DNA from: a virus
Lineage: Duplodnaviria > Caudoviricetes
DNA: 41,529 nt
Direction: 5' to 3' (one strand)
Virus record (IMG/VR): IMGVR_UViG_3300037722_000461
Location: 1 to 41,529 of that record
Shown here: piece by piece, positions 1-41,529 of the stretch
Layout of the letters: the number at the start of each line of letters is the position of its first letter
Position numbering within the stretch: position 1 is the first letter of the stretch
Notes under the pieces: model-generated
Seen by the model: the letters and a program-made list of their open reading frames with translations, nothing else
Database searches by the model: none
What the model was told of the DNA's origin: nothing
Position numbers and translations under genes: made by a program

Positions 1-180
1 GGGCGTTATGGAGCAGAGGCTATCGAAGCCTTCGGTGAAGATCCCGACCTGCACTACGTCCAGCAATTGTGGGATGAGCTCACCCCGGAAACGCGCAGGG
101 TCATCCGCGATCAAGTCGAAGAATTGGCATCACAAAATGGAAAACGAAACAAATCGAAACGAAGAACTCGCGCGACTTGA
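1..180 (+). CDS. C-terminal part of a CI-like repressor (continues from 41379-41529 across the circular junction)
   Basis: Frame 1 is open from base 1 (GRYGAEAIEAFGEDPDLHYVQQLWDELTPETRRVIRDQVEEL...) to TGA at 178-180; plausible continuation of the HTH N-terminus at the window end. Confidence 0.7.
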   Translation, partial: GRYGAEAIEAFGEDPDLHYVQQLWDELTPETRRVIRDQVEELASQNGKRNKSKRRTRAT

Positions 181-349
181 GCGTGCCTGGCGTCGGCTCA
201 CCTGGTGGCAAAAGAAAACCATCGTCGTCCCGCTTCGCTTCGAGCGTCTGCTGGATGCGATGGCGCTCGAACCCTGGTACTGGCTGCAGCGTCACATCAC
301 ATCCCGCCGCGCGCATTTTGCCTTTTGGTATCCCGCTCATTGGTTGTAA
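137..349 (+). CDS. Hypothetical protein (70 aa) in immunity operon
   Basis: ATG at 137 (MENETNRNEE...) overlaps the end of the repressor; the longer ORF from 8 overlaps the repressor frame. Confidence 0.55.
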   Translation: MENETNRNEELARLERAWRRLTWWQKKTIVVPLRFERLLDAMALEPWYWLQRHITSRRAHFAFWYPAHWL

Positions 350-358
350 GGAGGTAAT

Positions 359-949
359 GTGCGTAAGCTAACTCTGATCATTATCATTTTCCTATCGGCT
401 TGCGCACCCTCGGAGAGTTTGGTTCAGACGGCATTGGCTGAGACAGTGGCAGCCAATCCAACGTCAACCTCCTTTACGGAAACACCCACACCATCGCCCG
501 AAACCACACCAACGGCTTCGCAAACCCCGCTCCCAACAAAAGACCCGAGGGTGCCTTACGTTGTTGCCTACGTTGAACTCATGAAGAAATGGTACGATGC
601 TCTTGTACGTATCCAGACAAACAACCAGCGCATCGCCGAAGAAGGGGTGTCAATATATGATGATGAAGAATTTAGAGACGAACTGACATCGTCCCTGTCT
701 GATTTTGAACAGGTTGCCAAAGACTTGGAGATGTTGAAACCGCCTGTTCCTGAATTGCAATGGTTTGCAGATCATGCTGAAGAACTAAGAACACACTCAG
801 ACCTTTTCGTTGAATTTTATAGGCTAGGGCTCCTGGGTGACGACTCTTCAATGGAACTCGCCATCTCCTTCCTGGAAGACGCTTCTGATACTTATCTAAC
901 TATAGTTGACAAGCTTGACGTGTTGCTTGACGAGTTACTGGATGAATGA
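359..949 (+). CDS. Lipoprotein, possible superinfection-exclusion/lysogenic conversion
   Basis: AGGAGG RBS; signal peptide II with lipobox LSAC; T/P-rich linker; helical C-domain; located between repressor and attP. Confidence 0.75.
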   Translation: MRKLTLIIIIFLSACAPSESLVQTALAETVAANPTSTSFTETPTPSPETTPTASQTPLPTKDPRVPYVVAYVELMKKWYDALVRIQTNNQRIAEEGVSIYDDEEFRDELTSSLSDFEQVAKDLEMLKPPVPELQWFADHAEELRTHSDLFVEFYRLGLLGDDSSMELAISFLEDASDTYLTIVDKLDVLLDELLDE

Positions 950-961
950 TCCTTCGTCAAA

Positions 962-973
962 GAACATCTGTTC
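962..973. promoter_or_regulatory. Putative LexA (SOS) box GAAC-N4-GTTC
   Basis: GAACATCTGTTC, intergenic; matches the Firmicutes/Actinobacteria/Chloroflexota LexA consensus. Confidence 0.55.
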
Positions 974-1000
974 GCCTGGGCGGCATGTGCCAGGTCTCGC

Positions 1001-1040
<40 letters not shown>

Positions 1041-1073
1041 AATTGAAGATCCGTCTGCGCACGCGTCTTCACA

Positions 1074-1139
1074 ATAAGGAGCGAGACTCATTACCACACA
1101 GGAACACCACTTACCCTGTGTGATGAGGCTCGCCCTTAT
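1074..1139 (+). other. Long imperfect hairpin upstream of the Xis-like gene
   Basis: ATAAGG.GCGAG..TCAT...CACACAGG-loop-CCTGTGTG.ATGA..CTCGC.CCTTAT. Confidence 0.6.
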
Positions 1140-1157
1140 GATTCAAGGAGAAGACAC

Positions 1158-1574
1158 GTGCGCAAAAAGGATCACATCCCCGTTCCAGCTCTCAAACATC
1201 AGCATATTATCAAACTAGGCCGCATCATGGACATGCTCTACAAACCGTCCGAGATCGCCGAAGAGATCGGCGTCAGTGTCGATACGGTCTATCGCTCCTA
1301 TATGCCAGCAGGTTGTCCCTACATCGAAGACGAACACAAACGCTACTGGATTCACGGACCCGCATTTGTCGCCTGGGCTCGTCAAACCATCAGCCAGCGC
1401 AAACGAAATAGATACCCCCTTGCGGAGAACCAGGCCTGGTGCATGAAATGCAACCGTCCCGTGGAAATGAAACGCGCTCGACCTGTCCATCAGAATAGAT
1501 ACATGGTCATCCTGCAATCCACCTGCCCCCACTGCAGGACAAAGGTCAATCGGACGGCAAGGCGGGCGCCATGA
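1158..1574 (+). CDS. HTH plus Zn-ribbon protein, putative excisionase/recombination directionality factor
   Basis: PSEIAEEIGVSVDTVYR HTH; CMKC...CPHC; ATGA overlap with the integrase. Confidence 0.65.
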   Translation: MRKKDHIPVPALKHQHIIKLGRIMDMLYKPSEIAEEIGVSVDTVYRSYMPAGCPYIEDEHKRYWIHGPAFVAWARQTISQRKRNRYPLAENQAWCMKCNRPVEMKRARPVHQNRYMVILQSTCPHCRTKVNRTARRAP

Positions 1575-2536
1575 TAAACCGCGCCAATTACCTGCACGTG
1601 CGCGCCTACCTCGCCCACACCCAGCGCGTCCGCCAGCACGAACCGACCACCGTAAAACGCAACCGCGGCCACCTGCGCCACCTGCTCGAATGGGCAGACG
1701 AAACACTCCTGACCGACCCGCGCAGCCTTGATCCCTTCCCAGCCTACCTTGTCGAAAAAAGACTCGCGCCTGCCACCATCGCCAAAACGCTGACGGTCGC
1801 GCGCCAGTTCTTCAACTTCATGCGCGCCGATTACCCGCTTCTGTACAAACGGATAAAAGATTCGTGGATCGAATCGCTCCAGCCTCCCCGCAGTATGCGC
1901 CCTCAATCACGCCTGCAAAATCGGGAATATTACACGCTCGAACACGTCCAGAAGATCGCCTCCCTCCAGTTGGATGACCTGCACCTTCAGCGCGCCCAGA
2001 CCGCCGTGTGTATGCTCTTCCTGTCTGGGATGCGCACAGGCGCGCTCGCATCCATCCCCATACACTGTGTCGACGTGGCCAACCTGACCCTGCGTCAACT
2101 CCCAGAATTCGGCGTTCGAACCAAAGGCCACAAGGCTGCCATCACCTACCTGATGCCAATCCCCGATGTCCTGCAGGTTGTCAAACGCTGGGATGCCCTG
2201 CTTTCCGTGTTCCAGCTTCCCCCCGATGCGTTATGGTATGCCACCATCGCGCGCGACAATTCAGCGCTGACCGCCACCACCCAGGCTTTTCGCGGACGCC
2301 ACAACGCGGTCCAGCGCGATATAAAACGACTGTGTGAAACGCATGGGATTCCCTATCTCAACCCCCACAAACTCAGGCATGGATTCGTGGTCCACGCCGT
2401 AAAAAAAGCCCGCAACATGCGCGAGCTAAAAGCGATCTCACAAAACGTGATGCACGCGTCTGTCGTCATCACAGACCAGGTTTACGGTCGGCTCGTCGGG
2501 GACGACATTCAGGAAGTGATCAACACCCTGGCATGA
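1571..2536 (+). CDS. int: Phage tyrosine integrase
   Basis: SGMR, RTK, HKLRH, VMH and VYG catalytic motifs; adjacent to tRNA-like attP. Confidence 0.9.
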   Translation: MINRANYLHVRAYLAHTQRVRQHEPTTVKRNRGHLRHLLEWADETLLTDPRSLDPFPAYLVEKRLAPATIAKTLTVARQFFNFMRADYPLLYKRIKDSWIESLQPPRSMRPQSRLQNREYYTLEHVQKIASLQLDDLHLQRAQTAVCMLFLSGMRTGALASIPIHCVDVANLTLRQLPEFGVRTKGHKAAITYLMPIPDVLQVVKRWDALLSVFQLPPDALWYATIARDNSALTATTQAFRGRHNAVQRDIKRLCETHGIPYLNPHKLRHGFVVHAVKKARNMRELKAISQNVMHASVVITDQVYGRLVGDDIQEVINTLA

Positions 2537-2778
2537 TATTTGCAGTCATCCTCGTGCTCCAGCGGGTAAACGCATTGACAGATATCATGATCGCACGCGA
2601 TCCACAATTCAAGTGCGGCGTGCAGTTCGTCGTAGGTAACTGCCTGCCCCTCTTCGCGCAGGTCGAGCAGGCGGCAGTATTCACACCAGGCGATGTCCGA
2701 GCGTTTCTGGCGCGCGTGGCTCTGCCACCGCGCTGCGCTCCAGTTCACGCCAGGCTGAGGGATGGCATGGATCATCAT
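2509..2778 (-). CDS. Hypothetical protein, last gene of late operon
   Basis: ATGA overlap with the upstream holin-like gene. Confidence 0.45.
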   Translation of the reverse strand: MMIHAIPQPGVNWSAARWQSHARQKRSDIAWCEYCRLLDLREEGQAVTYDELHAALELWIACDHDICQCVYPLEHEDDCKYHARVLITS

Positions 2779-3149
2779 CTGGCACGCCTCTCTGCCTGCT
2801 CCTTGGCTAATCTAACAAGATCCTGGGTGATCTGCATTCGGTCGTAGCGTTCTTTGCTCGACCGTTCGTGGTCTTCAAGATCGTCCTTGATCCCCATGAA
2901 AGTCTCGTTGGTGCGGTCAAGAATCAGTTGTGCTGTCTCCTTGTGGCTGTTGGTTATGGTAAGGATGTTATTGTGCAACATCTGGGCGATGGTCACCTCG
3001 TGATCCCTATCTTCCTGTGATTTGCTTTTTGCGTTCTCTTCGCGGCGCTTCTCTCGGCGCTCCTCGAAGTAGAGCATGATATACACCGTGAACATGACGG
3101 CCGCGGCGGCGGGTAAATTTCTTACAAGTTCTAATACGGCTTCATCCAT
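2775..3149 (-). CDS. Holin-like protein (one N-terminal TM plus coiled coil)
   Basis: Hydrophobic LPAAAAVMFTVYIMLYF followed by a charged helix; in lysis region. Confidence 0.55.
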   Translation of the reverse strand: MDEAVLELVRNLPAAAAVMFTVYIMLYFEERREKRREENAKSKSQEDRDHEVTIAQMLHNNILTITNSHKETAQLILDRTNETFMGIKDDLEDHERSSKERYDRMQITQDLVRLAKEQAERRAR

Positions 3150-3729
3150 GAGACACCTCTCTCAACTGTTGCAAAAATATAGTGTACAAGGTTGGATCAA
3201 ATTTCAATGTCATTCTGTTCATGATTTCCAGCGCCAATTCCTTCTTATATGCTTTGCGATAGGGTCGGTCGGATGTCAACGCATCGTAAACGTCAGCAAT
3301 CGCCACGATGCGCGAAAAGAGCGGGATGTCCAGCCCCCTGCGCCCCTCGGGATAGCCCGAACCGTCCCATCGCTCCATGTGATATCGGATCGTGAACCTG
3401 ATCTCGATCGGCACTCCCGAAAGCTCCAGCGCCCTGTAACCTCTCTCGCAATGATTGGACATCCTCAAAAATTCGTCGGGGTCCAGACTGCCCTGTTTTC
3501 TGTATATCCTTCGGGAGATAAATATTTTCCCAAAATCGTGCAGTTCGGCGGCATAGCCAAGTATCTCGAGCGCGCCTTCATCCAGACGGTCTTCGTTCGT
3601 CAGGCGCTTGCCGATCTCGAGCGCCAGCAGTCGGGTGCGACCGCCGTGATCCGCGATCTCTGTCGAATCGTACAAATCGCTGATCCGTTTGAGAGTTCGG
3701 AGAAACCGTATCATCGAATTCGAGAGCAT
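3142..3729 (-). CDS. Stand-alone HD-GYP cyclic-dinucleotide phosphodiesterase
   Basis: LHDFGK, H(M)ERWDGSGYP, IADVYDALTSDRPYRKA motifs. Confidence 0.9.
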   Translation of the reverse strand: MLSNSMIRFLRTLKRISDLYDSTEIADHGGRTRLLALEIGKRLTNEDRLDEGALEILGYAAELHDFGKIFISRRIYRKQGSLDPDEFLRMSNHCERGYRALELSGVPIEIRFTIRYHMERWDGSGYPEGRRGLDIPLFSRIVAIADVYDALTSDRPYRKAYKKELALEIMNRMTLKFDPTLYTIFLQQLREVSHG

Positions 3730-3734
3730 GGTTA

Positions 3735-4466
3735 TTACCCGCTCCCGTCAGGCGTGCGCCACGAGGATGACGGCACGGGGTTGAAAATCCTGGTCACGTT
3801 TGGCAGTTCGTCACTCACCCAACGCGCGGCGTTTTTTTTCTCGAAATATATAGCTCTGTCCGCGATGAACGGAAAAACGATTGGATACATTATCCCGTCA
3901 ATGTAGCCTTGCGGAAACGGGTCGATCTGCGCCGCGTCTTTTACGCCCGTGCTGACCGCCACGACGTACCACACGTTATCCACGATCGTTTTCACGGACG
4001 GCATCTGCGCCTTGGCGTCGATACAGTGGATGCCTGGCACGCATTTTATAAGCTCGCCCTCATCGATGCCACGAAAAAACGACCCGCCAAAACCGCGCTG
4101 CATTTTGTCATAACGCGGCAAAGACGCTGTCAAGTCCCGCTTGTTCCAATGGTCACTGTGAGGAATGCCACCGTCAAAACCGTTCTGTGGGAAGTTGGTC
4201 ATGGCTTTGTCGTAGCGGTGCAGGTTGCGTATTTTCTGCGGCGTGATGGGCAGGCAAAAGAGCTTCATTAGATCGAGTATCATGTATTGCATCTGCTCGG
4301 TTATCTCCAGCGCCCGCGTCTCGTAAGGTGGATTGATCTCAGGCTTCCCCAGCGGCGGCATCCGCCCTCCCTCAGCTCCATGAAGCCAGCGATAGCCGTC
4401 GTACGTTACGGACGGCGGCGGGGGGACTGATACATCCAGACGGTTGATCTCGATGGTGATGGTCAT
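3735..4466 (-). CDS. Hypothetical protein in lysis cassette (243 aa)
   Basis: Start MTITIEIN at 4466 overlaps the endolysin stop (ATGA). Confidence 0.65.
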   Translation of the reverse strand: MTITIEINRLDVSVPPPPSVTYDGYRWLHGAEGGRMPPLGKPEINPPYETRALEITEQMQYMILDLMKLFCLPITPQKIRNLHRYDKAMTNFPQNGFDGGIPHSDHWNKRDLTASLPRYDKMQRGFGGSFFRGIDEGELIKCVPGIHCIDAKAQMPSVKTIVDNVWYVVAVSTGVKDAAQIDPFPQGYIDGIMYPIVFPFIADRAIYFEKKNAARWVSDELPNVTRIFNPVPSSSWRTPDGSG

Positions 4467-5530
4467 TTCGATTTGAGCGTCACATCCACAAGCGCGGGAT
4501 CGTATACGATCTCGATGGACGGCTTGCCGCTCGGAGGCGTCGTCGGCGGATCTATGACCTGGATGTTCCCGACCCAGGCCTTTGCAATGTAAGCATCGAC
4601 GCCGTTGTATTTGATCTTTATCCAGTCGCCATCCAGCCAGCCCTCGACCTGCGTGGCGTAGGACAGGTATCCGACAACGTTGGATGTATCCACCGTGACC
4701 TTCGAACTGCGCACGCGCAGACCGCCCGAGCTGCTGGATGCCGTGGTCGTGCCTGTTATATATTGCATATCGCCTCCTGTTGGCGGGGGGGGCGGAGCAT
4801 CCGTCACACCCGCCCATGCGAATAATTGAGATTCGGTTCCGTTGAAGAAGTTATGATCCGATGCCACCTGGCAGCCGCATTGCGTACAATTCCAGTTATC
4901 CTGCCAGAACGTCCAGGGCATCACCGCTGTGCTGCGCTTGTACTGGTCGGGTGGTGTGCCTGCGTCCGTGGATGGCCACGCGATCCACAGGTCGAGATTG
5001 TTCAGCCACTCAAGCCCGTCTGGATATTGATTGATGATTGAAACTGCAAATTCCGTGTAGGTGCTGCCATTTGTGTAAAGCACCGTTTTTTGTTTGGTTT
5101 GGGATCGTATCGTATCTATCATTCGTCGCGTGTCAGCGAACATCGTGTTGCTGTAGGTGTTTCCCCAACTCTCAAGATCGACCGCGTGCACGTTGTAGTC
5201 GTGCAGGGCGGCAGTGTTTATGTAATTATTGACCTGTCCAGTCCAACTGACGCCGCTGCGCTGGTAGTGATATCCGCCCCTGACTTTCAACTTCATCATC
5301 CCATCCCATAACGCATCGATGGCAGTATCACGGTAGGTGCTGCCCTCCGTCAGCTTCTGAAAACCAAAGCTGATCGGCAAGCTGGCTGTCTCAGGATCGA
5401 AAGAGACCTGGTAGCGTGCTCCATCCATACCCTGCGCGAAATGGATCGGCAGGGCAAAATTCAATTTCCTGCGCGATCGCAGAATTGTATGTGTCCGCTT
5501 GTTTAGATGCCTGATAAGCTCGATCGTCAT
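4463..5530 (-). CDS. Endolysin: GH25 muramidase plus SH3b cell-wall-binding domain
   Basis: GMDGARYQ, KLTEG, GGYHY, VDLE, LWIA, WTFWQ motifs; Pro linker; LRVRSS...WIKI...AYIA SH3b. Confidence 0.85.
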   Translation of the reverse strand: MTIELIRHLNKRTHTILRSRRKLNFALPIHFAQGMDGARYQVSFDPETASLPISFGFQKLTEGSTYRDTAIDALWDGMMKLKVRGGYHYQRSGVSWTGQVNNYINTAALHDYNVHAVDLESWGNTYSNTMFADTRRMIDTIRSQTKQKTVLYTNGSTYTEFAVSIINQYPDGLEWLNNLDLWIAWPSTDAGTPPDQYKRSTAVMPWTFWQDNWNCTQCGCQVASDHNFFNGTESQLFAWAGVTDAPPPPPTGGDMQYITGTTTASSSSGGLRVRSSKVTVDTSNVVGYLSYATQVEGWLDGDWIKIKYNGVDAYIAKAWVGNIQVIDPPTTPPSGKPSIEIVYDPALVDVTLKSK

Positions 5531-5531
5531 G

Positions 5532-5870
5532 TTAGATATCCTCCAGGTTCTTTTTGACGGCAAAACTGCCGTAATCAACATAACCGTTGTATCCGCCTGT
5601 CCAACCGATGAACGCCTGTATCTTCCAGGAGCCCACTTCGTCCAGGTCGGCTTCGTCGTCGGTCACATATTCGATCAGACCGTCCGTGCCATCGGTCACG
5701 AAGGCGGCTGTGAAAGTTTTTATCACGCCGCTCGGGGAACGGATCTCGATCGTCTTCGTGTCAAGCCCGCTGAGATCTTCGGGAACAGATGTGTCGGCAT
5801 TGTCCTCCTCGGGCACGAAGACCTGCAAATGCGCCCCGAGGGCTCCCTTGCGTAAATATTCGAGTGTCAT
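5532..5870 (-). CDS. BppU-N-like tail/baseplate protein
   Basis: DLSG...DGLIEYV...DLDEVGSWKIQA pattern; follows the tail fibre gene. Confidence 0.6.
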   Translation of the reverse strand: MTLEYLRKGALGAHLQVFVPEEDNADTSVPEDLSGLDTKTIEIRSPSGVIKTFTAAFVTDGTDGLIEYVTDDEADLDEVGSWKIQAFIGWTGGYNGYVDYGSFAVKKNLEDI

Positions 5871-8002
5871 TGTTGTTGTACCTCCAGGGTGACATTCACC
5901 TTCGATCGTTTGTCCAGGCTGATATCTGCCTCGCGCCGCAAGTCCTGCGCATCCGTGATCGAACTGTGCAGGTCGAGACTGCGCGTGATGCTGCGATGCA
6001 GTGCCAGCGATATAAGGATTTCATACACCTGCAGCCCTGAGAGAGTACCCATGGCCACCAGGACGCTGTCCACGCTCAACGATGCGGCCAGCACAAACTC
6101 ATTCCTGCCAGATGCTGTCAACTCGCTGGACGCATCCAGCAATGCCTGCAATGCGTGACTGTTCACGCCAGAGGCAGTCAAGCCGCTGGACACATTCATG
6201 GCCGAGTCAAGCGAAAACACGTTGAAACCTGCAGCTTCCAACAGGCTTGAAACATTCACCGCAGCAGACAGGTCCAACGTGTTGAACCCGCTCACATTCA
6301 ACTGACTGTTGACACCCAGGACAGCCGCAAGGTTATGCGCGCCGCCCGATGGAACCGTGGCCACCAGAACGCTATCCATGCTCAACGCTGCGACCAGCAC
6401 AAACTCATTCCTGCCAGAGGCGGCCAACTCTGACGATACGGCCAAGGCGGTGACCAGCGCGTGGCTGTTGAATCCCTGGGCGGTCAGTGCGCTGTCTGCA
6501 GCGAGAAGCGCGCTCAGTGCCCAGGCCCGTCCGCCGCTGGCTGTCAACTGGCTGTCCGCAGCAAGTGCGGCTGTCAACTGGAATATGTTGAATCCGATCA
6601 CATCCAATTGAGATGAGCCTGCCAAAAGGGCGTTCAGCGCATGGCTGTTGAATCCCTGTGTCGTCAGCGCGCTGTTGACTGACTGTGTGCTAGCCAGGGC
6701 GTGGGTATTCCTGCCTATGCCTGTCAACTGGCTCGAGGCGGCTTCCGCAGCAGACAAGCCGAATGTATTGAACCCAGACGCATCCAACTGGCTCGAGCCT
6801 GACAGTGTTGCCGTCAGGTTGTAGGTTGTGCCTCCTGTCTCTGTGTAAAAAATCTTGATCGAGACGTAATCTACAAACACGTCCGCGTTGTCGCCAGTCG
6901 CAAGGAAACCAACGGCTACGCCGAAATCCGCATCCTTGACCCACGCATCTGTCAGGGAGTTCCCCCACAAGTCAGCAGATCCTCCCAGCACGACTATACC
7001 GGCGGCAGACGTTCCGAGCGGTATGGGAGTTGCCGCCTGGTTATCTCCGGCAGGCGCGCCCGTGGCGTCGAGAAGTTGGATCAGGTCAAGCGAGACGCTG
7101 CCGTTGGCGTAATAACAATTGACCTGTACTTCCACACCAATGATGGTTGCCCCGTCAGGCACGGCGGATAGTCCGCTGAAATGTGCGAGCAGCAGATAGG
7201 ATTGGTCAGCGGTGTCGAATGTTGGCGCGGTGATGGAGGCATCACTACCATCGTTGGCAGTAATGTTGCTCGCATCGCTCCAATCGTTGTCAGAATGAAC
7301 GCCGCTGCTGAGTGAAGATGCGCTTGTGGCTGACAGTAGACCCGTTGAAACACCCCCGTCCGCCGAACCGATATAGTCACCGCTATCGTTCCATGACACC
7401 TCATCGATGTATGCCGTGCCAGACGCGCCCGACGGAATAGTCGCGAAGCCAGCTACAATGTTCTGGATATTCGTCCAGCGGTCGAAACAATCAACACCTG
7501 TCAGTGTTGTTTGCGCCTCGTCGTCCACCCACCATTCAATTTTGGCGTCGTTGGCCGTCGAGTTGGTCGCCTTTGTAGCCCGCATCTCAATAAAATGCGG
7601 TGAGTCGGAGATGATGACCAGCCCCGAATCAGAGTGACTACCGTCATCGGCAAACATAACCACGCGCATACAAAGATTGCCCCCCACTATGGTATTTGTG
7701 ATCGTGGCAATGGATGTCCCGCCGCTGGTCATCAAACGTCCGGGCGATATGGCATCGAACTCGCTGTAACTCAAGCCCCCAGGATCGAAATAGATCCTTA
7801 ATTGTGCCACACCTGTTGTTGAGGCGGAGGCAAGAGTCTTGTACGCATATTTTGCATTGGTGTTGTCTACAACGTATTTCTGGCCGTAGGTCGTGCCGCC
7901 CATTCCGGCGTCGGAGGATACGGTCAGTTTGCCGCTGTCAAGGACAGTGCCTGTCCACTCGGAAAAATCGGCTGACTCGTGAGTGGCTTCAAACGTTGCC
8001 AT
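5867..8002 (-). CDS. Tail fibre/receptor-binding-like virion protein with ~25-aa repeats
   Basis: 711 aa; beta-rich N-terminal domains; repeated LxAxLxxxSxLxxxGxN units. Confidence 0.65.
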   Translation of the reverse strand: MATFEATHESADFSEWTGTVLDSGKLTVSSDAGMGGTTYGQKYVVDNTNAKYAYKTLASASTTGVAQLRIYFDPGGLSYSEFDAISPGRLMTSGGTSIATITNTIVGGNLCMRVVMFADDGSHSDSGLVIISDSPHFIEMRATKATNSTANDAKIEWWVDDEAQTTLTGVDCFDRWTNIQNIVAGFATIPSGASGTAYIDEVSWNDSGDYIGSADGGVSTGLLSATSASSLSSGVHSDNDWSDASNITANDGSDASITAPTFDTADQSYLLLAHFSGLSAVPDGATIIGVEVQVNCYYANGSVSLDLIQLLDATGAPAGDNQAATPIPLGTSAAGIVVLGGSADLWGNSLTDAWVKDADFGVAVGFLATGDNADVFVDYVSIKIFYTETGGTTYNLTATLSGSSQLDASGFNTFGLSAAEAASSQLTGIGRNTHALASTQSVNSALTTQGFNSHALNALLAGSSQLDVIGFNIFQLTAALAADSQLTASGGRAWALSALLAADSALTAQGFNSHALVTALAVSSELAASGRNEFVLVAALSMDSVLVATVPSGGAHNLAAVLGVNSQLNVSGFNTLDLSAAVNVSSLLEAAGFNVFSLDSAMNVSSGLTASGVNSHALQALLDASSELTASGRNEFVLAASLSVDSVLVAMGTLSGLQVYEILISLALHRSITRSLDLHSSITDAQDLRREADISLDKRSKVNVTLEVQQQ

Positions 8003-8035
8003 GGATTACGTTATACATTTCTGTCTGCCGAGACA

Positions 8036-8827
8036 TTATGCAATCGTCACGTCCAGCGCGCCCGCCGCGAATGAGATAACATCATCCGCGCCAATGGCTC
8101 CGCCGCCCGAGTGCGTCCCAAAAAATAACAGGTTGCCGTTCGTGGCCGCGTCCCAGATATCCGTGCTGTCGGGGGTGCCCCATGTGCCTGACGGCGTGGG
8201 CAGGGAGATCGTGCTGCTGTTCTCCGTATCGCCGCCTGTGGCAGACGGCGCGTCCCAGGAGGTGACCTGCACGCGGGAATAGTTGTTGCCAGTGACTTCC
8301 GCCCCGCCTTCGTCTTCATCCTGTGTCGTTGACAGCCCGACATAGATGCTGGTGCCCGGGGTTGTATAGGCCGTGTTGCGTAGGACGTGTGAGAGCAGGG
8401 CATTGCCGAGATAGGTCGAGACCGCGCCGGTCAGCGATATATCAAGGTCGCCAGCCGCGATTGAGAAGTCGATCCCGTCCTGGATGGACTTGGCTGTTGA
8501 CAGCGCGCCGTAGAAAAGCAGGTTTCCGTTAAGGTCAGCATCCCATACCCCGACATGCGTCACATCGGAATCTCCATCGCCGCCAGGGGTTGGGAAATCG
8601 ATCTGCGCGGTATTCGCGGTCGCCCGTGCTGACGGCGCGTCCCAGGATGTGACCTGCACGCGGGCATAATTCGTGTACGTGACCTCGGCTCCATTTCCCG
8701 CATCGGTCGGGTCGGCAATGTGCAGGGCCACATAGACGCTGGCGCCTGGGGATGTGTAGGCCGTGTTGCGCAGGACGTGCGAGAGCAGGGCGGCCTCAAG
8801 GTAGTCGCTGATGATGGCTGTTGTCAT
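8036..8827 (-). CDS. Tail structural protein with tandem duplicated domain
   Basis: ALLSHVLRNTAYT.PG...RVQVTSWDAPSA...WDA...GNLLF occurs twice. Confidence 0.7.
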   Translation of the reverse strand: MTTAIISDYLEAALLSHVLRNTAYTSPGASVYVALHIADPTDAGNGAEVTYTNYARVQVTSWDAPSARATANTAQIDFPTPGGDGDSDVTHVGVWDADLNGNLLFYGALSTAKSIQDGIDFSIAAGDLDISLTGAVSTYLGNALLSHVLRNTAYTTPGTSIYVGLSTTQDEDEGGAEVTGNNYSRVQVTSWDAPSATGGDTENSSTISLPTPSGTWGTPDSTDIWDAATNGNLLFFGTHSGGGAIGADDVISFAAGALDVTIA

Positions 8828-8849
8828 TTCAAACTCCTTTTTATCTTCA

Positions 8850-9530
8850 TTAGAATATCATTGCGGGCGAGATCGCCGCCCCGCCGCCTCGAAATGAGGG
8901 GTTAAGACAATAGCCGATGGATCGCCAGCGGCCTGTGCCACCTGAGATGGTCCACGACATGGTCACGCTTGCACCCGTGCCGAGTTCAACAGACATATTA
9001 TTCTGCCCGTTGTCCCCAGGCGTACCCTGGTATTTAACGAACGTCTGGCTGGCGTGGGCGGTAAATGTGCCGGTGTCATCGGAGTACCCGACGCAATCGA
9101 CCACAAGCCCGCTTGGCGTGGATGGCACGGCAATCGTAACTGGCGAGGCTGTGCTTTGACCTACGACAGGTGTGTCGTGCAGAACGCTCGTCTGGTTGAC
9201 TCCGTAAAAATCGCATGCAATGCAGGATATAAATCCGCTGCCAGTCCAATTAAGTGCCAACGTATGTGCGCCAGTTGCTGGCGCGACAAGAACGAAGGCT
9301 GCCACTCTAAGGTCGGTCGAACCATATTCAATCAATTTCGTCATGGCCACGCCATTATATGTAGCCGAAATGATATTTGGCACGTTCGTGTCCATGGTTA
9401 CATGCAGCACAAGACAGGTATCCTCCCCTGCCGCGACAGTGTGCGAGAAAGAGTGAGAGGTACCAGCGGAGGCGCTCGCTGAGCCCGTGGGTGTGCCGTA
9501 TGTAATATCCGTTCCAGCGATCGTGGTCAT
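8850..9530 (-). CDS. Virion/tail-associated protein
   Basis: Start MTTIAG; S/T/G-rich beta protein among tail genes. Confidence 0.6.
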   Translation of the reverse strand: MTTIAGTDITYGTPTGSASASAGTSHSFSHTVAAGEDTCLVLHVTMDTNVPNIISATYNGVAMTKLIEYGSTDLRVAAFVLVAPATGAHTLALNWTGSGFISCIACDFYGVNQTSVLHDTPVVGQSTASPVTIAVPSTPSGLVVDCVGYSDDTGTFTAHASQTFVKYQGTPGDNGQNNMSVELGTGASVTMSWTISGGTGRWRSIGYCLNPSFRGGGAAISPAMIF

Positions 9531-9534
9531 ATCT

Positions 9535-10137
9535 CTAGGTCCTCGTATAGGTAATGACAACATCGAGCAGTCTGGCAGTGGCAGCCAGATTGTCCGAGGC
9601 GTGTGCGCTGTCTCGATAGACCCGTAGTAACACCGTTTTTCCTGCGGCTGGCGTGCCTGCGATGGTTATTGCCGATGTTTCATCCGATTTATTCAGGTCA
9701 CCGTTCGCGTTGTTCGCGTCCGTCGCCAACTGGGCGGATCCGAACGCCGCATCCAGGGCGTCGCTGTCGGCATAGGCAACACCCTGGATGCCCCACACAA
9801 CACTATTTGTGGATGCGTTCGCGCACGTCCAATTAAAATGAGCGGTGACAGGCCCGCCGTCGTAATCTGCTGGCAATTCGAGCAGGAATTCAGCGAACAA
9901 TGCGTAGCCGCTGTCCTCGAAATCCATCACGCGGAAATTGTTCTTGTTGGTGCTGGTCTCGAACGAGGCATAGGATGCGCCGTTCGTTGCGCTGGGGTGG
10001 AACGAAGCGCCATTGATCTGTATCTGTGAGTTGATCTTTTCATCCAGATACTCCTCGTTCTCTTTTATGGCATTCATGTGAGAGGCGGGGAGCTGGTTGC
10101 CCGCACTCTTTGTGGATAGCGTGTTCGGTAATGGCAT
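9535..10137 (-). CDS. Minor tail protein
   Basis: Start MPLPNTLST; AGNQLPASHMN motif typical of tail-fibre N-termini. Confidence 0.6.
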   Translation of the reverse strand: MPLPNTLSTKSAGNQLPASHMNAIKENEEYLDEKINSQIQINGASFHPSATNGASYASFETSTNKNNFRVMDFEDSGYALFAEFLLELPADYDGGPVTAHFNWTCANASTNSVVWGIQGVAYADSDALDAAFGSAQLATDANNANGDLNKSDETSAITIAGTPAAGKTVLLRVYRDSAHASDNLAATARLLDVVITYTRT

Positions 10138-10150
10138 GATCGACTGACTC

Positions 10151-11659
10151 CTAGTATGGCGAGAGCACGTCCGCGCCATCCAGCAAGGACGAGTCCAATA
10201 TAAAATAATCGTTCGAGTCGGCGGGTTCGAGACCCCATTCACAGCCCAGCGTGCCGTCCGTCTCGATGGTGTAGGACACGCGGTTGATGGTATATTCACC
10301 GCCCACCCCCGTGGCCGTTTCCTGCAGCGTCACGCGGTCGCCGATGTCCAGTGTCATGGCGTAGCCCATCAATGTGGCGTTTTCATCCGCAAAGAACTTT
10401 ACGCTCTCTATGTCTGGTTCTTCGGAGCTTGTCCGCTCGAGCAGGCGCACGAGGTACTGCTTTGCCCTGAGATGGTCGGACATATAGAAAAAATCGTAGG
10501 TCGTTTCGCGGTCGGCGTCGCCCGTCTCGGCTATCACGTCAAAGGGGTTGAAGTAATAGATGCCGCGCCCGAAAATGTTGACCAGATTAATGAACAAAAA
10601 AGACCCGCCCGTGTTCTCGATCTCCCACGCGGCGGAATTCCCGCCGATGGTGGTGACTATGCTCAGATTGCCGTTCGCGTCATTTTTGGTGGTGTTCTCG
10701 TACTTGCTGGCGCGGTAGTGCGTGTCTGCCACTGGCGGATCGACCACGTCCATGGCCGAAATGCGCGTGGCCAGGTTTTGCGGGTCCTTGAATCGGAACG
10801 TGAATGTTTCCGTATCTCCGCCGCCAACTTTTAGGTCGTTGTCGTTCTCGTAGATCAGGGTTGTGGCTTCCTCGTCAACCCGCACGGGATGCACCTTTCC
10901 GATAATACGGTTCTTGACGTTGTCGATGCTGCGCCTGATCGACATGCTGCTCATCGTATCGTTCAGTGTCGCGACGGACGAATTACTGGCGCGGTCTTTT
11001 TCGGATTGCATGACCAGCGTTTCCCCGTCCGTGGTGTTGCCGCGTATAAAAACATAGCGCAATGTGGTTTGGCAGATCTTCTGCAACACACCCATGGGAG
11101 ACGTGCGCTCGTCCTGCTCCGACGCAAGTGCAAAAGGCAGGGTATAGTCGTCCTGTTCGAGGTCGGTATTCAGCGGCGCGGTCTCCATCGCCGTTATAAT
11201 CGTCTGTGCGATCTGGTCGGAGCGTTGATCTTGCTGGACCGACAGCAGGTTGATCTTTGCGGCCGCCAGTCTCTGCATGTAGTCCGTGGCGCTCAACGCG
11301 CTCGAACGTTCCTTGAATTGCCCGATGGTCGGTTCCAGGTCCGTGATGAATCCATAAAACTTGTAGTAATAGGTACCCAGATATGAAAAACTCAGGCGGA
11401 TCAATGTATTGCGCCCTAAATTCGCGCGGAAATTGGCGTGCTCGGGAGAATAGTACCCGAGCAATCCCGCCGAGTTTGACTCGCCGTTGTCGAGTGAGAG
11501 CGAAAGGCTGCCAGGCGTCGCGATGCGGTTGGTGATGTCCGACCCGTCAATGCCGCGTTCGGCCACGACGGGCGATTTGAATATCTCAATATCCCGTTTT
11601 AGGCTGACCCATGCGGCGGATATGTAGGCCTCTACGTCCCAATCCCAGGTTACTGTCAT
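10151..11659 (-). CDS. Minor tail/hub protein
   Basis: 502 aa directly after tape measure; LDIGDRV and C-terminal FILDSSLLDG. Confidence 0.7.
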   Translation of the reverse strand: MTVTWDWDVEAYISAAWVSLKRDIEIFKSPVVAERGIDGSDITNRIATPGSLSLSLDNGESNSAGLLGYYSPEHANFRANLGRNTLIRLSFSYLGTYYYKFYGFITDLEPTIGQFKERSSALSATDYMQRLAAAKINLLSVQQDQRSDQIAQTIITAMETAPLNTDLEQDDYTLPFALASEQDERTSPMGVLQKICQTTLRYVFIRGNTTDGETLVMQSEKDRASNSSVATLNDTMSSMSIRRSIDNVKNRIIGKVHPVRVDEEATTLIYENDNDLKVGGGDTETFTFRFKDPQNLATRISAMDVVDPPVADTHYRASKYENTTKNDANGNLSIVTTIGGNSAAWEIENTGGSFLFINLVNIFGRGIYYFNPFDVIAETGDADRETTYDFFYMSDHLRAKQYLVRLLERTSSEEPDIESVKFFADENATLMGYAMTLDIGDRVTLQETATGVGGEYTINRVSYTIETDGTLGCEWGLEPADSNDYFILDSSLLDGADVLSPY

Positions 11660-13911
11660 GGGTTGGCCTGCTGTATGGCTGCCGCGATCGTGCGCGGCAT
11701 GGTGCGTCCCTGGTCACGCAGCAGGCGGTTCGTTTCCTGCTGCTGGGTGACCATGCCCTCGCTGGTCTGCATGATGGACGACACCAATTGCTGGGTCTGA
11801 TATACGGATGATTGCTGGACGGACGCGCTGCCTGCCAGTGCTGCGGATGCAACATCGGTCAGCGCGGCGGTCTGACTGGCCGCAGCCTCGGATGCCTGTG
11901 TGATCTCCTTATTGACAACCGTGGACGATGGTGAACTTTTATTCGATTGCTTCTGTTTTGTATAGTAGGTCGATGGGGTGTAGGTGTAACCGCTTGTGTA
12001 TTGGATCGACGATCCCAACTCGCCGCCGAACCCCATCGCGTCCTCTGGCGTAAGGCCAGCCCGTAACAAATTGCGCGACTCTTCGTTCGTCCAAACATGG
12101 CCGCTTGGATCGATCAACTCAAAACCCTGTTCGCCAACCATCGCCCAGCCCTGACCCAGCGGCAGATCGCCGCCTGATGCAAAAGTATCGTGGGACGGGT
12201 CATAGTTACCCGGGTCGGCGAGCATCGGGTTGTAACCTCCGCCCGAACCGCCGCCAGCGCCTCCACCAAAACCTGAAAAGCTGCCCGATGTATGAACGTT
12301 GACGTAGAAGTCCCACGCCTGACCGTTGCGCTTGTCGAGATTTTGGAATTTTCCGACCATGTCTGTCAGGCGCGCGTTCGGCAGGATGAATGAATCCGCC
12401 ATGGCTTGCATTTCCCGATCCATTACCAGCGCGGAGTCGACCACCGTCTGGTCGATGATGCCCCACTGCTCACCTACTGCCAACAACCCCTGAAATTCGG
12501 CGTCCGTCAAGCCGTCCGAGGCCGCCTTCTGCTGCAAAAGCGAGTAGGCAATGCGCCTGCTGGCGTCTTCGTGTTGTGCGGCCAGCGCGGCTGTGGCCGC
12601 GCTCTGTTCTTCGGCGGCAAATGTGCCATCCTGATAGTCCAAACTCAATTGGCGGACACTGGCGCTGTATTCTTCCCAGGTGATCTTCCCCGCGCGCGCG
12701 TCTGCCAGAAATTCTTTTTGTGACTGTTTGTATAGATCCTGTACGTAACCAGCCTCCTCGAATTTGGAGTTGACCTCAGCCAGGGACTCGTTATATTTAT
12801 CGTTTTCGCTCTGCAGTTGTTCGATCAGCCCAAACATCCCCTGATTGGCTGCGGAGTTATCCTCTATGGCTTCCGTGACGGTATCCAACTGCGCGGCTTG
12901 ACCGGCTAATGCACGTTCCCAGGCCCGCCCATATTCTGATGCGCGTTGTGTTTCTGCAGCCGCTTGTTTCAGGTTGCCGCCATACATCACCGTCATGGCA
13001 TTGACATCCAGCCCGGCGCGCTCAAGCACCTGCATTGTGTCTATCATTTCTTTCTCGCCCTCAACCCAGCCCGAGATTATCTCTGACAGGCCAAGTGTCG
13101 TAATACCCCGAATGACGCGCATAAAGCCTTCTGCCTTGATTTTGTTCTCCTCGAATCCATTGCCTGATTCGGAGAGATGGTCGACAAGCCATACAAGGTC
13201 ATCCACGAACGGACCTAACTCATTGGCGAGATCCTGTTTGATTGTTTCACCAAGTCTTTTCGCCTGCGCCTCCAGCTGAAGGAATGGCCCCAGCGCGGAG
13301 TCGGCGGCGTGCCCCACTTTTTCGATCTGCCCTTCAGCCTGCTGCAGGAAAGCCTCAGTGAAGGCGGCGTTGGTATCGTAGCCCTGATCTTGGAGCGCTT
13401 TCAGGTTCTCCTTGAACCCGTCCACACTGACGTTCAACGAATCGAAGCGCATGGTGGTCTGGTTCGTGAGCGTCAGAACCAGCTGGTTCATGTTCATGTT
13501 CAGCGCGGATGCGACCGCCGCCAGTCTGACCGCTTCGTCGTGCGTCTTAGCCAGCCCCAACCCCATCAGGTCTGTGGCAGATGCGACCAGTTGAGATTCG
13601 GTATACAATCCGCGCGTGGCTGTGCTCAGGTCGGATAGCAGCGCGTCGCTGGTCGTGCCGATGCTCTCGGAAAGGTTGTCGAACCGTTCGCGCATCATCA
13701 GCAGCTCGGCGCCCTCTTTGCCGAGGTCAAACGCCTTTTTGACCCCATAGCCCACACTTGCGATCGAAGCGCCGATTACTGCAAACTGGCTGAAAGTTGC
13801 CTTTAGAGCCTTCGCACCTTTATCAAGGTTCTTGATACCCTGCAAGGTCTCACGATCTGCATTGCCTTGTTTGGCTAATTTGTAGACGATCTCAAGAACG
13901 CTGCGTGCCAT
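11656..13911 (-). CDS. Tail tape measure protein
   Basis: 751 aa, Ala-rich helical; FASGG...MVGEQGFE motif; follows the chaperones. Confidence 0.85.
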   Translation of the reverse strand: MARSVLEIVYKLAKQGNADRETLQGIKNLDKGAKALKATFSQFAVIGASIASVGYGVKKAFDLGKEGAELLMMRERFDNLSESIGTTSDALLSDLSTATRGLYTESQLVASATDLMGLGLAKTHDEAVRLAAVASALNMNMNQLVLTLTNQTTMRFDSLNVSVDGFKENLKALQDQGYDTNAAFTEAFLQQAEGQIEKVGHAADSALGPFLQLEAQAKRLGETIKQDLANELGPFVDDLVWLVDHLSESGNGFEENKIKAEGFMRVIRGITTLGLSEIISGWVEGEKEMIDTMQVLERAGLDVNAMTVMYGGNLKQAAAETQRASEYGRAWERALAGQAAQLDTVTEAIEDNSAANQGMFGLIEQLQSENDKYNESLAEVNSKFEEAGYVQDLYKQSQKEFLADARAGKITWEEYSASVRQLSLDYQDGTFAAEEQSAATAALAAQHEDASRRIAYSLLQQKAASDGLTDAEFQGLLAVGEQWGIIDQTVVDSALVMDREMQAMADSFILPNARLTDMVGKFQNLDKRNGQAWDFYVNVHTSGSFSGFGGGAGGGSGGGYNPMLADPGNYDPSHDTFASGGDLPLGQGWAMVGEQGFELIDPSGHVWTNEESRNLLRAGLTPEDAMGFGGELGSSIQYTSGYTYTPSTYYTKQKQSNKSSPSSTVVNKEITQASEAAASQTAALTDVASAALAGSASVQQSSVYQTQQLVSSIMQTSEGMVTQQQETNRLLRDQGRTMPRTIAAAIQQANP

Positions 13912-13914
13912 GTT

Positions 13915-14197
13915 TTATTGAGCCTTGTATCCGTTTCGTTTGTAGTATTCGCGCTGGAACTGCGCGAATTTTATGTCGATGGCTTTTCGCCTGGCCTGCC
14001 GTTTTGGAAGGTCGACCGCGATGCCCAGGAAAAGGTCGATCCATTCGTCGTCCAGCTGGTCAACTTCCATCGCGCTGATGACGGGTCCACCGTGAACTTT
14101 GTTGATGATGCGCGCGATGGTCACGGAATTGATTTTCTCGTGGTCAGCGCCGCGTCCCTCCGCGACCTCACTCAGCGCGGCGCTCAGGATTTTTTTT
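13915..14197 (-). CDS. Tail assembly chaperone frameshift extension (T part of G-T)
   Basis: -1 frame is open from the A8 run (KKILSAALSEV...) to TAA just before the tape measure start. Confidence 0.75.
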
Positions 14198-14612
14198 GAC
14201 GATTCCTGTGCTCCCGCATCTTTTCCTGCGACATGTCGCGCAGCCAGTTGAAGAGCGCAGGATCGGTCTCGTCGAGCTCCTTCAACTCCTCGGGCGTCCA
14301 GTGCCTTTCCTGGTTCTCGCCCTGCGACCAGAGCGCCGCATACCATTCGCGCAGCTTCGGGGCGTACTCCTCGTCGGTCCACGTTGCCAGGTGATCGAGG
14401 GACTTCTGGTAGTTCGTGCGATCTTCGCCGTCCCCAGGTAATACCCTGCGAACCTTATCCATCTCAAGCGCCATGCGTTGGTTCAAATTGTCGAACGTGT
14501 TGATGACATTGCGGGTCGGGTTGACCCAGACATCCACGGTCTGGCCCTTGAGTTCCGTGGCGTACTCCTCGAGCTTGATCGGGCGGATGATCTTTGTGAT
14601 TTGAATTTTCAT
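14184..14612 (-). CDS. Tail assembly chaperone (G)
   Basis: Between major tail and tape measure genes; ends ...RQKKS at an A8 slippery run. Confidence 0.8.
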   Translation of the reverse strand: MKIQITKIIRPIKLEEYATELKGQTVDVWVNPTRNVINTFDNLNQRMALEMDKVRRVLPGDGEDRTNYQKSLDHLATWTDEEYAPKLREWYAALWSQGENQERHWTPEELKELDETDPALFNWLRDMSQEKMREHRNRQKKS

Positions 14613-14641
14613 GTGAGACTCCTTCCAGTCTTTTATTTTTT

Positions 14642-15664
14642 TTACGACCAGGCGTTTACGTCTGTCGTCAAGGTCAGGCCGAGCATCTTCGCGCCTGTTG
14701 CGTCATAGGTTCCGTGCGCCGAGAACGACGCAAGATTATCGTTGCGGTCTTCTCCGTCTATCGCGCCCACCGCCTCAAAATACCCGCCGATATCGACGGT
14801 TAGATTGTGGGGGTCTCCCGATCCGATCTGCGTGCCATTGATCGCAAGGCGCGCCACCATGAACGTGGGGGTCTGCATATAACCGAGGATGTCGTTCGCG
14901 TCCGATCCCGCCTCGATCGTGAACACGCCCATGACAGCGATCTCGCCCTCCTTGTGAGAGTTGAACGTGTCCACCGCGCTGCCTGTCGCGTCGGGATGTA
15001 CTCCCGTCATGATCTTGATCTGGAATCCGCGCAGCAGGTTGGCAAGCTCCGTGCCTCCAACGCCGCTCCATGCGGTATCCAGGTACAGCCGCGCGAGTTT
15101 GGCGTTCATCAATTCTCCCGTGGACAGGGCTAACGCGGGTGTTTTGGTGGTCTCGGTCAACTTGCGGCCAAAGAACGGCATGTCGCAGGATACTGCCGCG
15201 TCGCCGCCATCCTGTGAAATGGTGCCGTTGATGTTGATCTCGCGGAACATGCAGTATTCGGTCTCCCACGCCTGTACATCGTCTGCCAGTTCAATCGTGG
15301 CGGACTCGGGCTCGTTGGCGGTGGCTGTCAGCGAGGGAGTGAAATCCCAAAGATAGTCGGTCTGCGAGGTGGTTTGCTCGACAGCTGTCACGCCGCCTTT
15401 CAAGCCGCACGAGAGCGGGAATAACAACTGCTGAAAAGTCGTATCCTCTGTCATCAGGTTGTTTTCGTACAGCTTCTGATAATTGACGACGCGCCTTTCA
15501 GCGACGCGGACATTGTTCATCTCGCGGATGAATTTCGGTTTTACATCCGTGCCGATCTTTAAGTTATTGGGAGCCATGCCAGGCCAGATGCGGTCCGCGG
15601 CGACAGCGTCGCCGCTCGTGCCCTCCGCCCCGTATTGGATGACGTTGAAATTAGTTGTGCCCAT
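14642..15664 (-). CDS. Major tail (tube) protein
   Basis: 340 aa; IQYGAE..G N-terminus; position before the chaperones. Confidence 0.75.
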   Translation of the reverse strand: MGTTNFNVIQYGAEGTSGDAVAADRIWPGMAPNNLKIGTDVKPKFIREMNNVRVAERRVVNYQKLYENNLMTEDTTFQQLLFPLSCGLKGGVTAVEQTTSQTDYLWDFTPSLTATANEPESATIELADDVQAWETEYCMFREININGTISQDGGDAAVSCDMPFFGRKLTETTKTPALALSTGELMNAKLARLYLDTAWSGVGGTELANLLRGFQIKIMTGVHPDATGSAVDTFNSHKEGEIAVMGVFTIEAGSDANDILGYMQTPTFMVARLAINGTQIGSGDPHNLTVDIGGYFEAVGAIDGEDRNDNLASFSAHGTYDATGAKMLGLTLTTDVNAWS

Positions 15665-15667
15665 GTT

Positions 15668-15871
15668 TTATTCCTTTGATTCAGGTTTTCCAACTTTTGG
15701 GAGCTGGATTTTTGTTTGGTCGGGCATTTTCTTTTCGGAGTAATATCCGTTCTTGATAGCCTGTTTCAGAACGCTTTCCAAGCCGTTGAGCCTCGCCCAT
15801 TCGTCGGTTACCTCGTGCGGCAGGCCAGGCACGCCCGCGCCGTGTTTGGTGTCGAAAATGTATGTCTTCAT
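15668..15871 (-). CDS. Small hypothetical protein
   Basis: MKTYIFDTKHGAGVPGLP with GAGG RBS. Confidence 0.55.
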   Translation of the reverse strand: MKTYIFDTKHGAGVPGLPHEVTDEWARLNGLESVLKQAIKNGYYSEKKMPDQTKIQLPKVGKPESKE

Positions 15872-15875
15872 ATCC

Positions 15876-16358
15876 TCACTCTCCTGTCGCCACCGTGATG
15901 GAGGCGTTCTTGTTTTCCTTGACCCGCCAGTGGACAACGTAGCCCCAATGCTCGGACTCGTTGCCAAATTGCAGGCTGATAGGCCCTGTGATCTGGTCAT
16001 CGCGTTCCTCAAGAATAAAATTCTCCACCAGGCCTCCGAGTTTCAGGTTCGCCGCCGCCGCCTGCGCGATCAGGTCGGGCCAGTTCATAATGTACGGAAT
16101 TGCATCCAGATCTAGATTCGGCCATATGTGAAAATCTGTCGAGCCGCGGTAGAAGCCTTCATTCGGTCCGCCTGCGCTTGCCTGGAATCTGGCGAACTCT
16201 GGGAACGAGAGCGCGATGGGTTCGCTCTTGAGCTGGTCGGGGTCGATGGTGTCAGGATAGTCCTGGGATTTGTTCAGGTACGGGGCTCGGACAGTCGTAA
16301 ATCCTCGACCTTGAATGCCAGACCAGACATCCTGCAGCGCGTCGATCCACGCCTGCAT
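15876..16358 (-). CDS. Tail terminator/completion protein
   Basis: Synteny (before major tail) and size. Confidence 0.55.
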   Translation of the reverse strand: MQAWIDALQDVWSGIQGRGFTTVRAPYLNKSQDYPDTIDPDQLKSEPIALSFPEFARFQASAGGPNEGFYRGSTDFHIWPNLDLDAIPYIMNWPDLIAQAAAANLKLGGLVENFILEERDDQITGPISLQFGNESEHWGYVVHWRVKENKNASITVATGE

Positions 16359-16891
16359 CAGCGCACCACCATTTCCGCGAGCGCGTCATCCGCGCCCGCT
16401 TTCATCTCGCCCTCGACCCGCGGCCTGGCTGCAGAAAAACTGGCGGCCATAAATCCACGTTTCGAGAAACCAGGGTGGATGGTCATGGTGACCCAGCGGT
16501 TGCCGATGAATACGTGCGCCGCTTTTAGCTTTCCACGCTGTTCCTGACGCGCGAGTCGTCGTCGTGCCGCTTCGGAACGGTTTTTCGATCCTCCGACCAG
16601 AGAGTGACGTTTCGCGCCGTGCTCGACGATGTTGATGTAATACACCTCGCCATCGTAGAATCCAACCGTGCCTATCAGAGATTTTCCGAAACCATAGACA
16701 CCGCGCCGCAATGCTCCTGCGGCCTTGCCTGTTTCACCGTGAGGGACTTTCGGCGAGGCGATGCCGTAGGTCATCTCGACGGAATTTTTCATGCGGAGAT
16801 GAAAATGCTTGTCGAGGAAACGCTGCGACTGCTGGAGCAGCGAGATTTGCCTTTCGAGGTCGGGGGAGATAACGTCGACTTTTATGCTCAT
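16358..16891 (-). CDS. HK97 gp10-like neck protein
   Basis: VP..TG, YINIVEHG, HPG...RGFM motifs. Confidence 0.7.
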   Translation of the reverse strand: MSIKVDVISPDLERQISLLQQSQRFLDKHFHLRMKNSVEMTYGIASPKVPHGETGKAAGALRRGVYGFGKSLIGTVGFYDGEVYYINIVEHGAKRHSLVGGSKNRSEAARRRLARQEQRGKLKAAHVFIGNRWVTMTIHPGFSKRGFMAASFSAARPRVEGEMKAGADDALAEMVVR

Positions 16892-17904
16892 ATTTTTCCG
16901 ATCCAGTAATTCATTTTGATGCGCTCTATGTCGTACTGCGGGAAGGCGTCGTTGTAGAACGTCTCGCCAAGATCAGCCTTGCCGATGCGTCCCTGGAAAC
17001 CGCTGGCGGCTTTATTGACCATGAGCGTGGCGATTTCGACCGCCAGAAAACGTATGTCGTCGGGAGGCACGTAACGGGTGATGGATGCGCCGCTGGTATG
17101 CGCGGCCGCGGTCGTGCCGTTGATGGCGCGCTCGAGCGTGACCGTGCGGTACACGTCCACGGGGTCAAGGTCGGAGTGAGCCGCCTTGCCAGACCCGTTC
17201 CAACTGCGCTTGAGCGAGAGCAGGTCCTGCCGTTTTTCCCTGATCTTCATCTGTTCGAAGGTCACACGGATGATCTCGCCCGCGTTCAGGTCGGTGGCAT
17301 CGTCCAACGAAACCTGTTCGGCGTTGACGGCCAGGGCGCCATCCAGGTAGGCAACCTCTTCGGTCGGGTCCCCCCAGCCTGTGATGAGCATCTTTTCGCT
17401 GTCGATCTCGACGATCATGCCTGGCGAAACTTTGGCGCCGTTGTCCACCAGCATACTGGTCGCGCTGTCTGTCATATTCGCGGACAGCGTCGTGTCCGTA
17501 ACCACGGTTCGGGAGTAGAGACCGACCGTGCAGGGGATCTGGATCGAGTCCGCATCCTGCGCGCACCAGTCGCTGAAGTTGGGAGCATCAGACAGGCGCT
17601 CCATTCCGAGATACGGCCCATTGGCCCACATCTGGCGCATGAACACAAAATCAGTGCCCTCTGTCAACGCGTTGCTCTCGACGGTGATAGAACCCGTCAG
17701 AGAGAGGATCGGCGGATGCGGGTAAAGGTATTGTTTTCCGTTGCCGCGCATCTGGGTGGTCTGCGAAACAGGAATGAACCATCCGATCTCCTCCTCGAGG
17801 AAGCGGCTGGCATCGCGCGCAGATTGATAAAGGCGCGCTTCATCCCCCGATTCTTTGTCGGCGAGGATGTCACTGGCACTGCAGAATATCTGATGATTGG
17901 TCAT
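16888..17904 (-). CDS. Head-tail adaptor with inserted repeat domain
   Basis: ASRFLEEEIG N-terminus and VPPDDIR.LAVEIA C-terminus of adaptors; central repeats ending R..NG....AH. Confidence 0.65.
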   Translation of the reverse strand: MTNHQIFCSASDILADKESGDEARLYQSARDASRFLEEEIGWFIPVSQTTQMRGNGKQYLYPHPPILSLTGSITVESNALTEGTDFVFMRQMWANGPYLGMERLSDAPNFSDWCAQDADSIQIPCTVGLYSRTVVTDTTLSANMTDSATSMLVDNGAKVSPGMIVEIDSEKMLITGWGDPTEEVAYLDGALAVNAEQVSLDDATDLNAGEIIRVTFEQMKIREKRQDLLSLKRSWNGSGKAAHSDLDPVDVYRTVTLERAINGTTAAAHTSGASITRYVPPDDIRFLAVEIATLMVNKAASGFQGRIGKADLGETFYNDAFPQYDIERIKMNYWIGKI

Positions 17905-17916
17905 ATCCGTTCTTCA

Positions 17917-17947
17917 GCCCCCGCCCTGGGGGATGCAGGGCGGGGGC
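17917..17947. terminator. GC-rich hairpin downstream of capsid genes
   Basis: GCCCCCGCCCTG-N7-CAGGGCGGGGGC; no U-tract, so may be an mRNA stabiliser. Confidence 0.45.
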
Positions 17948-17980
17948 GGGGAAGACAGTCATGGAAGGATGACTGGATTC

Positions 17981-18235
17981 CTATTTTTCGGATCCAGAAC
18001 TTTTGGATCTGGCGGCACCCTTGCGCTTCGCGGAGCGCTCTACCGCCTCATCGACAGTCAGCAGCGCTTCGTCCTGCACTTCGGGTACGGGGGGCAGCGC
18101 ATCAACCTGTTTGACACGCGGCTTGGGATCTGGCTCCTGAATTACGGTCCAGCCTTCATCCTTAAATTCTTGAAGTTTGGAAGGTGGGACGAACATCTTC
18201 GCCCCGCCCTTTTCCATGAGATAGTTATCGGTCAT
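17981..18235 (-). CDS. Small hypothetical protein after capsid
   Basis: MTDNYLMEKGG...; basic C-terminus. Confidence 0.55.
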   Translation of the reverse strand: MTDNYLMEKGGAKMFVPPSKLQEFKDEGWTVIQEPDPKPRVKQVDALPPVPEVQDEALLTVDEAVERSAKRKGAARSKSSGSEK

Positions 18236-18239
18236 CGGA

Positions 18240-19391
18240 TTAACCCAACAGGAGCGCGATGTGCTCCGATTTGACGGCTTCGACACCCCAGGCAGCCGCT
18301 ACAACGAAGACCTTTTGCAGGAATCCGCCATATTCGAGCACCATGAAATTCATGCCGCTGACAGGATCGGTCACAACATATTGATCGAGAGCCGCGTCGC
18401 CGCCTTCGGGCAGCTTGGGCAGACGGGTGAGCAGATGGATCGCGTTGCGGTCGAAGGCCATATTGGCGGTGTAATTGGCAGCCACATCCACAGGATCGTT
18501 GTTGGCCCACGCCCTCAAGACACCTGGATTCGCAAGGACAACGTCGCCGTCACCATCGCCAGCCCAGCCCGTCCCAACGATATACTTATTGGCGTCTGTG
18601 TTGGTTTTGTTGTTGGTGAGTACGTCGCCCGCCAGGAATGAGCCTGTGCCCGTATCAACGTGGATGGTGGTCGAGCCTTCCGCATACCCAGCGGTCAGGT
18701 CAACGAGATACCCCGCGGGGTCGCCAGCGGTATGCGCGGCAACCTGCGCCGATTCTTTGATGCTGAAACCATGAATATTGAGCAGCTCGCCGTTGCGCAG
18801 GGTTGCGCTGTCACCAGCCTCATTGGCCTTTGTGAGATTGGCGAGAGTGCGCAGCGATGCGCCCGCGCTCGTATCGATCACCATTTGGAGATCTGTGGTC
18901 GGAGCGCCGTTATCTTTAAGAACCTTGAGCAGCTGGGCACTCTCTGCAAGGTTGGTGGAGAAAGGCGTGGTGCCAGCCGCGCCATAAGCGCGGGAGGCAT
19001 ATTTATACAATGCGCCCAGGTCTGTCTCGATCTCATTCGTCAACGTGCGCATCGCCTGCAGGAATTGGTTCTGCTTGACATTGCCCTGGAAGGGTCCAAT
19101 GCTGAACCATTCCTCGCCGTTCCACGGGAATGCAACGTACCTGACCTTGTTAACTGTCATGGTGCCTGCGGCAATGGTCTGTCCAGACGGATCGGGCAGG
19201 GTCATGGATGGAGTGGCATTGCTGGCCGTCATGGTCGGGACAATGGGATAGGTGATGTTCTGATCCTTCGCCACCATTTCCGCCTTGGCGTTGTGATAAA
19301 CAGAGGGGATGAACCCCACGAGTTCGCGGCTGATCTGGTCTGCGGCCGCCTCAACCATTGGGATCAATCCCGTAAGGGTATTTGCTGACAT
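18240..19391 (-). CDS. Major capsid protein (P22 coat-like, HK97 fold)
   Basis: MSANTLTGLIP...SRELVGFIP; NMAFDRNAI...WGV; AGGAG RBS. Confidence 0.85.
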   Translation of the reverse strand: MSANTLTGLIPMVEAAADQISRELVGFIPSVYHNAKAEMVAKDQNITYPIVPTMTASNATPSMTLPDPSGQTIAAGTMTVNKVRYVAFPWNGEEWFSIGPFQGNVKQNQFLQAMRTLTNEIETDLGALYKYASRAYGAAGTTPFSTNLAESAQLLKVLKDNGAPTTDLQMVIDTSAGASLRTLANLTKANEAGDSATLRNGELLNIHGFSIKESAQVAAHTAGDPAGYLVDLTAGYAEGSTTIHVDTGTGSFLAGDVLTNNKTNTDANKYIVGTGWAGDGDGDVVLANPGVLRAWANNDPVDVAANYTANMAFDRNAIHLLTRLPKLPEGGDAALDQYVVTDPVSGMNFMVLEYGGFLQKVFVVAAAWGVEAVKSEHIALLLG

Positions 19392-19403
19392 GTTGGTATC
19401 TCC

Positions 19404-19781
19404 TTATGAGATGGATTGTTGAACGCGTCCGCCCTGAAGGACGAACTCTTTGCGTTCTCTCGCGTCGAGTTTTTCAAATTCGGCGCGGTTCATGACCCCT
19501 TTTGGTTTTTTCTCTTCTTCATCGGGGATCTCTTCGGCGGAGACGGGCAGGAAGTTCCGCGTGACATTGGATGTCTCGGAAGCTTTTCTCAGCTTGTTGT
19601 AGAAATTCTCTGCCTTTTCGGCTTTGGCGGTCGCCTCGTCCAGCTGCGGTGCAAGCGCCATTGCCTGCTCGTCGCCTTCGGGTGTTCCCAACGCCATCAA
19701 TTCGTCGATCTGGTTGATGACGGCCTGCACATTGGCTTGCGCTTTGAGAACATTGTCGTAATAGGGTTTCAAGTCAGTCAT
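19404..19781 (-). CDS. Putative scaffolding protein
   Basis: Coiled-coil between protease and capsid; C-terminal RAEFEKLD..ERKEFV.QGGRV. Confidence 0.6.
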   Translation of the reverse strand: MTDLKPYYDNVLKAQANVQAVINQIDELMALGTPEGDEQAMALAPQLDEATAKAEKAENFYNKLRKASETSNVTRNFLPVSAEEIPDEEEKKPKGVMNRAEFEKLDARERKEFVLQGGRVQQSIS

Positions 19782-20755
19782 GTGGTTTTCTCCTTACGAT
19801 ATGTTTTGATTCGTCCGCGCAAGCGCTCGATCTGGCGCGCGCGCTCAACATCCGCCTCGGTCTGTTTGCTGGATACAGCGCCGATCGGATGATCTACAAA
19901 AGGTGTTCCTCCCCTGCTCAATAATTGCTGGATGGTCTGGTTCAAAGTCCCCACGCGGTCGGCCATGCCCATTTCGACGGCGCGCTTGGCTGTGACCATG
20001 CGCCCCTGGCCGAAACCGTTGCGGACAGCCTCGTCGCTCACGCCGCGATTGCGGGCAACTGCCCCGACAAAGGAATCGTAGTATTCGCGCACGTTCTCCT
20101 GTATGGCGGCGCGCGCTTCATCGGTCAGGGGTTGGTATGGATTTGCTTCCGCTTTGTATTTCCCCTCCTTGATAATTGAAATTTTGACACCATCCTGATG
20201 CGCCGCGACGCTCCAATCCTGATGCACGGCAAAGACGCCAATGGAACCGACCTCGCCCGATGGCGAGACAACCACCTCGTCTGCGGCGGTGCCGATGTAG
20301 TAGGCGGCGCTTGCCATATCCTGATTTGCCACTGCGACAATCGGTTTCTTGCCTCGTGAGTCGTAGATCTGGCGGCTAAGCTCGTCGATACCGCCAACCT
20401 GTCCGCCCGGACTGTCCACGTCCAGAACAATGGCATCGATCTCTGGATCGTTGATCAATCCTGCAAATTGCGCGCCGAATTTTTCCGCGCTGGTGGCTCC
20501 CGACATTTCCGTCATGAGGTTGGCGCGGGGAAAGATCGTGCCGAACAGAGGCAGGACAGCCACGCTCTCGACACGGCGGTCGGCAGGGCGGCTGGCTCCG
20601 TTGATGCGGGCTTGTATCTCCTCGGCAGATAATTTCTCACCGGATACGTGCCGCGCAATGATCTCCTCCAGCATGGCAAGTTTGTGTGGGCGGATCGCCC
20701 ACGGGGTTTCAACAAAGGCCCGCAGGACATAACTATTTGTCGTCAGATTGGGCAT
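19778..20755 (-). CDS. S49-family capsid maturation protease
   Basis: LDVDSPGG, MASAAY, VGSIGV, GKYK motifs. Confidence 0.9.
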   Translation of the reverse strand: MPNLTTNSYVLRAFVETPWAIRPHKLAMLEEIIARHVSGEKLSAEEIQARINGASRPADRRVESVAVLPLFGTIFPRANLMTEMSGATSAEKFGAQFAGLINDPEIDAIVLDVDSPGGQVGGIDELSRQIYDSRGKKPIVAVANQDMASAAYYIGTAADEVVVSPSGEVGSIGVFAVHQDWSVAAHQDGVKISIIKEGKYKAEANPYQPLTDEARAAIQENVREYYDSFVGAVARNRGVSDEAVRNGFGQGRMVTAKRAVEMGMADRVGTLNQTIQQLLSRGGTPFVDHPIGAVSSKQTEADVERARQIERLRGRIKTYRKEKTT

Positions 20756-21983
20756 CGGGTTTGCCTCCTAATTTCACATTATTGGCGGTCATGTAGTAGT
20801 CTTCTCCACCCTGATAGGCGTTCAGATCGTCCTTGGCGCGGGCTTCGTTGGGATTTATCTGCCCCGAACGGATCTTGATCTCGTTGGTCTCAGCGCGTTC
20901 CTTGGCGGTCATTCGCAGAAGCGATGAGCGGTTGAATTTGAAGTAATTGTTACCTTGTTGATCGAGCGTCAGCCAGCGGATGCGGGCGCCCTGTTCCGTC
21001 GGGACGAGGTGCGCATCCAGGCATTGCTGCAGGTATTCGATGTGTTTCTGCTCGTTGGACTCGTAGGCTTCCTTGCCCATATTGAGCATGTGCAGGGGGA
21101 ACTTGAGGAAGTTGGCGATCTCGCGGTCGTCGCGTTCCATGGACCCCAAAAACTCGGCGTCTTTCGGGCTGAGCGAGATGGGCTTGAATTCGCGGACGCG
21201 CTTATCGGCGATGGCGATGTTGTAGGCTTTGTCAGACCCGCTGATCGAGCCTGCGAACGACTCGCGGACTATGTCGCGTTCCTCGTCGCTTTTGAGCTCG
21301 ATATTGTTGAGGTACAGGACGCCCGAGGGGTTCATGCCCTGTGAGTAAAATTTTGATTTTGTTTTATGCGCGCCCAATTGCCTGCCCATCGTTTCCCGCG
21401 CGTATGTGATCACGCCGCGTCCGACGAAGCCAGTCGCATCGGGATTTATCATTTCATGCAGCACTTCGACAGCGGGGATGTATTGCGGCTTGGTCGAATT
21501 GTTGAAGCGCACTGCGTACCAGAGTCCGCCCTTTTTATCCAGCACGGGAGCGGTGCGGTCAGCTGGCAATATCAGCAGCTGGGGCGGGTAAACAGGCGGA
21601 CGCCAGACGTATGAGTTGCCATGATAGAGCTTCCATTGCATTTTGGCCTGTTTGAACTGCATCGGCGTCCAGCCCCACTGGTTCGGGGAGATCTCCATCA
21701 GGTAGGGGATGTTTATGATCTTCGAGTCAGGCTCGACCTGGCGGATCATGCCGTCCACGCGCTCGAATTGGTGGAAGGGCATCATGGCGTAATCGTCGAT
21801 GATGGTGTTGGCAGCGCGGTAGAACGTGGCGAGGGTCATGGCGCGCTCGGGTGAGACACGCTCGCGCGATGTGGTCTGCTCGCCAAAAGACGAGATGAAT
21901 TCGACGCGCGGCTGTTCGGCGTTATTGTCGATGACAGGTTCTGATTTTGGTATGGCGGCTTTTGCCGCTTTAGTCAGGATCAT
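20733..21983 (-). CDS. Portal protein (HK97 family)
   Basis: HGNSY, EVLH, GRGVI, INPNEAR motifs. Confidence 0.9.
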   Translation of the reverse strand: MILTKAAKAAIPKSEPVIDNNAEQPRVEFISSFGEQTTSRERVSPERAMTLATFYRAANTIIDDYAMMPFHQFERVDGMIRQVEPDSKIINIPYLMEISPNQWGWTPMQFKQAKMQWKLYHGNSYVWRPPVYPPQLLILPADRTAPVLDKKGGLWYAVRFNNSTKPQYIPAVEVLHEMINPDATGFVGRGVITYARETMGRQLGAHKTKSKFYSQGMNPSGVLYLNNIELKSDEERDIVRESFAGSISGSDKAYNIAIADKRVREFKPISLSPKDAEFLGSMERDDREIANFLKFPLHMLNMGKEAYESNEQKHIEYLQQCLDAHLVPTEQGARIRWLTLDQQGNNYFKFNRSSLLRMTAKERAETNEIKIRSGQINPNEARAKDDLNAYQGGEDYYMTANNVKLGGKPDAQSDDK

Positions 21984-22147
21984 GCGCTATTCCCCTTTGC
22001 GATCTGGTGGCTGAAATAGATCAAAGAAACTCCAATGGCTATCCACCCGATGTATGGGAACGGGGATGTGAAAAATCCCACTGCGATGCAGGCGGCGCCC
22101 GCAAGGTAGGAGATATCATCGAGGTAGGGGAGGATATTTTTCAGCAT
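21980..22147 (-). CDS. Small two-TM membrane protein preceding portal
   Basis: MLKNILPYLDD...; ATGA overlap with portal. Confidence 0.55.
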   Translation of the reverse strand: MLKNILPYLDDISYLAGAACIAVGFFTSPFPYIGWIAIGVSLIYFSHQIAKGNSA

Positions 22148-22161
22148 ATGCGTGGAAACGC

Positions 22162-22201
22162 AAAAAACCCGGCCCAATCCGTTTAGGATTGAGTCGGGTT
22201 T
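22162..22201 (-). terminator. Intrinsic-terminator-like hairpin in head-gene leader
   Basis: AAAACCCGACTCAATCC-loop-GGATTGGGCCGGGTTTTTT on the - strand. Confidence 0.55.
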
Positions 22202-22251
22202 CAAGGTCCGACGGGTGGGCGCACGGGGCGCCGCGATCAGTTGTTGGTTAG

Positions 22252-22260
22252 ATTATAGCA
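22252..22260 (-). promoter_or_regulatory. Extended -10 element (TGcTATAAT) upstream of head genes
   Basis: Perfect TGnTATAAT just after the methyltransferase stop. Confidence 0.5.
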
Positions 22261-22265
22261 TAAGA

Positions 22266-22742
22266 TCAGGTATTTTTGTCGTCGAGTTTCATCAGTTTTA
22301 CATTGACATTCCCGTCACGGGTCCAGCGTAAGGATACGATCTCCCATGGTTTTGGGCTGTAGATGTGATAGCGGTGATGCTGGGGCGCGAAATACTGCCA
22401 GGTCACTTCGGTGACGGGGTTGCAGTGAGTGGGGTCGTGATAAAAACCGTCGCTGCCGCCATATGGACATTCGATGTCGATGATCGCGCCGATTTTGAGC
22501 ACGCGCCAGCATTCGTTCATGAAGGCGATGAATGGGAAGCGCGTGCCCACGCTGGTGACGCTGACAGGCGGGATGTGTTCGACGATGTGCCAGGCGTGGG
22601 CGAGGTCGATGCTGTCCGATTCAAAAGGCCAGGGACGCAGGTTGAGATCGTGGACGATATCCACGCCAGGCAGAGACTGGATATCCATACCGATCCAGTC
22701 GGGGGCCTGTTTGTGGGGTCCACAGGCGATGTCAAGATTCAT
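22266..22742 (-). CDS. Class I SAM-dependent methyltransferase (glycan-associated type)
   Basis: LDIACG, HIVEH, RVLK.G, DPTH motifs. Confidence 0.85.
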   Translation of the reverse strand: MNLDIACGPHKQAPDWIGMDIQSLPGVDIVHDLNLRPWPFESDSIDLAHAWHIVEHIPPVSVTSVGTRFPFIAFMNECWRVLKIGAIIDIECPYGGSDGFYHDPTHCNPVTEVTWQYFAPQHHRYHIYSPKPWEIVSLRWTRDGNVNVKLMKLDDKNT

Positions 22743-22744
22743 TT

Positions 22745-23293
22745 TCAAGGTCCTTTTTGGAGTGGAAATAATGAACGTAACGGGCCAGAGACGGCGACGA
22801 GTCGTTCGGGGTGCGGGACGGAGGCGCGGCATTCCTCTATCCACGGTCGCATCATTTCAGACAGGTCGAGCCTGGGCACTTGTTTCGGCTCGTAATTGTC
22901 GTGACAGTATTTGCGCGCGCCGCGGTACATATCCATGCCACACAAATAGACGGGGTTGCAGCCCATATAAAGCCCCAGCCAGGCGGCTGTGGTGGCTGAG
23001 TTCCGCCCGCGCCAGTATTTTACGTCCATTTCGATGTCTGAGCCGTAATCGGGCGAAACTTTGACAACATCTTCCTGCTCGAGTATTTTGAGCATCTGTC
23101 CGCGGTCGCGCGGGTCGTCGAGGTAGACCACAAAGTGAGGTTGGAGACCGATCTCGTGGGCATGGTAATTGACAGCAATGAGCAGCAGATTCGATGATGC
23201 TATGGCGGCAAGGTCGTCGGGGAGAGACGGACCACCTCCTAAAATAGCGGCGGGTATACCAGCGTAATAGTCAGCGAGGGATGAAAGCAGCAT
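22745..23293 (-). CDS. Maf/DUF115 (MptE-like, sialyltransferase-like fold) putative glycosyltransferase
   Basis: ILGGGPSL, IAVN, VYLCGMD motifs. Confidence 0.7.
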   Translation of the reverse strand: MLLSSLADYYAGIPAAILGGGPSLPDDLAAIASSNLLLIAVNYHAHEIGLQPHFVVYLDDPRDRGQMLKILEQEDVVKVSPDYGSDIEMDVKYWRGRNSATTAAWLGLYMGCNPVYLCGMDMYRGARKYCHDNYEPKQVPRLDLSEMMRPWIEECRASVPHPERLVAVSGPLRSLFPLQKGP

Positions 23294-23294
23294 G

Positions 23295-23849
23295 TTATGA
23301 GTATCGTCCGAACAACCTCACGAGCGGGCCGCTCATGGCGCGGATGCGTTCGGGATGCGGGCATTTTTCGAACGCCTGCCGCCAGAATTTGAGATGACCT
23401 TCAAGCGGCGCGTGCCATGCTACGTGATCGACGCCTGGACGCGGATGACAGTATTTTACCCTGCCCTGATAGCAATCCATGCCGCACAGGATGACGGGAT
23501 CGTAGCCGCACCAGAGAGCGTACCAGGTGGCGAGGGACGATGAGAAATCTCCGCGCCACGCACCTGGCGGCAGCGGCACATGCGATGTCTCAAATGGAGA
23601 AACAATCGTGCCCTTGAAGCCCCTGGCAATCTGCGCGACCTCATAGACGTTTGTCAGGCGATCTTGATGGACGAGCACGTGTGGTTCACAAAAATAAAAC
23701 GCATGATTGTTGACACTTATCAACACGCATTCGTCTGGCAGTTTTTTGAGATCGCGCGGCAACGACGGTCCACCGCCCAGGACGGCGGCAGGTCGGGTGG
23801 ACGCTTTAGTTTGAAAGACAGTCATTAATGGGCGAAGTTGAGCCGCCAC
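23295..23849 (-). CDS. Paralogous Maf/DUF115-like putative glycosyltransferase
   Basis: VLGGGPSL, ISVN, VILCGMD; shares KYCH and PHPER with its neighbour. Confidence 0.7.
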   Translation of the reverse strand: MAAQLRPLMTVFQTKASTRPAAVLGGGPSLPRDLKKLPDECVLISVNNHAFYFCEPHVLVHQDRLTNVYEVAQIARGFKGTIVSPFETSHVPLPPGAWRGDFSSSLATWYALWCGYDPVILCGMDCYQGRVKYCHPRPGVDHVAWHAPLEGHLKFWRQAFEKCPHPERIRAMSGPLVRLFGRYS

Positions 23850-23954
23850 GCCCGTTCATGGAAGCGGCGTAAATGTTCCGCACATCCTACATCGAACGCC
23901 TTTTAATATTGTTACGTCTTCCTCCTTCCCGTGCAAAGCCGACGGGAGTTCGGC
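23842..23954 (-). repeat. Degenerate attC8, distal end of array
   Basis: GCCGCCGAAC-TCCCGT ... ACGGG-C-GTGGCGGC; right end coincides with the GTG start of the 23849 gene. Confidence 0.4.
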
Positions 23955-24143
23955 GGCATGGGCGTCCTCGGCTTTTCGCCTCTCGTATACTTCGTTAGCA
24001 ATCTCATCAACACCCATTGCAACAAACCAACTCTCAAGGGCGGTACGCGCCATCTCTTTAAGTTTTTTAGGGTCTCTTTCACGACTATAACCGATAACAT
24101 CCAATACAGATACTAAGTGCGAGATTTGTTCCTTTGTAGGCAT
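23856..24143 (-). CDS. Cassette 8 ORF, hypothetical protein with C-terminal CxxC
   Basis: GAAAGG RBS; reads through R'' (AAEL). Confidence 0.65.
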   Translation of the reverse strand: MPTKEQISHLVSVLDVIGYSRERDPKKLKEMARTALESWFVAMGVDEIANEVYERRKAEDAHAAELPSALHGKEEDVTILKGVRCRMCGTFTPLP

Positions 24144-24176
24144 ACGTTTTTCCTTTCATGGAGCCGATACTCCCGT

Positions 24177-24290
24177 TTACAATGGGTTTGCGTAACCCGC
24201 CCTATGCAGGCAAGTTACTTTCGGATTTCACGACATCAGGCAGGCTCAAAACCGCCGCCTTCAAAGAGTCGGGTTCACGCGGTGTTGGCT
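24177..24290 (-). repeat. attC7 (ibrAB cassette)
   Basis: AGCCAAC-acc-GCGT[G]AACCCG...CGGGTT-ACGC-aaaccc-ATTGTAA. Confidence 0.8.
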
Positions 24291-24462
24291 GTGCTTTTCC
24301 ATTTATTACCGCTGTTTCATAAGCAGACCATGACGGCTTGCCTTTATAAAAATAACCTGCCTTACCTGCGGCTTCGTTCAATGCCGCTGTGCGTTTTGAT
24401 TGCCGAGTTGCTTTTGTGCTGTCTTTCCAATTCGGATCATGCTTGCGTTTCTTTTGCTTCAT
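24202..24462 (-). CDS. Small basic, putative DNA-binding protein (last gene of ibrAB cassette)
   Basis: ATGA overlap with ibrB; C-terminus runs into attC7. Confidence 0.65.
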   Translation of the reverse strand: MKQKKRKHDPNWKDSTKATRQSKRTAALNEAAGKAGYFYKGKPSWSAYETAVINGKAQPTPREPDSLKAAVLSLPDVVKSESNLPA

Positions 24463-24977
24463 GCCATCTCCCATGCTTCGGAAAATTCATCATCTCCAAA
24501 CAAATCCGCAAGACCTGATATTTGCTTCAAACGCAAAACTTCATCAGGTTCCATTCCAAGTTCTTTTGCTATTTTCTGATCGCTCCAATTTCGGCGGGCA
24601 AGTTCTTGCACGATTTCAGACATTGCGCCTACTTGATGTTTTCCGCGTGCGCGATTATGGCGAATGGTTGAAGCAATGCGGTCTGATCGGTCTGTACGTC
24701 CTTCGCTGATTACGACAACAGGCAAATGAGACATGCCAAGTTTCTTGCCAACTAAATGACGGTGAAAACCATCAACGACTTCATAGCCGTTTTCAGTTTG
24801 CCAGACAACAATCGGCTGCGTAAAGCCATCTTCAAGGATACTCAATTCAAGCAATTCCATTTCAGGCTTTGCAACTGAGTTTGGGTTGTAATCGTTTGCA
24901 AAAACTTTATCCGTTAGAACCCATTGCACAAACGAAACTGGATGTTGTTTCGTCCACTCTAAATCATTAGTTTCCAT
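24459..24977 (-). CDS. ibrB: IbrB-like ParB/Srx-domain protein
   Basis: ANDYNPN, DGFTQPIV, VVDGFHR, STIRHNRARGKH. Confidence 0.9.
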   Translation of the reverse strand: METNDLEWTKQHPVSFVQWVLTDKVFANDYNPNSVAKPEMELLELSILEDGFTQPIVVWQTENGYEVVDGFHRHLVGKKLGMSHLPVVVISEGRTDRSDRIASTIRHNRARGKHQVGAMSEIVQELARRNWSDQKIAKELGMEPDEVLRLKQISGLADLFGDDEFSEAWEMA

Positions 24978-26161
24978 TCCTGTCTCCTGCGCTTCATCAA
25001 CTTTGTATATTTTTCGTATGCTTCGGATTTATGCTGACTAAAAGATAAGCCCTTGCACCAGTAGTCATTTCTCAAAAGTGCTTTGCAAATTCTCTTCCAA
25101 CTTGGCGCAGACTTGTCAAGCGGTCCGTCATCAGGAATTCCACCGGCATAACCGCGATCTTGATACCACTTCAAAAAAACAGCGATCTTATCTTTGTAGT
25201 GCTCCGCATGCTTTGGCGGAAGTGTGTCAATCAACATTAGCGCAAATGATTGCCAAGTGTGTCCAGGTGGAAGGGAAACTGTATTCACTCCGAGAATATT
25301 CCCGATTTCTTGAGCGTACAATGCGCCTTGATTTGCTCCGTTCACGCGGGCTACAATCTTCCCCCATGTTTCAGGCTCGATGATGTGAAACAGCCATAAA
25401 CCTTTTCGCTGATCGTCACCGTAGGGTTGGCAAATTCGCATTTGGTGAATCGTCAAACCTGCCTGATACATGCGGTCATAAAGTTTGTTGTATGGCTTAT
25501 CTGGATTGCGTCCCTGCCAAATCCAAAGGTCTTTTGTTTTCCAATCGTAAATCGGATAAGCATTGTAAAGACTTTCACCGCACCACGTTGTCCATTGATG
25601 ACCGTCAATAGTTTGTTTCTTTTCGCTTGCAATTGTGCGCCATCGGTTTAGGCTTTCATCTGTGCGGATGCCTACAAAGCAAGCCGTCAATTTCCCTTGA
25701 CCGTACCAATGACCGAACGCGGGGATAAATTCTTCAAACTCCATTGCGCTTCGGAAAAATGGAAAATAATTCTCATCCGTGATTGCCATCTCTGGCGGAT
25801 TTCTTATCCACGCTTCTTCTTTTCCTCGTTCCCAGCAGACCCATTGCGGCTGGTACTGGCTGACTGCATTACGAAGATGAATTGGCAATGCTACCCAATA
25901 AGGGTCAATGTTTTCTGCGTACATATCGTAGCAAGTTTTGATGTGGTCAATCGTGAGTTTATATTGTCCTTCCAAATCCACAAACAGCACGCCTATTTTC
26001 TTACCGCGTTTGATTGCTTCCGCCATTACTAAATGCAACATGACGGTTGAATCTTTCCCGCCAGAAAACGAAAGATAGATTTTCGGGAACGTGTCGAACA
26101 CATATTCTATTCGTCGTTTTGCGGCTTCGTAAGTTGTGATGCCGAGTGATCTTTTATCCAT
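24959..26161 (-). CDS. ibrA: IbrA-like PAPS-reductase-family/DUF3440 protein
   Basis: SFSGGKDS PP-loop, GIRTDESLNR, YPIYDW, RICQPYG, LLRNDYWC. Confidence 0.9.
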   Translation of the reverse strand: MDKRSLGITTYEAAKRRIEYVFDTFPKIYLSFSGGKDSTVMLHLVMAEAIKRGKKIGVLFVDLEGQYKLTIDHIKTCYDMYAENIDPYWVALPIHLRNAVSQYQPQWVCWERGKEEAWIRNPPEMAITDENYFPFFRSAMEFEEFIPAFGHWYGQGKLTACFVGIRTDESLNRWRTIASEKKQTIDGHQWTTWCGESLYNAYPIYDWKTKDLWIWQGRNPDKPYNKLYDRMYQAGLTIHQMRICQPYGDDQRKGLWLFHIIEPETWGKIVARVNGANQGALYAQEIGNILGVNTVSLPPGHTWQSFALMLIDTLPPKHAEHYKDKIAVFLKWYQDRGYAGGIPDDGPLDKSAPSWKRICKALLRNDYWCKGLSFSQHKSEAYEKYTKLMKRRRQEWKLMI

Positions 26162-26535
26162 TGGTTTACAAATTCCTTATCAACTCGCTGGATTTCTCCA
26201 TCATCTGTGACTGTGCAAAAATATCGCTCTGTTTTCTTCCAGTTCTTTGGCGCGCTTACTTCGTAAACATAACCGCTTTCAAGAATGTACCAAAGAAAAA
26301 CTCCGCGCGATCCTTTGCTGTTTGCTTTTTTATAATCTTTCTTTGCTTTTAGAAATTGGCGAGAATATCCGAATTTCGGATCAGTACCTACAATCATTGC
26401 GACCCAGTAATCAGGCTTTGGTGCGCCAATCGCGTCTCCGAGACCTGGCGCACCATCGTTCAAAATGCCTGTCCAAAGTCGCATGTATTGAAAGGTATTA
26501 TCTCCAATCGCTTCGACTTTGAGCGTTGCTTTCAT
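26107..26535 (-). CDS. Hypothetical protein upstream of ibrA
   Basis: TAATG coupling; KDY..ANSKGSRGV...YEV...RYFC. Confidence 0.7.
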   Translation of the reverse strand: MKATLKVEAIGDNTFQYMRLWTGILNDGAPGLGDAIGAPKPDYWVAMIVGTDPKFGYSRQFLKAKKDYKKANSKGSRGVFLWYILESGYVYEVSAPKNWKKTERYFCTVTDDGEIQRVDKEFVNQWIKDHSASQLTKPQNDE

Positions 26536-26804
26536 TAGCAATCCACGAAGTAAACACCTTGCTCTGCGTTGTATTCCGATATTGCTTTATCGGCTTCTCG
26601 AACCATTGCCGCACGAAAGTTCTCAACTGCGTCTTGATGGGCGGCTTCTTTTGTTTCGCCTTTTCCGTGATAATTGCCATTATCAGTCACGATCTTGCAG
26701 GTGTAATACGGAACAAATTCACCTTCGTTTTCATCAACTTCCACCAGTCCCGCGAACGGTCTTTCGGTTACGTGCTTTGTTTTGACTTTCTTGATAGTAA
26801 TCAT
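26535..26804 (-). CDS. Hypothetical protein, first gene of ibrAB cassette
   Basis: AAGGAG RBS, ATG at 26804. Confidence 0.7.
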   Translation of the reverse strand: MITIKKVKTKHVTERPFAGLVEVDENEGEFVPYYTCKIVTDNGNYHGKGETKEAAHQDAVENFRAAMVREADKAISEYNAEQGVYFVDC

Positions 26805-26836
26805 TTTGTTATCTCCTTGTTTGGTTTGATTGCTCA

Positions 26837-26865
26837 ATATTACTACACGTTATATAACGTGTCAA
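26837..26865 (-). promoter_or_regulatory. Sigma70 promoter of ibrAB cassette with palindromic operator
   Basis: TTGACA-17 bp-TAATAT; perfect 18-bp palindrome ACACGTTATATAACGTGT (26845-26862). Confidence 0.8.
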
Positions 26866-26925
26866 GAGTAAACAAGAAACTCGTTTTGCTCGATTTTTGC
26901 ACGAAACCATGAACTCGGAGCAAAC

Positions 26926-26972
26926 AGCCAACGGGGCGCGAATGCGCGAGCGTTTTCGCTCGCGCATTCGGG
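26926..26972 (-). repeat. Minimal attC6-like site of an ORF-less ~86-bp cassette
   Basis: CCCGAAT, 14-bp perfect stem CGAATGCGCGAGCG-AAAA-CGCTCGCGCATTCG, then cgcccc-GTTGGCT. Confidence 0.5.
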
Positions 26973-27011
26973 GGATGCAAGCCCCCCGCACTTTGGGGGA
27001 GCGCAGCGTCC

Positions 27012-27151
27012 GCCGAACGGGCGCGGGATGAGCGGACGACGCGAGGGGCGGTCATCACAACTCATCCCAAGCCCTACTAATCAATCTTTGGTACGGACAT
27101 CATTGGCGGTCTCATCCGCCCCTGCTCGTTCCGCTCCATCCATAGTTCGGT
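27012..27151 (-). repeat. attC5
   Basis: ACCGAAC-tat-GGATG[G]AGCGG[A]ACG...CGT-CCGCT-CATCC-cgcgccc-GTTCGGC. Confidence 0.85.
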
Positions 27152-27200
27152 GGCGCGATAGCGAAGGAATCATCCTTGCTAATTTATGACAAATGGACAT
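27081..27200 (-). CDS. Cassette 5 short ORF (39 aa)
   Basis: GAGGTG RBS, TGATG overlap; MSICHKLARM... ends inside the attC5 loop. Confidence 0.4.
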   Translation of the reverse strand: MSICHKLARMIPSLSRHRTMDGAERAGADETANDVRTKD

Positions 27201-27562
27201 CACACCTCTTTTCTCTCAAGAACTATGGATGCATCCCGCGCCCGTTCGGTGGCGAGGCGAGGACTCTTCTTTGCAGGCTTCGGGTCATGGTCTGGATTGG
27301 TTAGAAGGCTTTCTAATTGCGCTTCCAACTCTTTTACGCGTTTCTGTAAAGCCCTAACCCGACTAGGTGCGGCATGTAGACTATCGGGCCAACCAAGACC
27401 GTCTTTCATTTTGTCACCGAACTGAGCTGCTTCATCGCAAGCCTGTAACGTGTTTCCATAAGTGGCGACATATTGCATGCGTCCCTTTGTGGCAAAGCAG
27501 ATGATATGGTCATATCCATATTTTTTCGACAATTCTTTTAGCGATTTGATTGGGATGTTCAT
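27200..27562 (-). CDS. Hypothetical protein nested in the cassette 5 leader
   Basis: GAAAGGA RBS; bracketed by GTTAGAAGGCT / AGCCTTCTAAC. Confidence 0.7.
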   Translation of the reverse strand: MNIPIKSLKELSKKYGYDHIICFATKGRMQYVATYGNTLQACDEAAQFGDKMKDGLGWPDSLHAAPSRVRALQKRVKELEAQLESLLTNPDHDPKPAKKSPRLATERARDASIVLERKEV

Positions 27563-27656
27563 AGATTCCTTTCTAGCAAAGTAGCCTTCTAACTCCTCAC
27601 GGCGGGCAAGCGGGGGCTAACGAGGGGGCTGGCGTACCCGCCAGTCTCCGAGCGCC

Positions 27657-27820
27657 ACCGAACGGGGGCGCGATGAGCCGCACGGCGACGGTTACGAAAG
27701 CGGCGTCTCTGATCCGCATTTATCACACTTGCACAATATACCAGGGTTTGCAGATGCAACCCAATGATGCTCACAAGCCGCTTGAGTGTCGCCAGTGTCG
27801 GCTCCATTGCTGTGTTCGGC
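27657..27820 (-). repeat. attC4
   Basis: GCCGAAC-acagca-ATG[G]AGCCG[A]CAC..GGCGAC...GTCGCC-GTG-CGGCT-CAT-cgcgccccc-GTTCGGT. Confidence 0.85.
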
Positions 27821-27940
27821 GGCACGGGTTATCTCGTCAAAATACTCATCTTCCGTCATTTGGATGAGATAGAGAAAGATACGGAAGGCTACACCCGACA
27901 ACCATTCTCGAATTTTACTGCCTAAACTTTGTTTACCCAT
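27692..27940 (-). CDS. Cassette 4 ORF: helical N-module plus C-terminal Zn finger
   Basis: GAAAGGTG RBS; CEHHW...CDKC encoded in the attC4 loop. Confidence 0.65.
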   Translation of the reverse strand: MGKQSLGSKIREWLSGVAFRIFLYLIQMTEDEYFDEITRAAEHSNGADTGDTQAACEHHWVASANPGILCKCDKCGSETPLS

Positions 27941-28009
27941 TCGTCTTCACCTTTCAGAGAGCCGATACACAGCAATTGCATCGCGCCCCCGTTCGGCGGC
28001 GAAGCCGCT

Positions 28010-28219
28010 CTACCGCCCATGAAAATCCAAGGCTTGTTGATAGCGACCATTGGCGTCACCGCCAGCAGACACAGCAGACACAACGGATGCCCACTCCTCA
28101 GGCGGAATGACCATACGAGTAATGATAGGCGATTCAAGCCCTGCATCTTTGCGCTTGGTGACCATCACCGAGCCATCCGGCAAGCGCTGGAAAAACCATC
28201 CTTCTTTCAAGTGAAACAT
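28010..28219 (-). CDS. Hypothetical protein nested in the cassette 4 leader
   Basis: GAGGAGG RBS; flanked by a perfect 14-bp inverted repeat. Confidence 0.7.
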   Translation of the reverse strand: MFHLKEGWFFQRLPDGSVMVTKRKDAGLESPIITRMVIPPEEWASVVSAVSAGGDANGRYQQALDFHGR

Positions 28220-28295
28220 TTGTGCCTCCTCAGGCGGTAGAGCGGCGGTAACGAGTGATGCCCACGCTCTTGGTTTATGTGGGCGTCCGAGTGCC

Positions 28296-28455
28296 GCCGA
28301 ATGGCGCGAGCGTCACCTGACGTCCGCCGTTTTGAGAACTGCGCTCACCGCTTCGTAAGACTCTTCTGAAAGCAAGTCCATTTCGTTATCGTGCCTGTCT
28401 CGAATTGTGCGGAGCAGTTCGATGGCGGAACGTTCAGGTGCACGCAGAGTTGGGC
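28296..28455 (-). repeat. attC3
   Basis: GCCCAAC-tct-GCGT[G]CACCTG[A]ACG...CGT-CAGGTG-ACGC-tcgcgcc-ATTCGGC. Confidence 0.85.
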
Positions 28456-28642
28456 TGCGCGGGTCAAGGCAAAAAGCATTGTCATAAATGAAATTAGCCA
28501 GTCGAGATACTTCATCTGCAAATGTTTTTAACATTGCCGCCGTCGTTTCTGGCGAGATACCATTGTCCCAATAGTACTCATTCAGCGCATCTCTCATTGC
28601 CTGATATTTTTCAGAGTTTCTCGTAACATCTATTTGCGACAT
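28313..28642 (-). CDS. Cassette 3 ORF, hypothetical
   Basis: GAAAGGT RBS; reads through the attC left arm (PTLRAP); stop lies within L'. Confidence 0.7.
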   Translation of the reverse strand: MSQIDVTRNSEKYQAMRDALNEYYWDNGISPETTAAMLKTFADEVSRLANFIYDNAFCLDPRSPTLRAPERSAIELLRTIRDRHDNEMDLLSEESYEAVSAVLKTADVR

Positions 28643-28739
28643 ACTTTACCTTTCTACTAAAGCGCAGGTCAATCTCTGCGTTTACGCTCGCGCCATTGGG
28701 CTGACCAAGCCCCCCGCCTTTTGGGGGAGCGAAGCGTCA

Positions 28740-28967
28740 GCCCAATGGGGCGCGGAATAAGCGGCGAGCGGGGCGTTTAGAAAAGCCGCCATCTTTCGTG
28801 CCAAATATTTACTCGACATCGGGAAGCCACGGTTCACTCCCAAAAGGGACGAACATTTGGCAACCTTCACATTTATAGCCATAGTATCCTTTCTTCCAGT
28901 CGTGCTTATTAGGATTGCACGATGGGCTTTTCTGCCCCGCATCGACCGCTTCATTCCGCAGTTCGTC
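28740..28967 (-). repeat. attC2
   Basis: GACGAAC-t-GCGGAAT[G]AAGCGG[T]CGA.GCGGGG...CCCCGC-TCG-CCGCTT-ATTCCGC-gcccc-ATTGGGC. Confidence 0.85.
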
Positions 28968-29078
28968 GGCGCGTATCTGGCTCGTGTTGATGACTTCAAG
29001 TTCACACTTGCAGGCGACGCACCAATTGTAGAGAGTATTAAAGTAGACTTGTCGGCATGACGGGCAATATAGAAACAT
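28809..29078 (-). CDS. Cassette 2 ORF: two Cys-rich modules
   Basis: AAGGAG RBS; CPSC..CVAC, then C....H....CEGC in the attC2 loop. Confidence 0.7.
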   Translation of the reverse strand: MFLYCPSCRQVYFNTLYNWCVACKCELEVINTSQIRADELRNEAVDAGQKSPSCNPNKHDWKKGYYGYKCEGCQMFVPFGSEPWLPDVE

Positions 29079-29176
29079 AGCGACACTCCTTTACTTTCTG
29101 GAGACGGGCTGAGGAATGTATCCCGCGCCCCATTCGTCGGACCAAGCCCCCCGCAGTTTGGGGGAGCGAAGCGTCA

Positions 29177-29410
29177 GCCCAATGGCGCGAGCGTCACCTG
29201 CAAGGGCGACGTTCACGCAGAAATCGGTTTCCCGCAATGAAAACAAAAAAAGACTTCGTTTTCGTCAAGGTCACCGTCAATAAAACAATACGCGCTTCCA
29301 CACGCGGTATCATACGAGCTACTTTCCTCGTCATCATTGCGCGTCCAGCTACACGTTTGCACGGACGATTTCGGAGTGTCGTCCTTGACAGGTGCACGCA
29401 GTAGTTGGGC
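29177..29410 (-). repeat. attC1
   Basis: GCCCAAC-tact-GCGT[G]CACCTG[T]CAAGG.CGAC...GTCG.CCTTG-CAGGTG-ACGC-tcgcgcc-ATTGGGC. Confidence 0.85.
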
Positions 29411-29533
29411 TGCGCGGGGTTGCCATTCATTCACCCACGATGGAGCCAAAAACATGGGGTACTCTTTACAAACCGTCTGTATCCAATAGACAGCATTATT
29501 AATCATTTCATCTTTCGTCAATGTTTGCGACAT
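29213..29533 (-). CDS. Cassette 1 ORF with C-terminal Zn-ribbon domain
   Basis: GAGAGGT RBS; CSW...TACG...FCFHCGKPI encoded in the attC1 loop. Confidence 0.7.
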   Translation of the reverse strand: MSQTLTKDEMINNAVYWIQTVCKEYPMFLAPSWVNEWQPRAAQLLRAPVKDDTPKSSVQTCSWTRNDDEESSSYDTACGSAYCFIDGDLDENEVFFCFHCGKPISA

Positions 29534-29553
29534 ATTTTACCTCTCAGTTCCTA

Positions 29554-29592
29554 GCAGCCCTACTATCCTTATCCACTTACGGACGGATAATA
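29554..29592 (-). other. Putative attI, overlapping the 3' end of intI
   Basis: ATTATCCGTCCGTAAGTGGATAAGGATA-GTAGGGCTGC; the core is complementary (1 mismatch) to the cassette 1 R'' GCAGCCCAAC. Confidence 0.6.
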
Positions 29593-30602
29593 TTCCACTG
29601 GACAGACTCCAATTTATCCAGCGGACTTTCCACCCCAACGCCCCCAGGGTGGAGAAGATGCAAATAGACCATCGTGGTTTTGATATCCTTGTGTCCCATC
29701 AATTCCTGCACTGTGCGAATGTCGTATCCAGCCCAGAGCAAATGAGTTGCATAACAATGGCGGAATACGTGTGGTGTGACACGTTTCGTGATCCCAGCCT
29801 TGATAGTCGCTCTGCGGATCGCCCGTTGCAGTTCGCTCTCGTGCTGATGGTGCCGTCGGCGGATCTTCGTCTCAGGGTCTACGCTGTAATTCTGCGCAGG
29901 AAATACCCAGAACCAACCCCAATCACAGCCGATGTTTGGATATTTCCTGTCCAGCGCTCCAGGGACGTATACACCAGGCATCCCGCGCTGTTGATCGATA
30001 TTCCAGAAATTCCGCGCAATGGACATCTGATCCATCAACGGCTTGACCAGTGTGTTCGGCAATGGGACCGTGCGATCTTTGTCCCCCTTGCCGCCTCGCA
30101 CCGTGACAGTCATCAACCCGAAATCAATATCCTTGGTCCGCAACTGTTGACACTCATTCAGTCGCAGACCACACCCATACAGTAACCGCGCCATCAAATT
30201 TAACGGATCGCCATCTACGTGATTCAAGACACGCGCCGTATCCTCGCGGTTCAATACTGACGGCAGTCTCTTCCCTTCCTTCGCTCGCATGGACTCCACT
30301 CCCCGAATGTCCACACCCAGAATTTCACGGTAAAGGAATAGGATCGCATGGAGACATTGATTCTGTGTTGAAGCGGCAACCTTAGCAGTGTTGGCAAGAT
30401 GATTTAAATACTTTTCGATCTCCGCTTTTCCCATCTCGCGCGGATGCCGCTTTCCGTGGAAGAGGATGAACCGTCTGCACCAGGTCACATAGGTTGTCAG
30501 TGTTTTTCGGCTGTAATGTTTCATGCGGATTTTATCCGCCAGTTGATCAAGTAACTTCGGTTCAGGCATTGACAGCATCTCCTTGTAATTCGGCTTGTCC
30601 AC
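29577..30602 (-). CDS. intI: Integron integrase
   Basis: KLLDQ..IRMKHYS.KT...VAASTQNQ N-domain; GLR, GKGDKDR, HVFRH, LMGH, TMVY catalytic set; IntI-specific insertion VYVPGALDRKYP...W.WFWVFPA. Confidence 0.97.
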   Translation of the reverse strand: MDKPNYKEMLSMPEPKLLDQLADKIRMKHYSRKTLTTYVTWCRRFILFHGKRHPREMGKAEIEKYLNHLANTAKVAASTQNQCLHAILFLYREILGVDIRGVESMRAKEGKRLPSVLNREDTARVLNHVDGDPLNLMARLLYGCGLRLNECQQLRTKDIDFGLMTVTVRGGKGDKDRTVPLPNTLVKPLMDQMSIARNFWNIDQQRGMPGVYVPGALDRKYPNIGCDWGWFWVFPAQNYSVDPETKIRRRHHQHESELQRAIRRATIKAGITKRVTPHVFRHCYATHLLWAGYDIRTVQELMGHKDIKTTMVYLHLLHPGGVGVESPLDKLESVQWNIIRP

Positions 30603-32395
30603 TAGAATCCCAGACCTTCCAAGCTCCTCGATGATGTTGCTTCGCGCAGGGCGGCGACGCGGATGAGGGCGGTGATGGATGCGGCGAGCAGGTCCACGCG
30701 TTTGGTGTCGCCTGCGAACTTTTTGGTTATCATTATGTTTTCCTTCGAATCGGTGATCTGTATGGCGTTGGCCACGTGCGCCCGCAGGAGGGGGTTCCCA
30801 TCGTGGACGAAATTACCAGAGATGACGAGCTCGCGCAGGTATTTTGTGGCTTCTGACAGGCTGGGCATGGTCTGGCGAACCTCGACGCGGGTATAACCAC
30901 GTTCTTCGAAATCGATAGCAAAGCGGGTGGCGGAGTAGGGGTCGTAACAGAGTTCAAAAATGCGGATCTGCCCGTCGAGTTCAGAATCAATGATGAAGTC
31001 ACGCATGACTCTGTCGTCGATCACGTCGCCTGGGTTGGTGGTGATCCAGCCATCGTCAACGTATGTCTGATAGGGTATCTTGTCAGATTTTTCGTGAGCG
31101 GCGATGGCTTCTTCGGGCAGGAACCCGTGAGCGGTGAGGGCGACGCGCTCTTCGTCCATCGAAAAGATAAAGGCGGAGGCGGTGAGATCGATCTTTTTGG
31201 ACAGGTCAGCGCCCACGAGCGCATCCATGCCATGTGTGAGTTCGTCGAAGTCTGCGCGGGGGATGGCGCAGGCATCCCATTGTTCCATGAATTCTCCCAT
31301 ATAGCTGTCTCCTTTTGCGCCGTGTATCCAGAGGTTGAGTTTCTTGATACGGAACTGGCGCACCTTTTCGGGTATCTTGCTATCGAAGGCTGCGTCGTGC
31401 ATTTCTTGGAATTCGGCAATGCCTTCGGGTGTGGCGCACAGCAATGGATTGGCTTTGATCCAGTTGGCGGGTTTGTGTTCTTTGTCGTTCTTGTCGAGCT
31501 CGCGGATCATGACGAAATATCCATCGTTTGGAACGCGACCAGAGACGATCTCCCGGCAGTATTCGATTTCTTTGTAGCAGGACGACTCGGTATCGTTGCC
31601 CGCAGTGGTGATGATGAGCATGAGCGGCTGGAGACGCTGGCCCTGGGCAAGGTCGAGCGCGTCGTAGATCTCAGAAGTCTTGTGCGCCCAGTATTCATCA
31701 ATGACGGAGCAGGTGGGCGAGAAAGCGTCTTTGTTCTGGATGTCGCCCGAAAAGGCTCTCATTTCGCCGCCGCGGTCCTTATGGCGCATGTCGAAGAGTC
31801 CGATCTTGAGGCGTTTGCGAATACTCTTGGATTTTTTTGCCATGTCGCGTGCCGAGTTAAAGCACACTCTGGCTTGTAGTTTATCAACGGCGGCGGTGTA
31901 GACTTCTGGATTTTCCTCCATATCGGCGACCATCATATAGAGCGCGACGCCCGCTATGCGGGTGGTCTTGGCGTTCTTGCGTCCCTCGGTGATAAGTGCC
32001 TTACGGTAGCGGCGGATGCCTACCCTGCGACCATTGGAGCGGGTGATCTTTTTCGCGCGCGAGACCCATCCGAAGATCGAACCGATGTCGAAAACGTGGG
32101 CGGGGATGAGTTCGATGGGCTGTCCGACGAGCCTTCCCTTGATGTGCTGGAGTTCGCGGAACCAGTCGATGGCGACGAACGACGCCTGCGTTTCGTCGAA
32201 CTCCCAGGGGAAAGACCCGTCTTTCTTCGGAACAGCTTTTTTCGTCCCTTTACGCACCCTGGCTCTGAGGGACGAGTTCATCTGCCCTGCGCGGGCAAGG
32301 TCGTGCAGGTGGCGGAAACATGCCTGCCGCTCGGGCGTGCCTGTGATGACTCGGTTCTCGATCACGTCGAGGGCGTAGGATGTGACAGGGTGCAT
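30602..32395 (-). CDS. terL: Terminase large subunit
   Basis: Walker A GRKNAKT, Walker B VIDE, ITTAG, GADLS...DLTA, YDPY, RVD. Confidence 0.95.
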   Translation of the reverse strand: MHPVTSYALDVIENRVITGTPERQACFRHLHDLARAGQMNSSLRARVRKGTKKAVPKKDGSFPWEFDETQASFVAIDWFRELQHIKGRLVGQPIELIPAHVFDIGSIFGWVSRAKKITRSNGRRVGIRRYRKALITEGRKNAKTTRIAGVALYMMVADMEENPEVYTAAVDKLQARVCFNSARDMAKKSKSIRKRLKIGLFDMRHKDRGGEMRAFSGDIQNKDAFSPTCSVIDEYWAHKTSEIYDALDLAQGQRLQPLMLIITTAGNDTESSCYKEIEYCREIVSGRVPNDGYFVMIRELDKNDKEHKPANWIKANPLLCATPEGIAEFQEMHDAAFDSKIPEKVRQFRIKKLNLWIHGAKGDSYMGEFMEQWDACAIPRADFDELTHGMDALVGADLSKKIDLTASAFIFSMDEERVALTAHGFLPEEAIAAHEKSDKIPYQTYVDDGWITTNPGDVIDDRVMRDFIIDSELDGQIRIFELCYDPYSATRFAIDFEERGYTRVEVRQTMPSLSEATKYLRELVISGNFVHDGNPLLRAHVANAIQITDSKENIMITKKFAGDTKRVDLLAASITALIRVAALREATSSRSLEGLGF

Positions 32396-32420
32396 GTTAG
32401 GAGTTTCTCAACTATCCTTA

Positions 32421-32885
32421 TCAATCAAATTCATTTCCAAACTGGTCTTCATCGATTCCGCTGGCGGTCTTCTTGATCAGCCTCGCGCGCGATGCGGGAG
32501 TAAAGCCAAGCCGTTCTGCGGCTCCGATGATGCGCAGTGAATATGTCTGCTTGATCTTGTGCTCATCGAGCGTGGTCTTGCCGTTCTTTTTGGCAAGGCC
32601 ACTGTAACTGGCAAGATTGTCACAGAATACGGCGAGCACATCTCCGTCGAGAGTGTCCAACAGCGTGTCCGGGCTGTTGAGCCCCTTGATCTCTTTGATC
32701 TTGCGCTGCCAGATGGCCTTGGCTTCTTTGTTGAGCCAGGCGGGCGGCTTGAGTGTCACTGACTTGGCCCGCGAAAGCGCGTCTGCGGCTTGCTTGCGAC
32801 GGTCAATTTCGGCGAGGGTGCGATGCTTGCGTCCCTTTGTCTTTTTGGACGGGTCGACGTTGGGGTGGTCCGCTGGGTTGGGCAT
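32421..32885 (-). CDS. terS: Terminase small subunit (P27 family)
   Basis: PPAWL..EAK..W and LGFTPASRARL. Confidence 0.9.
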   Translation of the reverse strand: MPNPADHPNVDPSKKTKGRKHRTLAEIDRRKQAADALSRAKSVTLKPPAWLNKEAKAIWQRKIKEIKGLNSPDTLLDTLDGDVLAVFCDNLASYSGLAKKNGKTTLDEHKIKQTYSLRIIGAAERLGFTPASRARLIKKTASGIDEDQFGNEFD

Positions 32886-32977
32886 GTCACGTCTATGGCG
32901 CCAATGGGGGACTTATCCGCAAGACCGTCTTACATAACGTTACGAGTCTCGAGAATGAAAACATTTTTCGATGGGGT

Positions 32978-33337
32978 TCACCCACGCTGACCCAGGTGGA
33001 CTTCACTCGCTGTTTTGCGCGAGTGATGACGCTTACACTTGGAGTTGTCAGGGACATGTTCAATGGTCTTGAACAGACCCTCGTCGCCATTGTGGCGAAT
33101 GGGATGGTGCACATCCCTCGCCTTGACCCGCCTGCCCTCGCGCAGACAGTCCGAGCAGTAGGGATACATACGCAGCTGCTCCATCCTGAACTCCTGCCAC
33201 CACGTGGAGTGGTAGAGTCGGGTGACCTCTGGATTACGTGTAACGTTTCTGTCATAGCTGTGTCTCTTGCATCTGCCTGCAGTGACCAGTGTGGTGCAAC
33301 CTGGATAGGTACACTCGCGCTTGCTTCTGCTTGGCAT
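32978..33337 (-). CDS. HNH endonuclease, terminase-associated
   Basis: MPSRSKRECTYPGC...CKRH, YPYCSDC, VHH, CKRHHSRKT; position before terS suggests cos packaging. Confidence 0.85.
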   Translation of the reverse strand: MPSRSKRECTYPGCTTLVTAGRCKRHSYDRNVTRNPEVTRLYHSTWWQEFRMEQLRMYPYCSDCLREGRRVKARDVHHPIRHNGDEGLFKTIEHVPDNSKCKRHHSRKTASEVHLGQRG

Positions 33338-33392
33338 GGGATGGGTGCCGGAGACTGTGCGCTGGACTCTACCAGCGCACAGTCTCTGGTCG

Positions 33393-33749
33393 TTATCCTT
33401 TGCCAGTGAGTCTTGCCTTGAGTTCAGGCTTGACACCGAACCAAGACAACACATACATGATGATCCCAAGTATGATGACATTGTCAATCGGCAGGGCAGG
33501 GGCGAAGAAGTGGACGACAAAGACCAGGAATCCCGCCACCAATTGCCAGAATGCAAGCGAGTGTATGATGTCACCCTCAAGTGCACCGCGCGCCCTGACT
33601 GCTGGCACGACCCCAATCAACCCCAGCGCAAACAGGACCAGCGCAAGGATGGACACATTGTCAAGTGGGAAAGCTGCGTAGTAGAATCGGATTGCAAAAC
33701 CGATCAATCCCACGAGAAGTGTCCAGAAGGTAAGACTGTTGTAGATCAT
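33393..33749 (-). CDS. Four-TM membrane protein with internal duplication (holin-like)
   Basis: SLTFWTLLVG / SLAFWQLVAG and LPxDNV repeated; AGGAG RBS. Confidence 0.65.
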   Translation of the reverse strand: MIYNSLTFWTLLVGLIGFAIRFYYAAFPLDNVSILALVLFALGLIGVVPAVRARGALEGDIIHSLAFWQLVAGFLVFVVHFFAPALPIDNVIILGIIMYVLSWFGVKPELKARLTGKG

Positions 33750-33864
33750 TTTCTATTCTCCTTTTCTAAATGCGAATAGCGCCGATCGGACGGACGTGAA
33801 GTCCGCCTGATCAGGCGCTACGCTGATGGTGGGTGCAACGTGCACCCGCTCATTTGTAAAAATA

Positions 33865-34173
33865 TTATACATCGATTCTTATGCCTTCGTACTTGTACCT
33901 GGCTAAGATGCGTCTCAGCACAGACTTGCTCATGAGCCAGCGCGTATTGTGACCGCAGGTGCACGGCACATCACCGAACCCTACGTGGATCATTGAGAAC
34001 TCGGAGCGCACCAGTGCCAGGTCCTTGAGTTGCGTGCCCTTTGCTCGTCCGTTCCTGAGAACGTAAAGCCAGATTGCACGCTGGCCATCGCGGTCCTTGA
34101 TGCCTAGAACCTTCTGACAGCTTGGGTTTCCGCACAGAAAGAGGCGTGGATATGGATTATCGTCTGACATCAC
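33865..34173 (-). CDS. Zn-finger protein, possible late regulator
   Basis: CGNPSC...CTCG; last gene before the late region. Confidence 0.5.
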   Translation of the reverse strand: MMSDDNPYPRLFLCGNPSCQKVLGIKDRDGQRAIWLYVLRNGRAKGTQLKDLALVRSEFSMIHVGFGDVPCTCGHNTRWLMSKSVLRRILARYKYEGIRIDV

Positions 34174-34358
34174 AGTGCCTTGCTTTTTTGCGTCTCATGC
34201 CCGTTCTCCACGCGACACCCATCAGCCCGTCGAAAACAACACAACGCATTCAAAAAGAACCCACGTTGATAATATGCCACACCAAGCATATCCCACTGCT
34301 CGGGATCGCTCCATCCCTGGCAGCGTTGAAATTGCTCTTTCAGTTCATCGTCAGTCAT
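34170..34358 (-). CDS. Small TPR-like hypothetical protein
   Basis: W..LGVAYY.RG...NA..CFRRA. Confidence 0.55.
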   Translation of the reverse strand: MTDDELKEQFQRCQGWSDPEQWDMLGVAYYQRGFFLNALCCFRRADGCRVENGHETQKSKAL

Positions 34359-34929
34359 GTTTCACGTCCAACTGCTTGATCAAACTGCCAACAGGTAAAG
34401 CCTTGCCATTTCGCCTGCTGCCAATGTATTGGGTCACTTCAGGCATCTCAGATTCATCTTCCAGATATCTCGCCGCGGCCACGTCCCACGCCTTGAAAAA
34501 ATGAGCGCGGTCTGCCATCACGTTGTCACCGATGAAGCTGGTCGGCCATCCTAATTGCTGCGCGACGACTTTCACCAGCGGATGGATAAACTTGTACTCT
34601 GCACGCATGATCTCATTCTCATCATTGACAGATACGAGCACGCCGCTTTTTGCCTTCAACAGGTCTTCCCATGCCTCGTAGGCAGTCGGCAATCCTGTGA
34701 TCCTTGCCTTCACAACCGCGCACGCTGTACGGATTTCAGGGATGGATGGGGCAAATGCGGAACCACTTGTCGAAATGTGATGACGCAGACCAGCGACCAG
34801 CAGGTCGTCATCGATGTCCGATAGGTACGCGATCCAGACCCGCGTCGTTTCCTTGGTCGGTTCGAACTTCGGAAAACCGCATAGAACGATTTCAGCGAGC
34901 ACCTTGCCAATTGTGTTTGCATTAGCCAT
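34351..34929 (-). CDS. Replicative helicase loader/inhibitor-like protein (G39P/lambda P-like)
   Basis: VW...LSDID...FAPSIPEIR, AYEAW, DRAHF; follows the initiator. Confidence 0.7.
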   Translation of the reverse strand: MANANTIGKVLAEIVLCGFPKFEPTKETTRVWIAYLSDIDDDLLVAGLRHHISTSGSAFAPSIPEIRTACAVVKARITGLPTAYEAWEDLLKAKSGVLVSVNDENEIMRAEYKFIHPLVKVVAQQLGWPTSFIGDNVMADRAHFFKAWDVAAARYLEDESEMPEVTQYIGSRRNGKALPVGSLIKQLDVKHD

Positions 34930-35704
34930 TGACAGCCTCCACACCGTCTAAAATTTCGGCGATCTTGTCTTCCTGCGTTTTGCCTCTTCTCGTCCTTTTG
35001 CTCTTCGCCTTCTGTACCTTTTCTTCGCGGCTCTTGGGATATCCATTCGCCTCCCAGCCGATCAAAATTTTATCGACATAGTTTTGATGCCTCGCGGCGT
35101 TATCCTCCGCCATTTGCATGGCTTTAAATATCCACTCGTCTTTGTGTTGCTCCATCCACGTATCGATCATGTCGGCGCTCTGTGAATTCAACCCGCCGCC
35201 CGTGATCTCGGACAGTTTTTGCGCGATTGCGCCGAATCTATCATCTCTTAAGTTCTTAATAAGTTCTTTCTTCCCCTCATGTGGTGAGGGACTACCCTCA
35301 TGTGGTGAGGGACTACCCTTTTCAACCTGTTTGGTGATTTGCTCAATGGACAAACCTGAAAACCTCGCAAAATTCTCGATCCACCGGTCCACAACGCGCA
35401 CCACATAGCGGTATCTTTTGCCGCCCATTTCTATGCGCTCCAGGATAACCCAGCCTTTATCAGCAAGGCTCTGGCGCTTCTCACTGGCTTGTCCCTCGCT
35501 CATCTGGCATTTTTTCGCGGTAGTCGGCAGTCCCTCACGGCAGACTCCAACCCGTTTGTAATGTGCCAGCAAACGGAATTCGTAAACGTCCAGACCTGCG
35601 TCATCATAAAGATTCGGTAACTCGGTCCTGTACTTACGCAGGTCAGATTGATCAACAATAATTTGTTCGCCTGGTGTTGGATGGGGTTGGGAACCTGGCA
35701 TCAT
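34922..35704 (-). CDS. Replication initiator (N-terminal wHTH, C-terminal DnaD-like)
   Basis: YVDKILIGW DnaD motif; internal iterons. Confidence 0.8.
   Translation of the reverse strand: MMPGSQPHPTPGEQIIVDQSDLRKYRTELPNLYDDAGLDVYEFRLLAHYKRVGVCREGLPTTAKKCQMSEGQASEKRQSLADKGWVILERIEMGGKRYRYVVRVVDRWIENFARFSGLSIEQITKQVEKGSPSPHEGSPSPHEGKKELIKNLRDDRFGAIAQKLSEITGGGLNSQSADMIDTWMEQHKDEWIFKAMQMAEDNAARHQNYVDKILIGWEANGYPKSREEKVQKAKSKRTRRGKTQEDKIAEILDGVEAVNG
35274..35319. repeat. Origin iterons: 2 x 21 bp, each palindromic
   Basis: CCCTCATGTGGTGAGGGACTA in tandem, next to an AT-rich stretch within the initiator gene. Confidence 0.7.
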
Positions 35705-35970
35705 GCACCTTCCAGTTCACGAGACGCAAGATCAGCCAGCATTTCATTCTGTGCACACAGTACCATTTTGCCCCAAGACTCATACAACCGCAGCCATCTG
35801 GCTTTCACCCGCTCGGCATATTCGAGGGCTTCCGAAGCCCGCTTCCAGATGCGGCGGCAGGCTCTGGCGTAACCCGTGCCTGCCAGCACAGACAGGTAAT
35901 ACTTCCCGCCCGCGAAGGTTTGGTTATTCTCCCGCTTTTTGTCCGCCGTGAGTTTATTTGGATCGATCAT
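35701..35970 (-). CDS. Hypothetical protein
   Basis: ATGA overlaps on both sides. Confidence 0.6.
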   Translation of the reverse strand: MIDPNKLTADKKRENNQTFAGGKYYLSVLAGTGYARACRRIWKRASEALEYAERVKARWLRLYESWGKMVLCAQNEMLADLASRELEGA

Positions 35971-36653
35971 GGCTGCATATCCTTTTTTGCTGGCATTTCA
36001 ACAGGGATCAGCTTCCCGCTCTTCGCCCTGGATTTCGCCGCTTTGTGACTGAAACAGGTTCGCGCATGACCGCTGTACTCGTAGCGGTTGGGCGTCTCAA
36101 ATCCACACTCACAGCGATACAACTTCGCTTCCACCGTCGCTGCCTTCGCTGATTTATTCGCTGAGCGACCTTTGAGCGACGCTGAGCGACGCTGAGCGAC
36201 GCTGAGCGACTCGTTGAGCGACGCTGGAGCGACGCTAGCGATCGCTGGCAGCGACATGAGCGACCCGTCAGCGAAGGCTACCAGCGAGATGGCGATGTCC
36301 ACCAGCGACGCTGAAATGATCGCAACCATCACCTTTACGGCGGGAAAATCGCTCCACAGCCCGCCCATCGTTTTGTAATTGATCGGAGCCAGGAACATGG
36401 GAGTCAACACCAACAGTGCCACAAATGCCGTGTAGGAGAATTGCCTGGCTTTCTTCGCTCTCAGTTTTGGCAGTCGGCTCGCGGAGTAGGCCAGGCTCAC
36501 GTTCACAACCACACCAGCTATCAAACCGCCGATATCCGACCATTGACTGGTCGGGTCGATCTCATGAAACGCCCTTGCGAACTGCGTGGATTGGAACGCC
36601 GCAGCCAGGTACAGCAACACAGTTCCAAATGATGGCTTTTTAATTTTCTTCAT
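35967..36653 (-). CDS. Four-TM membrane protein with C-terminal C2HC Zn finger
   Basis: Start MKKIKKP; hydrophobic segments; CECG...H...C. Confidence 0.65.
   Translation of the reverse strand: MKKIKKPSFGTVLLYLAAAFQSTQFARAFHEIDPTSQWSDIGGLIAGVVVNVSLAYSASRLPKLRAKKARQFSYTAFVALLVLTPMFLAPINYKTMGGLWSDFPAVKVMVAIISASLVDIAISLVAFADGSLMSLPAIASVAPASLNESLSVAQRRSASLKGRSANKSAKAATVEAKLYRCECGFETPNRYEYSGHARTCFSHKAAKSRAKSGKLIPVEMPAKKDMQP
36160..36264 (+). repeat. Tandem ~10-bp GCTGAGCGAC repeats
   Basis: ~10 AGCGAC-core copies, 4 of them exact. Confidence 0.7.
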
Positions 36654-36867
36654 CGTTATCGTCCGTGAATAAAATTTCCTGCGCTGATTCAGGCTCACCT
36701 CTGACTTCAATGTCCAGATCGAACACAATTCCTTCCTGGACTGCCTGATCCACAACTCGTTCCCATTGCTTCGACATGATCAAATCTCTTTGCAGTCGGC
36801 TCTTGAAATAAGCTTTCTGTGCCATGCGCATTTCGCTTACCACTTTCACAAATCGAGTAACATTCAT
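36640..36867 (-). CDS. Hypothetical phage protein
   Basis: GGAGG RBS; MR.AQK.YFK.R...L..SK..E..VD. Confidence 0.65.
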   Translation of the reverse strand: MNVTRFVKVVSEMRMAQKAYFKSRLQRDLIMSKQWERVVDQAVQEGIVFDLDIEVRGEPESAQEILFTDDNDEEN

Positions 36868-36869
36868 CC

Positions 36870-36974
36870 CTAGCCTCCTCCAACGATCTGAAACATCTTC
36901 ACGATCGTCCAGATGAAAAGCACCACGCAAACCACCAGCGATATCTTCTCGTTGTAGCTCTCTGTGAATTTCAT
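36870..36974 (-). CDS. Small membrane peptide
   Basis: GGAGG RBS; MKFTESYNEK plus one TM. Confidence 0.45.
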   Translation of the reverse strand: MKFTESYNEKISLVVCVVLFIWTIVKMFQIVGGG

Positions 36975-37174
36975 GAGACACCTCCCAGCGCTTCCACCAC
37001 GCTCTCGATCTCGAAGAACTCCACGGCGCGCGGGTCCATTTTCAGCGCGAACTCCCATGAGTCGGGGTTGTAGTACACCACTGTGGCGCTCATGGCCCTG
37101 GCAAGCGAAGCAATCAACGAGACCGCCGCTTCACGCTTCGCTCTTTCAACCTGTTTCTTTTTCTGTTCAGTCAT
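36971..37174 (-). CDS. Hypothetical protein
   Basis: AAGGAG RBS; MTEQKKK. Confidence 0.55.
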   Translation of the reverse strand: MTEQKKKQVERAKREAAVSLIASLARAMSATVVYYNPDSWEFALKMDPRAVEFFEIESVVEALGGVS

Positions 37175-37332
37175 AAGTAACTCCTTCCAGTAATATGACA
37201 TTCATCGCTCGTATGACATTCTTCCTGCCACTCCCCCACCGTGTTTTTTGGGCATGATTCTCATGAGTATGAGCGGAATCATGGGGTTTCCGCGTAAATC
37301 ATGGATCACAGACACGATGGGGAAGGGGACTA

Positions 37333-38361
37333 TCACAACTGATAACTCGGCTCCCGATCACCGCCCCACTCATCTGTCTTCTCGGGCGGCGCCTCGAAAT
37401 CAAATCCTTGCGGCAACTTTTGCGAATCAAGCCAGCCGATCAGGAACTCAGACAACTCGTCCGTCGGAGCGAGCTGCCCGTCTTTCGTGGGGTTCGCAAA
37501 CCCAACCAGCGGATCGCGCAGCCAGGCTCGCAATCGCAAAATAACATCGCGCTTGAGCAGTGTCCCAGAGCCTTCCCAATTATTGATGGCAAGCGTCTTC
37601 CTGCCCTGGGTGACGCCCCGGGCAAACTCTGTGAGTTGATCAGGTGAGCAGGGGATGACGTGCCGCCTTGAACTGGCGCCGTTATCACGGGTGTTCTTGA
37701 GCCAGACAACGGTCTCTTCCTCGTTCTCGTCATCATCATCATCGTCTCGTGACAAGCCCATCGTGGGCGGATAAATGAATATATAAACAACGATCCCGAG
37801 AATGAATATCCCAAATGAAAATTGGAAAAAGAATCCCATCCAGCCAAATTTAGACCTGTTCTGCGCATCGGCCATTAGTGCCATTTGCGTCGGCACGTGC
37901 GCGGTGATGGTCCATTGAGCCTGGACGAACTGTTGCTGAGACGGTATCTGCGTGTTGAGCACAGCCTGCTGTGTCGCTGTCAGCGGGATCGTTGTGGCTG
38001 CCGCGCTCTGCGTCCAAGCATATATCTGTTGAACTCGCTCCTCATACGCCGCTGTCATCTGCAATTGTTCCATCACTCTTTGCTCGAACTGTGCAGTGAC
38101 AATCGCATTGACTCGCCGCGCTTCGTCCGCAGTCTGCTGCGCAATGATCGCCGTGGACTGGTAATCCACAGTGGCGGTCGGGATGGGCGTCTGAGTGGCG
38201 CGGATCGTCGGCGTCATTGGGATGGTTGCAGCAGACCCAACGAAAGCCGCCCCCGCTGTTTCCTTGGGTCTCACTCCATAAGAGGCGCGAGACACTAGAA
38301 GCGCGCGGAGACCGAGGATGCCCATCCCAATCACTACAACCAACACCAGGAACTTCTTCAT
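37333..38361 (-). CDS. Membrane-anchored protein (TAQA-rich stalk, two TM)
   Basis: MKKFLVLVVV N-terminal TM; second TM; cytoplasmic domain. Confidence 0.65.
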   Translation of the reverse strand: MKKFLVLVVVIGMGILGLRALLVSRASYGVRPKETAGAAFVGSAATIPMTPTIRATQTPIPTATVDYQSTAIIAQQTADEARRVNAIVTAQFEQRVMEQLQMTAAYEERVQQIYAWTQSAAATTIPLTATQQAVLNTQIPSQQQFVQAQWTITAHVPTQMALMADAQNRSKFGWMGFFFQFSFGIFILGIVVYIFIYPPTMGLSRDDDDDDENEEETVVWLKNTRDNGASSRRHVIPCSPDQLTEFARGVTQGRKTLAINNWEGSGTLLKRDVILRLRAWLRDPLVGFANPTKDGQLAPTDELSEFLIGWLDSQKLPQGFDFEAPPEKTDEWGGDREPSYQL

Positions 38362-38552
38362 AACGTCTCCTGCTCGAACCCAAAACACGAACTGATCAGC
38401 GCTGCGATCTTCCATTGGCACCAACCTGCCCCGATGATCAATAGACCAGCAATTACCAGCGGAAGGAAAAACCACACGTTCCGCAATCTATCGTCGGGGA
38501 TCAACTGCGTGCCGAGAAGCCAGATCGCGAACATCCACAACATGACCGTCAT
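38358..38552 (-). CDS. Small membrane protein
   Basis: MTVMLWMF; overlaps neighbours by ATGA/ATAA-type coupling. Confidence 0.5.
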   Translation of the reverse strand: MTVMLWMFAIWLLGTQLIPDDRLRNVWFFLPLVIAGLLIIGAGWCQWKIAALISSCFGFEQETL

Positions 38553-38914
38553 TTGCTCTCCTGATTGATGTACTCGACAATCTCTCTGGCTGTCCAATCG
38601 TCTGCCGCACCCGTCAGTTTTATATTCCACTTTCTTCGCCCCGCATGCTCCCAGGTTTGAATCGAAGATAATGTCATCTTCGAGCGCAGTTGGTCAACAT
38701 CCCCCGTGACATTTATAGTGTAAGCATCTATCCGATGAGCGTGAGGTCTGACTGGTCGATAGTCTCTTGATCCGTGCCGAGACGTGAACCAGCCAAACCA
38801 CAGAAGCAGAATACCGCTGAATAAATATATAAACTGGTCACTGCTGAAAAACTGCTGTGTCAATCCCTTATAGACCGAAGCCGCTGCAAAAAAATAAAAG
38901 ATAGAAGCCATCAT
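38549..38914 (-). CDS. Membrane protein
   Basis: Two N-terminal TMs. Confidence 0.55.
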   Translation of the reverse strand: MMASIFYFFAAASVYKGLTQQFFSSDQFIYLFSGILLLWFGWFTSRHGSRDYRPVRPHAHRIDAYTINVTGDVDQLRSKMTLSSIQTWEHAGRRKWNIKLTGAADDWTAREIVEYINQESK

Positions 38915-38918
38915 CCAC

Positions 38919-39218
38919 CTACCACGGCCAGCCGATGTAGCCAGCGAACATCAGCACGATCACAACGAGCGCGATCAGGATCGCATACTCTGAGCAACTC
39001 CCGCCGCCCTCCCCCGCAGGGAAGTGGAACAACGCGCTGACTTTCGCGCGCGGTGTCAGGCAGTTCGAGTCCTGCAAATGGCTGGCAGTCTCGTCGTTCA
39101 AAACGAAGCGCACCAGCTTATGGACCGCGATCACCGCGCCGTTCCCATCCCTCAATTCGAAGTTTCCCTGCTCGGTGCCTTCACCCAGGGGGGTCTCGAT
39201 CTTATTGTTTGTCGCCAT
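38919..39218 (-). CDS. Hypothetical protein with C-terminal Flp-pilin-like segment
   Basis: G|GSCSEYAILIALVVIVL. Confidence 0.55.
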   Translation of the reverse strand: MATNNKIETPLGEGTEQGNFELRDGNGAVIAVHKLVRFVLNDETASHLQDSNCLTPRAKVSALFHFPAGEGGGSCSEYAILIALVVIVLMFAGYIGWPW

Positions 39219-39546
39219 TGAACACGCTCCTTCCAGCGTCTGTAATTCGGCACACCATCTGCATCTCGTTCGCGCGGCTCCTCCGCGTTTCGCCAGTCGC
39301 CTCGATCAGATTCATCTCGCGCAGGTCTGAGCAACGGCGCCAGTAAGCGGCGCGCGCCTCGAAGAGACCCGTCCTCACGCCAGCCTCTTCATCGGTCAGA
39401 CCGTTCCCGCCCGCCCCTGCGTAGGCTCCCAGCAGGAGCGCCTTGTGGCTGCCCTGCCTGATGACCACGTTCGCCGCCGCCATGTGACTGGTGGTCGGGT
39501 CGTGCCTGCGAGCCATCGGGAAAAACATATTAAGTTGTTCATCCAT
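39202..39546 (-). CDS. Winged-helix DNA-binding protein
   Basis: ARRHDPTTSH.AA, GLTDEE, RRCSDL...GETR. Confidence 0.7.
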   Translation of the reverse strand: MDEQLNMFFPMARRHDPTTSHMAAANVVIRQGSHKALLLGAYAGAGGNGLTDEEAGVRTGLFEARAAYWRRCSDLREMNLIEATGETRRSRANEMQMVCRITDAGRSVFNGDKQ

Positions 39547-39643
39547 ATTGATTCACCTTTCGCCTCCGCCCTGGCGGGTACCACTACCCGCCAGGGGAAT
39601 AAGGAGGAGAACTCCAAACGCAATGAGGCTCTGCGTAATGGAC

Positions 39644-40165
39644 TTATTCTTCGATCTGCTGAATCAGCTTCAGCTCGATCAGTTTCTCGTGCGCGGCGCT
39701 CAACTCATGGGTGGCTTCGGCCAGTTGTAATACGCGCACCGTCGCGTCATTTTCCTTCATGGCCTTGCCTGTCAGCCGCATGGCTTCCTTCACGTCCATG
39801 GTGGCGTCGTCGATGCGGCCGTTGGCGGCGTAGGGCAGGCGCTTGCGGCGCGGCGTCTTTTTGGCTTCGACCCGTTTATGAGTGCGCTTGAATTCGCCGA
39901 AGATCATCGGTAAACCGTCCGCCAGGAAAAGGATCAGCATCAGCAGCCCAGCCTTCCACGAGAAGAGAGCGGCGACCGCTATCGTCACCAGGTTGCCAAG
40001 CCCAACGTAGATGGATGCATGCTCGTCGCTTCCATCCAGCCGGTCCATCAGTTTGTTGTAAAAGTGCCCAAAGATCGGCAGTAAAAAAAGGGCGGCTACT
40101 GCCATCGGCCAGAACAATTTCGCCGCAAATTCGTTTAGAAAATCTCCCAAATTCACATTTGACAT
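39644..40165 (-). CDS. Membrane protein
   Basis: Three hydrophobic segments plus a helical tail. Confidence 0.6.
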   Translation of the reverse strand: MSNVNLGDFLNEFAAKLFWPMAVAALFLLPIFGHFYNKLMDRLDGSDEHASIYVGLGNLVTIAVAALFSWKAGLLMLILFLADGLPMIFGEFKRTHKRVEAKKTPRRKRLPYAANGRIDDATMDVKEAMRLTGKAMKENDATVRVLQLAEATHELSAAHEKLIELKLIQQIEE

Positions 40166-40175
40166 TGCGCCTGTG

Positions 40176-40262
40176 CTATTCTGAATTCGGAAGGAGATAC
40201 CAATCGATGATCACGACCACCGCGCCAACGATCCCGAAAAAGATGATCGCTCCAACGCTCAT
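40176..40262 (-). CDS. 28-aa membrane peptide
   Basis: GGAGG RBS, ATGA overlap; MSVGAIIFFGIVGAVVVII. Confidence 0.4.
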   Translation of the reverse strand: MSVGAIIFFGIVGAVVVIIDWYLLPNSE

Positions 40263-40582
40263 TCGACCTCCACCAGCCTGCTCATCCATTGCAAGAACTT
40301 GTCGTGCCAGTTTTGCGTCCCGTGAAACAGATCCCAACCCTCTGAGACCAGGTTTTTAACATCCCGCTCGAGTTCGAAGAAGTTTCGGGCGACGATCAGG
40401 CGGTATTGCTGCGTCGGCTCTCTATCGACCATCCACTGCGCCACGTCGAACTTGTGGACCGTTATCAACTGTCCGACCAGGTCCCAGCCCTGCGCCAGTT
40501 TAAGGTGCACCATCATTTCGAGCGCCTCGGGGTTCGCGGATTTGAGCAGTTCGATCTGGATCATCAGATCCTCCTGTGGCAT
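40259..40582 (-). CDS. Tandem DUF1737-like protein
   Basis: LE..V...L..GWDL.G....QWM repeated twice. Confidence 0.55.
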   Translation of the reverse strand: MPQEDLMIQIELLKSANPEALEMMVHLKLAQGWDLVGQLITVHKFDVAQWMVDREPTQQYRLIVARNFFELERDVKNLVSEGWDLFHGTQNWHDKFLQWMSRLVEVE

Positions 40583-40601
40583 CTTATCTTGTTCCCGTGC
40601 T

Positions 40602-40796
40602 TCATGACTCGCGCTCCATCTCATCGACAAGCTGGCACATCTCGCACACGCCGCACAGACGTTCATCCTCGTGCATGAGAGGTTCCTCGCATTTGAGACA
40701 GTTGTAATAATAGGGAGCGTATTCCTGATCATGCACCGTCACGCGGATGATCCTGCGGGCTTCTCTTGTAGAGAGATTGATGTTCGCAGCCATCAT
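40602..40796 (-). CDS. Small Zn-finger protein
   Basis: CLKC...CGVC. Confidence 0.55.
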   Translation of the reverse strand: MMAANINLSTREARRIIRVTVHDQEYAPYYYNCLKCEEPLMHEDERLCGVCEMCQLVDEMERES

Positions 40797-41065
40797 TGCG
40801 CCTCGGCTGCCTTTTCGCGCATTTGAAGGATGACCTTCCCCAGCTGGTGACGGTCGTCATCTTCGGGGTAATAGCGTGTCAACGCATCCGCAACGGCGCC
40901 AGGCATTTTGTTTCCGCCCGTGAACCAGTTGAAGACCGATTGATGCGTGCGTTTGTAGAGTTCAGGGATACCGTCGTTCAAGTAGTCGGCGGCTTCGCGG
41001 AAAGTCATATCCCCGATCACATTGCAAAGCACATCCGCTTCCTTCAATTTTTTATTGATGATCAT
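40793..41065 (-). CDS. Cro-like HTH regulator
   Basis: MTFREAADYL...THQSVFNWFTG..MP; divergent from the repressor. Confidence 0.65.
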   Translation of the reverse strand: MIINKKLKEADVLCNVIGDMTFREAADYLNDGIPELYKRTHQSVFNWFTGGNKMPGAVADALTRYYPEDDDRHQLGKVILQMREKAAEAQ

Positions 41066-41228
41066 TACCGCTCCTGAATTCGTAGAATCTCTCCCCAGTT
41101 GCGACGAACGGCTCCATGCTCGGATACCTGAATAATGCCCAGCACAGAACGCATCCGCAGATGCGCCCATCGGCATGGACTTTCAATACGCCTTTCCCGC
41201 ATGTAGGACAGTGCTCAGTCTCGTTCAT
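41052..41228 (-). CDS. Small Zn-ribbon protein, first early gene (58 aa)
   Basis: GAAGGA RBS; MNETEHCPTCG...CVLC. Confidence 0.5.
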   Translation of the reverse strand: MNETEHCPTCGKGVLKVHADGRICGCVLCWALFRYPSMEPFVATGERFYEFRSGNDHQ

Positions 41229-41289
41229 AGTTTCCTTCCGTTCCGTTCATCCCTGCTGGGGCAGGGGAGTTGTCTCATATAGTGAATTA

Positions 41290-41308
41290 TTGTCACTTGG
41301 TGTGACAA
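41290..41308. promoter_or_regulatory. Palindromic operator at the lytic promoter
   Basis: TTGTCAC-N5-GTGACAA immediately downstream of the -10. Confidence 0.65.
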
Positions 41309-41309
41309 C

Positions 41310-41337
41310 ATTATACATGAACGGACTAACTTGTCAA
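41310..41337 (-). promoter_or_regulatory. Early lytic promoter
   Basis: TTGACA-16 bp-TATAAT. Confidence 0.8.
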
Positions 41338-41342
41338 GCCCC

Positions 41343-41371
41343 TTTACAGGAAATTGCAACATGTTTATATT
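41343..41371 (+). promoter_or_regulatory. Repressor promoter, probably giving leaderless mRNA
   Basis: TTTACA-17 bp-TATATT, 7 nt before the GTG start; no SD. Confidence 0.6.
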
Positions 41372-41378
41372 TACCCCT

Positions 41379-41529
41379 GTGAGTGTTCCCGAATTTCTCA
41401 ATAAGAAGTTTCTTGACTGGCAGGTGCAGGAGGGGGAGCGGAAAACGATATCTGAATATGCAGGATTATTTGGAGCCCGTCATAATTTGATGACAATGTG
41501 GATGAATGGAACACGTTCGCCAGGTCCAG
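41379..41529 (+). CDS. CI-like HTH repressor, N-terminal part (runs off window end)
   Basis: MSVPEFLNKKFLDWQ...RKTISEYAGLFGARHNLMTMWMNGTRSPGP XRE-type HTH; divergent from the Cro-like gene. Confidence 0.75.
   Translation, partial: MSVPEFLNKKFLDWQVQEGERKTISEYAGLFGARHNLMTMWMNGTRSPGP

Follow-up and report, generated by a model that had tools for sequence, protein, structure and literature searches.

We analysed a window of 41,529 nucleotides from a temperate phage whose hosts are likely Anaerolineales bacteria. A complete integron, with an integron integrase gene (intI), an attI site and an array of attC-bounded cassettes, is seated between its terminase and portal genes:

1001..1038, plus strand: attP core, matching direct repeats that border two Anaerolineales prophages
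1571..2536, plus strand: the phage's own tyrosine integrase gene, distinct from intI
20733..21983, minus strand: HK97-type portal gene
23829..24182, minus strand: unit 7, with a truncated head, c8 (23856-24143) and degenerate attC8 (23954-23823)
24183..26931, minus strand: unit 6, a 2.75-kb cassette with c7a, c7b, ibrA, ibrB, ORF x and attC7 (24290-24177)
24459-24977, minus strand: ibrB, in unit 6
24959-26161, minus strand: ibrA, in unit 6
26932..27017, minus strand: third hairpin, with a palindromic copy of an attC right arm (rearranged head)
27018..27662, minus strand: unit 5, with c6 (27200-27562), mini-attC (27250-27217), c6b of 39 aa (27081-27200) and attC6b (27151-27012)
27663..28301, minus strand: unit 4, with c4 (28010-28219), mini-attC (27997-27962), c5 (27692-27940) and attC5 (27820-27657)
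28302..28745, minus strand: unit 3, with a hairpin, mini-attC (28701-28668), c3 (28313-28642) and attC3 (28455-28296)
28746..29182, minus strand: unit 2, with a GC hairpin without ORF, inverted mini-attC (29138-29103), c2 (28809-29078) and attC2 (28967-28740)
29183..29562, minus strand: unit 1, with c1 (29213-29533, 106 aa, CxxC tail) and attC1 (29410-29177)
29557..29590, minus strand: attI, crossover 29563/29562
29577..30569, minus strand: intI, 330 aa
30602..32395, minus strand: terL, directly before intI
32396..32426, minus strand: second attI core, empty, at the terS/terL junction
32421..32885, minus strand: terS

A sequence-only reading had described a complete integron with about eight cassettes between terL and the portal region of a phage late operon, without transposon or IS ends and beside a separate phage integrase and attP. 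Its location is as described, no transposase was found among 67 window ORFs scanned, and the attP could be placed by its 95-100% match to the prophage-flanking repeats. The array consists of seven attC-bounded units with 13 ORFs, close to the count of about eight, and ends at 23829, not 23842. By position the term late operon is correct; as an extended -10 promoter-like site lies in front of the portal block, however, the array probably closes the terS-terL unit. Two MptE-like genes, a methyltransferase gene and a small membrane gene lie between array and portal. The genome ends carry no terminal repeat and the ORF spanning them is out of frame on a plain join; the phage genome is likely circular. 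We found no Rfam match within 21000-33000, no whole tRNA with ARAGORN and, with PADLOC, no defence system among 15 window ORFs.

The intI reading frame begins at ATG 30569, preceded by a ribosome-binding site; its open frame extends to GTG 30602, overlapping the terL stop, to which intI is coupled without a promoter-like site of its own. The protein scored 424.8 bits against TIGR02249 (cut-off 265) and aligned end to end with VchIntIA of Vibrio cholerae (PDB 2a3v, E 1.8e-83), IntI-specific insertion included. Its catalytic residues R136, K161, H267, R270, H293 and Y302 (RKHRHY) were invariant in 11 clade members and unchanged over 60-88% divergence. IntI is thus intact, with the residues and insertion that had been noticed earlier, and we infer that it is active.

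Six arm-paired attC sites were found on the cassette strand and none on the other, whereas a stretch of this length elsewhere in the phage would be expected to yield 0.16; one degenerate last site adds to the six. Their lengths are heterogeneous (114-234 nt), and four of the seven, at 160-234 nt, exceed the range of 56-141 bp given in the accessible text of PMC5371416. On the bottom strand, attC1 forms a fold (z -2.1) that has an R box, a central loop and two bulged bases. The distal part of the array may be in decay, since attC8 is degenerate and the folding of attC7 in this phage does not exceed that of shuffled sequences (z +0.14, versus -4.08 for its counterpart in L211). The core of attC8 and the likely start codon of the backbone gene that follows overlap. 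Four cassettes are two-headed: at their front their own attC is present a second time, inverted and truncated (the head, or mini-attC). Unit 1 is such a cassette minus its head. The scan for these structures gave 21 hits, five of which were discarded as chance because their R boxes were mismatched. A reading of the mini sites as ordinary attC hairpins is not supported, as shuffled sequences folded just as well (z -0.66 to +1.47).

The attI crossover was set by 15 matches in relatives, in which the core is common and variation lies only to its right. attI sits at the 3' end of intI, so that intI and the cassettes are co-directional. Its core reads G|TA in this copy and G|TT in relatives. Where the c1 cassette is full-length (L357 and sample S2), its head is followed by this same G|TA core, which is therefore likely a record of a recombination event and not of drift. 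The second attI core is a 25-nt insert relative to related terS/terL junctions, and 17 of its nucleotides match the attI of L002, L066 and L131 exactly. As to a dedicated Pc promoter, no promoter-like site was found between terL and attI. A candidate promoter lies upstream of terS at 33487, in a scan that yields about as many sites as shuffles. A first attI pattern scan gave mostly chance hits, with 107 of 119 viral loci lacking a match to window proteins. The co-directional layout, the host, the second attI core, the two-headed cassettes and the coding through attC described below were absent from the first reading.

The cargo had been regarded as phage-type rather than resistance genes, and our searches bear this out: no window ORF matched a resistance family (NCBIfam). 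By Pfam, unit 6, which carries its own sigma70-type promoter (26865-26837), holds a protein with PAPS-reductase and DUF3440 domains beside a ParB-N protein, a combination assigned by sequence as an IbrA/IbrB pair. IbrA has 48.9% identity with its namesake in phage PhiR5_2 and about 40% with that of streptococcal phage; for the pair PADLOC gave only weak DndC, BrxP and MTase matches, and an ESM Atlas search with c7b returned nothing. The small ORFs of this array are CxxC-rich and presumably bind zinc. Among 91 cassette ORFs (88 from relatives), 20 had PHROG hits, seven of them DNA methyltransferases. This phage-type cargo of methyltransferases, IbrAB and CxxC proteins likely serves counter-defence and host adaptation.

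In quick trees without bootstrap, IntI grouped with others in a clade (16 rows, SH-aLRT 100) that is distinct from 30 IntIs of Anaerolineales chromosomes. Fourteen of the 16 come from viral contigs or from prophages that carry phage genes, a proportion favoured by the deliberate search of viral collections; of the other two, one has only phage-like early genes and one is 1.4 kb long. IntI occurs in 132 of 401 Anaerolineales genomes, and among the best 30 of the 132 only two belong to the clade, both within phage DNA; the attI pattern was found in one of the 401. At least 120 further protein clusters at 66-87% identity were listed without genomic context. The terL-intI-array-portal order, for which relatives were to be searched, recurs in L069, and in L212 with a small ORF between terL and intI. 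Among the sequences compared, then, this IntI branch appears only in phage or phage-like DNA and is a lineage trait, not a one-off, which upholds the earlier idea of a phage-domesticated integron. A second co-directional IntI clade shares the cassette pool and has an attI of its own. The quick tree separates these clades A and B, but two independent domestications were rejected, since a tree joining them was 40 log-likelihood units better (p-AU 0.885). GenBank KX853513.1 (Virus Rctr41k, partial) also carries this system, with the integrase annotated as xerD.

Invariant arrays in all relatives had been named as evidence against a working system; the arrays vary. Between the sister phages L003 and L214 identity is 99.97% over 10,996 bp, and between L083 and L343 it is 99.93% over 10,041 bp; in each pair it stops at the attI crossover, to the right of which the sisters diverge without homology. 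L069 and L345, at the terL-portal site, have a common downstream flank (99.93%) and different arrays, and a near-identical phage in sample S2 has different cassette joints. The ibrAB and c3 cassettes are present in other arrays, the unit 3 cassette having a homologue in L351 and the ibrAB cassette an 87% identical copy at another genome position in L211, whose limits are the cassette start and the attC arm. By these sequence comparisons, cassettes move as units. Similarity of the phage cassette ORFs to 19 host integron regions was confined to two weak hits.

Taken together, these findings suggested, with a probability of about 0.83, that the locus is a complete integron whose integrase belongs to a phage-associated lineage and that the phage likely captures, drops and reorders small accessory cassettes in lytic growth. 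The integrase would be made late, because intI is promoter-less and coupled to an upstream phage gene, here terL, a timing read from the layout. Late expression would coincide with many replicating copies and single-stranded DNA, on which attC hairpins could fold, and read-through from the terS-terL promoter would transcribe the cassettes as a substitute for Pc. As in bacterial integrons, cassettes would enter by IntI-catalysed attC x attI recombination at G|T and leave by attC x attC recombination. As the attC format is that of the host, exchange with the host pool would be possible.

One alternative deserves some weight, although we consider it distinctly less probable: the lineage is active, and this copy is frozen through a decayed attI core and distal attC sites. 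The G|TA core, the weak attC7 and attC8, and the heads, which reduce predicted attC pairing, fit such a copy. The intact intI, the different cassette joints in S2 and the match of G|TA to the post-head core speak against it; at the lineage level it is compatible with the phage-associated integron proposed above. It is unlikely that intI is a passenger and that cassettes are shuffled either by the IntI of the host chromosome or by homologous recombination of the phage between attC arms. Host IntIs are common and several hosts use the same attC arm family; L354 and L357 carry such cassettes without intI in the fetched flanks, in L357 behind a core resembling host attI; and gene/attC swaps break inside common attC arms, as short-homology recombination would. 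However, sister sequences part precisely at the attI crossover and lack homology to its right, the catalytic residues are conserved, and each phage IntI clade keeps its own attI, a site recognised only by its cognate integrase according to the part of PMC2095811 available.

Far less probable still is an inert captured piece of a host chromosomal integron, like the Vibrio prophages of Qi et al. 2023. Published precedents (accessible text of PMC9892861), the match of the attC family to host sites and the decayed look of the distal sites would agree with it, but IntI, attI and layout are not those of a sedentary chromosomal integron: host IntIs are 45-56% identical to the phage IntI and lie elsewhere in the tree, the attI differs, and 15 of 19 host regions have attC upstream of intI, the classical divergent layout. 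Host ORFs also stop ahead of attC (2 of 24 read through, against 34 of 35 in phages), and phage arrays turn over between sisters. An assembly artefact fusing a bacterial integron to a phage, a concern raised earlier, has a negligible chance: unitigs break at the array repeats and at attI, but those from the probable source sample (a test of the assembly rather than of the sample) span 29565-33775 and 21000-28748 with 0 differences, crossing both outer junctions, and the gene order recurs in L069 and L212.

Phage ORFs read through attC, and gene bodies and attC tails were found to be exchanged independently of each other. We tentatively propose, as a minority possibility, that cassettes are built in these phages: attC modules would join new genes at the left arm, each swap, because the ORF runs on through attC, would supply a new C-terminal tail to the protein, often CxxC-rich, and two-headed cassettes could be frozen products of an IntI top-strand x bottom-strand or L-box exchange by which an attC was copied next to a gene. 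No two-headed cassettes were seen in 276 kb of Anaerolineales chromosomal integrons on both strands, and no paper on inverted attC copies was found in a literature search with subscription journals mostly outside its coverage. The truncated or displaced sites of class 1 fused and delta-attI cassettes are similar in lying within arrays, but, as far as the accessible text of PMC4670013 and PMC12901181 goes, they are attC losses or attI remnants and not inverted copies of the next cassette's own attC.

The Vibrio cholerae integron is chromosomal with uniform VCR sites; here, in contrast, the sites are heterogeneous and protein-coding. Mobile class 1-type integrons have transposon or IS association and resistance cassettes, neither of which was found, and IntI1 is only 49.5% identical to this IntI. 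Integrons in phages are already known. According to the part of PMC9892861 available, Qi et al. 2023, excluding partial genomes, found three complete integrons among 10,705 phages: one is a piece of a Vibrio chromosome, one is the class 1 integron carried by P1, and one belongs to a cryptic prophage of Shewanella with an IntI 95% identical to that of S. oneidensis. Those described there likewise combine IntI, attI, attC cassettes and methyltransferase cargo in temperate phages; unlike them, the present clade is phage-associated, co-directional, promoter-less, placed within phage operons and turning over among sisters. The co-directional arrangement, which is a layout and not a clade, is that of the inverted integron-integrase group (Treponema type), which Cury et al. 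2016 drew from bacterial genomes and found paraphyletic; the accessible text mentions no phage-associated clade (PMC4889954). Within the same search coverage we met no paper on an Anaerolineales phage integron lineage or on Rctr41k. That surveys overlooked this system may be due to its long attC sites, with which ORFs overlap, and to the omission of partial genomes.

In summary, integrons are usually seen as bacterial adaptation or anti-phage stores, with phages as occasional carriers. A phage lineage with its own integrase and attI would provide a site-specific mechanism for accessory-gene mosaicism, methyltransferases included, and the attC format shared with hosts could make it a two-way bridge. 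No reliable model exists for cassette genesis, to judge from the available text of PMC4792948, and coding attC sites, independent tail swaps and two-headed cassettes are concrete substrates for the question of cassette origin. If cassettes are indeed built in these phages, this would expose a missing step in cassette genesis, and integrons would shuffle protein parts besides whole genes.

The sequence-only reading had placed an integron inside a phage late operon, and its junctions are genuine: unitigs of the probable source run cover 21000-28748 and 29565-33775 with 0 differences, a check of the assembly rather than of the sample, and break only at repeated hairpins and attI. An assembly artefact is rejected. 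The order terL-intI-array-portal recurs in the related contig L069 (terL 24% identical), and also in L212 (terL 52%), with one small ORF ahead of intI. Gene annotation of the window, a single viral contig of 41,529 bases that makes up its entire record, gives an HK97-like temperate phage with minus-strand terS, terL, portal, protease, capsid and endolysin genes, together with:

1571-2536, phage integrase of the HK97-like temperate phage genome

The host is likely an Anaerolineales bacterium, since 38 attP-like bases (1001-1038) match at 95-100% the direct repeats bounding prophages of 38 kb and 40 kb in two Anaerolineales genomes, and it is in these prophages that the window IntI has its nearest genome relatives (88% and 72%). 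The window further holds an HD-domain protein neighbouring the lysis genes (3142-3729; Pfam HD_5, phosphodiesterase-like), a 711-aa tail-region protein with internal repeats (5867-8002) and a 34-bp inverted repeat upstream of an HNH gene (33332-33405). The array-to-portal gap (22266-23849) contains a methyltransferase and two MptE-like paralogues, and MptE-like genes hold this position also in L001, L069 and L345. Before late gene blocks, at window 22173-22290 and in L001, L130 and L211, lies a promoter-like site with a conserved hairpin-and-T-run leader, possibly an antitermination control.

As for the integron itself, every feature testable in this analysis was found, except Pc. The window IntI scores 424.8 bits with TIGR02249, aligns over its full length with VchIntIA and has all six catalytic residues. 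Its gene likely starts at ATG 30569, with the terL stop 33 bases upstream, and a weak promoter scan found no promoter-like site in the terL-attI interval. Among the 16 rows viewed of its clade, intI mostly adjoins an upstream phage ORF, L212, with a promoter-like spacer before intI, being the clear exception. The attI core, 12 bases long, comes after the intI stop and has one further copy in the window (0.06 chance matches expected). Fifteen attI matches in relatives, one pair of near-identical contigs included, have the same core and position and vary only right of G|TT, which identifies a co-directional integron whose attI lies at the intI 3' end.

The window has G|TA at the attI crossover. 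Where the first cassette is full length, in L357 and sample S2, a GTA core stands immediately behind its head (an inverted, shortened attC copy), suggesting that unit 1 likely reached attI by crossover at this inner core. In runs X2 and X4 (one contig each, one sample), a copy of the attI at 29565-29594 has promoter-like sequence upstream in place of intI; source-run unitigs break at attI too. The terS and terL genes abut in related phages; in the window 25 bases intervene and carry an attI core with G|TT. A single contig of run X3 (depth 4.1) has an attC left arm immediately upstream of the terL leader, which suggests that cassettes have been present at this site.

The window array comprises seven units with 13 ORFs, one unit being a 2.75-kb cassette of IbrA/IbrB with its own promoter. 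By an arm-pairing search the cassette strand has six attC sites and the opposite strand 0, with 2 in 71,556 bases of remaining phage; the seventh site of the array is degenerate. The window sites measure 114-234 bases (one published range is 56-141; PMC5371416). The predicted bottom-strand fold of attC1 (z -2.12) has an R box of 7 bp, two bulged bases and a central loop; z is -2.02 for attC6b and only +0.14 for attC7. One cassette type recurs in the window (promoter at 26837-26865) and in L002, L069, L211, L212 and L215: it has a sigma70-type promoter with a palindromic operator, its first ORF varies (and is not the same in the window and L211), and its small last ORF is conserved.

Among attC sites matching one arm pattern, the ORF continues past the R'' box by 24 bases or more at 34 of 35 phage sites and at 2 of 24 host sites, and the CxxC motifs of cassette ORFs c1 and c5 lie within attC. 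In alignments, one gene has differing attC tails (window/L211, window/L351, L365/L368, L367/L360) and one tail follows differing genes (L003/L215, L212/L368, L211/L368), with breakpoints in the attC left arm. Either IntI or short-homology recombination may have made these swaps; for IntI1, one account gives L-box recombination of attC as measured to be rare (PMC4792948).

Four window units start with a head of 34-36 bases. It runs from an R'' box through the right spacer of the following attC in reverse complement, 2-3 bases of L stem and the left spacer of that attC, likewise reverse-complemented, to a core that is often damaged. Both spacers match the attC of the head's own cassette, so that the head looks like a local inverted duplication. 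A rule-based search for such two-headed cassettes gave 21 matches in 63,593 bases of arrays; five were discarded because their R boxes did not match, and the 16 with matching R boxes lie in eight phage records. Controls gave 1 match in 70,200 bases of DNA outside the arrays and 2 across 12 shuffles; no strict match occurred in the 276,016 bases of host regions. Fold prediction showed no attC-like folding in heads. By equilibrium prediction, heads lower the pairing of the attC arms: 0.97 becomes 0.57 in one case and 0.91 becomes 0.66 in a second, and two further cases go from 0.64-0.67 to 0.41-0.44. Our best guess is that the head would be the scar left when a top strand exchanged with a bottom strand, retained since it damps excision; cassette inversion is described as resulting from top-strand recombination (PMC5027507). 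Two-headed cassettes also stand behind attI-like cores in L354 (4600-5050) and L357 (4090-4450), with no intI found in the flanks examined; that of L357 is just behind a portal-like gene, and its core resembles host attI.

The proposed shuffling of cassettes agrees with arrays that are not invariant among relatives. Sister contigs diverge at the attI crossover, where the alignments of L003 with L214 (99.97% over 10,996 bases) and L083 with L343 (99.93% over 10,041 bases) end, and at the terL-portal site of L069 and L345 the arrays are unlike, with flanks 99.93% identical from the last core onward. The ibrAB cassette recurs in L211 (87% identical) in a different array, before terS. Sample S2 contains pieces with 0-8 differences from the window phage flanks, and joints skipping between attC cores.

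PHROG matches were obtained for 20 of 91 cassette ORFs (88 from relatives, picked by a ribosome-binding-site filter), seven of them DNA methyltransferases. Products are mostly of 60-120 residues, without assigned function; c1, c2, c5 and c8 have CxxC motifs, putatively zinc binding. Against 19 host integron regions, phage cassette ORFs gave two weak matches only. A cassette ORF of L131 (11046-11426) matches phrog_478, whose label is recombination directionality factor.

The 16 co-directional rows group on a single branch (SH-aLRT 100) of a quick tree built from 101 IntIs, separate from 30 Anaerolineales chromosomal IntIs. Phage genes accompany 14 of the 16, on viral contigs or in prophages; of the other two, L220 shows phage-like early genes alone and L222 has a length of 1.4 kb. 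IntI is present in 132 of 401 Anaerolineales genomes, and the best 30 of these 132 include two clade members, both within phage DNA; 1 of the 401 has the attI pattern. In contrast to the phages, Anaerolineales chromosomal integrons have the classical layout, with attC upstream of intI in 15 of 19 regions, and several share attC arms with phages. A protein search gave 120 clusters among the matches listed, at 66-87% identity and with genomic context not given. The place of the integron varies among the phages: the early region's end is the commonest, and three phage types have it in the terL-portal gap. Starting from a hairpin search, we reached another co-directional clade, of ten rows (L351, L360, L362-L369; 42-46% to the window IntI); its attI is different and its cassettes come from the same pool, a c3 homologue among them; a tree test did not reject a single origin of both clades. 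A distant phage IntI branch (L004-L007; 39-42%) has attC-like sites upstream, not downstream, of intI. GenBank Virus Rctr41k (KX853513.1, 4495-9975) carries an integron of this type, whose attC array is canonical and whose sole annotation is xerD.

Complete integrons were reported in 3 of 10,705 phages: a Vibrio chromosomal integron subset, a class 1 integron on P1 and a cryptic Shewanella prophage with near-host IntI (Qi et al. 2023, PMC9892861). An inverted layout has been described in bacteria (Cury et al. 2016, PMC4889954), and our literature search found no account of this phage integron lineage. From natural variation we infer that the window IntI is active. What is new in the window integron is that it is phage-associated, co-directional and operon-driven, with coding attC sites.

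Follow-up and report, generated by a model that had tools for sequence, protein, structure and literature searches.

The closest described relatives of the locus reported here are the integrons based on IntI1, attI1 and attC, and on the V. cholerae integrase IntIA with its VCR sites. Like them, it has an integrase of the IntI family, an attI site and an array of cassettes bounded at G|TT, and its attC sites follow the order R''-L''-loop-L'-R', with one extrahelical base and a core complementary to R''. Complete integrons and attC arrays (CALINs) are also found in phage genomes (Qi et al. 2023, PMC9892861), as here; the accessible part of that article does not mention the leader copy described below, and more phage attC arrays, some possibly of the same class, are given in its supplements. 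Phage Rctr41k (KX853513) has an IntI that is 54% identical and the ordinary attC type of the lineage, and none of its four attC sites has a leader. What sets the present cassettes apart from classical integron cassettes is a second, inverted and loop-less copy of the cassette's own attC, together with a hairpin, H, in the leader; in addition, the right spacer of the attC is 7–9 nt long, the crossover is frequently A|TT and the open reading frame (ORF) continues across the left arm and loop of the attC.

The DNA analysed (the window, 41,529 nucleotides) is a complete 41.5-kb virus record, in which family scans of the ORFs identify terminase, portal, capsid, lysin and replication genes, and the integron lies on a phage contig. 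Judged from its translation, ORF 30602-29577 is an integron integrase, that is, a tyrosine recombinase with the integron-specific insertion: it matches TIGR02249 with 424.8 bits (cut-off 265), and the R, K, HxxR, H and Y motifs and the integron-type insertion are visible. This intI gene (29577..30602, minus strand) lies upstream of the array and is co-oriented with it. The putative attI (29556..29576, minus strand; crossover G29563|T29562) is assigned by homology; a GATAAGGATAG motif that follows IntI is common to the window and to three phages (L001, L002 and L003) whose IntI is 73–77% identical to that of the window, and different first cassettes come after it. The putative attI lies next to intI and the cassettes are joined at G|TT, with the exception of the attI–cassette 1 junction of the window, which reads G|TA. 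Rearrangement at attC boundaries, a mark of integrons, is seen in contigs of sequencing runs X2–X4, where the cassettes stand in other orders with the same boundaries. One leader cassette (L185) is on a contig labelled as a Chloroflexi bacterium, a candidate host group, and relatives of the IntI occur in 102 of 201 genomes sampled from the family of that genome.

In cassettes 2–5 of the window the leader repeats, in inverted form, the two outer arms of the cassette's own attC. Along the coding strand, the unit begins with the core, followed by hairpin H, the inverted core, the inverted right spacer, three nucleotides of L-box start, an A-rich linker of 2–5 nt, the inverted left arm, a ribosome-binding site (RBS), the gene and the attC. 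In all 35 cassettes of the set described below, the two arms meet precisely at the extrahelical base of the L box, which is G on the top strand; the L arms of the leader are only 3 bp long, and the copy ends some 20 nt upstream of the start codon. H is a conserved hairpin with compensatory changes in its stem, usually located 5' of the leader copy and closed by the cassette's own core, and H and leader together occupy less than 90 nt. The ORFs extend across R'', the L box and the loop of the attC; a CxxC...CxxC module is often encoded in this loop. The initial annotation of this DNA had reported leader copies at four positions and a partial fifth, and all five coordinates agree with the sequence. 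Its claim that each copy is specific to its own attC is borne out: over about 20 positions, the leaders of cassettes 2–5 differ from their own attC at 2, 0, 0 and 0 positions, against 4–10 for the other attC sites of the window. The co-variation that it described, of AAT with ATT and of AAC with GTT, is present as A in cassettes 2 and 3 and G in cassettes 4 and 5, and in 34/35 of the whole set. As it also held, the copies in cassettes 3, 4 and 5 span the crossover, with 9/9 matches to their own 5' core; cassette 2 has only 6/9, as had been implied.

All members of the array lie on the minus strand. Cassette 2 begins with its core and H (29143..29182, from sequence and the H scan), followed by the anti-attC leader (29103..29142; 2 mismatches to its own attC, 4–7 to others) and attC2 (28740..28967), whose left arm and loop fall within ORF 29078-28809. 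Cassette 3 has the same organisation, with core and H at 28706..28745 (H scan and predicted fold), a leader at 28662..28705 that is paired in the predicted fold (0 mismatches, others 8–10) and attC3 (28296..28455) within ORF 28642-28313. In these two cassettes and in a gene-less remnant, H is 30 nt long and closed by core and inverted core. The remnant (cassette 6, 26932..27017) consists of core, H and the first leader arm joined to pieces of an attC right arm. Cassettes 4 and 5 have inserts in place of H. Insert 4a (28010..28292) comprises an inverted attC-like element with its loop retained (28292-28233) and a 69-aa gene (28219-28010) bounded by a 14-nt inverted repeat (28004-28017/28233-28246); the leader (27961..28000; 0 mismatches, others 5–8) and attC4 (27657..27820, within ORF 27940-27692) follow. 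Insert 5a (27255..27652) likewise pairs an inverted attC-like element (27652-27583) with a gene (27562-27200; PHROG 38816) bounded by an 11-nt inverted repeat (27300-27310/27583-27593), and precedes a leader (27220..27254; 0 mismatches, others 5–8) and attC5 (27012..27151), which overlaps a 39-aa ORF (27200-27081). Both attC-like elements have a longer loop. In cassettes 2 and 3 the copies are led by the previously unmentioned H; in cassettes 4 and 5 the copy stands behind another gene and not at the cassette start. No homologues of inserts 4a and 5a were present among the fetched loci. Inverted integration of a top-strand circle was considered as their source and rejected, because their genes face forward.

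The remaining cassettes lack a complete leader. Cassette 1 (29183..29562) has a leader-class attC (29410-29177) and has lost H and leader; it starts at the degenerate end of a leader, its 5' junction matching the leader ends of L032 and L034, and its gene occurs with full H and leader in L034 and in run X2 (joint 29547-28680). The ordinary 2.7-kb cassette (24183..26931) contains its own promoter at 26865, a PAPS-reductase/ParB gene pair and an attC at 24290-24177, and no leader was seen in it when the sequence was read by eye. The last cassette (23829..24182) combines a truncated leader (24182-24163) with a leader-class attC (23954-23823). The partial copy that had been placed at 24163-24176 is therefore real, but it extends to 24182, the true cassette boundary. 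This cassette directly follows attC3 in run X2, and an intact leader for its spacer type is present in L254.

The same pattern recurs in other arrays, where the initial annotation had suggested looking for it. The cassette set was assembled from scans for the H and leader motifs and a detector, which gave 37 matches, two of them false (L027+398 and L172+353) and dropped; of the 35 leader cassettes, four belong to the window and 31 to 25 other loci. They represent 24 attC signatures, 13 right-spacer variants and 19 left-spacer variants, in loci that are related and not independent samples. Leaders differ from their own attC at 15 positions in total over the 35 cassettes, compared with a permutation mean of 220 and a minimum of 139 in 100,000. 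The own attC is strictly the best match in 33/35, with one tie and one worse, and the specificity holds also inside the two attC sub-types; the leaders are not generic repeats, which would have matched other attC sites equally well. Since the detector partly selects for leader–attC matches, the specificity test was repeated with cassettes chosen by H alone. Of 44 such matches, 34 have an attC call, and 28 of these 34 leaders are within two mismatches of their own attC; the six others are one miscall (L029), two with a perfect first arm, one in which the attC right arm is lost and two joined to an ordinary cassette. When attC sites were taken as the starting point, a leader was found at 1/43 with a 6-nt right spacer versus 30/44 with 7–9 nt. 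By eye, the 14 leaderless sites of the latter group are eight false calls, two variant leaders, two A-rich ordinary sites, cassette 1 of the window and one site in L017. In 68 loci of the putative host family, 0/46 attCs with a 6-nt spacer have a leader; a single 7-nt attC in one of these loci (L254) has a perfect one, among genes that read by eye as prophage. Chance or a generic repeat as the source of the match is ruled out by the specificity, H-only and attC-first tests. We conclude that the leader is real and recurrent, and that it is restricted to attC sites with a 7–9-nt, A-free right spacer.

Broader searches added little. A loose leader pattern matched 120 loci in viral contigs, essentially at chance level and with only weak H matches, and these were kept out of the counts. 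No match to the leader was found in INPHARED phage DNA. Only one of six matches was true in an H scan of the genome collection, and a class-wide H pattern matched 18 of 401 genomes versus 11 with control matches, with G001 alone giving a leader cassette (attC calls in this survey being incomplete).

The match to so many different attC sites also bears on the idea that H and leader are an inverted empty mini-cassette, or a generic repeat, merely carried along. The element is lost at its own G|T points in cassette 1, the last cassette and L022, as a separate cassette would be: the last cassette begins at a GTT that belongs to the leader, and the leader of L022 has an ordinary cassette attached to it at G|TT, so that the remaining leader G|T serves as a crossover in all three. 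Nevertheless, over 13 right-spacer and 19 left-spacer variants the element agrees with its own attC rather than with others, its L arms are only 3 bp, and it does not combine a complete attC of its own with full L boxes and an intact GTT. We regard this explanation as very improbable, the specificity, H-only and attC-first tests having largely refuted it.

The attC sites of leader cassettes are canonical in most respects. The R''/R' and L''/L' repeats, the extrahelical base and an unpaired central spacer are present in 35/35. The extrahelical base is a bottom-strand C, compared with the G described for VCR in the accessible text of PMC2727003. The crossover triplet is not a conserved G|TT, being A|TT in 19/33 leader-class attCs versus 2/46 ordinary ones, and a conserved GAC-CGC motif lies 5' of R'' in 22/33 versus 0/46. 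R'' keeps AAC even where the crossover base is A.

Folding predictions point to competition between leader and attC. These are ViennaRNA equilibrium predictions that ignore SSB, supercoiling and IntI binding. By its predicted probability (pfold), the recombinogenic bottom-strand fold would not be accessible in the cassette context. In linear cassettes with their leader, L-box pairing is below 0.1 in 32/32, and exceeds 0.5 in 29/32 when the leader is shuffled. Circularised cassettes folded as single-stranded DNA, as the initial annotation had proposed, have R and L pairing of 0.0 in all 28 circles folded; three 5' cassette starts were miscalled for this analysis and for the core/R'' counts given below. 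For window circles 2–5 the predicted pfold is 2e-10, 2e-18, 2e-18 and 8e-12, and with the leader shuffled 3e-7 to 1.5e-5, 3-5e-2, 7e-4 and 0.17; most of the effect comes from the first leader arm. The predicted structure is a three-way junction. For comparison, Loot et al. (PMC5371416, accessible part) describe reduced excision at low pfold in IntI1 assays, with 1e-5 to 1e-7 as the lowest natural values and no detectable excision between two low-pfold sites.

The explanation we favour, with about an even chance of being correct, is that the leader is a heritable, cassette-specific anti-attC lock that acts in cis to lower the cassette's own excision by IntI. On single-stranded DNA the leader would pair with its own attC and displace the R/L-paired fold. 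In the resulting three-way junction, the leader would occupy the two arms of the attC as far as the extrahelical base and H would hold the cassette core; both sites flanking the cassette are therefore predicted to be switched off. The canonical fold would remain the IntI substrate, the leader fold being the off state, and its features are retained, with the extrahelical G in 35/35 cassettes and core matching R'' at 262/306 positions. Of the two interpretations offered initially, an anti-attC competing with attC folding is thus supported, by the cassette-specific covariation, its recurrence in other arrays and the predicted folds; the other, a footprint left at each making of a cassette, is contradicted by inherited linkers and leader ends and by erosion of the TT, as described below.

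Some observations sit less easily with a lock. The cassettes are mobile, as the other orders in runs X2–X4 testify, and a circle with pfold at or below 1e-10 should not integrate at equilibrium, so that the lock model needs a kinetic window, capture by IntI or an IntI-independent exchange. Because the bottom strand exposes attC before the leader, attC could fold and be used briefly; alternatively, it may stay bound by IntI just after excision. The leader would then invade through the GC-rich spacer. This toehold step is only partly supported by predictions for the attC alone, in which the L box pairs with a probability above 0.5 in 23/34 and a median of just 41% of the spacer is unpaired (12% in cassette 2). 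Furthermore, a brake of 14–25 kcal/mol would not obviously need a perfect spacer match, which a copying process might explain equally well.

A different role for the same pairing would make the leader a splint, complementing the junction of the excised circle, aligning both crossovers and trapping a dumbbell whose paired junction IntI recombines with attI. The first leader arm is indeed exactly complementary to the junction, with the crossover base matched in 34/35, the long spacer and L-box start give a duplex of 11–13 bp, and IntI1 can recombine two double-stranded sites (PMC4792948, accessible part). H cassettes are also shuffled and frequently stand first, 15/44 by eye with eight at the attI motif, although H-centred windows bias this count. 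Docking argues the other way. According to the available text of Frumerie et al. (PMC2811028), the first nucleotide must be complementary, with a 1e3–1e4 loss otherwise. By this rule, poor docking on a G|TT attI would be expected of the leader-paired form of A|TT cassettes; one good pair is retained in the canonical form, which would be the better substrate. Yet A|TT cassettes stand behind G|TT attI sites in L001, L014, L021 and L031. A paired spacer moreover lowers recombination by IntI1 (PMC2727003, accessible part), and conservation extends to R'' AAC, the extrahelical base and the pairing of core with R''. A splint or alternative substrate therefore seems rather unlikely to us.

GC skew is uninformative as to which strand is exposed. 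Folding is predicted to be as good for the top strand as for the bottom one. With the compensatory changes in the H stem and the end of the copy only ~20 nt before the start codon, this would suit a role in RNA, where a junction in the transcript near the RBS might control translation, stability or processing, or neutralise the attC hairpin. Such a role is improbable: only the excised circle contains the whole of the own-core match across the crossover, the mismatch types give no strand signal (G-U type top-strand mismatches 2 vs 3), promoter and terminator signals in H and leader do not exceed those in shuffled sequence, and Rfam covariance models, including the DUF1874 motif, have no match at E<=1 in 23500-30700.

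Conservation along the leader is graded. Leader and attC match at 288/288 right-spacer and 157/164 left-spacer positions, and core and inverted core at 268/306. The distal GTT matches in 31, 18 and 18 of 35 cassettes and the next four positions in 26–31 of 35; the leader's own GTT is intact in 7/35 and elsewhere replaced by ten other triplets, so that its TT matches at 36/70 positions against 147/175 for its neighbours, in lineages that are not independent. This gradient of fidelity is one attraction of regarding the match as the footprint of a copying process, in which a polymerase, starting from H or from a nick in the leader (AA^C/T), repeatedly recopies or converts the crossover-side arm during cassette making or cycling and stalls or skips at the inner stem, with little function for the product. 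Such a process would also account for fusion always at the inner-stem base, for the A-rich linkers and for variants with longer retained stems (L027, L017 and window 4a/5a). Within linker families, too, spacer changes are still mirrored in the leader (L169; L192 vs cassette 3; L042 vs L045), and L192 has the degenerate leader end of cassette 3 although its spacer and leader have changed together. Against this, linker and degenerate end are co-inherited across unrelated genes (AC with GCTCGAC in four, GGA with GTCCGGC in three, and three more pairs). The leader is therefore not recopied whenever a cassette is made, and a fresh copy at each gene capture is ruled out. The TT is eroded more than positions farther out, and no reverse transcriptase, HUH nuclease or polymerase occurs among the 35 and 47 window ORFs scanned. 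We consider a copying footprint an unlikely explanation. Probably the leader originated in an inverted duplication with deletion of the loop, which happened once or a small number of times; the origin may have been an ancestral fold-back or a hairpin-skipping deletion, and copying may renew the crossover-side arm alone.

Returning to the lock, the predicted scaffold has three loops, H, the gene and the attC loop, which could be exchanged by homologous recombination at the shared stems. The mismatches between core and inverted core in cassette 2, L019, L025 and L026 hint at such recombination at H. Since the reading frame traverses the attC left arm and loop, exchange of loops would produce fusion proteins. 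One N-terminal domain has 14 close homologues with the same joint, several attC-encoded linkers and different C-termini, and two distant homologues with another C-terminus. Searches for non-cassette copies of cassette genes gave 16 matches for the L042 gene, two of them distant, without context and with a different C-terminus, and three for the N-terminal part of cassette 3, all of cassette type. In run X2 the sequence differs between the RBS and the pre-R'' motif and also inside the attC3 loop. The best reading of these data is that hairpin, gene and attC-loop modules are swapped on the three-way-junction scaffold, giving fusion proteins.

A more far-reaching possibility is that H, leader and attC form a chassis for building cassettes, with foreign ORFs captured between the RBS and the conserved GAC(A/C)CGCG motif, so that they are read in frame into a C-terminal module encoded by the attC. 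The active intermediate would be the dumbbell formed by leader pairing, its match maintained through fold-back copying that starts at H; an ordinary-looking cassette would be freed when H and leader are lost at the leader G|T. We put this forward tentatively and think it probably wrong; if true, it would provide a visible route to new cassettes and a natural domain-shuffling system. Cassette formation is named as an open question in the accessible text of PMC8618304, and the scaffold, with unrelated genes in one frame and natural in-frame fusions through attC, offers a handle on it.

No description of such a leader was found in the full-text literature searched, which lies mostly outside subscription papers and includes the accessible parts of PMC5027507, PMC8946536, PMC8876359, PMC8352920 and PMC12614218. 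The leader cassette is apparently undescribed, and we regard it as a variant of the integron cassette with a predicted function. The DUF1874 motif (Weinberg et al. 2017, PMC5737381, accessible part) is similar in being a multistem structure repeated in consecutive intergenic regions, and was suggested to be an unusual attC. In contrast, the present element matches no Rfam family, forms a long-range structure around a gene and has an integron integrase next to it. Group IIC-attC introns and IS1111-attC elements target attC, and the guide sequences of IS200/IS605 and the bridge RNA of IS110 use base pairing to align recombination points. Unlike all of these, the element described here has no reverse transcriptase or transposase ORF, no reverse transcriptase or IS110 transposase family being found among the scanned window ORFs, and its pairing partner is the cassette's own DNA. 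Similar in predicted effect are the low-pfold VCRs of sedentary Vibrio integrons (PMC5371416, accessible part), in which a competing non-recombinogenic fold also damps excision; there the misfold arises inside the attC, with pfold 1e-5 to 1e-7. Here it would be imposed by a dedicated element 100–300 nt away, with predicted values of 1e-10 to 1e-18, that covaries with the site. Control of integron shuffling is known at the levels of integrase expression, strand exposure and the attC's own fold; a covarying antisense copy encoded by the cassette would, if true, be a new level of control, acting in cis, at which the mobility of a cassette is set by the cassette itself.

At least three further types of H, the 30-nt hairpin that precedes the leader, close the same stem of core and inverted core in other loci fetched for comparison (L012, at 1826-1880; L017; L172; L254), and compensatory changes are seen in the H stems of L027, L166, L169, L183 and L185. 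Directly 5' of H, AT-rich sites such as CATAG|TT begin arrays or single cassettes in L015, L018, L032, L034, L040, L042 and L183, with no attC upstream; each is a candidate phage attI of the orphan kind, or else a candidate secondary site.

Two genes in the window (28292-28010 and 27652-27255) each follow an inverted attC-like element that retains its inner loop, and neither has an attC downstream. These elements may represent older versions of the leader, or nested ones; no homologue was found among the fetched loci. A remnant at 26932-27017 carries no gene and comprises H, the first leader arm and two stacked pieces of attC right arm. At 14690-14745 of L001 a leader-like inverted segment and then a new gene come straight after an attC left arm whose right arm is missing.

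In the window (29533-27081) and in L001, L012 and L021-L042, cassette reading frames continue through the left arm of attC and its loop, and the loops frequently encode CxxC...CxxC modules. These modules are fused to differing N-terminal domains, a natural domain shuffle in frame. The 2.7-kb cassette (24183-26931) has its own sigma-70-like promoter at 26865 and contains a PAPS-reductase/DUF3440 and ParB gene pair as well as three small genes.

The intI gene (29577-30602) adjoins the terminase large-subunit gene (30602-32395), so that the integron sits between the modules for terminase and portal. Another tyrosine integrase, the second, is encoded at 1571-2536. Relatives of IntI occur in 102 of the 201 genomes sampled from the family of G001, a genome in the host-group comparison, the best matches being 43-56% identical. 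These genomes carry attCs of the ordinary kind, with a 6-nt spacer, in the same style as those of the phage arrays.

Follow-up and report, generated by a model that had tools for sequence, protein, structure and literature searches.

Can the loop of an attC site hold a protein module of its own and, if so, how do such modules come to stand behind different front halves? Integrons are viewed as systems that shuffle genes, in which the attC loop is structural only and does not code. The question is raised by a stretch of viral DNA of 41,529 nucleotides (IMG/VR record IMGVR_UViG_3300037722_000461), here called the window, in which four cassette ORFs continue through one arm of a long attC-like site into its loop. 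We refer to the part of each ORF ahead of the site as the head and to the loop-encoded part as the tail.

An integron in the late operon of a phage

The window is a virus record with terminase, portal, endolysin and phage integrase genes. On its minus strand, which carries all features described here, we found an integron composed of an intact intI, an attI and six attC-like sites. IntI (29577..30602) scored 424.8 bits against TIGR02249, whose cut-off is 265. Its gene is co-oriented with the cassette array and directly follows terL, the terminase large subunit gene (30602..32395; Pfam TerL domains), whose stop overlaps or touches the intI start codon at 30602; this overlap places the integron in the late operon. 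In four other phages or prophages (L001 to L003 and L382), the integron lies in positions other than after terL. Residues R147, K172, H278, R281, H304 and Y313, which we take to be the catalytic residues of a tyrosine recombinase, are invariant across four phage IntIs, and the enzyme is presumably active. The nearest genome relatives of the window IntI are those of Chloroflexi bacterium CFX6 (88% identical) and of Anaerolineales genomes (69-78%), and because of these relatives the phage probably has an Anaerolineales host. CFX6 carries a prophage copy of the integron (L382, 8001-10600) with ordinary-spacer read-through cassettes, which is a possible handle on the host.

Directly 3' of the intI stop lies an attI-like site (29557..29574), with its G|T junction at 29563/29562. 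An identical 11-nt motif followed by G|T, with variable sequence beyond, was observed in L001, L002, L003 and L382, so that five phages or prophages including the window have the pattern; from its sequence, the conserved motif after the intI stop is read as the putative attI. Cassette 1 begins at this G|T, and 9 of the 10 bases at its start are complementary to its own R''. The check for a Pc promoter gave no sigma-70-like site near attI (5 found versus 3.6 expected), and transcription of the array by read-through from terL and intI is possible.

The first four sites are attC1 (29177..29410; 234 bp, loop of 192 nt), attC2 (28740..28967; 228 bp, 185 nt), attC3 (28296..28455; 160 bp, 119 nt) and attC4 (27657..27820; 164 bp, 120 nt). 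They are followed by attC5 (27012..27151; 140 bp), with a 39-codon ORF across it, and by attC6 (24177..24290; 114 bp), which closes the array and is read through by an ORF (inside 24202-24474) with 61 codons ahead of R''. For comparison, the available text of two papers gives natural attC loops as 3-100 nt (PMC7439510) and 20-100 nt (10.1101/030866). In attC1 to attC4, R'' has AAC, L'' and L' are complementary without any L-box mismatch, the inner stems are long, and all four have two bulges, one of them an extrahelical base at L'' position 4. On the bottom strand the first bulged base is C or T, where G is typical. The conserved GTT of R' is present at attC4 but replaced by ATT at attC1 to attC3, and because of this missing GTT these three are named attC-like. 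The unpaired central spacers of a usual attC measure 5 and 6 nt; those of attC1 to attC4 measure 4-6 nt on the left and 8-9 nt on the right, versus 4 and 6 nt in the ordinary class of the family. In the lowest-energy fold of each site alone, the R boxes were paired in attC1 and attC5, and the L stem only in attC2 to attC4. Window sites scored 52-78 with our family detector, whereas 935,237 shuffled bases gave one match, at 30-34; these shuffles rule out chance hairpins as the origin of the sites.

The original prediction, made from the sequence without database searches, had described four attC sites of 160-234 bp, longer than usual, and the measured lengths bear this out. It had overlooked the ATT at R' of sites 1 to 3, the right spacers of 8-9 nt, attC5 and attC6, as well as the inverted arm copies upstream of cassettes 2 to 5 described below.

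Cassette ORFs cross the left arm into the loop

ORF1 (29213..29533; 106 aa) comprises a 41-aa head, an arm-encoded linker and a Cys-rich loop module. The same order was observed in ORF2 (28809..29078; 89 aa; 37-aa head, C-H-C-C loop module), ORF3 (28313..28642; 109 aa; 62-aa head, Cys-free loop module) and ORF4 (27692..27940; 82 aa; 40-aa head, Cys/His loop module). Thus, 41, 37, 62 and 40 codons precede R'', and 65, 52, 46 and 42 codons run from R'' on. The stops lie 15, 47, -4 (that is, inside L') and 13 nt ahead of L'. All this agrees with the predicted course of four ORFs through R'' and L'' into the loop, with stops before or at L', and the linkers named at that time (QLLRAP, PTLRAP, RADELRNEA and RAAEHSNGAD) were all recovered. 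So was the Cys/His character of three of the four modules: the clusters are in loops 1, 2 and 4, and loop 3 has no Cys. If translated as read, each ORF would yield a fusion of head and tail.

To judge from their motifs, loop modules 1, 2 and 4 probably bind zinc. Among ORF2 relatives, H59, C70 and C73 are invariant and C54 is kept in 10 of 11, and linker plus loop show 20 invariant columns behind unrelated heads. The Cys residues of the ORF1 loop are retained in relatives P0001 to P0003. An AlphaFold model of ORF2 gave two confident segments and a low-confidence linker (38-51) over the arm; the fold search with this model returned no PDB match at E up to 0.001, with weak zinc-protein rows only. 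Searches of Pfam and NCBIfam gave the modules no family label above cut-off, and loop 1 matched PHROG 10312, a family with no assigned function.

The loop 1 family has 668 clustered representatives at E up to 0.001. Among the 149 top relatives examined, 99 carry it near the C-terminus, and just one has an arm-like linker. A de novo origin of loop 1 is ruled out by these 668 relatives and is also countered by the use of the family in the head slot of L114, L115 and L304. The loop 2 family was likewise found at the start of another ORF (L295, 2558).

The same loops stand behind unrelated heads

We searched for heads and loops separately and found all four loop modules of the window with unrelated front halves. 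Loop 1 occurs with three different heads; one of them joins through a different linker frame, for which a 4-nt instead of a 5-nt spacer would compensate, as inferred from the peptides. Loop 2 was retained in 10 of 10 matches, in about eight head groups by eye, one of which is perhaps related to the window head. Loop 3 stands behind another head in L253, and head 3 is followed by a Cys loop in L012 and by a different tail in L013. Loop 4 was identical at 33 of 33 residues behind another head in P0015, and at the DNA level it showed no difference over 155 nt (27672-27826) in an independent metagenome contig with another head (run X2). One head family (P0004) is joined to loop 2, to loop 4 and to two or more other endings (three by the fuller count). 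For heads 2 and 4 we found no close relative with another loop, and the relatives of head 1 carry only its own loop.

The pattern extends to the family, counted in pairs that are not independent: heads at least 70% identical had unrelated loops in 18 of 29 pairs, and loops at least 76% identical had unrelated heads in 125 of 139. The original prediction had held the attC loop to be a second cargo slot that allows combinatorial two-domain proteins. Loops with many unrelated partners uphold the larger part of that claim, which did not name the process behind the swaps.

Assembly chimeras were rejected as a source of the head-loop pairs, since each pair lies intact, with no differences, within a single contig piece of run X1, a run that is possibly not independent of the window. 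No X1 piece bridges the hairpin spacers described below, so that the pieces bear on the pairs and not on the order of cassettes 1 to 3.

Selection acts on Cys-rich loops

For the family survey we fetched 461 loci and built a detector for the arms, and only detector matches were counted; this holds also for the 119 loci from one pattern search, which were mostly unrelated. The phage family comprises viral loci and loci with close IntI relatives, and site sets were de-duplicated for exact copies only. Among the resulting 325 distinct phage-family sites, the ORF reads into the loop or beyond at 253 and stops before or in the left arm at 61, and 11 have no ORF. In contrast, at 21 sites near other bacterial IntIs, 18 ORFs stop before the arm and 2 read through (p 1e-10).

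An open frame was dropped as evidence of coding, since the loops are open in frame at 175 of 253 sites and in the +1 frame at 154 of 253. The Cys motifs are frame specific. Among 189 read-through loops of at least 60 nt, 55 have CxxC in frame, versus 5, 10, 6, 7 and 8 in the other five frames, and two CxxC were observed in 27 loops in frame versus none in other frames. Moreover, six disjoint pairs of Cys loops, all with unrelated heads, gave a pN/pS of 0.52 ungapped (p 3e-5) and 0.33 with codon gaps, in pairs picked for being Cys-rich, which biases pN downward. For these pairs the values were 1.03 and 1.10 in the shifted frames and 1.10, 0.60 and 0.88 in the antisense frames, of which the frame with 0.60 likely shares codon positions. 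Cys-rich loops of the family are thus under purifying selection in frame, as the original prediction of loop-encoded modules had implied.

This applies to about a quarter of the tails. Cys modules make up 59 of 250, and to these the cargo-slot claim extends in the wider family; the other 191 are non-Cys, and 16 non-Cys pairs were near neutral (pN/pS 0.76, p 0.08). Several non-Cys loop families are found in more than one frame or downstream of a stop codon, so that read-through is not by itself sufficient to call a loop a protein module. The family holds both selected modules and passenger tails. By motif and conservation, three of the window's four loops read as the selected kind. Loop 3, the sole window loop with a DNA-level pair, gave a pN of 0.29 and a pS of 0.37 in that one pair, and the search of viral contigs for DNA loci of loop 2 yielded one weak locus only.

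Two further kinds of tail were observed. Some non-Cys tails have a QLSLF-like motif, presumably a sliding-clamp motif, in frame in 13 of 250 versus 0 and 4 in shifted frames; they often stand behind methyltransferase-like heads (for example, L002 9616, L122 2983, L128 2997 on the minus strand and L131 2485). A third class of loop tail is a hydrophobic helix, likely membrane-spanning, behind unrelated heads (L111 2997 and L172 2997, both on the minus strand, L126 1018 and L174 675).

Mirror sites upstream of cassettes

Upstream of cassettes 2 to 5 we found an inverted copy of the cassette's own attC arms without the loop, which we call a mirror site. Its order is right spacer, three L bases, a turn of 0-4 nt (short, and A-rich or GNA), three L bases and left spacer. 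In the window, mirror site 2, with attC2 arms, lies at 29103..29138, mirror site 3 at 28668..28701, mirror site 4 at 27962..27997, and mirror site 5 at 27217..27250, within the 3' end of a 120-aa ORF. A search from each attC outward found mirrors at 10 of 325 sites and at none of the 245 ordinary-spacer sites, and the control with another cassette's arms gave 0 of 1621. A de novo search gave 40 rows; once alternative registers, two readings of the reverse strand and one row lacking an ORF had been removed, 18 units on 10 contigs were left.

With the upstream mirror present, each unit is expected to refold as a three-way junction. Such junctions were predicted for the four window units on both strands, with z of -5 to -8 versus 30 shuffles, and the base facing R' position 1 co-varied in 16 of the 18 units (p 0.001; the units are not independent). 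In X2 and X5 a mirror stands ahead of cassette 1, and the attI junction of the window falls at its inner box. Because of this coincidence, the inner box is likely a usable junction and an extra entry point.

Ahead of most mirror sites lies a 24-nt G/C hairpin spacer (29144..29167, with copies at 28707-28730 and 26979-27002). It is also found in the viral contigs L001 and L012 to L018, and a search of 401 genomes of the order to which the L382 genome belongs did not find it.

Cassette and site lengths fall in steps

Across the family, attC lengths cluster at 55-60, 88-98, 105-112, 120-132, 158-166, 194 and 228-234 bp, and cassette bodies near 155, 226 and 297 nt, with a minimum body of 145 nt. 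Both thus step by about 35 and 70 nt, and after merging of related heads the period was 36 nt (Rayleigh Z 31, n=112, 0 of 1000 jitter nulls). In the bacterial control, attC lengths clustered alike, and the 37 bodies, all above 270 nt, showed no period. The footprint of SSB is 35 or 65 nt, and one idea is that it sets these steps.

How heads and tails are probably re-paired

We consider it probable that the window holds a phage-borne integron whose ORFs cross the left arm of attC into the loop and whose heads and tails are re-paired by short-homology crossovers in the arms. The loops would encode conserved, likely zinc-binding C-terminal modules, and IntI would move whole cassettes at the R' core. 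The starts of 182 of 219 cassettes complement their own R'', identical cassettes diverge right after GTT, and the right arm of attC4 has other neighbours in runs X2, X3 and X7. Since the IntI reaction at G|TT keeps head and loop together, a swap needs a crossover in the left arm, that is, a second process. Such crossovers would take place within the 20-30 conserved nucleotides of the arms, by short-homology annealing or template switching; the arms would serve as a fixed in-frame joint, with spacer length keeping the frame compatible. The modules themselves are likely recruited from the ordinary phage pool, because the loop 1 family also fills the head slot in other arrays.

Sequence around the junctions points in the same direction. 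R'' tracks the head and the inner stem tracks the loop, and the left spacer between them was identical in 8 of 9 pairs without a swap, in 4 of 12 that share a head and in 8 of 34 that share a loop, against a background of 17% (p 0.024 and 0.0006; the pairs are few and non-independent, and a mix of IntI cuts is compatible with them). A left spacer that tracks neither side speaks for crossovers by short homology within the arms rather than for one fixed cut by the integrase, and a single fixed crossover at R'' or L'' is not supported by this pattern. In contigs of runs X2 and X6, cassette 3 kept its RBS segment and its two arms while head and loop were both replaced (head from 181 to 116 nt, loop from 105 to 174 nt). 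No annealase was recognised among the 27 window ORFs scanned, and a host or helper enzyme must thus be assumed.

Could IntI itself swap heads and tails with the help of the mirror, by exchanging top strands at R'' or by acting a second time, at the L box? At the three-way junction, the mirror would give it fully paired duplex sites. The mirrors match the spacers of their own cassette (0 of 1621 in the control), co-variation with the first R' base was seen at the facing position in 16 of 18 units, both strands of all four window units are predicted to fold in this way, and cassette 1 joins attI exactly at the position of the relatives' mirror inner box. Moreover, the accessible parts of two papers report low-rate top-strand (PMC5027507) and L-box (PMC4792948) events for IntI1, the latter in 1 of 607 (PMC4792948), a rarity that weighs against this account. 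If cuts fell only at R'', the left spacer should go with the loop, which was seen in 8 of 34 pairs; if they fell only at L, it should go with the head, seen in 4 of 12. Swaps are also common in mirrorless sites, no mirror being present at the 245 ordinary-spacer sites. On balance we hold an exchange by IntI to be rather unlikely. We are equally doubtful of its extended form, a two-slot integron in which the phage IntI uses the mirror three-way junction to exchange heads and loops apart from whole-cassette shuffling and so assembles two-domain proteins in many combinations, from modules in steps of about 35 nt; if true, that length rule would expose how cassettes are made.

Re-pairing might instead occur only when a cassette is made, with a gene receiving its attC from a shared pool, some members of which have coding loops, and no later swap. 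Loop families are indeed common to unrelated genes, in all three frames and behind stops, the quantised body and attC lengths could reflect the making process, and the available text of PMC5371416 treats cassette genesis as largely unknown. Yet heads of 88-100% identity carry unrelated loops at the same R'' junction, for which the same gene would have had to be captured repeatedly at the same base, and loop 4 DNA is identical behind two heads; we find this account improbable. A last account, in which read-through merely keeps ribosomes crossing the hairpin to couple downstream translation and the tails are passengers, draws on the short ORFs in attC said to relieve the stem-loop barrier in the accessible text of PMC8876359 and on the near-neutral non-Cys tails. 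Such coupling likely accounts for many tails of the family. It leaves unexplained the frame-specific CxxC, the pN/pS of 0.52, the 20 invariant columns of ORF2 and the 668-cluster family of loop 1, and as a full explanation it is very improbable. Crossovers in the arms thus remain our preferred reading.

Relation to known systems

The window shares with integrons and CALINs, including phage-borne ones (Qi et al. 2023, PMC9892861, as far as its accessible text goes), an IntI above the family cut-off, an attI, cassette starts complementary to R'', R''-L''-loop-L'-R' hairpins with bulged bases and neighbours that change at G|TT. The three complete phage integrons named in that text are from Vibrio, E. 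coli P1 and Shewanella phages. The window family differs from known integrons in arm read-through (253 of 325 versus 2 of 21 near bacterial IntIs) and in loops that are selected protein modules re-pairing with heads. The window also differs in an intI co-oriented with the array and an attI at its 3' end, and in sites of up to 234 bp with ATT cores and mirror copies. What is likely new with respect to known integrons is the attC loop as a second, exchangeable coding slot.

Synthetic coding attC sites (Nivina et al. 2020, PMC7439510) likewise use attC as a peptide linker, and module shuffling was proposed for them. According to the text available, those sites are engineered: their loops measure 3-21 nt, the entire site serves as the linker and exchange takes place at R'. 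The window sites, by contrast, are natural, with the left arm alone as linker and the loop as a second module. Translation across the attC hairpin is also common to the short ORFs in attC and fused cassettes of PMC8876359, in the accessible part of which they serve translational coupling or result from attC loss, with no conserved domain or head-tail exchange described. Phage protein-fragment mosaicism (PMC10684548; lambda Ea22, PMC10834534) shares exchangeable N- and C-terminal parts and small proteins, in keeping with the C-terminal place of the loop 1 family in most of its top relatives; its joints are not tied to a recombination site, to judge from the single arm-like linker among the 149 relatives of loop 1, unlike the window arms. 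Coding attC loops are not described in the accessible text of PMC5371416, PMC8352920, 10.1101/030866 and 10.1101/2022.02.06.479319, and our literature search, with most subscription papers and supplements outside its reach, found no description of coding, swappable attC loops.

An attC loop under protein-level selection that re-pairs with heads amounts to natural domain shuffling, so far proposed only for engineered attC, and the re-paired loops offer a defined, testable route to mosaic small phage proteins. The mirror sites and the 35/70-nt steps are handles on how cassettes and attC sites are made, and the intact IntI can be cloned together with its attI.

Other ORFs of the array

Between attC3 and mirror site 4 lies a 69-aa ORF (28010..28219), enclosed by a 14-nt inverted repeat whose R boxes are decayed. 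The 120-aa ORF (27200..27562) runs through mirror site 5 at its 3' end. It has R' and R'' boxes that match each other (27297-27310 and 27585-27594) and neither an L arm nor a loop; it is likely a cassette whose attC was lost and which now reads into the mirror. The last and largest cassette interval (27012-24177) holds a DUF3440/PAPS-reductase-like and ParB-like gene pair (24459-26161), with a sigma-70-like, promoter-like site at 26836-26865.
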